Assembly: GCA_021739695.1 (NCBI GenBank)
Contig: JAIPBM010000017.1
Span: 4,354-68,353, forward strand
DNA from: Flavobacteriales bacterium
Lineage (GTDB): Bacteria; Bacteroidota; Bacteroidia; UBA10329
DNA length: 64,000 nucleotides
Reading direction: 5' to 3'
In this document: positions 1-64,000 of the stretch, piece after piece
How the letters are laid out: each line of letters opens with the position of its first letter
Position numbering within the stretch: the stretch's first letter is position 1
Translations under genes and position numbers: made by a program
The notes under the pieces: generated by a model
What the model was told of the DNA's origin: nothing
Databases searched by the model: none
What the model saw: only the letters and a program-made list of their open reading frames with translations

Positions 1-1
1 C

Positions 2-214
2 TGCGTATGTGGCGATATCGTAAACGAGATTGGCCTTGCACAAGCCACCGTATCGCAGCATCTGAAAGAATTGAAAAATATTGGCCTCATAACCGGAAGT
101 ATTGAAGGTGCTAGTGTCTGTTATTGCATTGACCCTGTAAAGTGGAACGAAATGAAAAGCGTTTTCACTGGTTTTCTGTCTCAGGATATTTCCTGTAAGG
201 ACAGTTGCTGTTAA
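2..214 (+). CDS. arsR: ArsR/SmtB-family metalloregulator, C-terminal part (5' end lies outside the window)
   Basis: Frame 2 reads [44 protein letters not shown]...DSCC-stop. It has the typical ArsR wHTH recognition helix (TVSQHLKxL) and a Cys-rich tail, and sits directly upstream of ars genes. Confidence 0.8.
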
Positions 215-266
215 AATTTTTTGAAATAAATCATCGTAATATTACAATTAACAAGAATAATCTATT

Positions 267-716
267 ATGAAACTATCAGAAGTAAAAGAAGCATTGAACG
301 GAATGAATGAGGTCGTTTTCCGTTTAGAAGATGGCACGCAAGTACCGGCACATTTTCATGTGACAGAAGTAGGAAGCGTTAAACGACACTTCATAGACTG
401 TGGTGGAACAATCAGAAATGATGAGGCCGTAAATTTTCAACTGTGGACTGCCGCAGACTATGATCATCGATTGGCTGCCACCAAATTATTGAACATCATT
501 GCTTTGTCTGAAGACAAATTAGGACTCTCAGATGCCGAAGTGAAAGTTGAATATCAGACCGAAACTATTGGTGTTTATGGTCTGGCATTCAGAGACAAGG
601 CCTTTATCCTCACTAACACTCAAACAGACTGTCTGGCAAAGGATGCCTGCGGAATTCCGCAAGAAAAGAAAGCTACCGAACAAGCATGCTGCACACCAGG
701 AGGTGGATGTTGCTGA
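267..716 (+). CDS. DUF6428-like protein, a conserved partner in Bacteroidota ars operons
   Basis: 149-aa ORF with a Cys-rich C-terminus (ACCTPGGGCC). It lies between arsR and the LMW-PTP-type arsenate reductase. Family assignment is from memory of similar ars-linked proteins. Confidence 0.6.
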   Translation: MKLSEVKEALNGMNEVVFRLEDGTQVPAHFHVTEVGSVKRHFIDCGGTIRNDEAVNFQLWTAADYDHRLAATKLLNIIALSEDKLGLSDAEVKVEYQTETIGVYGLAFRDKAFILTNTQTDCLAKDACGIPQEKKATEQACCTPGGGCC

Positions 717-740
717 TATTAAATTGAAAAAGAAACAATC

Positions 741-1460
741 ATGAAACTCTTGAACACTATCATCCTTACCCTACTTATTTCAAGCACCATTCAAGCACAA
801 ACAATGAAAATGGAAATGAGCAAAAACCTAGAGCGATATACTGCTGATCTGGTGGCAAACGCAAATACGATCAATCCAGAACGCCAAGAACAACTCAAAG
901 AGCTGGCAACTGATCTTACATCTGTATTGAAAGAAACCGATAAGCACGATGTGATCTTTGTCTGTACTCATAATTCGCGCAGAAGTCATTTGGCCGATCT
1001 GTGGTTTCGTTTTGCGCTTATGTACTATGGAGTAAACGAATTAGGGTCATTCTCGGGCGGTACCGAAGCAACAGCATTCAATCCCAGAGCCATTGCAGCC
1101 ATGAAGCGTGCAGGGTTTAAAACTTCCTATGATAAATCAGCCGAAAACCCGATTGTATCCATCAGTCCACTCACGTATCCCGTTTGGAACGTAAGATCAA
1201 AGGTGTATTCTGATGATGCGAACCCAAAATCTAACTTCACGGCCGTCATGGTTTGTTCTGATGCCGACCGAGCATGTCCTGTTGTAGATGGAGCCACACA
1301 GCGCTTTGCTATTCCATACAACGACCCGAAGCACTATGATGGCACACCTTCGGAGGAGCTGAAGTATGACGAGACCGTGAAACTGATCGGAACAGAAATG
1401 ATGTTCCTTGTAGATCAGATCAAAAAGCAGATGATACTGCAAGGCAAATCTGCACAATAA
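741..1460 (+). CDS. arsC: Low-molecular-weight phosphatase-type (thioredoxin-coupled) arsenate reductase with an N-terminal extension
   Basis: CX5R(S) P-loop VCTHNSRRS plus the distal Cys pair in MVCSDADRACP, matching the S. aureus-type C82/C89 spacing. An alternative start at Met22 (position 804) would remove the signal-peptide-like first 21 aa. Confidence 0.7.
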   Translation: MKLLNTIILTLLISSTIQAQTMKMEMSKNLERYTADLVANANTINPERQEQLKELATDLTSVLKETDKHDVIFVCTHNSRRSHLADLWFRFALMYYGVNELGSFSGGTEATAFNPRAIAAMKRAGFKTSYDKSAENPIVSISPLTYPVWNVRSKVYSDDANPKSNFTAVMVCSDADRACPVVDGATQRFAIPYNDPKHYDGTPSEELKYDETVKLIGTEMMFLVDQIKKQMILQGKSAQ

Positions 1461-1592
1461 CAAAAACTTGTGTGGCGCATTTCAATAATAGCTCAACGTC
1501 TAGTCTAAAACTGACAATTCAAATTGATGTGCGCGTAACAGGCATGTTAGAAAACGAAGTGAGACTTAGAAGATGAGATTCAGTTTCATTCA

Positions 1593-1610
1593 ATTCGTAT
1601 CTTTACGAAT
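1593..1610. promoter_or_regulatory. Candidate ArsR operator, inverted repeat ATTCGTA-N4-TACGAAT
   Basis: Perfect 7+7 inverted repeat ending 16 nt upstream of the second arsR start. It overlaps a near-consensus -7 box (TATCTTTA). Two related palindromes lie downstream of arsR. Confidence 0.5.
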
Positions 1611-1625
1611 CATATTAAAATCATC

Positions 1626-1925
1626 ATGCCTACATCTAAACAGCAATTTACAGAGAGACAGGAATTGGTTTCCAAGTTTGCCAACGCTTTAGCAAACCCA
1701 GTTAGAGTGGCTATTTTGGAAATGCTTTCGAAGCAAGCCTGCTGTTTTCATGGCGATATGGCAGACGTACTTCCTATTGCTCCAAGCACGCTTTCGCAGC
1801 ATTTAAAGGTTTTGAAAGAAGCAGGATTGATACAAGGAGAGATCAGTCCGCCCAAGACCAAGTACTGCATTAACCGAGAGAATTGGGCGCTTGCCAAAGG
1901 GGTGCTCATTGGATTTCTGGAGTAA
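1626..1925 (+). CDS. arsR: ArsR/SmtB-family transcriptional repressor
   Basis: 99 aa with ALANPVRVAILEML, a CC pair (QACCFHG) and the HTH LSQHLKVLKEAGLI. It is the second ArsR in the island. Confidence 0.85.
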   Translation: MPTSKQQFTERQELVSKFANALANPVRVAILEMLSKQACCFHGDMADVLPIAPSTLSQHLKVLKEAGLIQGEISPPKTKYCINRENWALAKGVLIGFLE

Positions 1926-1936
1926 GAGATCAATCT

Positions 1937-1981
1937 GTTCGTAATATTGCGAACAACCATTCTATTCGTATATTTGCGAAT
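1937..1981 (+). promoter_or_regulatory. Candidate Bacteroidota-type promoter overlapped by two ArsR-type palindromes
   Basis: TTG (1947-1949), N19, then TATATTTG (1969-1976) matches the TTG-N19-TAnnTTTG consensus. The palindromes GTTCGTAATATTGCGAAC (1937-1954) and ATTCGTATATTTGCGAAT (1964-1981) cover the -33 and -7 elements. Confidence 0.55.
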
Positions 1982-2010
1982 GATTCATTATTGAACTAAA
2001 ATCAATTATC

Positions 2011-2250
2011 ATGATCAGCATCAAAGTATTAGGAACTGGTTGCCCGAAGTGTAAAACCACTTACCATAATGTGATGGAGGCTTTAAAGCAAAGCAATCTA
2101 GAGGCTCAGGTAGAAAAGATTGAAGACATTGAAGAGATCTTGAAGTACAACGTAATGACCACTCCTGCCCTGTTGGTCAACGATGTAATTAAAGCAAAAG
2201 GCCGTGTGGCAGATGTTAGCGAAATCATTGCATTCCTGAAAGCTTCGTGA
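2011..2250 (+). CDS. Small thioredoxin-fold protein (redox-active disulfide protein 2-like)
   Basis: 79 aa with a CPKC active-site motif near the N-terminus (LGTGCPKCK). It lies directly upstream of the ars-linked permease. Confidence 0.75.
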   Translation: MISIKVLGTGCPKCKTTYHNVMEALKQSNLEAQVEKIEDIEEILKYNVMTTPALLVNDVIKAKGRVADVSEIIAFLKAS

Positions 2251-2287
2251 ACTTCAGTCAGAGCTGTTCATAACCTGAACTAAAAAC

Positions 2288-3265
2288 ATGTTCGACTGGA
2301 TACAGCACTTCGCAGATTGGCTGATTTACTCAGTCTTCCACATTGGTGCAGAAACCCATCTTGGTGTAGCACTGAACTTCTTTGTGTACGACACACTGAA
2401 AATCCTCATTCTACTTTTTCTCATCGTGTTTCTGATGGGTGTGGTAAACACCTACTTCCCCATTGAGAAACTGAAAGACTACCTCAACCGAAAGAAACTG
2501 TTCGGTCTAGAATACCTGTTCGCTTCCATATTCGGAGCTATTACTCCTTTCTGTTCGTGTTCGTCCGTGCCGCTTTTCATCGGTTTTGTACAAGGCGGCA
2601 TCCCCTTGGGTGTCACCTTCGCTTTCCTTATCACCTCTCCTCTTGTGAATGAAGTGGCCATTGCCATGTTTCTGGGCATGTTTGGCCTGAAAGCAACCTT
2701 GATCTATGCGGGTTCGGGCATTGCTCTTGGCGCCCTAGGCGGATGGATACTCGGGAAATTCAATTTGGAACCCCTACTTACGGATTGGGTCAGGACCATC
2801 ATGGCCAAAAAGCAAACATCCGATCAGCAGTATACCGAAGAGCCGTTGACCTTTATGCAACGGCTACCCGAAATTACCCGTGGCGCTTGGGATATTGTAA
2901 AGAGTGTATTGCTGTATGTGATCATCGGTATTGCCATTGGAGCTGCCATGCATGGTTTTGTTCCCGAACAGTTCTTTGCGGAGTATTTGGGAAGTGGCGC
3001 TTGGTGGACCGTTCCTTTGGCTGTTATTGTGGCTGTGCCCATGTATGCCAATGCAGCGGGAATTGTTCCTGTAATCCAAGTATTTGTAGCTAAAGGAGTG
3101 CCTTTAGGAACGGCCATTGCCTTTATGATGGCTACCGTAGGATTGTCCATTCCGGAAGCAACTTTACTTAAGAAGGTAATGACCATGAAGTTGGTTGCTA
3201 TTTACTTCGGCATTGTCACCTTCTTCATCATTCTGTCGGGCTATTTATTCAATATGATACTATGA
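2288..3265 (+). CDS. UPF0718/DUF318 permease, ArsP-like putative organoarsenical efflux permease
   Basis: 325-aa polytopic membrane protein with the vicinal-Cys motif TPFCSCSSVPLF characteristic of this family. It sits in an ars operon after arsR and the thioredoxin-like gene. Confidence 0.65.
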   Translation: MFDWIQHFADWLIYSVFHIGAETHLGVALNFFVYDTLKILILLFLIVFLMGVVNTYFPIEKLKDYLNRKKLFGLEYLFASIFGAITPFCSCSSVPLFIGFVQGGIPLGVTFAFLITSPLVNEVAIAMFLGMFGLKATLIYAGSGIALGALGGWILGKFNLEPLLTDWVRTIMAKKQTSDQQYTEEPLTFMQRLPEITRGAWDIVKSVLLYVIIGIAIGAAMHGFVPEQFFAEYLGSGAWWTVPLAVIVAVPMYANAAGIVPVIQVFVAKGVPLGTAIAFMMATVGLSIPEATLLKKVMTMKLVAIYFGIVTFFIILSGYLFNMIL

Positions 3266-3397
3266 CATTTGGTTCCAAATTGATTTAGAATGGCAGAATG
3301 AAATGTTCTCCCGAACTTCTGCAAGTTGCAGTTCCCCCTTTCAAAGGGGGTGTCGAGGTACGAGACGGGGGATTTACTTAAAGCATAAAACGCAATC

Positions 3398-3856
3398 ATG
3401 AAAACCAAAACTCAACTCCTCTTAGAACTCTGGCTGGAGGCTCGCACGCGTTTCACCAACCAAATGACCTTGCTTAAAGCTGACGATTTGCAGAAGAAAC
3501 TAGCACCATCACCCAACTCGGTCGGGTTTCTGATTCGGCACATGGGAGATGTGGAATTGCTTTTTGCCAAGAACGTATTTGGCGCTGCTGATGTGAAGGT
3601 TACTGCCAAAACCGTTATTGCCAATCATGATACAGGAGAATGGACAGACCTAGCGGAATTGAAAGCCTACGTTTCCGAGTCGTTTGAGAAACTGAAAGCC
3701 ATTGTGGAAATACAATCAGAAGCAGATTGGGAAACGACCATTACCACCAAGGAATTTGGCACCAGAACAAAGGCCGAAGTATTCGGACGGATTGTTTCGC
3801 ATACAGCCTATCACGCAGGGCAAATGGCCATCATCAATAAATATGGAACACACTAA
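3398..3856 (+). CDS. DinB-family (DinB_2-like) four-helix-bundle protein
   Basis: 152 aa with His-containing motifs (LIRHMGDVE, VSHTAYHAGQ) typical of the DinB metal-binding triad. Confidence 0.6.
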   Translation: MKTKTQLLLELWLEARTRFTNQMTLLKADDLQKKLAPSPNSVGFLIRHMGDVELLFAKNVFGAADVKVTAKTVIANHDTGEWTDLAELKAYVSESFEKLKAIVEIQSEADWETTITTKEFGTRTKAEVFGRIVSHTAYHAGQMAIINKYGTH

Positions 3857-3868
3857 AACTCAATTACA

Positions 3869-4276
3869 ATGAAATCTACAAACGCATTATTCAGCACCCT
3901 TTTCAGCTTCATGCTGATCTTCACTTCATGTACCAGCGAAGCACAACAGACAGCCAATTTGGATGCAACTCCTGTTGCAACTGAGGTCATTCAGTTTCAT
4001 TCGGAACACAGATGCATGACCTGCAATAAGATTGAAACACTCACTAAGGAAACCCTCAAGGCTTATCCTTCTATTCCGTTTTCGTTGGTGAATGTGGATG
4101 ATGAGAAGAACGAAAAGAAGGCGGAGCAATTTCAGGCAACTGGAACAGCCTTATTTCTCTATGACGCCAAAACAGGCAAGATGCAAGAACTCACAGATTT
4201 TGCTTTTATGAATGCTGGAAATGAAGAGAAATTCAAAGCTGAATTGAAGAAGAAAATTGATGCCTTTCTGAAATAG
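3869..4276 (+). CDS. Small secreted CxxC thioredoxin-like lipoprotein (ArsF-family-like)
   Basis: Signal/lipobox (LIFTSC) and a CMTC motif. It is adjacent to a CcdA/DsbD-like membrane protein, the pairing seen in arsEFG-type organoarsenical loci. Family name is from memory. Confidence 0.5.
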   Translation: MKSTNALFSTLFSFMLIFTSCTSEAQQTANLDATPVATEVIQFHSEHRCMTCNKIETLTKETLKAYPSIPFSLVNVDDEKNEKKAEQFQATGTALFLYDAKTGKMQELTDFAFMNAGNEEKFKAELKKKIDAFLK

Positions 4277-4281
4277 ATCAC

Positions 4282-4989
4282 ATGGATTGGCTCAACGAAA
4301 TCGCTCAAAACAGCGAAGCGCCATTATTGGCTGCGTTTGCGCTTGGACTTCTTACAGCCATTTCGCCTTGTCCGTTGGCTACCAACATTACAGCCACCGC
4401 ATACATTGCTAAGACCATTAGCAACAAAAAGAAAGTGCTGCTAAGCGGGTTTCTCTACACTTTGGGGCGGACGTTTTCCTATACCTTCATAGGTGCAATC
4501 ATCTATTTTGGAGCGAGCAAGTTTCAAGTGGCCAAGTTGTTTCAGGGCAATGGCGAGAAATACATTGGCTTTGTGCTCATCTTCATCGGACTGATCATGC
4601 TTGATGTGATCAAATTGAGCTTCATTAAAACAGGCAATTTCACCGAAACCCTTTCCGAAAAGTTCAAAACCAAAGGGCTTTGGGGTTCCTTTCTCTTAGG
4701 TGCTTTATTCGCCTTGGCTTTTTGCCCTTACAGTGGTGCGCTGTTTTTTGCCATGCTTATTCCGCTTACGCTCTCTGCCGATGCTGGATTGGCCTTACCC
4801 GTTCTGTTCTCCATCGGCACGGGTCTGCCCGTCATCCTTTTCGCCTTCGTTATTGCCTTTAGCATGGAGAAACTCGGTTTGTATTTCAAGGCCATTACCA
4901 AGGTTGAAAAAGTAATGCGCGTGGTTGCTGGACTAACGTTTGTCCTTACAGGGTTGTATTACATCAATATTTACTTTCAGCTGGTTTGA
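4282..4989 (+). CDS. CcdA/DsbD-type transmembrane protein (ArsG-family-like transporter or thiol-disulfide transducer)
   Basis: 235 aa, about 6 TM segments, with conserved Cys-Pro motifs in TM1 and TM4 (ISPCPL, AFCPYS) as in cytochrome c biogenesis CcdA-like proteins. Confidence 0.6.
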   Translation: MDWLNEIAQNSEAPLLAAFALGLLTAISPCPLATNITATAYIAKTISNKKKVLLSGFLYTLGRTFSYTFIGAIIYFGASKFQVAKLFQGNGEKYIGFVLIFIGLIMLDVIKLSFIKTGNFTETLSEKFKTKGLWGSFLLGALFALAFCPYSGALFFAMLIPLTLSADAGLALPVLFSIGTGLPVILFAFVIAFSMEKLGLYFKAITKVEKVMRVVAGLTFVLTGLYYINIYFQLV

Positions 4990-5088
4990 ACCCGAACACT
5001 TTGGACATCATATGTTATAGTTGTGTTGACTTGAAAATGAATTTAAATAAACCAGGTCACAACGCCACCAATAAAACGTTGGCTACTT

Positions 5089-5160
5089 CTAAGCCGCCAA
5101 AATCTCGGCCAGTTTCAGGTAGTCAGAATTCACCTTATCGTGATGTTTGATGGCCTCATT
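5089..5160 (-). pseudogene. pfkA: Orphan 3'-terminal fragment of a 6-phosphofructokinase gene (23 codons plus stop)
   Basis: The minus strand reads NEAIKHHDKVNSDYLKLAEILAA-stop, preceded by an in-frame TAG. It is near-identical to the C-terminus of the intact pfkA at 12956-13027 (DKAIKHHDKVNPDYLKLAEILAA-stop). Confidence 0.85.
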
Positions 5161-5240
5161 CTAAGAGACCTGAACGATCTGTTCTTCTACCTATTGATAT
5201 TAAATGAGGCATCTTCCCTATTTTCGTTCATACGTTAAAA

Positions 5241-5825
5241 ATGGATCCCCTTCAACTTATAAGGCAACGATTTCCGTACCTCAGCGATGAAGACCTCATG
5301 TCGGTTGGATCGCTCTTTCAGATGCGTAGGCTCGAACCGGGAGAATCCTTCATCAAAGCTGGCCGTGTAAACTACACAGGTGCCTTGGTAATAGAAGGTT
5401 TACTTCGGAATTACCATCACCTTCCTAATGGTGCTGAAAGAACTGTTCTCTTCACGGCAGAAGGTCAGACCGTAGGTGCCTATTCATCCATTATAAAGCA
5501 CATGCCAGCGGTGGAGCATGTGGTTGCGCTGGAAACGACCATGCTGCTGACGATGGATATGCGCGAATTCAAAAAGATCATGGTTGCAAGCCCTAATCTG
5601 ATGCAGGCATATGCTCAGATACTGGAAACCATGCTGCTTGAAGCCATAGAACGGATCGATCAGTTCGTACTCTTAAGCGCTGAACACCGATACCTTAGAT
5701 TCAAAAAGGATTTTCCGGATTTGGAGCAGCGCATTCCTCAGAAACATCTGGCTTCTTATTTAGGTATTACCGCCATTTCCTTATCACGGATGCGAAACCG
5801 CATGGTAAAGCGGAAGTTAACCTAA
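5241..5825 (+). CDS. Crp/Fnr-family transcriptional regulator (cNMP-binding domain plus C-terminal HTH)
   Basis: 194 aa with a beta-roll cNMP-binding-like N-terminal domain and the HTH HLASYLGITAISLSRMRNR. Confidence 0.8.
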   Translation: MDPLQLIRQRFPYLSDEDLMSVGSLFQMRRLEPGESFIKAGRVNYTGALVIEGLLRNYHHLPNGAERTVLFTAEGQTVGAYSSIIKHMPAVEHVVALETTMLLTMDMREFKKIMVASPNLMQAYAQILETMLLEAIERIDQFVLLSAEHRYLRFKKDFPDLEQRIPQKHLASYLGITAISLSRMRNRMVKRKLT

Positions 5826-5830
5826 GTTAA
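5817..5830. promoter_or_regulatory. Candidate Crp/Fnr-type box TTAAC-CTAA-GTTAA
   Basis: 5-4-5 inverted repeat overlapping the crp stop codon and upstream of the cyclase gene. The 15-nt string TTAACCTAAGTTAAT recurs exactly at 9401-9415. Confidence 0.45.
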
Positions 5831-5919
5831 TAGACCCACTTCAGGATTTCCTGCAATTTGGCCATGGAGGATGAATGGTCAGCAACAAGGTAGTTGCAAC
5901 TTACCCATCCTCAATACTA

Positions 5920-7815
5920 ATGAAACGCACCATCCTCTACTTAGCATCCTTCCTGTGGTTGCATGTGCAGGCTTCTTCTCCTGTAGACAGCCTCTATTCT
6001 GAACTCAAAGATGCACACATCGACACGATTCAACTGCAATTGTTGAATAGACTTTGCGCGATGGAACGAGACCGAGGCAATTTCGACCTTTCAGACAGTC
6101 TGGCAAGCGAGGCGCTTCAGCGGGCCGTGGCCATTCATTCGTTAAAATGGGAAGCTGAAGCCCGTATCAATCAAGGTAATACCACACAGAAAAGAGGCAA
6201 TTTTCATGCAGTCTTGCGTAGCAGAGACGAACTCAGGCAACTGGTGACACGCGCAAACGACCACCGACTTTGGGGCAATTACCACACACTGATGGCCAAT
6301 TGCCATCGCAAAATGGGCGATCTGCCCACAGCCATGGACGCCTATTTGAAAGCACTTTCCTTCTTCGAACAGATAAACGATCTGAAAGGGATGGCCTCGA
6401 CCTACAACAATATGGCCATTGTGCAAGCAGCTCAGAACCGTTTCGATCTGGCGCTAAATTACTTTGTCCGATACGCAGAAATGAACCGTATGCGCGGGGA
6501 TGCAGCAGGAATGGCCATGGGACATCGCAATCAGGCCACATGCCTTATCGAAATGGGAAAATTGGCCGAGGCCCGTGTCTTGGCCGACAGCGCGCTGACC
6601 GAGTTCCGAAACCTGGAAAACAGAGCTCAGGAAGCAGCGCTTTTGAGCACCATTGCCATCATCAATTTCAAATTGGGAAAGATCCAAGAGGCCTCAGAAT
6701 ACTTTGAAGCAGCAATGAAACTGACCGATGAGCTAGGAATGACCATGGCGCATGTCAGCAATCAGATATCGCTTGGTGGCGTTCGCATAGAACAGCAAAG
6801 GTTTACTGAGGCCAAACAGTTGATCGAACAGGGAGTATCAACCGCTTTGAAGCTCGGACACAAGGAACACATACGAGATGGTTACCATCAAATGTCCATT
6901 CTCGATAGCGCCATGAACAATATGGCTGCTGCGTTGGAGCACTACAAACTCTTTGTGCTTTATAAAGACAGCATTTTCAATGAGACGTCATCCGAGCAAC
7001 TTGCCGAAATGGAGACACGATTTGAAACCGAACGGAAAGAACAGCAGATAGTACTGTTGAACAAGGATAAGGAGATCAAGGACAAGGAGATTTCGGAACA
7101 GAAGGTTTTGAGGAATGCCGCGTTGCTAGGCTTTTTCATCATGCTGTTATCTGCCAGTGTTTTTCTTTTACAGCGAAACCGGATAAAGAAGGAGAAGGAA
7201 CATAGTGAGGAGTTGTTACTGAACATACTTCCATACGAAACTGCGCAAGAATTGAAAAGCAAAGGAAGTGCCGATGCAAAGATGATTGATATGGCCACCG
7301 TGCTTTTTACTGATTTCAAAGGATTTACGGCCTTAAGTGAGCAACTGACCCCGCAGCAACTGGTGGCCGAGATAAACGAGTGCTTCTCAGAATTCGACCG
7401 CATCTGCGAACGGCACAACATAGAGAAGATAAAGACCATTGGCGATGCTTACATGGCAGCCGGAGGTCTTCCCACCGCCAATTCGACCCACGCCATTGAT
7501 GTGGTACAGGCTGCCATTGAGATTCGCGATTTCATGGCCAAAAGAAACCGAACAGGCAATAGCAGGTTTGAAATACGGATAGGTGTGCATACAGGGCCAG
7601 TTGTGGCGGGCATTGTAGGTATCAAGAAGTTCCAATATGACATTTGGGGCGACACGGTGAACATTGCAAGCAGAATGGAAAGCTCGGGCGAAGTCGGAAA
7701 GATCAACATATCGGAGTTTACCTATGGGCTGGTAAAAGATGCCTTCATGTGCGAATACCGCGGTGAGGTGGAAGCCAAAGGAAAAGGAATGATGAGAATG
7801 TATTTTGTGCAATGA
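5920..7815 (+). CDS. TPR-repeat, membrane-anchored class III adenylate/guanylate cyclase
   Basis: Signal-like N-terminus, multiple TPR-like repeats, a coiled coil, one TM (AALLGFFIMLLSASVFLL), and a C-terminal cyclase domain (VLFTDFKGFT, KTIGDAYMAAGG, DIWGDTVNIASRME). The longest ORF begins at 5875; Met at 5920 is preferred. Confidence 0.85.
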   Translation: MKRTILYLASFLWLHVQASSPVDSLYSELKDAHIDTIQLQLLNRLCAMERDRGNFDLSDSLASEALQRAVAIHSLKWEAEARINQGNTTQKRGNFHAVLRSRDELRQLVTRANDHRLWGNYHTLMANCHRKMGDLPTAMDAYLKALSFFEQINDLKGMASTYNNMAIVQAAQNRFDLALNYFVRYAEMNRMRGDAAGMAMGHRNQATCLIEMGKLAEARVLADSALTEFRNLENRAQEAALLSTIAIINFKLGKIQEASEYFEAAMKLTDELGMTMAHVSNQISLGGVRIEQQRFTEAKQLIEQGVSTALKLGHKEHIRDGYHQMSILDSAMNNMAAALEHYKLFVLYKDSIFNETSSEQLAEMETRFETERKEQQIVLLNKDKEIKDKEISEQKVLRNAALLGFFIMLLSASVFLLQRNRIKKEKEHSEELLLNILPYETAQELKSKGSADAKMIDMATVLFTDFKGFTALSEQLTPQQLVAEINECFSEFDRICERHNIEKIKTIGDAYMAAGGLPTANSTHAIDVVQAAIEIRDFMAKRNRTGNSRFEIRIGVHTGPVVAGIVGIKKFQYDIWGDTVNIASRMESSGEVGKINISEFTYGLVKDAFMCEYRGEVEAKGKGMMRMYFVQ

Positions 7816-9377
7816 ACGGACAGTATGATACAGAAGTTGTCATAGTAGGTGGCGGCCCTACGGGTCTGATGTTGGCAAACCTGCTAGGCGCATGCGGAGT
7901 GAAAACCATTGTGCTGGAGCGCGAGAAAGATGTGTTTCCAGTACCTCGGGCCACGCACATCGATGAAGAAACCGTCCGAAATTTCACACTTACCGGCCTG
8001 ATGCCCGAATTGGCAAAACACATCTCGCCATTCGGCAATGTGGAAGTTGCTGACAGCAAAGGCCGTGTCATACTGACGGAACATGTCGGTCTGATCTCTG
8101 ATGTACATGGAAAAGCGGGATCATTCTTCTTTGATCAACCAGCCTTTGAAACCATCTTACGGCACGGGTTGAAACGATATGCGCATGTGTTATTCTTGCC
8201 TGATACAGAAGTTCTTAAGATTGACCAACATGCCAACGGAGTCACTGTTTTTGCCAAAGACCGTGAATGCGAAAATGAACGGACCGTGCACGCACAGTAT
8301 GCCGTTGGGTGTGACGGTGGGCGTAGTCTGGTTCGGAAAAGCTTGGACATTTCAATGCATCAGATGGCGCCAAGCAGAGATTGGCTTATTGTTGATGCTA
8401 CGCTGAAGGATATGAACGATGCGGCACTGTTGCCTCAGCATTTTCAGTACCGCATGGGCTTAGACCGATTGATGCTATATGCGCACGGCCATGGACAGAA
8501 CAGGCGCTGGGAATTCCGTTTGCAACAAGGAGAGGAACATCCAGACCGGTCCGAAGTGATCAAATGGATATCGGCCTTTATCGAACCTGAAAAACTGAAC
8601 ATACTGAGAATGACCCCATACACGCAAAGGGCACAGATAGCCGAAAAGTGGCGGGTCGGGCGGATACTGCTGGCGGGCGATGCTGCACATCTGATGCCTC
8701 CATCTGCTGGGCAAGGCATGTGCTCAGGCATACGCGATGCCGTCAATCTTGCATGGAAACTACGCCATGTACTACAGTTTTCAGATAGAGACGGAATGCT
8801 CAATTCGTATCAGACCGAACGGCAGCCGCATCTTACCAAGATGCTGAACAGTTCCATGTTCATCAGCAATCGACTTAATGCCGAATCGGCCGTGGCGCGC
8901 CTGTGGAAATATGCGCAGATCCTTTTCATCGGCACGTTTTCTCCGATACGCGACCTCATGCGTTCCCAACTTCTTTCTCCGATCCCATTGAGCGCAGGCT
9001 TTTTTCAGCATTCATTGGCTGGTGGACAACATGTGCCCCGCTTCGAAGATCAGGATGGTCAGTTTACAGATGTATGGCCTTACGCGTGGGCCGTGGTAGG
9101 TGCGGCCGATGCATTCGGACCCTCGCTCATGCTCCGATTAGGCATGATGGGCATCCATTCCGTTGGCAACCGGTTGGAAGACGCTATGCTCGAAAGCAGA
9201 CTGAATCGGTGGTTGAAAGACAATGATGCGACATTTGCCATTATTCGGCCAGACCGTATCGTGTATTGTTTTACAGGCAAACATGCCATTCATGCACAAC
9301 TGGACGTGCTGGAAAGGCGAGGTGTCGGGTATGTAGAGCTGGCAAATGCGCTAGAGCTGCGCCACGGAGCTGCCTGA
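7812..9377 (+). CDS. FAD-dependent aromatic-ring monooxygenase (MhpA/PheA-TfdB-like)
   Basis: GxGxxG (VIVGGGPTGLMLA), then CDGGRSLVR, then GDAAHLMPPSAGQGMCSGIRDAVNLAWK. Its start overlaps the cyclase stop (ATGA). Confidence 0.8.
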   Translation: MNGQYDTEVVIVGGGPTGLMLANLLGACGVKTIVLEREKDVFPVPRATHIDEETVRNFTLTGLMPELAKHISPFGNVEVADSKGRVILTEHVGLISDVHGKAGSFFFDQPAFETILRHGLKRYAHVLFLPDTEVLKIDQHANGVTVFAKDRECENERTVHAQYAVGCDGGRSLVRKSLDISMHQMAPSRDWLIVDATLKDMNDAALLPQHFQYRMGLDRLMLYAHGHGQNRRWEFRLQQGEEHPDRSEVIKWISAFIEPEKLNILRMTPYTQRAQIAEKWRVGRILLAGDAAHLMPPSAGQGMCSGIRDAVNLAWKLRHVLQFSDRDGMLNSYQTERQPHLTKMLNSSMFISNRLNAESAVARLWKYAQILFIGTFSPIRDLMRSQLLSPIPLSAGFFQHSLAGGQHVPRFEDQDGQFTDVWPYAWAVVGAADAFGPSLMLRLGMMGIHSVGNRLEDAMLESRLNRWLKDNDATFAIIRPDRIVYCFTGKHAIHAQLDVLERRGVGYVELANALELRHGAA

Positions 9378-9400
9378 ATTTGCGGGCAAGGTTTTCGAAA

Positions 9401-9445
9401 TTAACCTAAGTTAATGCAGGTGCTGCGTGGTTCAGAATAGGTTTG
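9401..9445 (+). promoter_or_regulatory. Second copy of the TTAAC-N4-GTTAA box (9401-9414) followed by a -7 box TAGGTTTG (9438-9445)
   Basis: Exact repeat of the 15-mer at 5817-5831. The box centre lies about 31-38 nt upstream of a consensus TAnnTTTG -7 element, 22 nt before the start of the giant repeat-protein gene. Confidence 0.45.
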
Positions 9446-9466
9446 AAGAGATAAACTGAACCTATC

Positions 9467-12400
9467 ATGCAAACACCATCCAAGCTCCGATCTTCAGTGA
9501 TCATCCTCTTCTTTTTTACAGGCCTAAAGGCATTTTCGCAAAGTAATGGCGTAGGAATAGACATTCCCAATCCACAACAGAAACTCGATGTGGCCGGTGG
9601 AATCCGTATCGGGAACACTACCACAGGATTAGCTGGCTCCATCCGCTGGACAGGTGCCGCGTTTGAAGGTCATGATGGAACCAACTGGATTCCATTTGGA
9701 GGCTCCTTTATGGGGTATTGGTCTGCAAACGGACCCGACATATCCAACAGCAACACAGGCAATGTTGGAATTGGCAATTCCCTTCCTCAGGAAAAACTGC
9801 ACATAACGGGAAAGATCCGAGTGGTAGATGGTACGCAGGGAGCAGGAAAGGTGCTGATGAGCGATGCCAACGGTACTACATCATGGACCCATGCACCGAG
9901 CATCAATCTGCTTCGCGATGCCGACAACGACACCAAGATTCAGGTAGAGGAAAGTGCTGATGAGGACCTCATCCGATTTGACGCGGCCGGAAGTGAGATG
10001 TACACCATGCGCAAGTTGGCCGGAGGTTCACCTTGGCTGGAAGTAAACTCAACCAACACCCTTATTGGAAAAAGCATCAGCTCGGCCATCAATGGTTCAG
10101 GAAGGTGGAACACGGCCGTTGGTTTTCAATCAGCTCAAAACCTGACCACTGGGCAGAAGAACACGTATCTGGGAGACAACACAGGCGGATCCAATACAAC
10201 AGGCGATTGGAACACAATGCTCGGGACCGTGGCAGGCCAGTTCAATAACGGAGGCAGCATGAATACGATGGTGGGTGGAAATGCGGGCAGAAGCAATCTA
10301 ACAGGTTCAGGAAATGTGTTCATCGGATTCGCAGCCGGTGAGAATGAAACGGGCAGCAGCAAGCTTTACATCCACAATTCATCTACCGCAAACCCACTCA
10401 TTTATGGCGACTTCTCCAGCGGTCTGCTCCGTATCAACGGCACACTCAACGTCAATAATTCCTACAACCTGCCAACTGGAGCCGGTACCAATGGGTTTGT
10501 GCTGCAGACCAATGGATCAGGAACAGCATCGTGGGTAAATCCGAATACCTTGGCAATTACCGAGACCGACCCACAGGTAAGCGCTTCCACAACCAACGTT
10601 ATTCCGAAATGGAATGGTACTGCTTTGGTGGATGGTGTGATCAGTGATATTGGCACCACTGTCAACATTGCTTCCCGCATTGTCAACGTTGGCGATAACA
10701 CGTCCACGGCTGCCACATTCTTGAATCTGGTCAGGTCCGGATCATCAGGTCGGATATATCTGGGTAGTGGGGCCACCTCTCCCAATATGGTCATTCAGGC
10801 TCAAACCGCCAGTGGCGATATTGTGCTTGAAACGGTTTCAGGCGAATCTATGCGTGTTGCGGATGGTGGCAATGTGGGCATCGGGAATGCACTGCCGCAG
10901 GAAAAACTACATATTACCGGAAAGATCAGAATGGCAGACGGAACGCAGGGAACGGGAAAAGTGTTGGTGAGCGATGCCAATGGTTCGGCCTCGTGGACAG
11001 ATGCCGCCTCGCTTACCATTACCGAGACCGACCCACAGGTGAGTTCTTCCACAATCAACATCATTCCGAAATGGAACGGCACCACGCTGCAAGATGGCGC
11101 ACTTTATGACAACGGTAACATCGGCATCGGAAATGCGCTGCCGCAAGAAAAACTACATGTTACAGGAAAGATCAGAATGGTTGATGGAACACAAGGAACG
11201 GGAAAAGTGCTGGTGAGCGATGCCAACGGTTCGGCAGCTTGGGCCGATGCCACCACACTTACCATTGCCGAGACCGACCCACAGGTGAGTTCTTCCACAA
11301 TCAACATCATTCCGAAATGGAACGGCACTACGCTGGAAGATGGCGCACTTTACGACAATGGCAACATCGGCATCGGAAATGCGCTGCCGCAGGAAAAACT
11401 ACATGTTACCGGAAAGATCAGAATCGTTGATGGAACACAGGGAATGGGAAAAGTGCTGGTGAGCGATGCCAACGGTTCGGCAGCTTGGTCCAACGCACCA
11501 AGTGTCAATCTGATCCAAGATGCAGATGAAGACACCAAGGTTCAGCTGGAAGAAAGTGCCGATGAGGACATCATCCGTTTTGACCTTGCCGGAACAGAGT
11601 ATCTTGTGCTTGACAATGGCAGAATGAATATAAAAAACACCGGTGGTGGCACTTTTTTGGGCAATGAAGCAGGCCAAAATGATGACCTGAACGGAAGGTT
11701 CAATTCGTTTGTCGGTTATTTTTCAGGCAGAGCAACAACTTCTGGTGGTGACAATGCTGCTTTTGGGGCTGGTTCTATGGAAACAAACACAACCGGCAAC
11801 GGTAATACAGCCCTCGGTCGCTCTACCCTTTTTAGAAACGTTACAGGATCAGACAACGTGGCAATTGGTACATATGCCTTATATCAAAACCTTAATGGAT
11901 CCCGAAATGTGGCGATAGGCAGTGGAGCGGGAGCAAATGCCACAGGAATTGCCAACGTCTTCATAGGTAACGATGCGGGAGCCAACGAAACTGCCAATGA
12001 CCGTCTTTACATCGATAATTCGAATACAATGAATCCGCTTATCTACGGTAACTTCCTAAGTCGCGAAGCAGCTATCAATGGCAATCTGGGCATTGGAACA
12101 CAAAGCCCCACACAGAAACTGGATGTGTTAGGCAATGTTCATGTCAACTCAAACATCCTCATGTTCACAGATCCTCAGAATAGCAACAGCACCATTTACC
12201 TAACGGCCAACGATGCTGCTTACCCGAATGAAGGTCTCAGTGTGCGCACACTCAGCAGTCCTGCCAATGGCAAGCCGCTGTTCCGTGTGCTTTCTTCTGG
12301 TGGGGCAGAAAGATTGCGGGTGGAGCACAACGGAAGGGTTTACATGGATAACAAGCTTGATGTGGTCGGGCAACTTACTTTCCGCAATGGATCACCCGCT

Positions 12401-12853
12401 GCCGGAAAAACACTTGTTTCCACTGATGCGACCGGTAACGCCACATGGAGTCAGGGCACAGAGAATGTTGCCTACACGAAGAGCACAGGGGTTTATTCGC
12501 ACGACAATACAAACGGTTACGCTGCAATCACCGGAACGGCCTCACTCAGCGTTTTTTCGGGAGATGTCATTACCATCATGGCCAATGGTTCATTCCGTTT
12601 GGATGGTGGTTCGGGGGTAGATGACTTTTTCTTTCGCGTCAGCTATACTGGCTGCGCAACGGGCAATGCCAACGAGACGAACTATTTTCCAAGCGAAGAC
12701 GCTAATGACCACGACAATTATGTGCCGGTCTCCTATATAGACGTAATGGTGGCGCCTTGCACAGGTACGCTAGATTTCGAATTCAACGCCCGAAACGTGG
12801 GAGATGACCCTTGGACTGCGGAGGACAGGGTGCTAGTGGTGCGTAGGAATTGA
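9467..12853 (+). CDS. Large secreted repeat protein, adhesin-like or fibre-like
   Basis: 1128 aa with a signal peptide (VIILFFFTGLKAFSQ). It has 82-aa tandem repeats (GN.GIGNALPQEKLH.TGKIR..DGTQG.GKVL.SDANGSA.W...TETDPQVSS..INIIPKWNG). Two blocks of short NT/GxN repeats resemble trimeric-autotransporter head motifs. No T9SS C-terminal domain was recognised. Confidence 0.7.
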   Translation: MQTPSKLRSSVIILFFFTGLKAFSQSNGVGIDIPNPQQKLDVAGGIRIGNTTTGLAGSIRWTGAAFEGHDGTNWIPFGGSFMGYWSANGPDISNSNTGNVGIGNSLPQEKLHITGKIRVVDGTQGAGKVLMSDANGTTSWTHAPSINLLRDADNDTKIQVEESADEDLIRFDAAGSEMYTMRKLAGGSPWLEVNSTNTLIGKSISSAINGSGRWNTAVGFQSAQNLTTGQKNTYLGDNTGGSNTTGDWNTMLGTVAGQFNNGGSMNTMVGGNAGRSNLTGSGNVFIGFAAGENETGSSKLYIHNSSTANPLIYGDFSSGLLRINGTLNVNNSYNLPTGAGTNGFVLQTNGSGTASWVNPNTLAITETDPQVSASTTNVIPKWNGTALVDGVISDIGTTVNIASRIVNVGDNTSTAATFLNLVRSGSSGRIYLGSGATSPNMVIQAQTASGDIVLETVSGESMRVADGGNVGIGNALPQEKLHITGKIRMADGTQGTGKVLVSDANGSASWTDAASLTITETDPQVSSSTINIIPKWNGTTLQDGALYDNGNIGIGNALPQEKLHVTGKIRMVDGTQGTGKVLVSDANGSAAWADATTLTIAETDPQVSSSTINIIPKWNGTTLEDGALYDNGNIGIGNALPQEKLHVTGKIRIVDGTQGMGKVLVSDANGSAAWSNAPSVNLIQDADEDTKVQLEESADEDIIRFDLAGTEYLVLDNGRMNIKNTGGGTFLGNEAGQNDDLNGRFNSFVGYFSGRATTSGGDNAAFGAGSMETNTTGNGNTALGRSTLFRNVTGSDNVAIGTYALYQNLNGSRNVAIGSGAGANATGIANVFIGNDAGANETANDRLYIDNSNTMNPLIYGNFLSREAAINGNLGIGTQSPTQKLDVLGNVHVNSNILMFTDPQNSNSTIYLTANDAAYPNEGLSVRTLSSPANGKPLFRVLSSGGAERLRVEHNGRVYMDNKLDVVGQLTFRNGSPAAGKTLVSTDATGNATWSQGTENVAYTKSTGVYSHDNTNGYAAITGTASLSVFSGDVITIMANGSFRLDGGSGVDDFFFRVSYTGCATGNANETNYFPSEDANDHDNYVPVSYIDVMVAPCTGTLDFEFNARNVGDDPWTAEDRVLVVRRN
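10868..11490 (+). repeat. Tandem 246-bp intragenic repeats (2 full copies plus about half a copy)
   Basis: Repeat units start at 10868, 11114 and 11360, an exact 246-nt period. A more diverged unit starts at 9758. The copies are highly similar at the DNA level by eye. Confidence 0.85.
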
Positions 12854-12955
12854 TGTTTCTTTCTACGGAATAATACCAGATTCTGATTCAGCGATCAGGA
12901 TATTCGTCTTGCATCATCAGATTCCCAATCTTTCAAATCAGGTTGGTCTTTGGCA

Positions 12956-13927
12956 TCAGGCCGCCAATATCTCGGCCAATTTCAGGTAGTCAGGATTCAC
13001 CTTATCGTGATGTTTGATCGCCTTATCGAATGATGTGTAGCACACTTTCTTGTCTACAATACCCACCATGACAGAATGTTTCCCTGCAAGCAGTGCATTC
13101 ACCGCTTCGTAGCCTAGTTGCGAAGCCAGCATGCGGTCCAATGCCGAAGGACTTCCACCCCGTTGCTGATGGCCCAGAATGGTAACACGCGTATCGTATT
13201 GCGGAAGCTGCTTCACTACCTGTTCGGCAATATTGTAGGCACCACCTGCATCATCTCCCTCGGCCACAATAATAATGCTGCTCGATTTCTTGCGGATATA
13301 AGCAGCCCGCAAGTTTGCCACCAGTTCTTCAAGGTCGGTATGAACCTCAGGAATGAGAATGGCGGTCGCTCCTACTCCAATGCCCGAACGGAGCGCAATG
13401 AAACCTGCATCCTTGCCCATCACTTCTACAAAGAACAATCGGTCGTGCGATGCGGCCGTGTCCTTGATTTTATCCACCGCATCCAGTACGTTATTTAGCG
13501 CTGTATCATAACCAATGGTATAATCGGTGCCAATAAGGTCGTTGTCGATGGTGCCAGGCAAGCCAATGAACGGAATATTGTGCTCCTCCGTAAAGACCTT
13601 GGCGCCTGCAAACGTGCCATCGCCACCAATGGCCACAATGCCTTCTATGCCATATTTCTGAAGATTATCGAAAGCCTGCTGGCGTCCTTCCTTGGTCAAA
13701 AAGGCCTTGCAGCGCGAAGATTTGAGGATGGTTCCGCCACGCTGAAGGATGTTTCCCACATCATCGCTGTCCAGCAATTTGAATTGGTCGTCTATCATGC
13801 CTTGGTATCCGTGCATGATGCCATAGATGGTCATTCCGTGATGTAATCCTGTTCTGACCACCGCGCGGATGCACGCGTTCATTCCCGGAGAATCTCCTCC
13901 GCTGGTAAATACTGCAATCGTCTTCAT
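12956..13927 (-). CDS. pfkA: ATP-dependent 6-phosphofructokinase
   Basis: 323 aa with IAVFTSGGDSPGMNA, GGDGT, PGTIDND and GHQQRGG motifs. Confidence 0.95.
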   Translation of the reverse strand: MKTIAVFTSGGDSPGMNACIRAVVRTGLHHGMTIYGIMHGYQGMIDDQFKLLDSDDVGNILQRGGTILKSSRCKAFLTKEGRQQAFDNLQKYGIEGIVAIGGDGTFAGAKVFTEEHNIPFIGLPGTIDNDLIGTDYTIGYDTALNNVLDAVDKIKDTAASHDRLFFVEVMGKDAGFIALRSGIGVGATAILIPEVHTDLEELVANLRAAYIRKKSSSIIIVAEGDDAGGAYNIAEQVVKQLPQYDTRVTILGHQQRGGSPSALDRMLASQLGYEAVNALLAGKHSVMVGIVDKKVCYTSFDKAIKHHDKVNPDYLKLAEILAA

Positions 13928-13936
13928 GCAGTGAAA

Positions 13937-14314
13937 TTACAATTCAATGATCTCGAAAGGAATCTTTACAACCTCCTTGAAGGATAAACCATCAGCCACG
14001 TTATCTTCATCTTCTGCTTCGCATATCCAGCGTACGCGGAATTCGTTACCTGTGTCATTCAGCTCATGAAGCAGATTGAAAAGCCCCATCAAGCGAATAA
14101 ATGAACCTGTGTTGTAGTAATCGAGGGCAATGTCAATGTTTGCCCTTACAAATTGGAACCGAAGATTATCATTGAGCCAATTGGTAACAGGATTGTAGAA
14201 TTTCTCGGTATTCTCTGGCATGGATCTTCCGCGGATGGAAAACCGAAGTGCTTCAATATCGAAATCAATTTCAGGAGAAACTGAGGTGGCTTCTATGTAA
14301 AGTTTCTTATCCAT
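13937..14314 (-). CDS. DUF1987/SiaC-like small protein
   Basis: MDKKLYIEATSVSPEIDFDIEALRFSIRGRSMPENTEKFYNPVTNWL resembles the DUF1987 family. Start chosen at Met 14314; the longest ORF reaches 14350. Confidence 0.55.
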   Translation of the reverse strand: MDKKLYIEATSVSPEIDFDIEALRFSIRGRSMPENTEKFYNPVTNWLNDNLRFQFVRANIDIALDYYNTGSFIRLMGLFNLLHELNDTGNEFRVRWICEAEDEDNVADGLSFKEVVKIPFEIIEL

Positions 14315-14375
14315 TTGCTCGATTGTACAAAAATAAACCGAAGATGTCACAAAGAGTTCGCAAACAATAAAAATC

Positions 14376-15704
14376 TTAGGTTTTCAAACGTGGATCCAGC
14401 GCATCGCGAATACCCTCACCTAAAAGGTTATAGACCGTTACCGTTAGGAAGATGGCGCAACCTGGGAAGATGACCAACCACCAAGCTTGGAATGCCTCAC
14501 GACCAGAACTGAGCAATGAACCCCAAGTAACCACATCGGCAGGCACTCCGATACCGAGGAACGAAAGACCCGATTCGATAAGAATGGCAGATGCTATACC
14601 GAAGGCCACCTGAACAAAGGCTGGTGCTACTCCGTTTGGCAAGGCGTGCCGAAAGATGACGCGTGCCTCGCTAAAGCCCAATGACTGACCTGCAGCGATG
14701 TACTCCAAGTTCTTGATCTTGAGGAATTCTGCCCGCGTGATGCGTGCAATTCCGGTCCAGCTGGTCAATCCGATAATGAGCATAAGGTTCACAAGGCTCG
14801 GTTTGGCAACCGCAGCAATGGAAATGATCAGGATCAACCTTGGGATGGAGATCAATATTTCAATCACCCTCAAAATGATGGAATCAGCAGGGATATTGGT
14901 CTGCGTGTTCAGTATCGGCAGTTTTCCTAGAACCTTTCCGATATAATAGAAAGCAGCTGTAATACCAACAAAAATGGCTAAGCTGAGTACCAATTGAAGC
15001 AAAATGGCTCCGCCAGAGGTTCCAATAGCATCAGCAAGAATATCCGCACGGATCATGAATGCGTAATAATAGGCCAGTACCAAACCTAGAATGAAGGTCC
15101 AAAATTGACCTCTGGAAGTTCTCAGTTTCGCATCTCCGAAATACCCGGCAAATGAACCCAAAACCAATCCGATCAAGGTGGCTATTCCCATGGAAAGAAT
15201 GCCGATCGTCAACGAAATACGCGTAGCATGAATAAGTCCTGAAAGCACGTCTTCGCCTTTCTTATTCGTTCCTAGTAGATGGCGGAAACGTCCTGGCATA
15301 TCTACTAATGCACCTGTTTTATCCTTAAAGAACTGCTTTCCAGATGGCGCCTTATAATCGGAATTCAGAAAGTCTGACTTACTCGGAGCGTAAGGTATCG
15401 GTGCCCAAATAACAGACTCGAGGTCCATCTGCTTCCACTTGGCAATATCCAACTGAACGTTTTCAACAGAACCATCTGCTTTCTTTATCTCGTAGGTATT
15501 CTGAGTAGAGAATGCCGGAAAAAGCGACTCGCCATGATACTTGGCATAAAGCGGCTGATCGTTGGAGATGACAGGTGCCAAAAGCGCAATCACCGCCAAT
15601 GTTCCTAAGATCCAAAGCGAATAATAAGCTGGTTTGTTCTTCTTGAACTGAGACCAAGCATATTGCCTGAAACTGAATTGTGTATTGTCCTTCGAACTGC
15701 TCAT
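14376..15704 (-). CDS. ABC transporter permease, OppC/DppC-type
   Basis: 442-aa polytopic protein with an EAA-loop-like motif (AAGQSLGFSEARVIFRHALPN). Its start abuts the stop of the upstream permease gene with no gap (15704/15705). Confidence 0.8.
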   Translation of the reverse strand: MSSSKDNTQFSFRQYAWSQFKKNKPAYYSLWILGTLAVIALLAPVISNDQPLYAKYHGESLFPAFSTQNTYEIKKADGSVENVQLDIAKWKQMDLESVIWAPIPYAPSKSDFLNSDYKAPSGKQFFKDKTGALVDMPGRFRHLLGTNKKGEDVLSGLIHATRISLTIGILSMGIATLIGLVLGSFAGYFGDAKLRTSRGQFWTFILGLVLAYYYAFMIRADILADAIGTSGGAILLQLVLSLAIFVGITAAFYYIGKVLGKLPILNTQTNIPADSIILRVIEILISIPRLILIISIAAVAKPSLVNLMLIIGLTSWTGIARITRAEFLKIKNLEYIAAGQSLGFSEARVIFRHALPNGVAPAFVQVAFGIASAILIESGLSFLGIGVPADVVTWGSLLSSGREAFQAWWLVIFPGCAIFLTVTVYNLLGEGIRDALDPRLKT

Positions 15705-17198
15705 CTATTTTGAAAAACTAATACGTGGGTCAGCAACTGCATAAAGAATGTCGGAAACCAAATAACCGACAAGCGTCAAGACGCCCGTAATGGTAAAAAT
15801 GGCAATCAACATCGGGTAATTCTGATTCACAATGGCATTGTAAGATTCGCCTCCCATACCAGGAATGGTAAAGATCACCTCCAAGATGACCGAACCACCA
15901 ATTGCTACCGGGAAAATATTGGCAAACACCGTGATGATCGGCAATAGACCATTTCGCAAAGCATGCTTGTAAATCACAACTCGTTCTGTCAATCCTTTGG
16001 CACGGGCCGTTCTGATGTAATCCTGATTGACAATTTCAAGCATCGAAACGCGCATTAGACGCGATAGGAATGCAAACGAACTGTAGGTGTAGGATATGAT
16101 CGGCAAAACGAGAAATGGTAATCGATCTGCCCACTTTTCAAAGAATCCAGCATCTTGGGCAAACCCACGAACAGGTTCTACGCCTGACGCTGGGAACCAA
16201 TGGAATACATCTGGATTGGCAAACCACATCAACAATACCGTAGCTGCAAAGAAATTAGGCAGCGAATAAAGGATAAATAGAAGAACCGTGGTTACACGGT
16301 CGAAAGTGCTGTCTTTGTGTACTGCGGCCTGAACTCCAAGAGGAATACTTACCACATAAGCGAGAAACACAGAGATCATACTGAAGAAGAATGACCAAAA
16401 GATCTTGATGCCGATCACTTCTTGAATAGGCATTTTGGTCGTGTAAGAAGTTCCAAAATCTCCACGGATAATTCCTCTTGTGAATTCGGCTCCTTTTCCT
16501 GTCAACCAATTTCCATCACCGAAAATCCAACGGTGATATTGGTTTTTAGAATAGAAGTTCAGAACCGGAACGTATTTCTTCCAAGGTGTCGCAGTTTCCT
16601 GCACGGCTTCAAACTTGGCTCTCGCAATATCAAACTCATCTTTCAACGGAGCCATGTAAGGTTTAGCGTACAGCTCTTCCAATCGTTCGAACTTGGATTC
16701 GATAACCACCAAACTATAAGATGCTTTGAGACTAGAAGACTCGAAAAAGCTCGTATTCACATCTTCTTTGAATTGGCCAAGATCAAAGCCAAAGGCTGTT
16801 GAACTATCGATCTTCAATTTGGAATGAGCATTATGTAATGCTGAAATTGCCGAAAAATAATCGCTGATGGCTGGCCAGTTTCCGTATTGGTTGGTCAATC
16901 GAGAAAGCGATTCCTGTTCATTATTGTCGTAGATGCGATACAGCGTATCGCTCTGCGCCAACGAATTCAAACTGACATAGAAAATGGGCAGGTCCAAGCC
17001 GAGTTTTCTACTCCAGAATTTCTTTTGTTCTAACTGATTGGAGGTCTGAGAACCGATCTCACCACCAGCTTGGGCAGCAACCACCATCCGTTCCACAGGA
17101 TCACCAGGGGCAGAAACCATGATCACAAAACCCAAAAGGGTGATGGCGATCAGCGTTGGAATAAAGACGAGAACTCTACGAAAGACGTATTTAAGCAT
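15705..17198 (-). CDS. ABC transporter permease, OppB/DppB-type, with a large extracytoplasmic insertion
   Basis: 497 aa. The N-terminal TM is followed by a soluble insert of roughly 200 aa before the conserved permease core (RTARAKGLTERVVIYKHALRN). Confidence 0.8.
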   Translation of the reverse strand: MLKYVFRRVLVFIPTLIAITLLGFVIMVSAPGDPVERMVVAAQAGGEIGSQTSNQLEQKKFWSRKLGLDLPIFYVSLNSLAQSDTLYRIYDNNEQESLSRLTNQYGNWPAISDYFSAISALHNAHSKLKIDSSTAFGFDLGQFKEDVNTSFFESSSLKASYSLVVIESKFERLEELYAKPYMAPLKDEFDIARAKFEAVQETATPWKKYVPVLNFYSKNQYHRWIFGDGNWLTGKGAEFTRGIIRGDFGTSYTTKMPIQEVIGIKIFWSFFFSMISVFLAYVVSIPLGVQAAVHKDSTFDRVTTVLLFILYSLPNFFAATVLLMWFANPDVFHWFPASGVEPVRGFAQDAGFFEKWADRLPFLVLPIISYTYSSFAFLSRLMRVSMLEIVNQDYIRTARAKGLTERVVIYKHALRNGLLPIITVFANIFPVAIGGSVILEVIFTIPGMGGESYNAIVNQNYPMLIAIFTITGVLTLVGYLVSDILYAVADPRISFSK

Positions 17199-17216
17199 GA
17201 AGCTACTGGAATGACC

Positions 17217-19115
17217 TTAATTTGCTGCTGCAGTTGGAGTTGAAGCTCCACCTCCATTCAACAATTTAAAATTACTGATGATTACACCTGGACGCTCGAA
17301 ATACATATCAGCATTTCCGAAACGTTTGTGAATGGCAACCCTGTTGGTAGACGAAAAGAAGAACACATAAGGTTGTTCCTCGTAGATCATTGCTTGCAGT
17401 TGCTTAACCATTGGAATACGAACGTCCATATCAAGCACGTGCTTCACAGAATCAATCAAGGCATCGCTTTCTGCATTACCGAAACCAGTAAAGTTTGAAC
17501 CTTTAGAAGCCCAAGATTCTGTGTGCCAGATCTGTGTGAAATCTTCTGGTACAGACGAACCTGCCCAAGCTGCAAGCATTGCATCGAATTTGTGATTTCT
17601 AGCATTGTCATAAAGAATTGCGAAATCCAACGGAGTGATGTTGCATTTCAAACCTGCCTCATACAACGCTTCTGAAATCATTTGTGCCTGATCTCTCCAT
17701 GTCACCTGAGTGGTCATGTAAGCAAGGTCAAAATCAAAATTCACCTTTTGTCCGTCAATCATTTTATCGCGGACATTGTCTCCATCTGAATCTACCCAAC
17801 CTGCTTCTTCCAACAATTTCTTGGCGCCTTCCAAGTCTCTTTCAATCAAAGGAAGGTCGCTGTTGTACTCCTTTTTAAGTGGAGATACTGGGCCTACCAT
17901 TCGCTTGTTCTTACCATTGTTCAGTACAATATTCATCTCATCAACCGATATCAGCATGGCAACAGCTCTACGAACACGTTTGTCATCGAAGAACTTTTTG
18001 TGCTCCACACCATCTGGGCGGCAATTAAATGCCATGTAAGAATAGTTGTAGGTATTGGTAAATCGAGAATGATAGTTCTCATTAAATATTGGATCTTCCT
18101 GAAGCTCCAACATTTTTTTGGTAGACAAGAATGTGGATGCATCCAATGCTTGTGTTTTGAACTCCAATGCCTGCGAGTTAGGATCAGTGTTGTTCTTGAA
18201 AATGATCTTCGCTGGATACGCAGTTTCATAGGCCGTTGGATCGGTCAATTTCTGAGTCCAATGATTTTCTTTTCTCACCAATGTATAAGATTGTCCTGGC
18301 TTCCACTCTGCCCATCTGTACGGCCCCATTCCAACCAAGAATTCTGGTTTTCGGCTGTACTTAGCATCGTTGAATTCTGTCGCCCACTCATTCAGATCAC
18401 CTTTAGAATCAGAATTGAAATTTGGCTCATCGAACTGCGCAAACGTGTACTTGCGCATCGTTTTATTTGGATCCCAATAGGTTTCTTGTAGCAATGGGTA
18501 ATCGGTAAGAAACACGATGTTCTGAATGTATTTCTTCTTCATCTTCAAGGTAAACTTTCGCGGATTGCTTGGATCCTTGATGATGTCCTCCAAATTCTCT
18601 ACGTATGGTTTTGAATGTGGATTATTTGTGAGCGGGCACTTGTTGGCCTTGAATGTGAAGATCACATCCTCAACAGTCAATTGAGTTCCATCATCCCAAG
18701 TTGGTTCGTCTCTCAATTCATAAGTGAACGAAAGTTCATCTTCCGATACTTCAGGCATGGCTTTGATTACATCTGGTCTCCCGCCTTTCAATTCAATAAG
18801 GTCGCTTCCAACCACAAAATGCTGCGTGTAGCTATTTAAGAATGACCTCGTGGCTGAGTTACCATTGGTCGGATGCATATCATCCGGCTCCCCTATCACG
18901 TGAAACACGACCGTATTTTCAGTAGACCAATCTGGTTTGAACTCCGTAGCATCAGGAACTTCAACGTAAGTAAGTTCACCAACTTCTGCGATTTTGTTGT
19001 CAGCGTTGGAAGCTGAATCATTTTCCGAACCGCCTCCGCATGAGGTGAGGCCAAGAATTGAACCGCCTATAATGGCTAGTCCTACAAATGCATTTCCGTT
19101 GTGTTTCAAGTTCAT
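17217..19115 (-). CDS. ABC transporter substrate-binding lipoprotein, family 5 (peptide/nickel type)
   Basis: 632 aa with a lipobox (LGLTSCGG). It has family-5 SBP-like sequence throughout and is the first gene of the SBP-permease-permease operon. Confidence 0.8.
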   Translation of the reverse strand: MNLKHNGNAFVGLAIIGGSILGLTSCGGGSENDSASNADNKIAEVGELTYVEVPDATEFKPDWSTENTVVFHVIGEPDDMHPTNGNSATRSFLNSYTQHFVVGSDLIELKGGRPDVIKAMPEVSEDELSFTYELRDEPTWDDGTQLTVEDVIFTFKANKCPLTNNPHSKPYVENLEDIIKDPSNPRKFTLKMKKKYIQNIVFLTDYPLLQETYWDPNKTMRKYTFAQFDEPNFNSDSKGDLNEWATEFNDAKYSRKPEFLVGMGPYRWAEWKPGQSYTLVRKENHWTQKLTDPTAYETAYPAKIIFKNNTDPNSQALEFKTQALDASTFLSTKKMLELQEDPIFNENYHSRFTNTYNYSYMAFNCRPDGVEHKKFFDDKRVRRAVAMLISVDEMNIVLNNGKNKRMVGPVSPLKKEYNSDLPLIERDLEGAKKLLEEAGWVDSDGDNVRDKMIDGQKVNFDFDLAYMTTQVTWRDQAQMISEALYEAGLKCNITPLDFAILYDNARNHKFDAMLAAWAGSSVPEDFTQIWHTESWASKGSNFTGFGNAESDALIDSVKHVLDMDVRIPMVKQLQAMIYEEQPYVFFFSSTNRVAIHKRFGNADMYFERPGVIISNFKLLNGGGASTPTAAAN

Positions 19116-19230
19116 AAGAGAGTCTAATTTGATGAAGGGTGCAAATATAACATTAGCTAATAGTTAGCATGTAGGAATGAGCAACTAACTACCCTCAAAG
19201 AATTCACATGAAATTCAATAAAAACAACTG

Positions 19231-19260
19231 TTGCAAGAAATAAAACTATTTATACTTTTG
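19231..19260 (+). promoter_or_regulatory. Candidate promoter of the tRNA cluster
   Basis: TTG (19231-19233), N19, then TACTTTTG (19253-19260) is an exact match to the Bacteroidota TTG-N19-TAnnTTTG architecture, about 58 nt upstream of tRNA-Ser. Confidence 0.55.
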
Positions 19261-19317
19261 CAGCCCGCTCTCAAAAAGGTGTATGAGCACCTTGCAGAAG
19301 TAGGTTCTTTACACATT

Positions 19318-19409
<92 letters not shown>

Positions 19410-19464
19410 CAAGTTATTGGGATGGCCTCCCAAGTACGATTGCAAGTACTGAATGCCAATTTTT

Positions 19465-19539
19465 CGGGGTGTAGCGTAGCCCGGTTATCGCGCCTGCTTT
19501 GGGAGCAGGAGGTCGCAGGTTCGAATCCTGCCACCCCGA
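19465..19539 (+). tRNA. tRNA-Pro (anticodon TGG)
   Basis: Acceptor CGGGGTG/CACCCCG, anticodon stem-loop CCTGC-TTTGGGA-GCAGG, T-loop GGTTCGAATCC. Confidence 0.9.
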
Positions 19540-19580
19540 CAAAGGCCAACTTGGTTTACCATGTTGGCCTTTGATTTTTA
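19540..19580 (+). terminator. Intrinsic-terminator-like hairpin between tRNA-Pro and tRNA-Arg
   Basis: Perfect 11-bp stem CAAAGGCCAAC (19540-19550) / GTTGGCCTTTG (19563-19573), followed by ATTTTTATTT. Confidence 0.5.
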
Positions 19581-19586
19581 TTTAAA

Positions 19587-19660
19587 GGTCTCGTAGCTCA
19601 GCTGGATAGAGCATCTGCCTTCTAAGCAGACGGTCTCAGGTTCGAATCCTGACGGGATCA
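19587..19660 (+). tRNA. tRNA-Arg (anticodon TCT)
   Basis: Acceptor GGTCTCG/CGGGATC (two G-U pairs), D-arm TAGCTCAGCTGGATAGAGCA, anticodon stem-loop TCTGC-CTTCTAA-GCAGA, T-loop GGTTCGAATCC. Confidence 0.9.
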
Positions 19661-19667
19661 CATTAAG

Positions 19668-19693
19668 AAAGCCTCAGATTCTGGGGCTTTTTT
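19668..19693 (+). terminator. Rho-independent terminator after the tRNA cluster
   Basis: Stem AAAGCCTC / GGGGCTTT (one G-U pair) with loop AGATTCT, followed by a T-run. Confidence 0.65.
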
Positions 19694-19706
19694 ATTAGAC
19701 TTGGTC

Positions 19707-21566
19707 ATGAAAACACTTGCCAAGCTGTTTCCTTATGTTTCTGGTCTATCATTTCTGTGTTCATGCCAAGAACCAACTCTTCAGCATACGATATCAGCTA
19801 AGACGATTGAAGTTCTCAACAAAACCTATATTGGAAATTCCCGAGAATACGATTTCTTGGATGATTGGTCTACCGAAAACACCATCGTATATCATGTAAT
19901 TGGCGAACCAAATGATATGCACCCTACCAATGGGAATTCTGGAAATCGCTCGTTCGTAAATAACTACATTCATGGTTTTCTTCTAACAGCTGACCTTGTA
20001 AGTCTGAATGGCCTTCAACCCTCACTTGTAAAAAGGATGCCAACCATTTCGGAGAATCAACTGGATTTTACCTATGAATTGCGAGACGAACCAACTTGGG
20101 ATGACGGTTCTCAACTTTCTGTAGATGACGTGGTCTTTACCTTAAAGGCTAATAGGTGCCCTCTGACCAATAATCCGCACAGCAAACCATTCATCGAAAA
20201 CCTTCAGGAAATTGAATTAAACCCCGACAATCCCAGAGAGTTTACACTCAAGATGAAGAAGCATTATATGCACAATACCTCTATGCTGATGGAGTTTCCA
20301 ATGATGCAAGAATCTTTTTGGGATCCGAACCACATTTTGCGTAGCTATACTATTTCTGAATTTGACAACTCTGAACTGGATTTAGACAACCCAGCCTTAA
20401 ATAATTGGATCACAGAATTCAATGATTATAAGTACGGTACAAATCCGAATCTAATTGTAGGACTAGGCGCCTATCAGTTTTCGGAATGGAAAACGGGACA
20501 ATCATTTTCTCTTCTTCGGAAAACGAATCATTGGACCAGTACGTTGACGTCTCCATCAGTTTACGAAACCGCATATCCTGAAAGGATAATATTCAAGTTA
20601 AATACTGACGAGAACTCTCAAATTTTAGAGTTTAAAACTCAGGTCTTAGATGGCTCAAATGCACTAAGCAGTTCGGCATTTACAAAGCTGAAAGAATCTG
20701 AAGCATTTATCGAAAACTATCACGCTCAGGCAACACCAACATTTAACTACACACATCTACGTTTTAATCTTCGACCCGATGGGATAAAACATAAAAAGTT
20801 TTTTGAAGATGTAACGGTTAGAAGAGCCATAGCTCATTTAGTTAAGTATGATGAAATGAACCAAGTACTGTATCAGGGAATGCGAAGTAGAATTCCCGGC
20901 CCTGTTTCACCGTTAAAAACCTCGTTCAACAAAAGTCTTCGGCTCATTGATCACGACTTGGAGTTTGCGAGACAGCTATTAGCAGAAGCTGGTTGGATTG
21001 ATAGCGATAATGACAACATACGAGACAAACTTATTGATGGACAGAAAGTTGATTTTGAATTTGATCTACTTTATATGAGCAACAGTGATTCTTGGAAAGA
21101 TATGGCGTTGATGATCTCAGAATCACTTTATGAGGCTGGAATTAAATGCAATCCTGTTCAATTAGAGTTCACAGTGCTAAAAGATAAATCAAGAAATCAT
21201 GATTTTGACGCTGCACTTGCTGCTTGGGGAGGGTCATCTTTTGCTGAAGACTTTACACAGATATGGCATACTGAATCGTGGGCAAGCAAAGGTTTGAATT
21301 ACGGAGGGTTTGGAAATTCTGAAAGTGACGCCCTAATTGACTCCATAAAGTTTGCAATGACCGAAGACGAAAGATTTCCACTCGTACAGAAATTACAGAA
21401 GCTTATCTACGATAATCAGCCCTACGTTTTTCTATTCGCCTCTAACAGAACCAATGTGATGCACAAACGATTTGGAAATGCAGATATGTACTACGAAAAG
21501 CCTGGCATTGTGCTTAATAATCTTCAATTATTGGGTATTGGTGTTGTTCCAATGGCTGGAGATTAG
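19707..21566 (+). CDS. Orphan family-5 ABC substrate-binding protein, paralog of 17217-19115
   Basis: Long collinear similarity to the other SBP (for example NTIVYHVIGEPNDMHPTNGNSGNRSF versus NTVVFHVIGEPDDMHPTNGNSATRSF). Lipobox-like LSFLCSC. No permease genes follow. ATG at 19707 is preferred over TTG at 19701. Confidence 0.8.
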   Translation: MKTLAKLFPYVSGLSFLCSCQEPTLQHTISAKTIEVLNKTYIGNSREYDFLDDWSTENTIVYHVIGEPNDMHPTNGNSGNRSFVNNYIHGFLLTADLVSLNGLQPSLVKRMPTISENQLDFTYELRDEPTWDDGSQLSVDDVVFTLKANRCPLTNNPHSKPFIENLQEIELNPDNPREFTLKMKKHYMHNTSMLMEFPMMQESFWDPNHILRSYTISEFDNSELDLDNPALNNWITEFNDYKYGTNPNLIVGLGAYQFSEWKTGQSFSLLRKTNHWTSTLTSPSVYETAYPERIIFKLNTDENSQILEFKTQVLDGSNALSSSAFTKLKESEAFIENYHAQATPTFNYTHLRFNLRPDGIKHKKFFEDVTVRRAIAHLVKYDEMNQVLYQGMRSRIPGPVSPLKTSFNKSLRLIDHDLEFARQLLAEAGWIDSDNDNIRDKLIDGQKVDFEFDLLYMSNSDSWKDMALMISESLYEAGIKCNPVQLEFTVLKDKSRNHDFDAALAAWGGSSFAEDFTQIWHTESWASKGLNYGGFGNSESDALIDSIKFAMTEDERFPLVQKLQKLIYDNQPYVFLFASNRTNVMHKRFGNADMYYEKPGIVLNNLQLLGIGVVPMAGD

Positions 21567-21647
21567 AAAATTAGCGGCTTTTTATTTGAAAGCGATGCTG
21601 ATTCTGAAACGCTATAATCATACATTTAGTCAATCTAAACGATATCC

Positions 21648-21926
21648 ATGTTCTCAGACAAGATCAGTCAGCGTATTCTAGCTTCTTTCATTGGTGGCTC
21701 CACATTACTCCTTAGTGCTTCTCTCCTACTATTTTCAATGCAATATATTTCTACTGTAAACGCAGAAGAGTTGGACCTTGAAGGCGCTAAAATGTGGGAT
21801 CAAACGCTTCGTGGTGGTGTTGGCCTCGGAATCAAGGATAACGTGGGCTATTTCGTGGTTTGGGGCGACCCGAACAAGTTCTACAAAGTAGAATTGAATA
21901 AGGCTACAGATTGGTACTCTGAATAG
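21648..21926 (+). CDS. Small hypothetical protein with an N-terminal TM/signal segment
   Basis: 92-aa ORF with a hydrophobic N-terminus (ILASFIGGSTLLLSASLLLF). No recognisable domain. Confidence 0.35.
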   Translation: MFSDKISQRILASFIGGSTLLLSASLLLFSMQYISTVNAEELDLEGAKMWDQTLRGGVGLGIKDNVGYFVVWGDPNKFYKVELNKATDWYSE

Positions 21927-21949
21927 TTGTCTTTAACTGATTCAAGGAA

Positions 21950-23020
21950 TCAGAACCATTTCTTCCTTCTGAAGTAAGCTAACATGGTTATGAAGATGGC
22001 GATCATGGCAGCCCAAACTGCGTAGTAGCCATATTTCCAATGGAGTTCTGGCATATTTTCGAAGTTCATGCCATAAACGCCTGCTATGAACGTAAGCGGA
22101 ATGAAGATCGTAGCAATGACGGTCAGCACCTTCATCACGTTATTCATTCGATTGCTGAGGTTGGCCAAGTGCATTTCCATCAATCCGGACAGGACTTCTC
22201 TATTGGATTCTAAATTATCGGCAATCTGAATGAGGTGATCATAAACATCTCGGAAGTACTTTTCATTCTCGTTTTCCACCAAGTCACTTACCCTCTTTTC
22301 CAATCCGCTGACCGCTTCGCGAAGAGGTAGCAACGCTCGTTTCAGGGTAATGATCTCCCTCTTCATGTGCTGAATGGCTCTCATATGATCTGCGTCAACG
22401 TCAGCTGTGATCGCCTCTTCCAGATCCTCTACCCTTTCTTCTATTTTTTCGATGATAATGAAATAGTTATCTACCACACTATCAATCAATCTGTAAACAA
22501 GATAATCGCTTCCTTTTCTGCGGATCAATCCGGAATCCGAGCGAATTCGTTCTCTGATGGGATTGAAAATATCTCCCTTTTTCTCTTGGAAACAAAGAAC
22601 ATATGGTTTTCCGAATACAATACTGATCTGTTCTTTTTCGAGCTCATCCTCATCGTTGAACCACATCATTTTCATGGTGAAGAACACGTAATCTTCAAAT
22701 GGTTCAACCTTCGGTCGATGGTCCGTATCGAGAATATCCTCCAGCACCAGATTATGGATATTATAGACCTTTCCGATGGCAGCAATAGCATCTGTATTAT
22801 GGATACCATTAATGTTTACCCACGAAACAGTGGAAGAGCTGAGCGATTCTTCCAGTTTGGTTACGTCCAAAATTTCCGAGTCGTGATAAGTATCGCCCGA
22901 ATAATCGATCAATTCGATGGTAACGGGTTCATCACGATGGTTACCAACAAGAACCAACGTTCCAGGCGGAAGTCCAGCCTTATCTGACGACCGCTTATGA
23001 TTCTTGCGTTTCCTAGTCAT
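21950..23020 (-). CDS. corA: CorA-family magnesium/cobalt transporter
   Basis: 356 aa with two C-terminal TM helices and the YGMNF signature. Confidence 0.9.
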   Translation of the reverse strand: MTRKRKNHKRSSDKAGLPPGTLVLVGNHRDEPVTIELIDYSGDTYHDSEILDVTKLEESLSSSTVSWVNINGIHNTDAIAAIGKVYNIHNLVLEDILDTDHRPKVEPFEDYVFFTMKMMWFNDEDELEKEQISIVFGKPYVLCFQEKKGDIFNPIRERIRSDSGLIRRKGSDYLVYRLIDSVVDNYFIIIEKIEERVEDLEEAITADVDADHMRAIQHMKREIITLKRALLPLREAVSGLEKRVSDLVENENEKYFRDVYDHLIQIADNLESNREVLSGLMEMHLANLSNRMNNVMKVLTVIATIFIPLTFIAGVYGMNFENMPELHWKYGYYAVWAAMIAIFITMLAYFRRKKWF

Positions 23021-23885
23021 GCTTATTCAGATCAGATTTATAGACAATGGTCCGATACGGGAACGGGATTTCAATACCCTCCTTGTCAAAACGTTCTTTT
23101 ACACTCTTGTTCAGATCACAGAAAAGTTCCCATGAATCCTCTGGCGTTCGAGACCAAACATCGGCTCTCAAATTCACAGAAGAATCGCCAAAGCCAATGA
23201 CCCGACATTTCACAAGTGGCCAACCATCATTCTTCTCTTCTTCAGTTCGTCCGTCATAAATAAGCGGATGTTTTTCAGCTTCTTCTGCAATGATCATAAA
23301 TGCTTTGTCGATGTTGCTATCGTAACTGATGTTGAAGAAGATCTGACGTTTCATACGTTCATCACCAATATGAGCGTTCACAATTGTCTGCTCGCTAATG
23401 ACCGAGTTGGGTACGATGATTCGTTGGTTTTGAAAGTCTCTGATGACCGTGTGCCTCAGCGTGATATCTTCAACAATACCAGCCTTATCCCCTTCCATTC
23501 TGATCATGTCATCAACCCTGAAAGGTTTGAAAATGACGATAAAAACACCACTGATAATATTGGATAATGCTGCTTGCGATGCAAAAGCGATAACAGCCGT
23601 TACGATACCTGCCGATGCCAGCAATGTCGTTCCTAAGGACCTGAGTTCAGGAACCGAGTAAATGATAAGGAATGCCGCTAAGGAGAATATGATCAGCGAA
23701 GCAGCATTCTTAATGAAATTGTATTTGGTCGGATCGACTTTGAGATGGATGGAACTGGCACTTACGAACTTGTGAATGAACCGTCTTACCCATAGCGTTA
23801 GCAGAAACGCTAAAAGTAGAATGAACACATAAGCAAGCGGTCTTGGAATGGAAGCAATTTCTATCAGCATGGTACAATCTATCAC
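23013..23885 (-). CDS. Mechanosensitive ion channel, MscS family
   Basis: 290 aa with three N-terminal TM helices, then the MscS beta-domain motif (NIISGVFIVIFKPFRVDDMI). It overlaps the corA start by 8 nt. Confidence 0.85.
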   Translation of the reverse strand: MIDCTMLIEIASIPRPLAYVFILLLAFLLTLWVRRFIHKFVSASSIHLKVDPTKYNFIKNAASLIIFSLAAFLIIYSVPELRSLGTTLLASAGIVTAVIAFASQAALSNIISGVFIVIFKPFRVDDMIRMEGDKAGIVEDITLRHTVIRDFQNQRIIVPNSVISEQTIVNAHIGDERMKRQIFFNISYDSNIDKAFMIIAEEAEKHPLIYDGRTEEEKNDGWPLVKCRVIGFGDSSVNLRADVWSRTPEDSWELFCDLNKSVKERFDKEGIEIPFPYRTIVYKSDLNKHD

Positions 23886-23934
23886 AAGGCTAAATTACCT
23901 CGCTTATGATAGATTGACACAATGGATTCAGAAA

Positions 23935-25851
23935 TCAATAAACAACCAATCGTTGATGAAGGGTGGTTTTCGATGATCTAAGCTCAAAAAGATACAATCC
24001 AGCATCAAATTTGGAAAGGTCTACGCTAAAGTTTGAATTCGAAATGGCAAGGGATAAGAGTTGCTTTCCATCGACAGCGTAAACCGTTAGTTGTGCGTTT
24101 TTCATTTCCTCGCCAACATTCACATTGACTAAACCATTGCTTGGATTAGGATATAGAATTAACTGATTGACTTCAACTTCGTCTATCCCAACATGGCAAA
24201 GAACTTCGTCAATCACTATTTCGCCAAATTCAAAATGGAGGTTTGCATCAACCGTTTCAGGGCCATTCGGATAAAAGAGTGCGGTCAGCGAATCTCCCCA
24301 ATCTCCATATACCATTTGGTAACTCACCACACAGGTATAGCTTCCACTTTGAGATTCAAGCGCACCAGTAAATTGGAGTTGTGGGTTCGTTTCTCCGTTC
24401 AATTCAACGCCATCTTTCAGCCATTGATAAGTAACAGGATAACTTGTGTTGACTGAAAGTATTAAATCTTCTCCTGGGCAAATAAGTGTATCTCCACCTG
24501 ACTTAGAAATATCTGGATAAACAAACCTTCCTAGAGCACATCTGTGATCGCTGAATTCAGAAATATCCCAAAGGACCGGATCAAGGCTTCGAATAGTAAT
24601 GATATCGTTCGTAATCGTAGTTGGAAGCAAATAACCTTGATTTCCCCATGCGTTGTCAATTATTCTTCCGAATTCGTCACTAAAATTTGACTCATAAAAC
24701 CCAATATGCAACGGTCGGATGGTTGCTAAACTATCAAGCATATCCGTGTAAAGATCTCCATGATTAGGCGAAGTATTATAATCTCCTCCGTATATAACCG
24801 GTTCGCTTTGAGGAATATTGAGGTCGGCTATGAACTCTCGGAGCTCGCGATAAGATTGCCGCTTTGCGAGAAGATCATCTGCGGCACCACCAGCATCCAT
24901 GTGCGTACCAAAAACATGGTATCGTTTTCCAAGTTTGTTAATGCGCGCGTATTTGACCCCCTTGTTCGATAAGCAATCTGACGAGGCCTGACCACAGAGC
25001 GAAAAGTCAATTTCATCTTCAGTTTCAATAGGCCATCGGCTAAAAATGATCACGCCACCATTCACCGGAAACGGAATGATTCCGGTCGGGTCATTGAGAA
25101 TTTCGGTTCGGTAAGGAAAGCCCGCGGCCTCCATTGCGGGAATAAGATGATCCACTCTTGGTCCATCGTCAAACGCTTCGCAAAACGACACCACATCCTG
25201 ATATTCAGATATCTGTGCTGGAAGCAACCCCCCTCTTTCATTAGCTTGTGGCATACCCGAAACCCCGAACGAGATCATCTGAATGTTGTAGTACATGATA
25301 TTCAGCACATTCGGATTTTGAAAATCCGCCTCGTCCAACTCATATACTGGAAGGTCATGGATGGCAAAACGTATGTCTCTATCCAAATTGGTATCGTCAT
25401 TATCTGGTTTGAACTTGATCACTACGGCTTTACCTGCCAGTGTTGTCTGCACCTCATGGAAATTCTCATCATCAAACCAAGGTTCAGAAAATCCATTTCC
25501 GGCAACAGAATAAGCCAAGGTTGAACCGTTAGCAACTCCGATCAAACGAATTTTGATCGTTAAAAAATCCGTGTCTCCGTTCAAGTTAACATCAAAATAA
25601 GCCGTATCTCCTTCAGGTATGGCAGAATTCGTTCTATTCACAGTAAGTACTTCTTCACCTGTGTTATCAAGCCACCCTCTCACTGGTGTACCACTCGCGT
25701 TCCACTCCGATTGATCCATGGTAAGTGTGCCTGACTGGCCAACCTCTAAGTCGAAATCCTGCCATGTACTGTTCCGAATAAACACGGAAGATTGTGCTGA
25801 CACCATCAGATATGCCAGACAGAATAGTGATAGAAGAAATATTCGCTTCAT
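23935..25851 (-). CDS. Secreted endonuclease/exonuclease/phosphatase (EEP) family enzyme, sphingomyelinase-like, with Ig-like and T9SS C-terminal domains
   Basis: Signal peptide; EEP core ending in the SDH motif (ISEFSDHRCALGRF); Ig-like segment (YQWLKDGVEL...SGSYTC); T9SS CTD-like tail (LILYPNPSNGLVNVNV...LYLFELRS...QRLVVY). Confidence 0.7.
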   Translation of the reverse strand: MKRIFLLSLFCLAYLMVSAQSSVFIRNSTWQDFDLEVGQSGTLTMDQSEWNASGTPVRGWLDNTGEEVLTVNRTNSAIPEGDTAYFDVNLNGDTDFLTIKIRLIGVANGSTLAYSVAGNGFSEPWFDDENFHEVQTTLAGKAVVIKFKPDNDDTNLDRDIRFAIHDLPVYELDEADFQNPNVLNIMYYNIQMISFGVSGMPQANERGGLLPAQISEYQDVVSFCEAFDDGPRVDHLIPAMEAAGFPYRTEILNDPTGIIPFPVNGGVIIFSRWPIETEDEIDFSLCGQASSDCLSNKGVKYARINKLGKRYHVFGTHMDAGGAADDLLAKRQSYRELREFIADLNIPQSEPVIYGGDYNTSPNHGDLYTDMLDSLATIRPLHIGFYESNFSDEFGRIIDNAWGNQGYLLPTTITNDIITIRSLDPVLWDISEFSDHRCALGRFVYPDISKSGGDTLICPGEDLILSVNTSYPVTYQWLKDGVELNGETNPQLQFTGALESQSGSYTCVVSYQMVYGDWGDSLTALFYPNGPETVDANLHFEFGEIVIDEVLCHVGIDEVEVNQLILYPNPSNGLVNVNVGEEMKNAQLTVYAVDGKQLLSLAISNSNFSVDLSKFDAGLYLFELRSSKTTLHQRLVVY

Positions 25852-25991
25852 GTTCTCTTAATGGTTAGGTAACGAATGTACAACCGATACGACATTGTCC
25901 CAATTCGAAGCATTTTTTTGACCTAGGTTTATTTGTCTTCCACTTTACAAATATCCAATGAGTTTTATATTTTCGTTATAACCAACCACTT

Positions 25992-46159: not shown

Positions 46160-46363
46160 CTACTCTACCCGTATGCCTTGGCTATTGGCAATACATTCGT
46201 TGCAGTAGGTCTTGCTATCGCAACCCGTTACACCCGGGCAATCTGCCGTGCAGTCTATCAGGTAGAATTGTTCTTCTAATTCCTTATCGTAGCAGTCTTT
46301 TTTGCAGGCTGTGAAGGTGATGCCGATCACCGCGGCCATTAGGAAAAGTGAATTTCGGTTCAT
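46160..46363 (-). CDS. Small Cys-rich lipoprotein with a Kazal-like motif
   Basis: Lipobox ITFTAC. The mature part has 6 Cys and the string CPGVTGCDSKTYCNECIANSQGI, resembling bacterial Kazal-type PVCGCDGKTYSNxCxAxxxGV. Confidence 0.4.
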   Translation of the reverse strand: MNRNSLFLMAAVIGITFTACKKDCYDKELEEQFYLIDCTADCPGVTGCDSKTYCNECIANSQGIRVE

Positions 46364-46486
46364 GTAAAGGGGCTTTTTCAGGTACGGATTACGAAGCAAG
46401 GGTTCGTTTATTGTGTTTTTTAAAAGGTTTGAAAGGCAGACTTTCCAAGCATACGTTAAAATCAGATAAATGATGATGGATCTTTA

Positions 46487-47235
46487 TTAAAATTCTTCTC
46501 TTGATATCAGTTTGCCGTGTTCGTATTCCTCCCTGTACTTTGGTTTAAAGGGGTAACTGTAATATTCCGTGTAATAGCCGTGTTTTTTACCGTCCTCGTA
46601 TACTGTCACACTGTATATAGTGCCATTTGTGTAGAACTGCGTCTGCTTCTGTGGGCCAATCCGTTCGCCATTTCCATGGTTTTCACCAGAGCACCTTTCT
46701 CCTCATCATACATGTAAATGGTTCCGTGTTCTTTTCGTCTTCGCTCCTGCCAAGTGGCACCTATACCCCCATTCTTATAATACTCGGTATGCTCCGTCAG
46801 GTAATTGGTAGCCACATTGCAAGGCTCACCAATGGGTAGGAAATCTATCCGCTTAGCTGGGTTTCCATTCTTGTAATAGTACTTGGCGGTACCAATGGCT
46901 CGGTCGTCTGTCGGATGGCCGTTAAAGCGTATCCTTGTTTGGCTAGTGTCTTTTAAAAGCCATGTGCCCTCGAACTGTATTTGCCCATCGGCATAGTAAT
47001 CCTTGATCACATAAAGCAAGTCTTTAAAGGTGCATACCCGATAATAGCTGTGTTTTTTCTTATTGCATAGCTCCCACTTCTTGTCAAAATATAACGTATC
47101 TGCAAGGGGCGTGCTTTGGGCACGTACCACTACACTTACTACCGTAAATATCACCACAAGAACCACTGTCAGGGCAATACCGATGCCAGATGGACCATCA
47201 TGTTGACGGGTCGGGAATTGGCCAAAAACGTTCAT
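46487..47235 (-). pseudogene. MORN-variant (YwqK-like) repeat protein interrupted by a frameshift
   Basis: The annotated frame stops at 46606. A second frame, open from 46702 to the stop at 46487-46489, continues with textbook repeats (FYTNGTIYSVTVYEDGKKHGYYTEYYSYPFKPKYREEYEHGKLISREEF). Confidence 0.6.
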
Positions 47236-47581
47236 CCTATTTCTATTAATCCTCCGCTTAATGCTAACTGACATTAACGGAAATGCTAATGTAACAAGCT
47301 TCTTACATTTTTGCAGTACTTTATTGCTTGCTGTGATGCTAGAGGTTTAAGTTTAGAGAAATGAAGGGATGCTTGTCTACTGAAAAGCCAAGCGTGCGTT
47401 TGACTCAAAAATCACTAAAAACAGTTCAAATGGCCACATTGGAAAGCTCCCCGCCATGGGCCAGAACCGTGAAATATAATCATCCCAACGTCTTGACATC
47501 TACACCCCTTGAACTGAAGGCCGCTAGCGAGGAAGAACAACTAAAGCCCAATGTCGCACGTAGAGCGTTTCTAAAAAAAAT

Positions 47582-47974
47582 CTAATTCCCCTCTCCAGCA
47601 AGAATCTGAACCGATAAGGCAGTAAGCTCTCCTTTCAAACTTGCATCTTTTCGGCCTTGGGTTTTTATATTCTCAAATACAACCGTGGCACCGTCTTGTA
47701 GCGTGGCAAAGGTTTTTTTCATCTCATCGGTCATCCGATTGCCTTTAGCAGAAAACACCTTATCTGCCACATGCACTTCAAAGGAACTTACCTTATAAAC
47801 CAAATTGCATGGCTCATCGACCAATGCCAACGAATCCGCCCCCATCAGCAAAGCGGATGTTCCCACCTCAATGAAAGGTAGATCGTTGATAGTGGCCATA
47901 GACGAGGCGCAATCTTGCGCATTCGAAACCAATGCAACGGCAAACAAACTGATAACAATGGCCAATTTCTTCAT
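47582..47974 (-). CDS. Small secreted hypothetical protein (possibly GldM-C-terminal-like)
   Basis: Signal peptide from Met 47974 (MKKLAIVISLFAVALVSNAQ). The domain guess is weak and by eye. Confidence 0.4.
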   Translation of the reverse strand: MKKLAIVISLFAVALVSNAQDCASSMATINDLPFIEVGTSALLMGADSLALVDEPCNLVYKVSSFEVHVADKVFSAKGNRMTDEMKKTFATLQDGATVVFENIKTQGRKDASLKGELTALSVQILAGEGN

Positions 47975-48110
47975 GGTGTAGCTGATTAATCTAAAGACAT
48001 ACGTTTGCGCTACCCCAAGGTTACGCAGGTCCCATTGTAAGAATGACAGATCGATAGTCATCAAGTTGTTGAACTAATTCGCATCTTGTAGCTTTCTCAA
48101 ACACTCGGAA

Positions 48111-49430
48111 TTGACAACAGCCATCATCATCACCCTTTGTTCGCTGCTTTTGGTGGCCTACGTTTTTGCGCTCACCTCTGCCAAGACCAAGATTCCATCG
48201 GTACTGTTGCTGCTTATTTTGGGATGGGCTGCCAAGCAAGCCACCGTGTTCCTACATATTCAATTACCTGATTTCAACCCGGCATTGCCCGTCATTGCCA
48301 CCATCGGTCTGGTTCTTATTGTGTTGGAAGGTTCTTTGGAACTGAAAGTAGACAGAACGAAGATCGGGCTCATCACCAAATCGTTTTTCGGTGCCCTCAT
48401 TCCCATCATTCTTCTTGCCGTAGTTATCGCCTACGGGTTCCATTACTTGGGTGACTATGACCTTCGTCTGTGCTTCATCAACGCCATTCCGTTTTGCATC
48501 ATTAGCAGTGCCATCGCTATTCCAAGTGCTGTGAATCTGGATGCGGAAACCAAGGAATTCGTCATTTATGAAAGCAGTCTTTCAGACATATTGGGTGTGC
48601 TCATTTTCAATTTTCTTCTCCTTAATAAGGTCTACGACCAATTCACTTTCCTCCATTTCGGACTGCAGATATTGCTCATGCTGGTCATCTCCATTGCAGC
48701 AACCCTTGCCTTATCGTTTCTGCTTGCACGCATTACCCATCATGTCAAGTTCGTTCCCATTATCCTGCTAGTGGTACTGCTTTATACAGTGCTCAAGGAA
48801 TATCATCTTCCAAGTCTGATATTCATTCTGCTGTTCGGCTTGTTCATTGGGCATTTGCATAAGTTCAAGGATCATCCCTGGGCAGCAAAGCTGATTCCTT
48901 ACGATCCAGAAAAGGATGTGGAACTGTTCACCGTACTCACAATCGAAGGCACTTTCCTTATCCGTTCCTTATTCTTCTTCGTTTTCGGATTTCTGTTGGA
49001 AACGTCCGAACTTACTGACATCGATTCAGGGCTTTTAGCGGTTACAATGGTCTGTCTTTTCATGATTGTTCGGATCATTCAACTGGCCATTTCCAGACTA
49101 CCCCTTGCTCCTCTCCTATTTGTAGCTCCTCGTGGGCTCATCACCATTCTGCTTTTCCTTTATATCACGCCTGCAGAAAGTATTGAACTGGTAAACCGCT
49201 CGCTTATCATTCAGGTAATTGTTCTCACTGTATTGGTCATGACCTTTGGTATGATGGCCAGCGGCTCCAGTAAAAAGACGGAACTAGAACCTGCGATGGC
49301 AGATGATGCTCCTTCAGAAAACCCGATCGATGAGCAGCTACCCGAAGCCATTTCGCAAGTAGCGGAAGAACCAGATGTTCAAACTACGGAGGAGATTCCA
49401 GATGCTACCGATCCAACGGAAGATAAATAG
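48111..49430 (+). CDS. Cation:proton antiporter (CPA family) with an acidic C-terminal tail
   Basis: 439 aa with about 11-12 TM helices and a TTG start. The C-terminal roughly 60 aa are rich in E/D/P. Confidence 0.7.
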   Translation: MTTAIIITLCSLLLVAYVFALTSAKTKIPSVLLLLILGWAAKQATVFLHIQLPDFNPALPVIATIGLVLIVLEGSLELKVDRTKIGLITKSFFGALIPIILLAVVIAYGFHYLGDYDLRLCFINAIPFCIISSAIAIPSAVNLDAETKEFVIYESSLSDILGVLIFNFLLLNKVYDQFTFLHFGLQILLMLVISIAATLALSFLLARITHHVKFVPIILLVVLLYTVLKEYHLPSLIFILLFGLFIGHLHKFKDHPWAAKLIPYDPEKDVELFTVLTIEGTFLIRSLFFFVFGFLLETSELTDIDSGLLAVTMVCLFMIVRIIQLAISRLPLAPLLFVAPRGLITILLFLYITPAESIELVNRSLIIQVIVLTVLVMTFGMMASGSSKKTELEPAMADDAPSENPIDEQLPEAISQVAEEPDVQTTEEIPDATDPTEDK

Positions 49431-49500
49431 CAAGGTTTTCAGCGGAACGATACGCTTCTCACTCCTTCTTCCGAATATTACAGCCTGAAACACGCTTGGA

Positions 49501-50997
49501 TTGAAAAAAGCAAGGACATGTGCAGTGGTGGGTTCGGGTATTGCCGGTCTGGCCGCTGCCATCCGTTTGGCAAAGCAAGGCTTTGATGTGACCGTGTTTG
49601 AAGCCAATGCCACAGCTGGTGGCAAAATGAGTGAGTTGAAAGCCAATGGCTATCGCTTCGATAAAGGCCCAACCGTACTCACCAAACCCGAATATGTAGA
49701 GGAATTGTTTGCGCTTTGCGGCAAGTCCATCACTGGCAAATGGAGCTACACGGCTGTGGAACCCATTTTCCATTATTTCTTTGATGATGGCACCGTAATA
49801 CGTTCATCCAAAGACCAACGGAAATTTGCAGCAGAGGTTGAGGCGAAAACCAACGCATCGGCCAGTTCTGTGCTCGATTTCCTCAAGCAATCGGAGACAA
49901 AGCATGAGCTCACAGACGAGGTTTTTCTGCAACGCTCGCTTCATAAATTCAAGAATTACCTCAACTGGAGCACGCTTCGTGGTGTGCTCAACTTTGCCAA
50001 GGTGGATGTGTTCCGTTCGATGAACAAGGCCAACAGCAAGCAGTTTGCAGACCAGAAAGTGGTGGATATCTTCAATCGCTATGCGAGCTACAACGGTTCG
50101 AACCCTTACCTCGCTCCTGCTACACTGAATGTGATTGCGCATTACGAGATCACCCTCGGTACGTATTTCTCCGAAGGTGGCATTCATCGCATCATTCAGG
50201 TTTTGCAACAATTGGCCGAAGAAATGGGCGTCAAGTTCCGTTTCAACACGCCTGTTCTTGAGTTACTCACCGAAGCAAAACAGGTAACTGGCATCCGAAC
50301 CAAGGAAGGAAAAGAAGATTTTGATCTGGTGGTAAGCAATGGAGATGTGTATAACACGTACAAGCGGCTGTTGCCGAATTCAGTGGCGCCAAAGCGTTTC
50401 ATTGAACAACCACGCTCCAGTTCGGTTATTGTCTTCTATTGGGGTATGGACAGAAGCTTTTCTCAATTGGGCGTGCACAACATGTTTCTGACGAATGATT
50501 CCAAGAAGGAATACGAACATCTGTTCACACATGGAACGCTCTACAATGACCCTACGGTTCACCTCACTATCAGCAGTAAAATGAACGCGAAGGATGCGCC
50601 TGAAGGACACGAAAACTGGGCAGCGCTCATTTCTGTTCCGCACGATACAGGGCAAGATTGGGATGCGCTGGTTTCTTCTTCGCGCAAGCGCATCATCCGT
50701 AAGTTGAATGCCATTCTTAAAACAGACATCGAAGCGAATATCGTATTTGAAGATGTGCTCGATCCGCGGAAAGTGAGCTCGGAAACAGGTGCTGCCTTTG
50801 GAGCTGTTTTCGGTAATAGTTCGAACAGCATGTTCTCCGCATTTCTGCGTCATCCGAACTTCTCTTCCGATCTGGAAAACCTCTTTTTCTGCGGGGGAAC
50901 AGCTCATCCTGGTCCTGGCATTCCATTGTGTCTGCTTTCGGCCAAAATTGCCAGCGACCTGATACAGGAGAAATTCAGGCCAACGAACGAAACATGA
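49501..50997 (+). CDS. Phytoene desaturase (CrtI/CrtD) family FAD-dependent oxidoreductase
   Basis: AVVGSGIAGLAAAIRLAKQGFDVTVFEAN dinucleotide fold and the C-terminal FFCGGTAHPGPGIP motif. TTG start. Confidence 0.8.
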   Translation: MKKARTCAVVGSGIAGLAAAIRLAKQGFDVTVFEANATAGGKMSELKANGYRFDKGPTVLTKPEYVEELFALCGKSITGKWSYTAVEPIFHYFFDDGTVIRSSKDQRKFAAEVEAKTNASASSVLDFLKQSETKHELTDEVFLQRSLHKFKNYLNWSTLRGVLNFAKVDVFRSMNKANSKQFADQKVVDIFNRYASYNGSNPYLAPATLNVIAHYEITLGTYFSEGGIHRIIQVLQQLAEEMGVKFRFNTPVLELLTEAKQVTGIRTKEGKEDFDLVVSNGDVYNTYKRLLPNSVAPKRFIEQPRSSSVIVFYWGMDRSFSQLGVHNMFLTNDSKKEYEHLFTHGTLYNDPTVHLTISSKMNAKDAPEGHENWAALISVPHDTGQDWDALVSSSRKRIIRKLNAILKTDIEANIVFEDVLDPRKVSSETGAAFGAVFGNSSNSMFSAFLRHPNFSSDLENLFFCGGTAHPGPGIPLCLLSAKIASDLIQEKFRPTNET

Positions 50998-51001
50998 TTT
51001 A

Positions 51002-51084
51002 AGCCACAGATTCACTGATTATCACGGATATTACACAGATGAGAAAAAACAGTGACATCAGAGGAAATCTGTGAATCTGTGGCT
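51002..51084. other. Long hairpin: perfect 14-bp inverted repeat separated by 55 nt
   Basis: AGCCACAGATTCAC (51002-51015) and GTGAATCTGTGGCT (51071-51084). There is an inner complementary pair TCACTG/CAGTGA. It lies between the CrtI-family gene and the halogenase gene. Confidence 0.6.
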
Positions 51085-51156
51085 ATTTCATGTCAAGACA
51101 ACATCTTGAAATCATTCAATATCGACCTTCAACATCATAAGCAATACCTTTAGGCC

Positions 51157-52899
51157 ATGGCCAGAGTCAACAATCAAAACCAACCATATCATGTGGTGGT
51201 CTGCGGTGGCGGATTGGCGGGATTGACCCTTTCACTGCAACTCAAAAAACTGCGACCTGAACTTCAGGTAACCGTCATCGAGAAAACCACCCGCCCCCTG
51301 CCCGATGCTGCTCACAAGGTGGGCGAATCGACTGTGGAGATCGGGGCGCATTACTTCGGAGAAGTGCTCGGGCTGAAGTCCTATCTGCAACAGCATCAAA
51401 TGCCCAAACTGGGTCTGCGCTATTTCTACGGAGGTGGAAAGTTGCCATTGGAGCAACGTCCCGAATTGGGCACTAGCATGTATTCGCCCGTTCCTTCCTA
51501 TCAACTCGACCGCGGCACTTTTGAATCGGACCTTCGGGAGATGGCGTTAAAGGCTGGTATACAACTGCTTGAAGGCGCTTCGTTGGAGGATATTCAGTTC
51601 GCGGAGATTGGAGAAAAGCATCAGGTAAATTATTCCTTGAACGGGAAAAGCGGAAGCGTTTCGGCAAATTGGGTAGTTGATGCCATGGGGCGAAGAAGAT
51701 ACCTGCAGACCAAGTTCGGACTGAAGAAGGAAAGTCTGCACTCAGCCAGTGCTGTCTGGTTCAGGATAGAAGGACAAGTGTCGGTCAATGATCTTGTTCC
51801 TGCTTCAAACACCGACTGGCATCAGCGAAATATTGAAGATCGCTACCTCTCTACCAATCACCTCATGGGTCATGGTTATTGGGTCTGGCTCATTCCACTG
51901 GCGACTGGAAATACAAGCATCGGAATCGTAACGCAGAACGACATTCACGATTTCGCGGCCTATTCGCGTTCGTACGAAACCAGTTTTCAGTGGCTCCAAA
52001 CGCACGAACCTCAACTTGCCAAGCATCTAGAAGAACAAGGGCCCATCGACTTCCGAAAGATCAAGAACTATAGCTACGGTTCAGAACAGCTTTTCTCTGA
52101 AAACCGATGGAGTTGCGTGGGCGAAGCTGGGCTCTTCTCCGATCCGTTTTACAGTCCGGGTTCAGACACCATCGCCATTACCAATACCTACACCTGCAAT
52201 CTCATTCTTTCCGATATGAATGGAACGTTCAGCAAGGAAATGGTCGATCTGTTGAACCATGAAGTGCTTGACGTGCGTTTCCCCGATCAGTTGAGCTATT
52301 TCATTAATGGTTACCACACCTTCGGAAATACGGCTGTGGCGGCCACCAAATTCCTGTGGGACACGATCTACTACTGGCGCGTGTATTCGCATCCATTCCT
52401 CTGCGGATTTATGGGCGATACGGAGTTTATTCGGATGTATGCGGAAAAGGTGAAGCAGCTTTCTGTTGTCAATCGCGCCTTGCAGGCTGAGTTCAGAACA
52501 TGGGCTGAAGCAACGGAAGACGCGCATCATTTCGAGTTCTGCAATTTGGCCATCAAACGGCTTTTCATCGAAAGCGCCATCGGACTGATGACCCGTCCAA
52601 AGAAGGAAGACTACCATCGTTATTTGGATGAACAACTGGCATTCTTCACGCAGATAAGCGAGGCGCTTAGAGCCAACGCTGCCGGGCGTTCCGATCTGAA
52701 AGCCTTCGAACCATTCCATGCTTTTTATGGCCCGATTTCGGAAGCAGAAAAGAAGAAGAACCGCACCAATCAGCGCATTGCCAAGATTGGAAATGGCGCG
52801 CTGCTCTACTCCTTCCGCGCGTTCTACTTGCGACTTTTTGTTCAAGGAAAAAACCAAGTACATGGACGTTCTTTCCTTCGGATGCTCTATTCGGAATAA
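51157..52899 (+). CDS. Flavin-dependent halogenase
   Basis: GxGxxG (VVCGGGLAGL), the WxWxIP signature (GYWVWLIPL) and FxxPFxSxG (FSDPFYSPGSD). Confidence 0.75.
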   Translation: MARVNNQNQPYHVVVCGGGLAGLTLSLQLKKLRPELQVTVIEKTTRPLPDAAHKVGESTVEIGAHYFGEVLGLKSYLQQHQMPKLGLRYFYGGGKLPLEQRPELGTSMYSPVPSYQLDRGTFESDLREMALKAGIQLLEGASLEDIQFAEIGEKHQVNYSLNGKSGSVSANWVVDAMGRRRYLQTKFGLKKESLHSASAVWFRIEGQVSVNDLVPASNTDWHQRNIEDRYLSTNHLMGHGYWVWLIPLATGNTSIGIVTQNDIHDFAAYSRSYETSFQWLQTHEPQLAKHLEEQGPIDFRKIKNYSYGSEQLFSENRWSCVGEAGLFSDPFYSPGSDTIAITNTYTCNLILSDMNGTFSKEMVDLLNHEVLDVRFPDQLSYFINGYHTFGNTAVAATKFLWDTIYYWRVYSHPFLCGFMGDTEFIRMYAEKVKQLSVVNRALQAEFRTWAEATEDAHHFEFCNLAIKRLFIESAIGLMTRPKKEDYHRYLDEQLAFFTQISEALRANAAGRSDLKAFEPFHAFYGPISEAEKKKNRTNQRIAKIGNGALLYSFRAFYLRLFVQGKNQVHGRSFLRMLYSE

Positions 52900-52923
52900 C
52901 AACGGTTAAATTTGCCGTCAAGC

Positions 52924-53178
52924 ATGGCATATACTCAAAGTCAAATTCAAGACGAGCTCCACTCCTACCTGTCCAAACGCTTTTTGGCTAAGGGCGTGCA
53001 ATTGGATGCTGCCCTTCCCTTTGCCGACTTCGGCATCGATTCGATGACCGTGGTGGAACTTGTGATGCACATTGAAGAGAAATTCAGTATAGAGATTCCT
53101 GCCGATCAGCTGACTGGAGACAATCTCAAATCGCTGGAATCGTTGGTAAACTGCGCAATGGCTAATCAGGCCAAATGA
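52924..53178 (+). CDS. Acyl/peptidyl carrier protein
   Basis: 84 aa (88 aa from TTG at 52912) with the phosphopantetheine-attachment motif FGIDSMTVVEL. Confidence 0.8.
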   Translation: MAYTQSQIQDELHSYLSKRFLAKGVQLDAALPFADFGIDSMTVVELVMHIEEKFSIEIPADQLTGDNLKSLESLVNCAMANQAK

Positions 53179-54428
53179 ACTATCCAAGCCTTTCCGGTTC
53201 CGATTACTTCCACCTCCTTGTGGACCGAAAAATGCTGCGGAATGGTCTGGTTGGGAATATCTCGCGGATTCATTTGGAACTGGATTCGGATGCAAACCTC
53301 CTTTTAATTGCTGAACGCTTGGACCAAAATCAGGTACTCAACACGGTTGGGCAACTGAAAGTGGTTCATCGGTGGCCATTGCTGCCCAAGTGGGATGAGG
53401 AAAAAGGAAAAAGGAAAAGTGTCCTCGTTCAGTTTAACATGTCAAATTCGGAATTCAACGCTACCGTTCTCAATAGAAAAGTTGACAACGATAACGGCTT
53501 AGTGTTTATCGACCTATGTGAATTGGAAGACGGTACAAAACACATGGTCATTTCCATGCATCACGTGCTTTTCGACCATCAAGGCATGATGAATTTTCTG
53601 CATTCGCTGGCAGAGCCTCATGCTGAGTTTCCGTTGTTTCCGGCAAAAGAACCCTCCTCTTTTTGGAGAAAGTTAAGTAGTGGGCATTACATGACCGTCT
53701 ATATGCTTTGCAGAAGCAGCGGCCAACTTGGCACCTTGATCGGTAAACATGTAAAACCGAAAGAAAGACCTAAATTCAAGTTAATCCACTTCAATAAAGA
53801 AGAAACAGCAAGCATAGAAGCGAATGCTTGGAAAGCAGGTTCACGCATCGGACAGAGCGCGTTCTACTTATCGGCCACTGCGAAAGTCGTAAACGAAACC
53901 CTCTGCAAGCGAGGCGATGAACCACCGTATCTCTGGTTCTCGGTACCGCACAACAACAGACGAAAAGGAACGCTTGGACACTTGGTTTCCAATCAACTTA
54001 GCTTCCTGTTTTTCCGCCTACATAAGGAGGATCTGACTGAAATCACCAGCTCTGTTTCATCCATCAACTACCAACTGAAACAACAGCTCAAAGCACGAAT
54101 CATCGAGCGCTATTCCGAGCTTCAGGATGCCTTGCGCAGGATGCCGCTCTTCATTTACGAGGGCATGGTTGATCTTGCTTCCAAAGGTAAAATGTCCAGT
54201 TTCGGCTACTCAGATCTTGGTGAGCAGAAAACAATTGTGAAGGATTTCCTCGGAGCAAAAGTGCTGCGGATGCATCACTATCCGCCTGTTCCATCACCTC
54301 CCGGATTCAATGTGATCGCTAGTAAGAACAATGGTGAACTAGCGTTCGTATGGGCTTATTTTGATGAAGCCTTGAACCAAAAGGAGATTGAAGAAATGGA
54401 GATTTCGTTCCGAAAAACCCTTCTGTAG
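53175..54428 (+). CDS. Condensation/PapA/WS-DGAT-like acyltransferase (HHxxxD motif)
   Basis: 417 aa with ISMHHVLFDHQG near residue 130, the position and form of the catalytic HHxxxDG motif. Its start overlaps the ACP stop (ATGA). Confidence 0.5.
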   Translation: MNYPSLSGSDYFHLLVDRKMLRNGLVGNISRIHLELDSDANLLLIAERLDQNQVLNTVGQLKVVHRWPLLPKWDEEKGKRKSVLVQFNMSNSEFNATVLNRKVDNDNGLVFIDLCELEDGTKHMVISMHHVLFDHQGMMNFLHSLAEPHAEFPLFPAKEPSSFWRKLSSGHYMTVYMLCRSSGQLGTLIGKHVKPKERPKFKLIHFNKEETASIEANAWKAGSRIGQSAFYLSATAKVVNETLCKRGDEPPYLWFSVPHNNRRKGTLGHLVSNQLSFLFFRLHKEDLTEITSSVSSINYQLKQQLKARIIERYSELQDALRRMPLFIYEGMVDLASKGKMSSFGYSDLGEQKTIVKDFLGAKVLRMHHYPPVPSPPGFNVIASKNNGELAFVWAYFDEALNQKEIEEMEISFRKTLL

Positions 54429-54448
54429 CGGTTTGCCGTGACAAACCA

Positions 54449-55558
54449 TTACAAGTAACCTAACTCATTGAATACAAGACCCCAAGCGATACGCACCTCT
54501 TCCATTTGTTTGGGGTCGTAATCATACTTATTGGTCTTGTAGCCCTCATAGCTTTTCACTTCGGCTTTGATGAATGGCGCAGCTGCTTCAAAATCGAATC
54601 CGAGCGTTTGGTAAGCTCCTTTAAGCGTTTCCATTTCATTACCAATAAGCTCTTCGTATTTGATCTCTACTAGATTTCCTTCAGGAATCAACTTTCTCGT
54701 TTCAAAGTACCTTAAGAACGTTTCTCGGTATGACTTTATGATGAAATCGTTCACCACCTCTTGCGGCCAATGCTGCAAAGCCACCAAAGGGAGCGTAATC
54801 GCATAAAGCCGTTCAGTGGAGAAATAGACTCGGTACGGATCTCTGTAGATGTGAATGAACTTGGCATCGGGAAAAACCTCCAGAATGGCTTCAATTCTCG
54901 AGAGATTCTCTGGCGCCTTGATGATCAGTTGCTTGCCACCGTGTTTTAACGTCAGCTTTTGCATGAAGTACTTGAATGCTGATTGCCACTCCTTTTTCGC
55001 TTCAGCATCATCAAACATTACAAATTGTCTGAATGACCAGTACATGATCTTTGGAAACATGTAGCCTGGTAGCATGCTTGCCCAACTCATATTTCCGATG
55101 GAATACTCTGGTTCTGTGGGCATATCTACGCTTAGGCGAAGATTGTCCATTGGACGTTTTTCCGGCACGCGGTTTCCGAGCATGCGCTGCAGCATCTTCT
55201 CAAATGAGAGGTATAACCAAGGCATGAAACTTTCCTTTACGGACAGGAAGGCAAACTGCGGATCGCGGCCAAGCAGGTAGTGCAGATACGTGGTTCCGCT
55301 ACGCTGATGACCAAGTATAAACACAGGTGCTTTCACTTCCGTTTCGCGGATTTGCTTATCCCATCTCAACCGCTCCCACCAAATGAGCGGGGTAAAAAGC
55401 ACGATCAAGAGTGTGATGACGATACATTTAGGAATGAAACGCCATTCAATTTGAGCACGATAACGCCAAACCATTCCCAGCCAAGTGCTCAGGTTCGCTC
55501 CCATCACCGTAGGTGCAGAGAAATCGAAATGACTTTTAGGTCCGATGATCTTGTTCAA
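54449..55558 (-). CDS. Membrane-anchored PAPS-dependent sulfotransferase family protein
   Basis: One TM (IVITLLIVLFTPLIWW), a 5'-PSB loop (LGHQRSGTTYLH) and a 3'-PB-like IYRDPYRVYFS. Confidence 0.7.
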   Translation of the reverse strand: MNKIIGPKSHFDFSAPTVMGANLSTWLGMVWRYRAQIEWRFIPKCIVITLLIVLFTPLIWWERLRWDKQIRETEVKAPVFILGHQRSGTTYLHYLLGRDPQFAFLSVKESFMPWLYLSFEKMLQRMLGNRVPEKRPMDNLRLSVDMPTEPEYSIGNMSWASMLPGYMFPKIMYWSFRQFVMFDDAEAKKEWQSAFKYFMQKLTLKHGGKQLIIKAPENLSRIEAILEVFPDAKFIHIYRDPYRVYFSTERLYAITLPLVALQHWPQEVVNDFIIKSYRETFLRYFETRKLIPEGNLVEIKYEELIGNEMETLKGAYQTLGFDFEAAAPFIKAEVKSYEGYKTNKYDYDPKQMEEVRIAWGLVFNELGYL

Positions 55559-55608
55559 ATGAAAGGGCTCTCGTGCTCGTTTTCTAACTTGGCGGCAAAT
55601 ATGCGGAA

Positions 55609-58125
55609 TTGACCTCTAAGACCTCCATAAAGACTACTCCGCATGTGCTAAGATTCGCGTTTTTCATTTTCTCATTTTTCCTTTTCTCGCTCCAAGCATC
55701 AGCTCAGCGAACCCGCATTTTCGGTTCGGTGACTGATGCCAAGACAGAACTTCCACTCCCTTTTGTGAACGTTTTCTTTCAGAAAAGTACGATTGGAACG
55801 GTCAGTGATTCGCTTGGGAATTTTGTGCTTGAAACCAATCGGAATTTCGATTCTCTGACCGTTTCATTGATCGGCTATCGAAGCCAAACCTTGGCCGTCA
55901 ATCGAGGTGTGACGGAGGAAATTGAAGTTCAACTTTCACCATCTTCCTTCGAACTCGGAATGGTTGACGTGCGACCAGGCGAAAATCCTGCATTCAAAAT
56001 CCTTCGGAAGGTGATTGCCAATAAACCGATCAACACGCCTGAACGATTGGAATCCTACGAATATGAGGTTTATCACCGTGTGCAGTTCGACTTGAACAAC
56101 TTCACAGAGAAGATCAAGAAAAACCTCTTCTTGCGTCCGTTCGATTACATGTGGGAGAACACGGATACCACCGAAGATGGTGTGAATTACCTACCGATGC
56201 TTCTTACCGAAAGCAGCGAAGAGCATTTCTATCGCAAGAAACCTTATTCCAAAAAGAAGGTCATCAATGGACAGCGCACCTTCAAATTCTTTCAGGCACC
56301 AAAGATCATGGAGTTTGTGCAGGATATGTACATCGACCCGAACATCTACGACAATTACGTGATCATCCTCGACCGTAGTTTCCCGAGTCCGATCAACGAT
56401 TTCTACAAGCGGAATTACAATTTCGTGTTGGATTCGGGCATTCACAACATCAACGGGTTTCCGAGCCACCACATCTTTTTCAAACCAAAAGGCAAAAGCG
56501 ATGTGGCCTTTACGGGCGATATGTACATCGATACTGTGAGCTATGCCGTGGTGCAGGTTGACCTGGAATTCAGTGTAGAGGCTAACATCAATTTTGTGCG
56601 GAACTATTGGATTCAGCAGAACTATTCGTTCGTAGATGACAAGCAATGGTTCCTTACCAAAAGCCGCGTGATCGGTGATTTCACGGTGATTGAGAACGAC
56701 AAGGATATGACCGGTTTTTTCGGAAAGAAGACAACCGAATTGCGCAACATCAAGATCAACGAGCCTCGAAATGCAGGCTTCTACTCTACCATCGACCCAG
56801 TAATTGTGGCCGACAGTGCCAATATCCGCGATGAAGCTTTTTGGAACGAGGTCAGACGAGACACTTTTAGCACAGAGCAGCAGAATCTGGTCTCGATGAT
56901 CGATCGTATGAACCACGACAAGAAGTGGAAATTGCTTATTGGCGGACTGAAACTCTTGGCCGAAGGTTGGATTCCGTTCAGACAGATCGATATTGGAAAC
57001 GTATTCACTTTCTACAGTTGGAATCAATACGAACAGTCGCGCGTGAAACTTGGTTTTAGAACCAACGACTTTTTCAGTGATCAGGTGAAACTGAGTGGCT
57101 ACCTCGCTTACGGCATTGGCGACCAACGTTTCAAAGGTGGTGGCGAAGCGGCTTTCATCTTTCCCGGAAAGCTAAGTAAGCGTTGGATTTTCGGTGGCAA
57201 ATACCGCAACGATCTTTTCCAGCAAGGGCGAAGTCAGAACATGCTGCCCTTGGATCAAGTGTTGACCTCTTTCGTACGCATCAGCGGATCCGAAAAACGA
57301 AGTATGCTAGAGAGTTACAGCGTCTATCTTGAACGCCAATGGTTCACTGGTCTTTCTTCACGCTTGTCAGTTTTCAGAGACAATTACAGTCCATTGGGCA
57401 ATCCATTCCGAATGAGATCTGCAGGCGACACGCTGAACTTGGAAGGATATTCAACAGCTGGATTCAAGTTCAATCTTCGCTTTGCTTGGGGCGAGGATAA
57501 GCTGCCTGCAACTTTCGATCAAGTTGATGGGCCATTCTTCTTCCGCAAGTACCCGATGGTTTCGTTGGAAGCGGCTGTTGGCATCAAGGATTTTCTCGGT
57601 TCGCAGTTCAATTATCAGCAATACAAACTAAAACTAGAATACCAACTGCGCGCCAACAAGGCCGGTTACCTCAATATTTTGGCCGAAGGTGGTCTCATCA
57701 ACGGTTATCTTCCATATCAACTCCTGCACGTTCCCGATGGCAATCCGTTGGTGTTCAACGATGATCACGGTTTTAACCTGATGAACTACATGGAATTCGT
57801 TAGCGACAAGTATGTTTCATTACAGTTGGAACATCATTTCAACGGCTTGCTGTTCAACCTTATTCCCGGTGTTCGAAAACTCAAACTGCGGTCCTTACTG
57901 ATCGGAAAACTCTACTACGGAGGACTCACAACTGACAATCTGAACGGCAAATACATTTTGGCCGATGGAATGACCAACACACGGATTCCTTATGTAGAAG
58001 TTGGTTTCGGTATTGAGAACATCCTCAAAATATCGCGTATTGATTTCACTTGGCGGGTTACGCAACTTGGCAATTCAAATACCCTGGGTTTTATCGTAAA
58101 GCCGAGTTTTTACTTTCGCTTCTGA
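55609..58125 (+). CDS. CarboxypepD_reg-like plus DUF5686 outer-membrane protein
   Basis: Signal peptide, an N-terminal carboxypeptidase-regulatory-like domain (RIFGSVTDAKTELPLPFVNVFF...SDSLGNF), a long beta-rich C-terminal region, and a terminal aromatic residue (FYFRF). The start could be TTG 55609 or GTG 55645. Confidence 0.7.
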   Translation: MTSKTSIKTTPHVLRFAFFIFSFFLFSLQASAQRTRIFGSVTDAKTELPLPFVNVFFQKSTIGTVSDSLGNFVLETNRNFDSLTVSLIGYRSQTLAVNRGVTEEIEVQLSPSSFELGMVDVRPGENPAFKILRKVIANKPINTPERLESYEYEVYHRVQFDLNNFTEKIKKNLFLRPFDYMWENTDTTEDGVNYLPMLLTESSEEHFYRKKPYSKKKVINGQRTFKFFQAPKIMEFVQDMYIDPNIYDNYVIILDRSFPSPINDFYKRNYNFVLDSGIHNINGFPSHHIFFKPKGKSDVAFTGDMYIDTVSYAVVQVDLEFSVEANINFVRNYWIQQNYSFVDDKQWFLTKSRVIGDFTVIENDKDMTGFFGKKTTELRNIKINEPRNAGFYSTIDPVIVADSANIRDEAFWNEVRRDTFSTEQQNLVSMIDRMNHDKKWKLLIGGLKLLAEGWIPFRQIDIGNVFTFYSWNQYEQSRVKLGFRTNDFFSDQVKLSGYLAYGIGDQRFKGGGEAAFIFPGKLSKRWIFGGKYRNDLFQQGRSQNMLPLDQVLTSFVRISGSEKRSMLESYSVYLERQWFTGLSSRLSVFRDNYSPLGNPFRMRSAGDTLNLEGYSTAGFKFNLRFAWGEDKLPATFDQVDGPFFFRKYPMVSLEAAVGIKDFLGSQFNYQQYKLKLEYQLRANKAGYLNILAEGGLINGYLPYQLLHVPDGNPLVFNDDHGFNLMNYMEFVSDKYVSLQLEHHFNGLLFNLIPGVRKLKLRSLLIGKLYYGGLTTDNLNGKYILADGMTNTRIPYVEVGFGIENILKISRIDFTWRVTQLGNSNTLGFIVKPSFYFRF

Positions 58126-58520
58126 TGATTGGATTATTTAAACCTGTAGTCTACTATATTCAATTTCGTTTCAATGAAATTGAAATCAAAAATCTGGAAA
58201 GTGGTAGAAGTCTTAAACGAACCGCCTCTGTGCCATTCTCAAATCAACGGATGATTCTTGCAGAATTTGAAATCGCTCGTGAATTATTAAACTCAATGAT
58301 TGTAGAAGTTAAGAGCCATTTGAACCCATTGAGAGAAGTGACAATGGTTATGCATGTGGTTGATGAAATTCCTGATGGTTGGGCTGATGTTGAAAAGCGT
58401 GCGTATCGAGATCTTGCTGAACAAACAGGAGCAAGAACAGTGCTGTTGTCCGAGTACAAAGGATCTTTGAGTGATAGCATCATTATGGAAGGAATCAAGA
58501 AATCCAATTGGAAGTTTTAG
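58125..58520 (+). CDS. Hypothetical 131-aa protein resembling the N-terminal half of MreB/actin-like proteins, without the phosphate-binding motif
   Basis: ATG overlaps the DUF5686 stop (TGATG). By-eye alignment to MreB: MIGLF versus MFGLF; ILAEFEIARELLNSMIVEV versus VIADFFVTEKMLQHFIKQV; VEKRAYRDLAEQTGARTVLLSE versus [23 protein letters not shown]. There is no DLGTANT-like motif. Confidence 0.45.
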   Translation: MIGLFKPVVYYIQFRFNEIEIKNLESGRSLKRTASVPFSNQRMILAEFEIARELLNSMIVEVKSHLNPLREVTMVMHVVDEIPDGWADVEKRAYRDLAEQTGARTVLLSEYKGSLSDSIIMEGIKKSNWKF

Positions 58521-58632
58521 AATTAGCAATGGAGCTTCTACCCATCCAACGTCAAAGCAAACAAAGCCTTTTTCGGCAATCCGAATGTGAAAGAAAATCA
58601 ACAGCTTTCGGTCGGGTATTCTCAGGTCATAA

Positions 58633-58686
58633 GATTCAAACATCCTTGGCTTTATCGTGAAGCCGAGTTTTTATTTCAGGTTTTAG
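58633..58686 (+). pseudogene. Orphan duplicate of the last 17 codons of the DUF5686 gene
   Basis: Reads DSNILGFIVKPSFYFRF-stop, preceded by an in-frame TAA. The intact gene ends NSNTLGFIVKPSFYFRF-stop at 58073-58125. The last 13 aa are identical, with several synonymous nucleotide differences. Confidence 0.8.
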
Positions 58687-58758
58687 ATGTGAGTGTCGCT
58701 TGGCCAACACCACCGTAGATTGAGTCACAATTAGCTTTGGAGTTCAGAACCAAACGAC

Positions 58759-59145
58759 ATGATCAAATACTTCTTACTGGCCTTACGCATTGCGGTCGCA
58801 GTCATTCTCGTACAGACTCTTCGTTTCAAATTCACCGCACATCCTGATAGTGTCTACATATTCACGCAGGTCGGTCTTGAGCCTTACGGCAGAGTTGGCA
58901 TTGGCGTGCTGGAACTCATTTCAGCCATTCTCATCTTGATTCCAAAAACGGTTTGGGCTGGCGCTGGACTCACAGTTGGCATCATTGGTGGAGCCATCAT
59001 GATGCATCTCACCCAATTGGGAATCGACATCAATGGAGATGGTGGCTCGCTTTTCTATTTGGCACTTATTACCGAAATCCTTTCGATTACCGTTTTGTTC
59101 TTTTATCGAAAGGACATTCCGAACATTGGCAGCAAACTCCCATGA
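58759..59145 (+). CDS. DoxX-family membrane protein
   Basis: 128 aa with 4 TM helices and typical DoxX-like composition. Confidence 0.65.
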   Translation: MIKYFLLALRIAVAVILVQTLRFKFTAHPDSVYIFTQVGLEPYGRVGIGVLELISAILILIPKTVWAGAGLTVGIIGGAIMMHLTQLGIDINGDGGSLFYLALITEILSITVLFFYRKDIPNIGSKLP

Positions 59146-59594
59146 GACCAATCCTGTTCATCCTCGCATTCATCTCGCTCGGTATGCTCGAAACCTATGC
59201 GCAGAAACCGTTTTACAATACCGAAGATGGCTTGATAGCCCAAGGCTATGATGTGGTGGAATACTTCAAGGGAAAAGCCATGGAAGGTTCCAATAAGTTC
59301 AGTGTAAAACATGATGGCGTGACATTTCAATTCTCCTCTGATGAAAACACGAAGAAGTTCGTTTCGTCACCCGAAAAGTACATTCCACAATATGGTGGCT
59401 GGTGTGCTTACGCGATGGGCGCCAAGGGCGAAAAAGTGACCATCAACCCTAAAACCTTTGAGATTCGCGATGGGAAGTTGTACCTGTTTTACAATGCTTT
59501 TTTCAACAATACCTTCGAGAGTTGGAAGAAAGAAGGCCCAGATAAGCTTCGAAAGCAGGCTGATGAGAATTGGAAAGCAACCAAACACCAATAG
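59142..59594 (+). CDS. YHS-domain secreted protein
   Basis: Signal peptide (MRPILFILAFISLGMLETYAQ); GYDVVEYF, then FQFSSDENTKKFVSSPEKYIPQYGGWCAYAMG. Its ATG overlaps the DoxX stop (ATGA). Confidence 0.7.
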   Translation: MRPILFILAFISLGMLETYAQKPFYNTEDGLIAQGYDVVEYFKGKAMEGSNKFSVKHDGVTFQFSSDENTKKFVSSPEKYIPQYGGWCAYAMGAKGEKVTINPKTFEIRDGKLYLFYNAFFNNTFESWKKEGPDKLRKQADENWKATKHQ

Positions 59595-59679
59595 CGCTTT
59601 TCTGGACAGTTATACATTCAACTGAGTTGAGTGTAACATTTTCCTAAGCAGATTTAATGGAGTGCTTAATTTTAATGGC

Positions 59680-60558
59680 ATGAAAAAACTCCTAATCCTT
59701 TCCGTATCTGTCTTGTTATTCGTAAGTCTTCATGCTCAGGTTCCTTTCCCAACGGATGGCGCCATTTGGGTGAACACGGAATACACTTATTCGTTCAATC
59801 CACCCAATCCTATTCCAGATTCGTACTTGAATGATGTGGACAATTACTGTGTGAACGGTCAGGACACGACCATTCAAGGTAATGATTACACACAGGTTTT
59901 CTTCTGTGATGATGCATATAAAGGCGCGCTACGCGAGGTGAACAGCGCTGTTTATTTCGTTCCTGCTGATTCAACTGATGAATACTTACTGTATGATTTT
60001 GCCGCACAAGTGTCGCAAGTGCTGGAGAACGTATACGTAGGAAACCATAATGATGAATCCTTTATGCTTCAGGATTTCACTGTGCAGCAAATAGGCACGG
60101 AAATCATTGGTGGAGTGACCAGACGCGTGGTTTGGGCCGATAACTTTCGCTGGATTGAAGGAATCGGATGCGAAACAGGTCTTTTCATGGAACCATGGAC
60201 CAACGTATCGATGTATGCAAATTTCCTTGAATGCATGAGCGTGAATGGAACAACACTGTTTCCAGTTGAAGGAAATGGAGCCTGTCCGTTGACGGTTAGC
60301 GTAAAGGAAACTGCCAACTCTGAAATCTCGCTTCGTGTTTATCCAAATCCAACTGCTCAATCGGTGATGGTGGAATTCGGAGAAGCTCAGAATGATGCTA
60401 GCATTACCGTTTACAACGTGGCAGGACAGCAATTACAGGCAATTGATGTGGAAAATGTGGATAGGGCAACTATCAATTTGAAAGATCATGGAATGTACTT
60501 CCTCACCGTAAGCACATCCAACGGGTTACGAAAAACCTATCGTGTCGTCCGGAACTAG
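59680..60558 (+). CDS. Hypothetical secreted protein with a T9SS C-terminal domain
   Basis: Signal peptide and a CTD-like tail (LRVYPNPTAQSVMVEF...GMYFLTVSTSNGLRKTYRVVRN). Confidence 0.6.
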   Translation: MKKLLILSVSVLLFVSLHAQVPFPTDGAIWVNTEYTYSFNPPNPIPDSYLNDVDNYCVNGQDTTIQGNDYTQVFFCDDAYKGALREVNSAVYFVPADSTDEYLLYDFAAQVSQVLENVYVGNHNDESFMLQDFTVQQIGTEIIGGVTRRVVWADNFRWIEGIGCETGLFMEPWTNVSMYANFLECMSVNGTTLFPVEGNGACPLTVSVKETANSEISLRVYPNPTAQSVMVEFGEAQNDASITVYNVAGQQLQAIDVENVDRATINLKDHGMYFLTVSTSNGLRKTYRVVRN

Positions 60559-60582
60559 AATTCAGCGTGCGATTTCTTTATA

Positions 60583-61890
60583 TCAGAACTTGTCGAGTCC
60601 TGAACCTTTCTGCATCACCTTAACGAGTTTTCCGTTATCGTATTTAGCACGATAGGAAATGTTGCCGTCCATATCCCAATAGGTGTTGGTTCCGCTCAGT
60701 CTTCCTTCATGATAAGTGATGCTGAACCATTTTGCGCCATGCTCATACCACGCTTGAGAAAGACCTTCCAGCTTTCCGTCTAAGTAGGTCAGCTCCTGAA
60801 ATTTGAAACCGTTGGAATAGAAGAGCTTCCAAAGGCCATCCTTCTCCCCTTTCTTGTAATTCCCTTCAGCCCGTAATTCCCCTGTTTCGTGCCATTCGAT
60901 GCTGTGGCCGTCTTCCAAGTCATCCGTGTAAGCCTTATCGTATTGCTTGTTTCCGTTCGGATACCATAGCAAGGCTTTGCCATTTTTCTTTCCATTCTTG
61001 TAAACGACCTCAAACTTTGGTTCGCCACCTTCAAAAAAACCGACCCATTTTCCGTGCATTTCGCCTTCCACGAATTCTCCGGTTTCCTTCACTTGTCCGT
61101 TCTTGTACCACGATGTCCAAACACCAGTTTCCTTATCGTTCAGGAATGCTCCTTTGCTGTACACTTCTCCAGTTTCATAAAAACGGTCCCAGAAACCTGT
61201 CTTCAGACCATCTTCGAAATGCCCGTTCTTCCATTTCGTGCCTTCCAATTCGTAGTTATAAACCCACTCACCTTCCAATTTGTCGTTTTTGAAAAGGCCT
61301 TTGCTTCCCAACATTCCATTCTCGTAAAAAAACTGCCACTCACCATTTCGCTTGTCCGAGGTGAAAGGTCCTTCCATTTCAACCTTTCCGTTCTCATAAT
61401 ACCATGTGAATTTACCTTCCTTGTTGCCGTCAGCGAAATTGCCGGTCATGCTCAATTGACCGTTCAAATGCCATTGCTCTTCCTTGCCTTGTTGCTTTCC
61501 GAGCTTGAAATTCACCTTACGTTTTACCTGCCCCGTTTTGTAGAAATATTCCCACAATCCGTTCTTTTCGGTATCCTTTAGCGAACCTTGAAACTCCACT
61601 TTTCCATCAGGAAAATAGCTTACGTTTTTCCCGTTTTCAATTTCCTGATCGCTCATCAATTGACCATCTCGGTACCAACATTTCCAACGGCCGGTTTTCT
61701 TATCATCCTTGTATTTGCCTTCGCAGAAAGGCTTTCCATCATCATAAAAGCTCTTCCAAACGCCTTGCTTCAGGTTATCCACAAGTTTGCCTTCTTCCTT
61801 TACTGTGCCATTTGGCCACAATTCCCTGAAATCATCCTGTGCCATTGCCAACAGCGGCAACATGAACAATAGGGTCAAAAAGTTTCTCAT
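60583..61890 (-). CDS. MORN-variant repeat protein (YwqK family)
   Basis: Signal peptide and more than 12 repeats of the pattern G.W..FY.NG....G.F.....G.W.. Confidence 0.8.
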   Translation of the reverse strand: MRNFLTLLFMLPLLAMAQDDFRELWPNGTVKEEGKLVDNLKQGVWKSFYDDGKPFCEGKYKDDKKTGRWKCWYRDGQLMSDQEIENGKNVSYFPDGKVEFQGSLKDTEKNGLWEYFYKTGQVKRKVNFKLGKQQGKEEQWHLNGQLSMTGNFADGNKEGKFTWYYENGKVEMEGPFTSDKRNGEWQFFYENGMLGSKGLFKNDKLEGEWVYNYELEGTKWKNGHFEDGLKTGFWDRFYETGEVYSKGAFLNDKETGVWTSWYKNGQVKETGEFVEGEMHGKWVGFFEGGEPKFEVVYKNGKKNGKALLWYPNGNKQYDKAYTDDLEDGHSIEWHETGELRAEGNYKKGEKDGLWKLFYSNGFKFQELTYLDGKLEGLSQAWYEHGAKWFSITYHEGRLSGTNTYWDMDGNISYRAKYDNGKLVKVMQKGSGLDKF

Positions 61891-61891
61891 A

Positions 61892-62188
61892 TCACTTCAT
61901 TATAATTTCCAGAACCAGCTCTTCGCCAAGTTCCTTGTTCATATTCTGTATGATGCTTGCTTTTGCAAACGACAATTCATTTCTGAGTACCGAGCTATCC
62001 AATTTCACTTGCAATATCCCATTTCGGAAATAAAGGCTGGTAGTTCTGTTCTTGACAGAAGGGCCCAAAAGGGCGCCCCAAAGATGCGCTACACGCGTTT
62101 CCTTGGCCTTGTCGGCCGCAGGATGTTTGGCCAACCAATCATCGATGACTTCCTTTAAGGGTTGCTGATTGGAGAGTCGCTTCCTCAT
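61892..62188 (-). CDS. DUF721 (DciA-like) protein
   Basis: 98 aa. The W..L.G......T....F.NG.L.V...SS....EL pattern is typical of DUF721. Confidence 0.65.
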
Positions 62189-63156
62189 CCTTTAAATCCG
62201 TTTAAGAATGATTTCACGTTCTGCTCGATGCGATCTGTAATGCTTTCTGAAACGATCGGCTCAAATTTTTGTCCAACGATCATTTCGTACAATTCGATGT
62301 AACGCGAAGAAACCGTCTGAACGAATTCATCTGGCATAAAAGGCATTTGTTGGCCTTCCAAACCTTGGAATCCATTTTCCATCAACCATTCGCGCACAAA
62401 CTCCTTTGAAAGCTGTTTTTGAACTTCGCCTTTTGCCTGTCGTTCCGCGTAGCCATCCGCATAGAAATAGCGCGAACTATCAGGTGTATGAATCTCATCT
62501 ATTAGGATTATTTCGCCATTTCTATTCCCGAACTCATACTTTGTATCAACCAGTATAAGTCCTTGTGCAGCAGCCATTTCTGTTCCTCGCTGAAATAGTT
62601 TTCTGGTGTAGTTTTCCATCACTTCATATTCCGCTTGCGGGATGATGTTCTTGGCGATAATGTCTTCTCTCGATATATCTTCATCATGACCTTCTTCCGC
62701 CTTGGTTGCAGGCGTGATGATCGGTTCTGGAAAGCGGTCGTTCTCCTTCATTCCATCAGGCATTTGAACACCACAAAGGATGCGTTTCCCCGATTTGTAT
62801 TCGCGCCATGCATGCCCTGCCAAATAACCACGGATAACCATTTCTACCCGATATGGTTGGCACTTGAAACCAGCCGAAACCACTGGATCGGGCGTGGCGG
62901 CCAACCAGTTTGGAACGATGTCTTTTGTTGCATTCAGAAAAGTGGCGGCAATCTGCGTCAGCACTTGTCCTTTAAAAGGGATTCCCTTCGGGAGAATGTG
63001 ATCAAATGCAGAGATGCGATCGCTGGCCACCATCACCAATAGATCTTCGCCTATTGAATACACATCACGCACTTTTCCCTTATAGACATGGGTTTGTCCA
63101 GGGAATTCAAAATCTGTTTTTGTTAAGGTTTCTGGAAGTTTCAAAGCTTCATTCAT
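62185..63156 (-). CDS. purC: Phosphoribosylaminoimidazole-succinocarboxamide synthase (long form)
   Basis: 323 aa with [18 protein letters not shown] and [11 protein letters not shown] motifs. Confidence 0.9.
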
Positions 63157-64000
63157 TTTTCGTCCGACTTAGCGTAAATGTCCACAATTCTTTTAACCAA
63201 CGGATGGCGCACAATGTCCGATCCGCCCAATTCTATGAAGGAAATTCCTTTTACTCCGCTCAACATATTCCATGCATTTCGAAGTCCACTCTGTACCTTT
63301 TTTGGAAGGTCGATCTGGGTCACATCGCCTGTAATAATGAACTTGGCCGAGTTTCCCATTCGTGTCAGGAACATGCGTGTTTGTGCATCGGTAGCATTCT
63401 GTGCTTCATCCAAAATAACAAACGCATGATCGAGTGTTCTTCCGCGCATAAAACCAAGAGGTGCGATCTGAATCACGCCAGTTTCGAGGTATTGGGCCAA
63501 CTTTACCGGAGGCAACATGTCCATCAACGCATCATAAAGCGGTTGCAGATATGGATCCAATTTCTCTTTCATATCGCCTGGCAAAAAACCAATGCTCTCT
63601 CCTGCTTCCACCGCTGGTCTGGTAAGAATGATCCGTTTCACCTCTTTCCGCTTGAGGGAACGGACAGCCAATGCAACAGCCGTGTAGGTTTTTCCTGATC
63701 CGGCAGGGCCGATAATGAAGATCATATCGTCCTTATCTACTGCACTTACAATCTTCTTCTGATTGGGCGTTCGCGCTTTTATCAGGTTTCCCGCAGGACC
63801 GTAAACCAGAACAGAATCGTCCAATTTCTCTCCTTCGTGATGTGCTTCGCTTAACAACAAGCGTTCGATTTCGAGAATTGGAAGTGTTCCGAATTTCTTG
63901 AAATGACCTTGAAACTGCTTGAAACGCTGTTCAAATTCCTCTACCGAATCTTCATCTCCTATCAGTTTAAGTTCCTGACCGCGCGCAATCAGTTTCAGCT
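63153..64000 (-). CDS. phoH: PhoH-family ATPase (5' end lies outside the window)
   Basis: Walker [10 protein letters not shown], then ILDEAQN and [13 protein letters not shown]. The reading frame stays open past the listed Met at 63860 to the window edge (...[23 protein letters not shown]...). Confidence 0.85.

Follow-up and report, generated by a model that had tools for sequence, protein, structure and literature searches.

In Escherichia coli, the presence of e14 or phage 21 in the icd gene has left a recognizable arrangement: a complete gene with a substituted 3′ end that has diverged mostly at synonymous positions, then the insert, and then, in direct orientation, the orphaned original 3′ end (icdC) (PMC13626634). 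A different route, C-terminal displacement, is known from rhs, contact-dependent inhibition (CDI), and type VI secretion system (T6SS) effector-immunity loci, where it is attributed to homology-facilitated illegitimate recombination, and an explanation along these lines has been put forward for the orphaned 3′ regions of T6SS and rhs loci (PMC5361080). Islands that carry an integrase and reside at the 3′ ends of tRNA and other genes form a third point of comparison.

Here, we describe a locus in an uncultured Flavobacteriales bacterium at which the 3′ end of pfkA, the gene for 6-phosphofructokinase, occurs twice around four unrelated genes. Its layout is identical to that of e14 in icd, and in both cases the replacement tail keeps the enzyme functional. 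However, e14 is a prophage that has its own integrase and is excised upon SOS induction, whereas the 7.8-kb insert here has no recombinase, no detectable phage relatives, and no phage genes, save for a fiber-like surface protein with a signal peptide. With integrase-borne islands the locus shares direct repeats at the ends, a regenerated target, an empty site in relatives, and a deviant composition, but it lacks an integrase and other mobility genes, and its repeat does not recur in the other genomes examined. As in C-terminal displacement, the incoming DNA would share the conserved upstream part of a gene and add a new 3′ end with downstream genes, and the old 3′ end would move downstream as an orphan with no dedicated recombinase. 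The orphan indeed adjoins the cargo flank directly, in the same orientation as the intact pfkA, with the conserved homologous anchor (pfkA) upstream of the new DNA. Unlike at the rhs, CDI, and T6SS loci, which encode polymorphic toxins and whose displaced tips are alternative toxins and immunity proteins arranged in arrays, a single displacement is seen here, and it involves a housekeeping glycolytic enzyme, near-identical tail peptides, and an unrelated regulon as payload.

Results

Two diverged copies of the pfkA 3′ end

We analyzed a 64-kb stretch of a metagenome-derived contig, hereafter the window, whose relevant features are listed in Table 1. Self-BLAST of the whole window revealed a 67-nt direct repeat, at positions 5093-5159 and 12960-13026, with 62 of 67 nucleotides (93%) identical (E = 8e-21). 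A 43-nt repeat pair was also found near 58 kb; that pair and the internal repeats of the fiber gene aside, the pfkA tails are the only dispersed direct repeats in the 64 kb. The original prediction, which described a repeat of about 70 bp (5089-5160 versus 12956-13027) with about 63 of 70 nucleotides matching by eye, agrees with this alignment, as 63 of 72 nucleotides are identical over these coordinates. The in-frame TAG that it placed just upstream of the orphan is also present: the minus strand there reads VS-stop-NEAIKHHDKVNSDYLKLAEILAA-stop, while the C terminus of the intact pfkA is DKAIKHHDKVNPDYLKLAEILAA-stop, on the same strand.

TABLE 1 Features of the pfkA locus in the window
Feature	Position	Strand	Evidence or remark
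ars cassette ArsR-thioredoxin-ArsP-DinB-ArsF-ArsG, older occupant of the slot	1523..4990	+	Pfam, NCBIfam
Native spacer 3′ of pfkA, between orphan and convergent ArsG	4990..5088	.	86% identical to ArsG-pfkA spacer of L088
Orphan pfkA 3′ end (R2, core 5093-5159), native-type allele	5089..5160	-	23 codons and TAG stop
Cargo-side flank, 5′ of Crp-like gene	5161..5240	.	Ends in nonhomologous junction at about 5157-5160
Crp/Fnr-type cNMP-binding regulator, 194 aa	5241..5825	+	Pfam cNMP_binding, E 9e-9
Palindrome TTAACCTAAGTTAA, putative operator	5817..5830	+	End of Crp-like gene, 45 nt upstream of cyclase
TPR and class III adenylate/guanylate cyclase	5875..7815	+	Pfam Guanylate_cyc, E 1e-59; TPR_12
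FAD-dependent aromatic-ring monooxygenase (MhpA-like)	7812..9377	+	Pfam FAD_binding_3, E 5e-65; NCBIfam PRK06183 subfamily, E 7e-118
Palindrome TTAACCTAAGTTAA, second copy	9401..9414	+	53 nt upstream of fiber gene
Secreted fiber-like repeat protein, 1128 aa, tandem 246-nt (82-aa) repeats	9467..12853	+	Signal-peptide-like N terminus, repeats
Intergenic DNA, pfkA stop to convergent fiber-gene stop	12854..12955	.	Unrelated to native spacer and to L001 pfkA downstream region
Intact pfkA, ATP-dependent 6-phosphofructokinase, 323 aa	12956..13927	-	Pfam PFK, E 4e-109
Repeat copy R1, last 67 nt of intact pfkA, atypical allele	12960..13026	-	G8, T48, A59, TGA stop

The orphan, which encodes the final 23 codons of pfkA, differs from the intact tail at 7 of these codons as well as in its stop (TAG versus TGA). 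An expectation that most of the differences would be synonymous is barely borne out: four are (GCG/GCC, TTG/CTG, ATA/ATT, and GCC/GCT), but three are not (D/N, K/E, and P/S). All three amino acid changes fall at sites that are variable in 120 functional homologs. Both tails carry a DYLKL signature that, among the 120 homologs listed, is otherwise found only in P0001, the protein of the closest relative (L001), and the two tails therefore come from the same narrow sublineage. The window pfkA is 97% identical to P0001 in amino acid sequence, and more than 70 protein clusters match it at 77% identity or above. At both edges of the repeat the homology ends sharply, with identity falling from 93% to background level over a few bases. 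The sequences 3′ of the two pfkA stops are unrelated to each other (P = 0.40), and no similarity to pfkA was detected in positions 5161-5240 (shuffling, P = 0.85 to 0.99).

The two tails differ in how they relate to other genomes. R1 alone departs from R2 and from the relatives L001, L088, and L089 at three synonymous sites and at the stop codon, while R2 is unique at just two to three sites. The TAG stop, C8, C48, and T59 of the orphan are common to L001 and L088, and its GCT codon is common to L088. Judged by these sites, the intact copy is the atypical allele over the whole repeat and the orphan is the native one. Moreover, R1, which is under selection, has more lineage-specific changes than the neutral R2, including a two-step change of the stop codon (binomial estimate, P of about 0.01 to 0.06). 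Because a neutral copy should change faster, this pattern is the opposite of that expected from duplication in situ. It also implies that any crossover took place no further into the 67-nt block than its first ~7 nt, or else upstream of the block. The original prediction proposed a circular vehicle, integrated by either Campbell-type or site-specific recombination, which is not established. A RecA-mediated Campbell event on 67 bp of homology would be unlikely to cross over so near the block edge, whereas the pattern fits the action of a site-specific recombinase or a homologous event that is linear and one-ended and crosses over further upstream in pfkA.

Empty site and junctions

If the four genes were inserted, the ars island should once have been adjacent to pfkA, and this predicted arrangement exists in a metagenomic relative, L088. 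Its ArsF-ArsG-spacer-pfkA 3′ end is collinear with window positions 3899-5156 at 87.6% nucleotide identity. The collinearity stops at 5156, and the pfkA frame of L088 (CYTPFEQAIKHH...) runs on beyond the orphan boundary, although just 84 nt of that pfkA is visible. In L087, which carries a related ars cassette, homology ends at the ArsG stop codon, and the native spacer of ~100 nt is absent.

The distal junction, at about 5157-5160, shows no extended homology, and any microhomology there would span at most ~3 nt. A Logan contig from an independent assembly (L095) is 100% identical to window positions 3349-11051 and reproduces the ArsG-orphan-Crp junction exactly, and the junction is therefore real. 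Another contig (L096) ends inside pfkA at 13604, and the fiber gene-pfkA junction lies outside the independent assembly.

A compositionally foreign cargo without mobility genes

The cargo consists of the four genes originally described: a Crp-family regulator, a TPR cyclase, an FAD monooxygenase, and a repeat protein of 1128 aa. No other 7.8-kb stretch of the window deviates as strongly in composition, as the proposed comparison of GC and tetranucleotide content revealed. The tetranucleotide distance of the cargo is 0.24 to 0.25, versus 0.11 to 0.20 elsewhere in the window, and its GC content of 0.49 is the highest of all such stretches, versus 0.43 for positions 1-5088 and 0.44 for the rest. 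The intergenic DNA between the fiber gene and pfkA probably came in with the cargo.

The best foreign homolog of the cyclase is only 59% identical, in contrast to the many close matches of pfkA. In L082, L083, and L086, a homolog of the Crp-like regulator accompanies that of the cyclase, and in L086 a monooxygenase homolog comes after the cyclase; in the window, the start of the monooxygenase gene overlaps the cyclase stop. Elsewhere, the Crp-cyclase(-FAD monooxygenase) homologs are found in ordinary chromosomal settings, without pfkA fragments or mobile-element genes. The fiber protein has no Pfam match; it weakly resembles the Bdellovibrio fiber protein Bd2133 (PDB 8OND, E = 3e-5) and matches PHROG tail-spike and virion structural families (E = 4e-20 to 6e-4). 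The palindrome TTAACCTAAGTTAA occurs exactly twice in the 64 kb, where 0.03 copies are expected, and it is also present at the equivalent place upstream of the cyclase homologs in L082 and L083/L084. Because this conserved palindrome occurs in the window only within the cargo, the cargo looks like a self-contained cyclic-nucleotide regulon with two copies of one putative operator.

As had been suspected from the genes alone, no recombinase accompanies the cargo: HMM searches of its four proteins against Pfam, NCBIfam, and PHROGs, and of the other called ORFs of the window against Pfam, found no integrase, transposase, or recombinase. Terminal inverted repeats were not detected at the cargo ends (P = 0.82), nor were phage or plasmid relatives. 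A transposon or insertion sequence was considered and rejected, since there is neither a transposase nor an inverted repeat, and the repeat is 67 nt of diverged alleles rather than a short target-site duplication. Viral contigs contain no pfkA-tail sequence, one chance match aside, and none of the about 90 loci retrieved has a second copy of the pfkA tail.

A variable slot downstream of a conserved block

About 20 relatives retain the opp-SiaC-pfkA block in synteny, and all of them conserve pfkA and the opp operon. The original prediction had asked whether close relatives carry the cargo at this position without the orphan; the cargo lies beside pfkA in none of these about 20 related loci. The content downstream of pfkA varies among the window/L088 arrangement, L001, L089, L002, L003, and L013, with priA as the ancestral neighbor. 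Synteny with the pfkA-downstream region of L001 resumes only ~620 nt left of the window start, beyond the ars island, which indicates that the ars island itself is an earlier insertion into the same slot. The ars cassette, which forms the core of this island, is 93.2% identical to that of L087 in nucleotide sequence (97% over ArsF-ArsG), in an unrelated context and with sharp ends, and ArsG retains 85 to 90% amino acid identity across several families of Bacteroidota. On such sequence comparisons, the cassette is demonstrably a transferable module.

The pfkA of L001 groups with the window pfkA (85.8% nucleotide identity), but the flanks of L001 group with those of L003 (85.2%) and are merely 78.4% identical to the window flanks. 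This discordance indicates that a pfkA allele was replaced by homologous recombination; alleles of pfkA have thus been swapped between lineages at this locus. This is a precedent, independent of the repeat, for exchange anchored in pfkA.

Discussion

The empty site, the foreign cargo, and the allele pattern support an insertion of 7.8 kb and four genes at the end of pfkA that stranded the old 3′ tail on the far side. They likewise bear out the original reading of the layout as an insertion scar in which the orphan is the end of a diverged allele and not a fresh duplication, and this reading withstood both of the refutation tests proposed with it. For the mechanism, we favor, at somewhat less than even confidence, homology-facilitated illegitimate recombination of the C-terminal displacement type: a one-ended event, homologous within pfkA and illegitimate at the distal join. 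The donor would have been a related strain in which pfkA is followed directly by the four-gene module. Its DNA would have recombined into the chromosome while anchored in the conserved pfkA, and possibly in the upstream opp genes as well, with a crossover at or upstream of the repeat. With such a crossover, the present pfkA would be donor-type over its whole last 67 nt and in its TGA stop, as would the DNA that follows it. At its other end, which lies about 80 nt 5′ of the Crp-like gene, the incoming DNA would have joined the recipient without homology, 67 to 70 nt before the resident stop codon, displacing the resident tail, the ~100-nt spacer, and the ars island by 7.87 kb. Several observations count against the favored reading. 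Neither GTDB genomes, JGI metagenomes, nor protein-context look-ups yielded the presumed donor arrangement, in which a pfkA with a TGA stop leads into the fiber gene with no orphan; the sublineage is very thinly sampled. Homology-facilitated illegitimate recombination usually deletes recipient DNA, but here 67 nt are duplicated. It is also rare where it has been measured (PMC5361080). Finally, an R1 homology that ends exactly at the stop codon is better predicted by a replacement tail borne on an element than by a donor chromosome.

That last point belongs to the main rival explanation, which we consider unlikely but worth weighing: site-specific integration of a small circular islet whose att site resembles the final ~67 nt of pfkA, as for e14 and phage 21 in icd. 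The crossover would fall at the 5′ boundary of the shared block, and the islet would bring a replacement tail and displace the native one, with an integrase acting in trans or since lost. Direct repeats that exactly bracket the island, a regenerated target gene, the empty site in L088, the deviant composition of the cargo, and the e14/icd/icdC layout (PMC13626634) all speak for it, and an R1 that is atypical throughout from position 8 to the end of homology at the stop is what a crossover fixed at that boundary would produce. Yet neither the islet nor the 64-kb window encodes an integrase, an excisionase, or another recombinase, and the four genes fill the island up to end spacers of only 80 nt and 102 nt, which leaves no room for a pseudogene remnant. 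Furthermore, the homologs of the cargo module sit in ordinary chromosomal contexts, and the orphan tail recurs neither in the other genomes nor, beyond the one chance match, in viral contigs. An extension of this idea, in which the pfkA 3′ end is the dedicated att site for a family of tiny integrase-less islets of uncultured Flavobacteriales, mobilized in trans by a recombinase encoded elsewhere, seems improbable to us. If it were true, a cyclic-nucleotide regulon (regulator, cyclase, monooxygenase, and surface fiber) would be delivered as a plug-in unit, and the variable pfkA-downstream content of sister lineages would reflect repeated use of one site.

The same final structure could also have arisen with the opposite polarity, as it is symmetrical and either polarity yields it. 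The lineage would already have had pfkA next to the cargo, and an L088-like fragment with a truncated pfkA tail, the spacer, and the ars island would have come in, with homologous sequence on the far (left) side as its anchor and an illegitimate join upstream of the Crp-like gene. The transferability of the ars cassette agrees with such an event, and, in comparison with L002 and L003, the phylogeny of the window pfkA agrees with that of its flanks, which makes an import of the intact gene unnecessary. Nevertheless, we regard the reverse polarity as quite unlikely: the compositional outlier is the cargo rather than the ars side, the cargo is without close homologs in the clade, the orphan has the sublineage-typical allele, and the adjacency of pfkA, spacer, and ArsG is documented in L088, whereas that of pfkA and cargo is found nowhere else. 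Our preference for an incoming cargo thus draws on composition and rarity. A purely local origin, either from a decayed second pfk paralog or from a ~70-nt target duplication that diverged in situ, has little left to recommend it and is largely refuted. It would suit the DYLKL signature of both copies, which places them in the same narrow sublineage, but no pfkA remnant extends beyond the 67 nt, including in 5161-5240 where a decayed paralog had been envisaged; the selected R1 is more changed than the neutral R2; and there are no transposase or terminal inverted repeats. Least credible is a chimeric assembly of two strains. The contig is metagenome-derived, and Logan contigs from the same run break in pfkA (13604) and in the fiber-gene repeats (11051), but the left junction lies in unique, nonrepeated sequence and is given base for base by an independent assembler (L095), and, had two strains been joined at the repeat, no truncated tail would border non-pfkA sequence.

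The scar at pfkA is of a known and fairly ordinary kind of horizontal gene transfer scar, and it does not overturn current understanding. It is, however, a clean and well-bounded case of a housekeeping gene that serves as an undamaged landing pad for new genes, in which the incoming DNA carries its own copy of the gene tail and the old tail persists as a scar that can be dated. Given an empty site and relatives that are real, if thinly sampled, the event can be reconstructed stepwise in an uncultured lineage. That such scars form without a visible recombinase is relevant to programs that find islands by their integrases. The payload itself is of some interest as a compact cyclic-nucleotide module, in which the regulator, the cyclase, and the secreted fiber protein share one conserved palindromic putative operator.

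A diverged copy of the pfkA 3′ end borders a foreign gene block

The 3′ end of pfkA occurs twice in the window, and the direct repeat claimed in the original prediction was confirmed by comparison of the whole 64-kb window against itself (62/67 identical positions, E = 8e−21). Leaving aside repeats internal to the fiber gene, the window has just one other dispersed direct repeat, a 43-nt pair near 58 kb. The orphan copy reads NEAIKHHDKVNSDYLKLAEILAA-stop with an in-frame TAG just ahead, and the intact gene (Pfam PFK, E = 4e−109) ends in DKAIKHHDKVNPDYLKLAEILAA-stop. Across 23 codons there are seven differences between the copies, four of which are synonymous, so the predicted synonymous majority holds only narrowly, and the three amino acid changes all affect sites that are variable across 120 functional homologs. 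The stop codons are TAG in the orphan and TGA in the intact gene. Similarity between the copies breaks off abruptly at either end of the repeat. A decayed second pfk paralog was rejected as the source of the orphan, because the region 5161-5240, where further remnants of such a gene would be expected, carries no pfkA similarity (shuffle P = 0.85 to 0.99). The DNA past the orphan's stop codon also has no likeness to that past the intact pfkA stop. No orphan pfkA tails were found in ~90 related loci, and neither pfkA nor its tail was found in IMG/VR viral contigs, where the sole match (contig L090) was an AIKHHDKVN stretch shared by chance with an unrelated phage of high GC. A scan of JGI metagenomes for pfkA ends encoding DYLKLAEILAA returned only L089, a locus resembling that of the closest relative, L001.

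The block between the two copies (the cargo) encodes a Crp-like cNMP-binding regulator, a TPR protein with a class III cyclase, an MhpA-like FAD monooxygenase, and a 1128-aa secreted fiber-like repeat protein, in that order, and annotation bore out the four identities first assigned to them. The cargo is the strongest compositional outlier of the window (tetranucleotide distance 0.24 to 0.25 versus 0.11 to 0.20 elsewhere; GC 0.49 versus 0.44), in a check that had been proposed with the prediction. Among 5.8 billion database proteins, the top cyclase homolog is 59% identical, whereas pfkA has >70 clusters at ≥77%. Given this distance and the deviant composition, we regard the cargo as foreign.

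The Crp-cyclase pair is also found at three other loci (L082, L083, and L086, the last with the monooxygenase as well), each time in an ordinary chromosomal setting that lacks both mobility genes and pieces of pfkA. The palindrome TTAACCTAAGTTAA (a perfect TTAAC-N4-GTTAA) has exactly two copies in 64 kb, against 0.03 expected, and recurs upstream of cyclase homologs elsewhere. It is probably the operator of the neighboring Crp-like regulator. The pairing of the two genes at other loci and the conservation of the two-copy palindrome near cyclases argue that the cargo is one functional unit.

In domain searches of the cargo and every other called ORF in the 64-kb window, no integrase, transposase, or other recombinase was detected, in line with the original observation. 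Besides the pfkA tail, the ends of the cargo carry no repeats, whether inverted or direct, and searches of known plasmids and phages with the cargo and left flank gave only short matches at the gene-family level. Rfam families in 1-22000 amount to three tRNAs, and scans of both junctions for sigma-70 promoters and terminators, using consensus patterns ill-suited to Bacteroidota, returned nothing.

Coordinates of features in the window and at compared loci
Sequence	Coordinates	Strand	Feature
Window	5089-5160	minus	Orphan pfkA tail
Window	12956-13927	minus	Intact pfkA
Window	5093-5159 / 12960-13026	minus	Repeat core
Window	9753-11605		Tandem repeats, fiber gene
Window	5817-5830		Palindrome, upstream of cyclase
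Window	9401-9414		Palindrome, upstream of fiber gene
L082	4827-4840		Palindrome, upstream of cyclase homolog
L083	9938-9951		Palindrome, upstream of cyclase homolog
L084	1702-1715		Palindrome, upstream of cyclase homolog
Window	1523-4990		ars island core
L087	4653-8115		Matching ars cassette
L095	3349-11051 of window		Independent contig spanning ArsG-orphan-Crp
L096	13604-17328 of window		Independent contig ending inside pfkA
L097	1-3362 of window, plus 823 nt left of its start		Independent contig
L001	10001-10972		pfkA
Window	17217-19115		SBP_bac_5 gene, opp-linked
Window	19707-21566		Second SBP_bac_5 gene
Window	18816-18932 / 19863-19979		117-nt inverted repeat
Window	60583-63854	minus	PhoH-SAICAR synthase-DciA-MORN protein block
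L003	8083-11554		Same block
L083	12401-15948		Same block
L092	7064-7291		DUF433 gene (equivalents in L093, L094)
Window	49627-55504		Candidate biosynthetic cluster

An empty site and nested insertions

An independent assembly of SRR12088350 (Logan) contains three contigs that are 100% identical to the window, one of which spans the left junction; the ArsG-orphan-Crp junction is real. That contig (L095) breaks at 11051 within the tandem 246-nt (82-aa) repeats of the fiber gene, which are up to 91% mutually identical. Another (L096) ends ~320 nt into pfkA without obvious sequence cause, a break that could reflect strain heterogeneity beginning inside pfkA. An exact-product look-up of the window's pfkA returned no record, and therefore the right junction, between the fiber gene and intact pfkA, has no independent assembly.

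The empty site that had been predicted, with the ArsG-like gene beside pfkA, was found when the ArsG-like protein encoded next to the orphan was used as a query and retrieved a 94%-identical homolog on L088, a contig of 1284 bp that comes from another run (SRR21700158). This contig is collinear with window positions 3899-5156 at 87.6% nucleotide identity (ArsF, ArsG, a ~100-nt spacer, and the pfkA tail). Where the window's orphan gives way to unrelated sequence, L088 stays in pfkA to the contig end (…CYTPFEQAIKHHDNVNPDYLKLAEILAA-stop), showing just 84 nt of the gene, about 20 nt past the boundary. An ~18-nt match by BLAST extension between the sequence downstream of the orphan and that of L001 was not significant alone (P = 0.38), and L088 was relied on instead.

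The leftmost part of L097 aligns to L001 at 76.8% nucleotide identity, over the 3′ end of a convergent gene with a 206-aa product (FN3-like by eye). In L001 this gene sits 1.4 kb downstream of pfkA, and the orientation is collinear. Both window flanks are thus common to L001, and between them the window has about 13.8 kb absent from L001, namely, the ars island followed by the cargo. Because the ars island also adjoins pfkA in L088 and the cargo does so in the window only, the insertions are nested. The ars island core is a module in its own right: it is 93.2% identical at the nucleotide level (97% over ArsF-ArsG) to a cassette on L087 that lies in an unrelated context, between a PvuII-type restriction-modification system and a methyltransferase. 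The homology has sharp ends, one of which coincides exactly with the stop codon of ArsG; no recombinase lies near the L087 cassette. ArsG is 85 to 90% identical in amino acids across several Bacteroidota families.

Rapid turnover of sequence downstream of pfkA

pfkA and its neighboring genes place the window in a lineage of uncultured Flavobacteriales. The SBP_bac_5-two permeases-SiaC-pfkA block is syntenic across about 20 related loci, and everything 3′ of pfkA differs among them. priA, which follows pfkA in more distant relatives and in L091 to L094, is the ancestral downstream neighbor, while the slot is filled differently in each of L001, L089, L002, L003, L013, and the window. Neither the four cargo genes nor a second pfkA tail was found at these related loci. 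A 75-aa DUF433 gene inserted between pfkA and priA in the P0009 lineage (L092 to L094) is a further minor alteration of this slot. Content adjacent to pfkA is turning over rapidly.

Other features of the window were also noted. In L003, the PhoH block is ~1.5 kb downstream of pfkA; in L083, it adjoins a Crp-cyclase pair; in the window, it is ~41 kb away, beyond the opp operon. These regions, three in all, have been past neighbors in varying combinations. The second SBP_bac_5 gene, 58% identical in amino acids to the opp-linked copy, is divergently oriented between a tRNA cluster and a 92-aa gene and has no L001 counterpart there; the paralogy of these genes accounts for the 117-nt inverted repeat. 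Genes for an amine-oxidase-like flavoprotein, a halogenase-like FAD protein, an acyl-carrier protein, a 417-aa protein without a Pfam match, and a sulfotransferase look like a small biosynthetic cluster.

Origin of the stranded pfkA tail

With L001, L088, and L089 as outgroups, the tail of intact pfkA alone differs at three synonymous sites and in the stop codon, and the orphan alone at two or three sites. The copies are equidistant from L001 and from L089, and this distance has no power to polarize them. Since a neutral copy should change faster, the opposite of this pattern, in situ duplication is disfavored, and the copies are therefore alleles of two lineages ~7% apart. Any crossover lay at or upstream of block position ~7. 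It is improbable that RecA acting on 67 bp of homology in a circle would cross over there; such a position is compatible with a site-specific recombinase whose crossover is fixed at the edge of the block, or with a linear fragment recombining further upstream in pfkA. Of the integration scar originally proposed, insertion is supported by the empty site in L088, but the circular-element mechanism is not established.

Homologous recombination has affected pfkA in this clade. Across the flanking opp genes (14376-19115), L001 pairs with L003 (85.2% nucleotide identity), leaving the window as outgroup at 78.4%. For pfkA, by contrast, L001 pairs with the window (85.8%), its identity to L003 being only 78.4%. 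This conflict indicates that homologous recombination replaced the pfkA allele in the L001 lineage. An argument for imported pfkA from GC content was rejected, as the gene is GC-richer than its neighbors in all relatives.

Allele replacement at the locus and the fast turnover beside pfkA give weight to the linear, homology-anchored option. Together with the allele pattern, they lead us to favor, tentatively and at slightly less than even confidence, homology-anchored recombination in pfkA with an illegitimate distal join, a process that has been proposed for 3′ regions left orphaned at T6SS and rhs loci (PMC5361080). Integration by a site-specific integrase that was lost or acted in trans would match the allele pattern as well, given the fixed-edge crossover known from e14/icd (PMC13626634), but with recombinase domains absent from the cargo and all called ORFs of the window we consider it unlikely. 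A mirror-image event with the ars side as incoming DNA seems more doubtful still. Local duplication and assembly artifact, even taken jointly, are very improbable, the former running against the allele pattern and the latter against the left junction reproduced in L095. The donor arrangement expected of incoming cargo, with pfkA directly followed by the cargo and no orphan, was not found in GTDB genomes, JGI metagenomes, or protein-context look-ups.

The arrangement adds one example to a known type of scar, 3′-end displacement at a conserved gene, and its general interest is modest. There is a small chance that pfkA serves as a dedicated attachment site for integrase-less islets.

Follow-up and report, generated by a model that had tools for sequence, protein, structure and literature searches.

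A conserved carrier protein–transferase block with halogenase, CrtD and sulfotransferase genes in a lake-water Flavobacteriales genome

Chlorinated flexirubins and brominated xanthomonadins exist, and flavin halogenases require aromatic or enolisable substrates, saturated chains not being attacked. Carotenoids bearing halogen or aroyl groups are, to our knowledge, undescribed, and literature searches returned nothing relevant, which weighs against a carotenoid product of that kind. In xanthomonadin and arcuflavin (aryl-polyene) clusters, 3-hydroxybenzoate is ligated to an ACP (PMC3949708, PMC6859482), and the arcuflavin cluster holds an AMP-ligase, a hypothetical protein and an ACP in series (arcT-arcU-arcV). 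Acylated 1'-glycosides of 3',4'-didehydro monocyclic carotenoids are known from Rhodothermus and Salinibacter (PMC7414004).

The lake-water Flavobacteriales genome carries a six-gene block encoding CrtD, a halogenase, a carrier protein, a condensation-type transferase (C417), a sulfotransferase and a DUF5686 protein (Table 1), located within the window, the whole 64-kb stretch of DNA analysed. An earlier note on this DNA had described a halogenase–carrier–acyltransferase operon convergent with a sulfotransferase; all of its genes, motifs and spacings are present, with the ORFs at the positions tabulated here. The region is a single conserved biosynthetic block whose invariant core is a dedicated carrier protein and a stand-alone condensation-family transferase.

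Table 1. Features of the block, with positions in the window
Feature	Coordinates	Strand	Basis
CrtD, 1-hydroxycarotenoid 3,4-desaturase, 498 aa	49501..50997	+	NCBIfam NF042421 equivalog
Flavin-dependent halogenase, phenol/pyrrole type, 580 aa, helical C-terminal region of ~200 aa	51157..52899	+	Pfam, motifs, AF2/Foldseek
Dedicated carrier protein, 84 aa from ATG	52924..53178	+	Pfam PP-binding, GIDSM
Stand-alone condensation-superfamily transferase (C417), 417 aa	53175..54428	+	Fold, HHxxxDxxG
Short hairpin GGTTTG-ccgtga-CAAACC in the 20-nt gap between convergent stops	54430..54447	.	Read from sequence
Membrane-anchored PAPS-type sulfotransferase, 369 aa from TTG	54449..55558	-	Pfam Sulfotransfer_3
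DUF5686 protein, N-terminal CarboxypepD_reg-like domain, 838 aa	55609..58125	+	Pfam

The C417 ORF shares 4 nt (ATGA) with the carrier gene, and the protein gave no match above cut-off in a Pfam/NCBIfam scan. Its AF2 model (pLDDT 92.7, pTM 0.91) retrieved NRPS C/E/Cy domains, AzeD (TM 0.74) and the WS/DGAT structure 6chj in Foldseek, with E-values of 1e-22 to 1e-16. The motif HHVLFDHQG occupies residues 129–137, and across 41 homologues H130, D134 and G137 never vary and H129 is retained in >90%. The condensation/CAT-type fold with a conserved HHxxxD, whose absence the earlier note had named as counting against its proposal, is thus confirmed. PapA and WS/DGAT membership was considered and rejected, C417 failing both Pfam models; one family member shows a weak PapA_C match. 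A profile search returned 982 representatives (416 with E ≤ 1e-30), and almost every one of the 150 top-listed proteins has a length of 390–460 aa. C417 belongs to an unannotated stand-alone family accompanied by its own carrier protein (30/31 loci).

That carrier protein scores 42.1 bits against Pfam PP-binding (cut-off 20.8; 1.1e-10) and carries the GIDSM serine motif, with the D-S phosphopantetheine site invariant in 30/30 aligned orthologues. Exactly 24 nt separate its ATG (52924) from the halogenase stop, so that both the assignment and the spacing reported earlier hold; a TTG at 52912 is an alternative start.

Many independent metagenome and MAG contigs carry the block amid otherwise unrelated neighbors, so the arrangement goes beyond chance; flanks are fully reshuffled between loci and the six genes retained. 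Comparison of neighbourhoods across loci therefore bore out co-conservation of the genes. Co-occurrence counts refer to 31 non-redundant loci and, because gene-content patterns track the transferase tree, do not represent independent events. The carrier lies directly upstream of the transferase in 30 of these loci, and one natural carrier–transferase fusion (P0360) was found. Each satellite gene is absent from some clade: group-B loci hold the carrier/transferase pair and CrtD without the sulfotransferase, and group-C loci keep the sulfotransferase without CrtD and carry GT1 glycosyltransferases a few genes downstream. That sulfotransferase and CrtD are each missing from one of these two groups speaks against the pathway favored below. 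At one locus (L041), CrtD, carrier, transferase, a flavoprotein, an AMP-ligase, sulfotransferase and DUF5686 occur together at a transferase identity of only 35%. All but one of the relatives found are MAGs or metagenome contigs.

CrtD reaches 559.7 bits against the NF042421 equivalog (cut-off 500), and its orthologues adjoining the pair in L001, L005, L026 and L041 pass as well (522–561 bits). The "CrtI-family oxidase" placed upstream by the earlier note is therefore present, its identity now sharpened to equivalog level. CrtD adjoins the pair in 19/31 loci, in either co-directional or divergent orientation; in several loci it overlaps the beginning of the halogenase gene (in the co-directional L001, by 4 nt at its stop). 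Being the commonest extra partner, this equivalog-level enzyme points to a carotenoid or pigment context instead of the generic lipid pathway originally suggested. No further carotenoid genes were found beside CrtD in the window.

The halogenase matches Pfam Trp_halogenase at 1.8e-12 and contains GGGLAG (residues 17–22), WVWLIP (242–247) and FSDPFYSPG (327–335). Its best PDB sequence matches are PltA, 3nix (from Cytophaga hutchinsonii), Mpy16, Bmp2, CmlS and CndH, and its top NCBIfam match is CmlS, whose presumed substrate is an enolisable acyl group. In alignments of 18 and 37 homologues, with identity down to 21–39%, the catalytic lysine K84 is invariant, as are W242-x-W244-x-I246-P247 and F327-x-D329-P330-x-x-S333-x-G335. 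The top 45 Foldseek PDB matches of the AF2 model (pLDDT 91.3) are all flavin halogenases, including PltM, PltA, CtcP, ChlB4, Mpy16, FasV, MalA', CmlS, RadH, Bmp2 and CndH; together with the lysine and both signature motifs, they uphold the assignment as a flavin-dependent halogenase. The model resembles free-phenol halogenases (PltM, CtcP, RadH) and carrier-dependent ones (PltA, Mpy16, Bmp2) alike, so for carrier-tethered halogenation, as first proposed, gene adjacency is the only basis. The best structural match, PltM, has free phenols as its substrates, an observation against on-carrier halogenation. The gene is restricted to one crown clade of the transferase tree and is a late addition to the cassette.

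The sulfotransferase, 351 aa long if it starts at the ATG at 55504, matches Sulfotransfer_3 at 2.5e-31, in agreement with its earlier assignment as a PAPS-type enzyme. By inspection it shows a 5'-phosphosulfate loop (RSGTT), a 3'-phosphate motif (RDPYRVYFS) and a single hydrophobic helix around residues 41–61. Its best PDB sequence matches are 2z6v (1.4e-11) and 2zq5 (1.3e-8), which we take to be mycobacterial Stf sulfotransferases, and two homologues carry the source label "omega-hydroxy-beta-dihydromenaquinone-9 sulfotransferase". In 16 loci the gene runs convergently to the transferase operon, and homologues also occur without the carrier/transferase pair. Here its stop lies 20 nt from that of C417, and the intervening hairpin is a possible bidirectional terminator, read from the sequence; a simple scan for terminators did not single it out and gave no result better than chance. 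The DUF5686 gene (DUF5686, 4.7e-38; CarbopepD_reg_2, 1.4e-15) is divergent from the sulfotransferase gene wherever the pair and sulfotransferase are present and the sequence is long enough (16 loci), and its product is presumably located in the outer membrane, judging from domain type only.

When proteins of the relatives' loci were used as phmmer queries (E ≤ 0.01) against the 635 window ORFs, no adenylating enzyme, ketosynthase-like protein, ketoreductase, chorismatase or glycosyltransferase akin to theirs was found in the 64-kb window. Neither there nor within ±10 kb in the Flavobacteriales loci screened with Nitrosomonas proteins did any KS, KR or dehydratase appear. The absence of a loader, chorismatase or other aromatic-acid source from the window is an observation against an aryl cargo. 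The description "loader-less" is thus locally true and applies to the majority of loci (groups A, B and C), but basal relatives keep an AMP-ligase, in the order carrier–transferase–PF12831 flavoprotein–AMP-ligase. The loader-less state therefore appears to be derived, through what looks like a lineage-specific loss. The relatives' ligase cannot be typed, as its best matches (oxalate/malonate, fatty-acid, feruloyl and o-succinylbenzoate ligases) are all below family cut-offs. In two Nitrosomonas genomes the orthologous four-gene cassette lies between two halogenases and adjoins genes for an FkbO/Hyg5/XanB2-type chorismatase, a PlsC-type acyltransferase, a GT2, a methyltransferase, KR and Ketoacyl-synt_2. 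Xanthomonadin/arcuflavin clusters are made up of this set of genes, so that homology suggests an aryl cargo.

From the observed gene identities, motifs, folds and conserved clustering, we favor, with a probability of roughly 0.42, a pathway in which a carrier-bound, probably hydroxyaryl, group would be halogenated and then joined through an ester bond to a hydroxylated isoprenoid or pigment, an acceptor that may be sulfated in turn. The holo-carrier would receive its carboxylic acid, in all likelihood a hydroxy-aromatic one, from an enzyme acting in trans, and the halogenase would chlorinate or brominate its electron-rich group, probably on the carrier; the substrate needs of flavin halogenases argue against a plain saturated acyl cargo. 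With the HHxxxD histidine as general base, the transferase would pass the acyl/aroyl thioester to an acceptor hydroxyl (or amine), releasing an ester. With CrtD as the most persistent extra neighbor, a hydroxylated monocyclic carotenoid or related membrane isoprenoid is the most plausible acceptor. The convergent Stf-like sulfotransferase may sulfate the same molecule, and handling of the product in the outer membrane may fall to the DUF5686 protein.

CrtD adjacency would also suit an acyl-carotenoid or acyl-glycosyl-carotenoid ester pathway, with the Rhodothermus and Salinibacter glycosides as precedent (PMC7414004), which leads the alternatives yet strikes us as unlikely. Housekeeping fatty-acid machinery would load a fatty or beta-ketoacyl chain, in keeping with the loader-less majority, and the transferase would esterify a hydroxy-carotenoid or glycoside, a role like that of CruD for salinixanthin-type pigments. 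The halogenase would act elsewhere, on an enolisable beta-ketoacyl group, as its CmlS match might indicate, on a free phenol or on the pigment itself. The GT1 genes of group C and the likeness of the relatives' ligase to malonate, oxalate and fatty-acid ligases are in line with this, but saturated chains are beyond flavin halogenases, the Nitrosomonas cassette sits beside a chorismatase, the window has no glycosyltransferase, and the GT1-bearing loci lack CrtD. The Nitrosomonas setting instead raises the possibility, doubtful in our view and ranked second, of a detached aryl-polyene (flexirubin- or xanthomonadin-type) module with ketosynthases and loader elsewhere in the genome, the carrier holding an aryl starter or finished aryl-polyene, the halogenase acting on the ring, and the transferase ending the pathway by esterification to a resorcinol or lipid anchor. 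The arcT-arcU-arcV series, the known halogenated flexirubins and xanthomonadins, and the Cytophaga origin of 3nix agree with it; the missing KS, KR and dehydratase genes do not, and no named record among the relatives found is a cultured flexirubin producer. CrtD would then be adjacent only via shared pigment regulation, yet co-regulation alone explains poorly an adjacency that persists in both orientations and in loci with as little as 35% transferase identity.

A sulfolipid model drawn from the earlier note, patterned on mycobacterial SL-1, has a PapA-like acyltransferase and the sulfotransferase build a sulfated, possibly halogenated outer-membrane acyl lipid or glycolipid, with CrtD unrelated. 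The convergent arrangement in 16 loci, the presumed Stf kinship, the single weak PapA_C match, and the GT1 and DUF1796-like genes accompanying the sulfotransferase in several loci lend it something, and the parallel stands as an analogy of enzyme classes. As a statement of membership it falls, since C417 fits neither PapA nor WS/DGAT models and sulfotransferase homologues stand alone elsewhere; an AMP-binding/FadD-type enzyme is excluded from the window, the called neighbors of the loci examined include neither a polyketide synthase nor a FadD-type loader nor an MmpL transporter, and group B pairs the core with CrtD and no sulfotransferase, making the model quite improbable. Least probable of all is the absence of any common pathway, whereby two or three unrelated units (CrtD; halogenase–carrier–transferase; sulfotransferase–DUF5686) would be neighbors through inherited Flavobacteriales gene order. 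Gene content that tracks the transferase phylogeny, with every satellite missing from some clade, would be expected, but the block persists amid reshuffled flanks, CrtD remains next to the pair even where inverted and in several loci overlaps the first bases of the halogenase gene, and L041 unites all units at 35% transferase identity.

With the halogenation–esterification pathway as the preferred reading, the block probably serves to modify a pigment or lipid in a manner so far undescribed.

Six neighbouring genes, encoding a CrtD desaturase, a flavin-dependent halogenase, a carrier protein, a 417-aa condensation-superfamily transferase (C417), a sulfotransferase and a DUF5686 protein, are kept together across the loci compared. 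Outside this block the flanks have nothing in common apart from two occasional neighbours, a 439-aa and a 298-aa protein, which bears out the conservation expected in the earlier note. Loci were gathered through four exact C417-homologue look-ups, a scan of GTDB species genomes and sulfotransferase-homologue look-ups, and were screened with the window proteins; all relatives are MAG or metagenome contigs except Nitrosomonas sp. JL21. The carrier gene lies immediately upstream of C417 in 30 of 31 non-redundant loci, and C417 is accompanied by CrtD in 19, the sulfotransferase in 16, DUF5686 in 16 and a halogenase in 13 (including two distant Nitrosomonas halogenases), counts that are not independent because gene content tracks phylogeny. 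Among the loader-less locus types, group B lacks the sulfotransferase and group C lacks CrtD.

Genes of the conserved block (window positions)
Feature	Position	Strand	Basis
CrtD	49501-50997	+	ORF map and family scans
Flavin halogenase, 580 aa	51157-52899	+	ORF map and family scans
Carrier protein	52924-53178	+	ORF map and family scans
C417, 417 aa	53175-54428	+	ORF map
Sulfotransferase	54449-55558	-	ORF map and family scans
DUF5686 protein	55609-58125	+	ORF map and family scans

The spacings read earlier from the sequence are exact: 24 nt between halogenase and carrier gene, a 4-nt overlap (ATGA) between carrier gene and C417, and convergent stops 20 nt apart, with a small hairpin in the gap between the C417 and sulfotransferase stops. 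A promoter and terminator scan of 49.0-58.6 kb gave counts at or below shuffled expectation, using a sigma-70 consensus unsuited to Bacteroidota, and Rfam and tRNA scans of the window found three tRNAs only, all distant from the block.

The other genes within the 64 kb encode housekeeping or surface proteins unrelated to the block. TerC, pyrophosphatase, GldM-like, MORN, DoxX and PurC proteins were considered as block members and dropped, as they are not syntenic in relatives. Upstream of CrtD, a polytopic membrane protein of 439 aa (48111-49430), which Pfam does not match, is syntenic in three or four loci (L003, L014, L015), and downstream of the block a T9SS-sorted 298-aa protein (59662-60558) is syntenic in five or six. 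A GC-richer stretch (5875-12853; 0.48-0.50 against about 0.43-0.46 elsewhere in the window) encodes a protein that combines TPR with adenylate/guanylate cyclase, an overlapping FAD_binding_3 monooxygenase and an ORF of 1128 aa that nothing in Pfam matches. The tRNAs, tRNA-Ser(GCU), tRNA-Pro(UGG) and tRNA-Arg(UCU), are clustered at 19318-19661 between two divergent SBP_bac_5 solute-binding protein genes. The source population comes from a lake-water metagenome, and the window sequence was found in lake, soil and aquatic DNA metagenomes only.

The carrier protein was correctly recognized in the earlier note: it exceeds the Pfam PP-binding cut-off (PF00550; 42.1 bits against 20.8), and its D-S pair, which holds the phosphopantetheine serine, is invariant in 30 orthologues. 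For C417, the proposed PapA-like transferase, the HHxxxD motif and the condensation/CAT fold stand, whereas the PapA affiliation does not, no PapA or WS/DGAT model matching the window protein. Within HHxxxDxxG, 41 homologues show no variation at H130, D134 or G137, and >90% of them keep H129. The AF2 model (pLDDT 92.7) adopts the two-lobed condensation-domain fold, and Foldseek places it with NRPS C/E/Cy domains, AzeD (TM 0.74) and WS/DGAT at E-values of 6e-22 to 3e-16.

The window C417 has no Pfam or NCBIfam match at cut-off. NRPS Condensation (PF00668) does not match it and is matched weakly by 14 of the 41 members (best E 3.5e-5), one member checked scoring 16.6 bits against a cut-off of 30.6. 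PapA_C (PF16911) is weak in one member and WS_DGAT_C (PF06974), the C-terminal model and the only WS/DGAT one among the matches, in two. Because no model reaches cut-off, the motif is invariant and the predicted structure superposes on superfamily folds, C417 represents, on this modelling, a new family of the condensation/CAT superfamily. Searching 1.84 billion representatives with a profile recovered 982 members (about 1000 clusters), 416 of them at E ≤ 1e-30, and the best 150 of the 982 are nearly all stand-alone proteins of 390-460 aa.

The carrier protein and C417 form a functional unit. P0360, a 542-aa JGI metagenome protein, is a natural fusion in which a PP-binding domain (residues 24-77) precedes a domain of the C417 family (residues 106-540), and it thereby gives Rosetta-stone support to the pair. 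In common with PapA5, PapA1, PapA2, WS/DGAT, free-standing NRPS C domains and AzeD, C417 has a CAT-like fold with two lobes, about 420 aa in size, and carries HHxxxDG at the lobe interface, as do stand-alone condensation-superfamily acyltransferases; unlike these, it has a small discrete carrier of its own as partner, not a megasynthase. By analogy with PapA5, it would presumably be fed by a carrier-bound thioester.

The gene called a flavin-dependent halogenase earlier retains the catalytic lysine and all the expected motifs, folds most like solved halogenases and is predicted from these residues to encode a catalytically intact enzyme. In alignments of 18 and 37 sequences, the FAD-binding GxGxxG (G17-G-G19-L-A-G22) is invariant or nearly so, and W242, W244, I246 and P247 of WxWxIP are invariant in both. 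Across homologues, aligned down to 21% identity, F327, D329, P330, S333 and G335 of FxxPxxSxG (FxDPxxSxG here) do not vary, nor does K84, the catalytic lysine after the first Rossmann unit, which aligns with the lysine of the "QQKFGAKF" stretch of 3nix. By sequence, the best solved matches are halogenases without exception (PltA, 3nix, FasV, Mpy16, Bmp2, ChlB4, CmlS and CndH), identity to any solved enzyme being only 17-21%, and for the model (pLDDT 91.3) Foldseek ranks 1-45 are all halogenases, followed by monooxygenases and geranylgeranyl reductase with E-values about 1000 times weaker. A geranylgeranyl-reductase or lycopene-cyclase identity, suggested by weak NCBIfam and Pfam matches, was rejected, since neither the halogenase-specific lysine nor either motif varies and the top structural matches consist of halogenases only.

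With phenol and pyrrole flavin halogenases the enzyme has in common the fold, lysine, WxWxIP and FxxPxxSxG, and a gene directly upstream of a carrier gene; it differs from the solved members in an added helical C-terminal region of about 200 aa. Its top sequence match is PltA, which is carrier-dependent, as are Mpy16, Bmp2 and CndH; its top structural match, PltM, acts on free phenols, and CtcP and RadH are also free-substrate enzymes. Halogenation may occur while the substrate is on the carrier, the sole evidence being the 24-nt gene adjacency. The clade is very large (at least 7959 matches, mostly 515-750 aa) and uncharacterised, and its distant members occupy varied natural-product loci whose contexts point to no substrate. 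In one locus (L039, 8001-14662), a 40%-identical relative has as neighbours an AMP-ligase, a UbiA prenyltransferase, a 4HBT thioesterase and a Pyr4-like cyclase; this setting resembles that of meroterpenoid genes and ties the halogenase clade to chemistry joining aromatic and isoprenoid parts.

Upstream of the halogenase, the "CrtI-family oxidase" of the earlier note is of that family and more exactly a CrtD, scoring 559.7 bits against an equivalog cut-off of 500 (NCBIfam NF042421, Bacteroidota 1-hydroxycarotenoid 3,4-desaturase). Four CrtD orthologues beside the pair score 522-561 bits, and every copy tested passes. CrtD occurs in two arrangements: either it runs in the same direction as the carrier gene and the halogenase separates the two (in locus L001 the CrtD stop overlaps the start of the halogenase), or CrtD and the carrier gene diverge and the halogenase is absent. 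The 64-kb window holds no second CrtI-family gene, and no CruF, CruC or other crt gene lies near CrtD. Another CrtI-family gene, found close to a halogenase relative of 52% identity (L040), was ruled out as a CrtD at only 36.7 bits.

As a Bacteroidota equivalog, the window CrtD resembles that of late carotenoid tailoring in Bacteroidota and Rhodothermota (CruF, CrtD, CruC and CruD; saproxanthin, myxol and salinixanthin types), whereas the block's acyltransferase, compared with the CruD route, is from another superfamily and carrier-protein dependent. Literature searches returned no halogenated, aroylated or sulfated carotenoid from Bacteroidota and nothing relevant on CrtD with a halogenase and ACP; to our knowledge, there is no precedent in carotenoid pathways for partners of the halogenase or sulfotransferase type.

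The PAPS-type sulfotransferase call holds, with Sulfotransfer_3 at 110.1 bits against a cut-off of 27, a 5'-PSB (RSGTT) and a 3'-PB (RDPYRVYFS) read from the translation, and a single hydrophobic helix near the N terminus. Among solved structures its best relatives are 2z6v and 2zq5, which we take to be mycobacterial Stf enzymes, and two homologues are labelled by one source as having Stf3 activity (sulfation of a hydroxylated menaquinone tail). Stf3 sulfates omega-hydroxy-dihydromenaquinone-9, an isoprenoid alcohol. Membership of the Sulfotransfer_3 family is shared with mycobacterial Stf enzymes, Stf3 included, at only about 25-30% similarity, and the window enzyme differs in its N-terminal membrane helix and its Bacteroidota context with DUF5686 and no adjacent P450. 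Literature searches found nothing relevant on carotenoid sulfates with a sulfotransferase and no study of DUF5686.

Several relatives carry further genes here. A DUF1796-like 262-aa protein, a ~170-aa protein and a GT1 (EryCIII/UDPGT-like), none of them in the window, adjoin the sulfotransferase/DUF5686 genes in L007 (15140-17692), L024 and L025, and a DUF1796-like protein, a ~170-aa protein and a GT1 adjoin the sulfotransferase alone in L043 (5674-7751). In one subclade (L003, 11298-12041; L013-L016; L031), a 247-aa FA_hydroxylase-family gene separates C417 from the sulfotransferase.

In a neighbour-joining tree of C417, the basal loci are L026 (divergent CrtD), L041, the Saprospiraceae/Lewinellaceae loci L033-L035 and the Nitrosomonas loci L030 and L032, and all of them but the truncated L035 have a PF12831 flavoprotein and an AMP-ligase after C417. 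The most complete, L041 (4391-15105; GCA_016704195.1), has CrtD, carrier, C417 (35% identical to that of the window), PF12831 flavoprotein, AMP-ligase, sulfotransferase and DUF5686. Flavoprotein and AMP-ligase look to have been lost from the locus in crown Flavobacteriales, and the halogenase was gained in one crown clade that includes the window. The absence of a loader noted earlier is thus true of the window and is a derived state, since ligase and flavoprotein are basal and lost in the crown; either a loader is encoded at another site in the genome or general enzymes have taken its place.

L041 also encodes a protein of 168 aa and an FA_hydroxylase-family protein that, at 152 aa, is similar in size to CrtZ. 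In L015 (6417-9507), CrtD and halogenase are broken into several ORF fragments, as pseudogenes or through assembly errors. L017 (8686-13629) has C417, sulfotransferase and DUF5686 with no upstream carrier, halogenase or CrtD, in whose place translation reveals phosphoribosyltransferase-like and metallophosphoesterase-like ORFs.

The Nitrosomonas clusters (L030, 7004-20632; L032, 7322-19140) run halogenase, 203-aa protein, carrier, C417, flavoprotein, AMP-ligase, halogenase and chorismatase (FkbO/Hyg5/XanB2-type), then genes for a PlsC-type acyltransferase, GT2, methyltransferase, KR and Ketoacyl-synt_2, and are, judged by gene content, a xanthomonadin/arcuflavin-like aryl-polyene set. In xanthomonadin and arcuflavin pathways, a chorismatase yields 3- or 4-hydroxybenzoate and an AMP-ligase loads the acid on the ACP (PMC3949708; PMC6859482). 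This Nitrosomonas context and the substrate needs of the halogenase together favour a hydroxy-aryl cargo on the carrier proteins of the pair family. Flavin halogenases need electron-rich aromatic or enolisable substrates.

Our main reading, held tentatively at a probability of roughly 0.42, is that the carrier would receive its cargo in trans, a hydroxy-aromatic acid being the likeliest, the halogenase would act on the carried group, probably still carrier-bound, and H130 of C417 would drive its transfer onto an acceptor hydroxyl. The acceptor may be a hydroxylated monocyclic carotenoid or related membrane isoprenoid, because CrtD is a persistent neighbour, and the Stf-like sulfotransferase and DUF5686 would later provide sulfation and outer-membrane handling. 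A fatty-acyl or beta-ketoacyl carotenoid ester pathway appears unlikely. The Nitrosomonas context, which points to an aryl cargo, speaks against it; in its favour, acylation of a hydroxylated, 3',4'-desaturated carotenoid end group is an established type of tailoring (PMC7414004). The relatives' AMP-ligase has NCBIfam and PDB matches split among small dicarboxylate, fatty-acid, cinnamate and aryl-acid ligases. That the block is a module split off from an aryl-polyene pathway whose other genes lie elsewhere seems rather unlikely. Like the xanthomonadin starter module (XanB2, the 3-HBA:ACP ligase XanA2, the ACP XanC and a halogenase), it sets a dedicated carrier beside a flavin halogenase, and distant carrier/C417 orthologues with an AMP-ligase sit within the Nitrosomonas cluster, surrounded by chorismatase, aryl:ACP ligase, KS/CLF, KR and lipid acyltransferase. 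None of this set was detected in the window at E ≤ 0.01, where CrtD, sulfotransferase and DUF5686 stand in place of chorismatase, ligase, KS, KR and acyltransferase; nor, at that threshold, was any adenylating enzyme or glycosyltransferase related to those of the relatives. We know of no condensation-type transferase among the described components of the xanthomonadin pathway.

The earlier analogy with mycobacterial sulfolipid biosynthesis, prompted by an acyltransferase beside a sulfotransferase, we regard as improbable, and membership of the sulfolipid-1 system is contradicted. The block does not match the SL-1 gene set (Stf0-type sulfotransferase, Pks2 with a FadD loader, PapA1/PapA2 and MmpL), the window has no AMP-binding enzyme, the called genes of the loci examined include no PKS or transporter, and C417 lies outside the PapA family. 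Sulfotransferase homologues also occur away from the carrier/C417 pair. A merely inherited neighbourhood with no common pathway is very improbable: gene content does follow phylogeny, but the block holds together amid unshared flanks. The most novel end product conceivable, a quite unlikely one, is an undescribed hybrid pigment in which carrier and C417 would place a halogenated hydroxy-aroyl ester on the hydroxylated end of a CrtD-desaturated monocyclic carotenoid, later sulfated and placed in the outer membrane. If true, it would parallel, on an isoprenoid backbone, the aryl-polyenes of the xanthomonadin and flexirubin types and be the first carotenoid derivative with a halogen or sulfate from Bacteroidota.

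Each enzyme class is already known; what is new is the combination and the carrier-paired C417 family. The block falls outside the definitions of Pfam NRPS Condensation, PapA/WS-DGAT, SL-1 and aryl-polyene systems and has mechanism-level features in common with all four, and we know of no characterised precedent for the pair with CrtD, a flavin halogenase and a sulfotransferase, as found in these freshwater Flavobacteriales. The distant orthologue of Nitrosomonas sp. JL21, whose record is not labelled a MAG and whose cassette lies inside an aryl-polyene cluster, offers an experimental handle. Stand-alone condensation-type transferases that each come with a dedicated carrier protein make up the family defined by this region. 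If the genes act together, they would represent a new decoration route for carotenoids or membrane isoprenoids in abundant lake bacteria and a compact set of four genes in which to study carrier-dependent halogenation together with ester formation.

Follow-up and report, generated by a model that had tools for sequence, protein, structure and literature searches.

The 3' end of a conserved DUF5686 gene in a Flavobacteriales bacterium is present twice, and the downstream duplicate is best understood as the scar of a horizontal gene import in which one side was guided by homology and the other was closed by an illegitimate joint (HFIR type). This reading is given a probability of roughly 0.58. 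A dedicated recombinase is not needed for an import of this type. All positions refer to the window, which is the whole 64,000-nt stretch of DNA that was analysed.

The DUF5686 gene is located on the plus strand at 55609–58125 and encodes a CarboxypepD_reg-like domain and a DUF5686 barrel (Pfam CarbopepD_reg_2 and DUF5686). Its intact end reads ...NSNTLGFIVKPSFYFRF-TGA. The orphan copy, which consists of 17 codons and a TAG at 58633–58686 on the same strand, reads DSNILGFIVKPSFYFRF-TAG and is directly preceded by an in-frame TAA (58630–58632). The copies are spaced by 561 nt (58073–58125 versus 58634–58686), and the pair was the top direct repeat in a repeat search (43 nt, 86%, spacing 561). 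An earlier note on this DNA had described the duplication with these coordinates, this spacing, and the in-frame TAA, and all of them hold. The copies are identical at 41 of the last 54 nt. Eleven of the 51 coding nucleotides differ, yet this affects only 2 of the 17 residues. The 13 C-terminal residues are the same in both copies and, as had been observed earlier, the differences over them are synonymous (eight nucleotides, with two further changes in the stop codon). When 11 substitutions were placed at random on 51 coding nucleotides 200,000 times, two or fewer amino acid changes occurred with P ~ 3e-5. The pattern is not a product of chance, and the divergence took place under purifying selection. 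The left boundary of the orphan copy is sharp, with similarity absent upstream of 58633, and the residues before the duplicated end (GFGIENILKISRIDFTWR) are nearly invariant among relatives. A second assembly (Logan SRR12088350, contig L029) shows the same arrangement at 100% identity.

Within the native tail, and so within the remnant, a terminator-like hairpin with a T-run is predicted from folding energy at 58645–58677 on the plus strand (−11.9 kcal/mol, z = −3.2 versus shuffles, stem of 8–10 bp). It recurs in the intact DUF5686 tails of several relatives. This predicted hairpin is the sole feature that emerged from the Rfam and promoter scans of 57.5–59.5 kb, a region in which no Rfam family matched. 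Orthologues of the gene with 78–93% amino acid identity are found in L001–L007, L030–L034, and L059, and a sulfotransferase gene adjoins. DUF5686 is a conserved gene bordering a variable hot spot.

The two ends differ in their relation to the sister genome L059, whose baseline identity to the window is ~93%. The orphan tail matches the intact end of L059 at 51 of 54 positions versus 41 of 54 for the window's own end. It runs without a break into the native flank that L059 and L070 share on its downstream side, and it retains the native 72-nt spacer and the DoxX-YHS neighbours. The intact window tail matches L059 at 42 of 54 positions. Its 12 mismatches compare with 8 in the preceding 61 nt and 13 in the 185 nt further upstream (~7%). 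The mismatch excess over the L059 baseline has a binomial P of ~0.005, a modest support that covers the last 54 nt; the donor tract retained upstream is short and amounts to at most 115 nt. On these comparisons, the orphan is most likely the native DUF5686 end, i.e., the original last 17 codons displaced downstream. The intact window tail is the outlier and looks like an imported donor allele, with certainty for the last 54 nt (58072–58125) and possibly from about 58011, to judge from the L059 mismatches and the GC content. The tract at 58011–58125 on the plus strand has 40% GC versus 45.6% across the entire gene. With respect to its origin, all of the available loci are 40–46/54 identical to the window tail and none is prominent. 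The end that the earlier note regarded as regenerated is the donor's own copy of a conserved gene, brought in with its neighbour. The proposal in the same note that two alleles are present, each of which evolved as a functional gene end, agrees with the synonymous-only divergence and with the 94% identity of the remnant to the intact L059 end.

The 561-nt unit is composed of the foreign-allele DUF5686 tail, a YjaA-like gene, and a frameshifted 5' fragment of a GNAT gene. Its single ORF, ORF131 (58125–58520, plus strand), starts with an ATG that overlaps the DUF5686 stop (TGATG). Both this ORF and the reported lack of a recombinase were confirmed, the latter by finding no recombinase domains in the unit or within ~7 kb. 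ORF131 matches the NCBIfam model NF041448, a YjaA-family small protein (MreB-N-terminal-like), with E = 2.9e-17 and 62.9 bits (cutoff 125) over profile positions 4–118 of 125. By this profile match, it is a distant YjaA-family relative and not an equivalog. A word-indexed search returned the query alone, which gave ORF131 the appearance of an orphan; this was overturned by an exhaustive HMMER search, in which 265 family representatives (115–145 aa) align with it end to end. A more distant YjaA-like homologue, P0124, follows a histidine-kinase-like gene and has no link to DUF5686. The homologues P0122 and P0123 lie directly after DUF5686, with the same TGATG overlap, in L064–L066. There, the YjaA-like gene is the native DUF5686 neighbour and the duplication is absent; the earlier note had asked whether ORF131 homologues also sit after genes with duplicated 3' ends. 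Because DUF5686 with an overlapping YjaA-like gene is native in L064–L066, a suitable type of donor exists.

The right part of the unit is a pseudogene, the GNAT acetyltransferase 5' fragment at 58529–58633 on the plus strand. In tblastn, positions 58548–58652 match residues 14–48 of the L060 protein GNAT162 with 49% identity (E = 6e-7), and the N-terminus MELLPIQ matches MNLLPIH in another frame. The stub is frameshifted after MELLPIQ and is cut at about codon 40–48 by the junction. Judged from the sequence, this truncated and frameshifted gene marks the illegitimate joint at the right end of the unit. Positions 58626–58652 resemble both the native tail and the L060 GNAT gene (common ...CCTTGG...), the latter being a proxy and not the true donor sequence; such a double resemblance would suit a microhomology patch. 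The beta-strand-like reading AFFGNPNVKENQQLSVGYSQV upstream of the remnant was considered as part of a longer, decayed copy of DUF5686 and was rejected; it is the GNAT fragment. The GC content of the unit is 37–42% versus 45–46% in its neighbours, and that of ORF131 is 37.4% versus 44.9% for the window. No attC-like inverted repeats were found at the unit ends. The earlier comparison of the unit with a gene cassette is not sustained, as its right end is undefined and stops inside the GNAT gene, and conserved element ends are missing.

Downstream of the remnant, the native block at 58687–59594 (plus strand; Pfam) comprises the 72-nt spacer, a DoxX_2 gene (58759–59145), and a YHS-like gene (59142–59594). 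The gene for a Por_Secre_tail protein follows at 59662–60558 on the same strand (Pfam). The block is 91–99% identical in nucleotides to L059 and 93% identical to L070, and the match begins inside the remnant. The comparison with relatives that had been proposed in the earlier note revealed empty sites. The unoccupied DUF5686-72 nt-DoxX junction is seen in L070, and in L002, L003, and L006, DUF5686 is directly followed by the Por_Secre_tail gene, its usual neighbour in empty-site relatives. The 561-nt unit is absent from all of the ~35 related loci. L059 carries another insertion at −27 nt, namely a Por_Secre_tail gene accompanied by a DUF5686-Por spacer of donor type that resembles the one in L003, and has a perfect 24-nt direct repeat.

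The following course of events can be proposed. The ancestor would have carried DUF5686 followed by the 72-nt spacer, DoxX, and YHS. The incoming DNA would have come from a diverged relative with DUF5686, a YjaA-like gene overlapping it at TGATG, and then GNAT. Pairing may have occurred ~100 nt upstream of the DUF5686 stop, where the sequence is highly conserved (codons FGIENILK...). The last ~17+ DUF5686 codons, the YjaA-like gene, and the first ~45 GNAT codons of the donor strand, too diverged or unrelated, would have remained unpaired, and the strand would have rejoined the recipient at a microhomology patch 54 nt before the recipient's stop. Because the donor strand joined at this patch, the gene would now end with the donor allele, the recipient's last 17 codons would be orphaned upstream of DoxX, and a GNAT stub would be left. 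A short duplication would have arisen because the "foreign" part starts with the donor's diverged version of this gene end. The anatomy, the allele assignment, the truncated GNAT gene, the lack of the unit in relatives, the unoccupied junction, and the recurrence are seen in the sequences, and we infer the order of these events and the route of DNA entry; the joint microhomology and the left crossover position come from proxies, since the donor was not found.

The recurring topology that had been pointed out for pfkA extends to three more insertions in the DUF5686 tail and to two events at a SET-domain gene. The pfkA gene (12956–13927, minus strand; Pfam PFK, E = 4e-109) has an orphan 3' end of 23 codons and a stop at 5089–5159 on the same strand, 7.8 kb downstream and with a sharp left boundary. 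The orphan is identical to the intact tail at 61 of 69 nt; over 63 nt, they differ by 5 nt and 1 aa (P = 0.0085). Together with ~16 nt of flank, it is 87.6% identical to the pfkA tail and flank of L067. The 7.6 kb in between (5241–12853, plus strand; Pfam) encode a cNMP-binding protein, a TPR-adenylate cyclase, an FAD monooxygenase, and a 1128-aa repeat protein, and no recombinase was found there with Pfam. This block is missing downstream of pfkA in L067–L069. A stop-anchored scan of the 58 window genes detected downstream orphan tails for two (DUF5686 and pfkA), and its upstream control detected none. A third scar considered at 2–178 and 1563–1925 was discarded, as these are two ArsR-family paralogues that flank an ars-like cluster and both look full-length.

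The further DUF5686-tail insertions, in L059, L005/L031, and L060, are independent, as are the SET-domain-gene scars in L004/L032/L033 and in L007. The SET-gene remnants are ~80% identical to the resident type, and a closer allele was not found. Across events, the duplicated tails measure 27–198 bp and are often strongly diverged. In L059 and L060, both tail copies are nearly identical, so the donor-versus-recipient argument is not applicable to them. Compared with its homologues, the cargo gene of L005 lacks four codons, and the loss falls exactly at the joint. No integrase was found in or near any unit, and no sequence is common to the unit ends. The joints of the four DUF5686-tail insertions are at −54, ~−36, −36, and −27 nt, i.e., there is no fixed crossover core, which speaks against the earlier suggestion of a mechanism dedicated to targeting the 3' ends of genes and regenerating them. 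Four independent joints within ~30 nt, at the tail hairpin, are nevertheless tighter than in a naive random-joint model. This clustering may be explained by survivorship, with long direct repeats being quickly deleted, and by proximity to the anchor.

The event could also be read in mirror image. The original order would then be DUF5686-YjaA-like-GNAT, and the last 54 nt of DUF5686, the spacer, DoxX, and YHS would have been imported with homology on the right side (the Por_Secre_tail gene). The illegitimate joint on the left would have cut GNAT, and the orphan tail would be donor DNA. Topology alone gives no direction. Moreover, DoxX-YHS with the last ~36 nt of the tail is 93% identical to L070, whose DUF5686 differs (70% in nucleotides). 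Because the DoxX-YHS block is common to this very different DUF5686 allele, it moves between backgrounds with a crossover inside the tail. However, the mirror image predicts an intact tail that is ~93% identical to L059, and 78% was found, with 94% for the orphan. ORF131 and the tail are low in GC (37–40%), in contrast to DoxX-YHS, whose GC content is that of the genome. The mirror image also calls for an additional, earlier event that brought the YjaA-type segment into the species. This direction of transfer is considered unlikely.

A Campbell-type event, in which a donor fragment (the tail, the YjaA-like gene, and part of GNAT) recircularised illegitimately and entered by one homologous crossover in the DUF5686 tail, appears improbable for the window. 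Such an event accounts for repeats that end at the limit of homology, and it fits the near-identical repeats of L059 and L060. Experiments in E. coli have yielded partial duplications of a homologous gene end (Amarir-Bouhram et al. 2011, PMC3240628): plasmids that had suffered deletions and recircularised entered by single crossovers and likewise left a gene, an insert, and a partial gene-end copy with one illegitimate joint and no recombinase. The duplications in those experiments are 109–950 bp and identical, whereas those described here are 27–198 bp and often strongly diverged, so a RecA crossover inside the repeat is unlikely for the window event. The window segment has 54 nt at 76% with a longest identical run of 14 nt, which is far below the usual need of a RecA-dependent crossover. 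The intact copy is donor-like from end to end, and its left half too differs from the native type (5/27 mismatches); because of this, the crossover would be confined to the first ~8 nt.

It is very unlikely that the unit is a site-specific, non-autonomous cassette that carries a replacement gene end and owes its insertion at an att core of the DUF5686 tail to a trans-acting recombinase. Four independent insertions in the last 54 nt, at or in the conserved hairpin and T-run, would suit such a cassette, as would the perfect 24-nt direct repeat of L059. Synonymous replacement 3' ends are the classical signature of e14 and phage 21 in icd. In these elements and in CIME/ICESt1 in fda, insertion takes place at the 3' end of a protein gene, a synonymous replacement end is supplied, and the old end is orphaned; they have an integrase, a fixed core, and defined element ends. 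In the DUF5686 unit, the gene is likewise kept intact by a replacement end and an orphan remains, but the integrase, the fixed core, and the defined ends are lacking. The joints vary between insertions, the window crossover lies at or left of −54, and the L059 repeat comprises the last 27 nt only. The unit ends share no sequence, and the right one is a truncated gene. No integrase was found in or near the units, although a trans-acting enzyme may be encoded elsewhere in the genome, and the cargo is a native neighbour gene elsewhere. Unrelated genes with unrelated tails (pfkA and SET) bear the same scar. Integron cassettes are also small, single-ORF, promoterless-looking units that accumulate at one site, but here intI, attI/attC, and conserved boundaries are absent and the right end is a broken gene. 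An equally long shot is an undescribed system of uncultured Flavobacteriales, integrase-less or acting in trans, for which the DUF5686 tail (hairpin and T-run, last ~45 nt) and analogous tails would serve as loading sites. It would place gene-sized modules at the structured ends of genes, which would explain four joints within ~30 nt. An in-situ tandem duplication of DUF5686 with decay or an assembly chimera is practically negligible, as a direct repeat exists but nothing further speaks for either, other DUF5686 similarity between the copies is absent (the only tblastn match outside the gene is at 58633–58683, so the decayed duplicate named in the earlier note as a refuting outcome does not apply), the ORF between them belongs at full length to a different family, the differences are synonymous only, the copy matches the intact allele of another genome, and an independent assembly has the same structure.

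The preferred one-sided-homology import has known counterparts. HFIR, as it is presented through PMC5361080 and PMC2884548, comes from laboratory transformation assays and usually involves a deletion in the recipient (de Vries & Wackernagel 2002; Prudhomme et al. 2002; Meier & Wackernagel 2003). In that description, as is proposed for DUF5686, one end is homologous, whereas the other was joined illegitimately, close to the anchor and at or near microhomology, and foreign genes are trapped beside a conserved gene, truncated at the joint, without the need for a recombinase. The DUF5686 case differs in being a natural footprint with a short duplication instead of a deletion. Touzain et al. (2010, PMC2884548) proposed HFIR as the origin of small variable segments, and Kirchberger et al. 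(2017, PMC5361080) proposed it for the 3' ends that are displaced in T6SS/Rhs arrays. In the C-terminal displacement of rhs, CDI, and T6SS genes (Jackson et al. 2009, PMC2935791; PMC5361080), a module anchored in the conserved part pushes the old 3' end downstream and leaves orphan 3' fragments behind. Those systems concern polymorphic toxins with variable C-termini and selected immunity genes, whereas the tail described here is conserved, the genes are ordinary (an outer-membrane barrel, pfkA, and a SET-domain gene), and the cargo is YjaA-like, so that the topology alone matches. A selected role for the DUF5686 orphan is not evident. Small variable segments (PMC2884548) likewise occupy one fixed site flanked by conserved genes, where presence or absence varies at the scale of genes and mobile-element signatures are lacking, but the papers give the polymorphism itself. 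At DUF5686, the event can be reconstructed because the joint and the displaced gene end are preserved. Gene-scale presence/absence variation between conserved flanking genes is likewise known from the minimal mobile elements (MMEs) of Neisseria.

The HFIR-type mechanism is already known, and on the preferred reading the DUF5686 scar is a clear and recurrent natural example of it. Natural footprints of gene acquisition by one-sided homology are seldom preserved well enough for reconstruction. For DUF5686, the donor-type arrangement and the unoccupied site can both be seen, as can the native end that was displaced and the donor gene that was truncated. Events of this kind have taken place independently at least seven times in a single group of uncultured Flavobacteriales. 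Annotators should be aware that short repeats of this kind are not necessarily att sites or cassette boundaries. The genomic signature, a stop-anchored orphan tail that follows the intact gene at a distance of a few hundred bp to a few kb, could serve to measure how much recombination hot spots gain in genes without mobile elements.

The DUF5686 gene (55609-58125, forward strand; Pfam CarbopepD_reg_2 and DUF5686) ends in NSNTLGFIVKPSFYFRF-TGA, and exactly 561 nt downstream an orphan 3' end (58633-58686, forward strand), with an in-frame TAA just before it, reads DSNILGFIVKPSFYFRF-TAG. The duplicated end is a real feature: the arrangement was also found in an independent assembly (Logan SRR12088350 contig L029, 100% identical to the window), and the spacing, the overlapping ORF and the coordinates described in the earlier note all hold. 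The two ends share 41 of their last 54 nt. The 51 coding nucleotides contain 11 differences and only 2 amino acid changes, and so few changes would rarely follow from 11 randomly placed substitutions (P~3e-5). The view that these are two alleles, each of which evolved as a functional gene end, is therefore correct. A longer decayed copy was excluded, since the similarity breaks off sharply at 58633 despite the preceding residues of the protein being nearly invariant among relatives.

The ORF of 131 codons between the ends (ORF131, 58125-58520, forward strand) starts within the TGATG of the DUF5686 stop. It appeared to be an orphan in a word-indexed search, where the query itself was the sole match. 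This was overturned by an exhaustive HMMER search, which recovered 265 cluster representatives of 115–145 aa that align end to end. ORF131 matches the YjaA family of stress proteins in NCBIfam below the curated cutoff (E=2.9e-17; profile positions 4-118 of 125) and weakly resembles the MreB N-terminus, so it is probably a distant YjaA-family member. Its closest two homologues (47% and 43% identity) lie directly 3' of DUF5686 in the related loci L064 (318-722), L065 (5001-5405) and L066, with the same one-base stop/start overlap and without a duplicated tail. The idea that such homologues might also follow duplicated 3' ends was not borne out; DUF5686 and the YjaA-like gene instead form a native pair in part of the clade. 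This ~130-aa YjaA-like or MreB-N-terminal-like family is widespread and in the clade repeatedly TGATG-coupled to DUF5686, and the same overlap is used by the unrelated DUF6624 genes of loci L018 and L060. The 112 nt from ORF131 to the orphan tail are not a spacer but the 5' part of a GNAT acetyltransferase gene: it starts with MELLPIQ at 58529, is frameshifted, and continues as NVKANKAFFGNPNVKENQQLSVGYSQVI. This last part is 49% identical (E=6e-7) to residues 14–48 of the L060 GNAT gene and is truncated where the orphan tail begins.

Approximately 35 related loci were recovered for comparison. Their backbone consists of a sulfotransferase gene (reverse strand), DUF5686 (forward strand), a variable region, a Por_Secre_tail gene and a SET-domain gene (reverse strand); in three of them (L002, L003, L006), the Por gene directly follows DUF5686. 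In the presence/absence comparison proposed in the earlier note, none of the loci carries the 561-nt unit, and in L070 the junction is unoccupied, an intact DUF5686 end being followed by a 72-nt spacer and then DoxX; from 58651 on, this sequence is 93% identical to that of the window. In the sister genome L059 (baseline identity ~93%, in a mosaic pattern), DUF5686 is followed by a different Por_Secre_tail gene and an orphan tail of 27 nt; the same 72-nt spacer then leads on to DoxX (98% aa identical), YHS and Por.

The orphan tail matches the intact tail of L059 at 51 of 54 positions, but that of its own window at only 41. The intact tail of the window matches L059 at 42 of 54, against ~93% for the gene body (P~0.005); mismatches number 0 over 57941-58010 and then 20 within the last 115 nt. 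ORF131 and the imported tail have a GC content of 37–40%, as opposed to 45–46% for DUF5686, DoxX and YHS. Together with the unoccupied junction of L070, the tail identities and the GC contrast favour the reading that the orphan is the native DUF5686 end and that the present end arrived with ORF131. The mirror scenario, in which the tail fragment and DoxX-YHS were imported from the right, is unlikely. The DoxX-YHS block does move between very different DUF5686 backgrounds (in the 959-nt L070, it is 93% identical to that of the window behind an allele only 70% identical), but the allele and GC evidence point in the opposite direction.

Other exchanges have affected the locus. In L070, similarity to L060 and the window switches ~36 nt before the DUF5686 stop, which suggests that divergent lineages also cross over by homology within the conserved tail block. 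At 54400-55900, the sulfotransferase gene and the DUF5686 5' end are 57–83% identical to L059, with both flanks at 91–99%; this indicates a probable replacement by a separate recombination import. The similarity to L059 is lost within the 3' region of the Por_Secre_tail gene (~60300-60560 and beyond), probably another breakpoint of the mosaic; farther downstream, the window encodes a 435-aa repeat protein and DciA, and L059 instead a thiolase and other genes.

Earlier work has proposed homology-facilitated illegitimate recombination (HFIR) to explain both small variable segments (PMC2884548) and the displacement of 3' ends in rhs and T6SS arrays (PMC5361080). In the window, a donor strand would have paired in the strongly conserved block ~100 nt before the DUF5686 stop, a left crossover with modest statistical support. 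The diverged tail, YjaA-like neighbour and GNAT start of the donor would have behaved as heterologous DNA, rejoined to the recipient ~50 nt downstream of the anchor, where the GNAT gene of L060 (a proxy, not the donor) resembles the native tail; both contain CCTTGG in the joint region. Surviving remnants are expected to be short or diverged, since long identical direct repeats would be deleted by recombination. In E. coli, most products of constructs designed to detect HFIR were partial duplications of the end of the homologous gene, which arose when recircularised molecules underwent a single crossover (PMC3240628). For L059 and L060, this Campbell-type variant is a live alternative; in the window, a repeat of just 54 nt at 76% identity makes it unlikely.

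The order of gene, insert and orphan tail recurs, as the resemblance to the pfkA case had suggested. Behind pfkA in the window, a 7.6-kb insert of four genes without a recombinase precedes an orphan of 23 codons (61/69 nt identical); the insert is missing downstream of pfkA in L067-L069, and the orphan with its native flank resembles L067. The block includes a 1128-aa ORF (9467-12853) with internal repeats (self-hits of 50–87% identity) and no Pfam domain. At DUF5686, the insert is a Por_Secre_tail gene in L059 (joint 27 nt before the stop), a DUF6624 gene in L060 (orphan tail 29/36 nt identical), and in L005/L031 a DUF6624 gene that is 4 codons shorter at the joint than its homologues; there, the last 27 nt of the orphan match the L034 allele at 24 positions and their own gene at 17. 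Orphan ends of the convergent SET-domain gene lie beyond the insert, in frame to the stop, as scars of the same kind that arose at the opposite border of the hot spot: 42–44 codons behind a Por gene in L004 (8740-8871), L032 (6483-6614) and L033 (7078-7203), and about 53–66 codons behind a 422-aa gene in L007 (8514-8711). A stop-anchored scan found downstream orphan tails for 2 of 58 window genes, with 0 in the upstream control. One candidate, 2-178 and 1563-1925, was rejected: these are two paralogues of the ArsR family, 44% identical over 59 aa, which flank a small cluster including a low-molecular-weight phosphatase/ArsC-like gene. Two divergently oriented SBP_bac_5-type solute-binding-protein paralogues (57% identity over 610 aa) occupy 17217-19115 (reverse) and 19701-21566 (forward).

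The four independent DUF5686 joints (-54, about -36, -36 and -27 nt before the stop) all lie at or in a terminator-like hairpin, CTTGGCTTTATCGTGAAGCCGAG then TTTTTATTT with a T-run, in the last ~45 nt of the coding sequence (58645-58677; a weaker form at 58084-58116), a hairpin that several relatives also have in their intact tails. Structured, conserved DNA beside the anchor may merely be preferred for illegitimate joining; given the clustering, a structure- or site-directed mechanism retains a slim chance. The earlier note likened the unit to a gene cassette. Several features speak against such a cassette with defined ends, and against the action of a site-specific recombinase: the broken GNAT gene at the right end, the lack of end sequences common to the units, the differing joints, a window crossover at or left of -54 (the whole intact tail being foreign), and the finding of no recombinase within several kb of the units.

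When e14 or phage 21 integrates in icd, the replacement end carries synonymous changes, and the scar looks similar; it fails the tests for an integrase, a fixed core and defined ends, as well as those for the attC and intI of integron cassettes. In its working it resembles HFIR and also the C-terminal displacement known from rhs/CDI/T6SS loci, except that the genes here are ordinary ones with conserved tails. The DUF5686 scar event is recurrent in this lineage, and its best explanation is a known, recombinase-free route of gene import that combines homology on one side with an illegitimate joint on the other, rather than a mobile cassette of a new kind.
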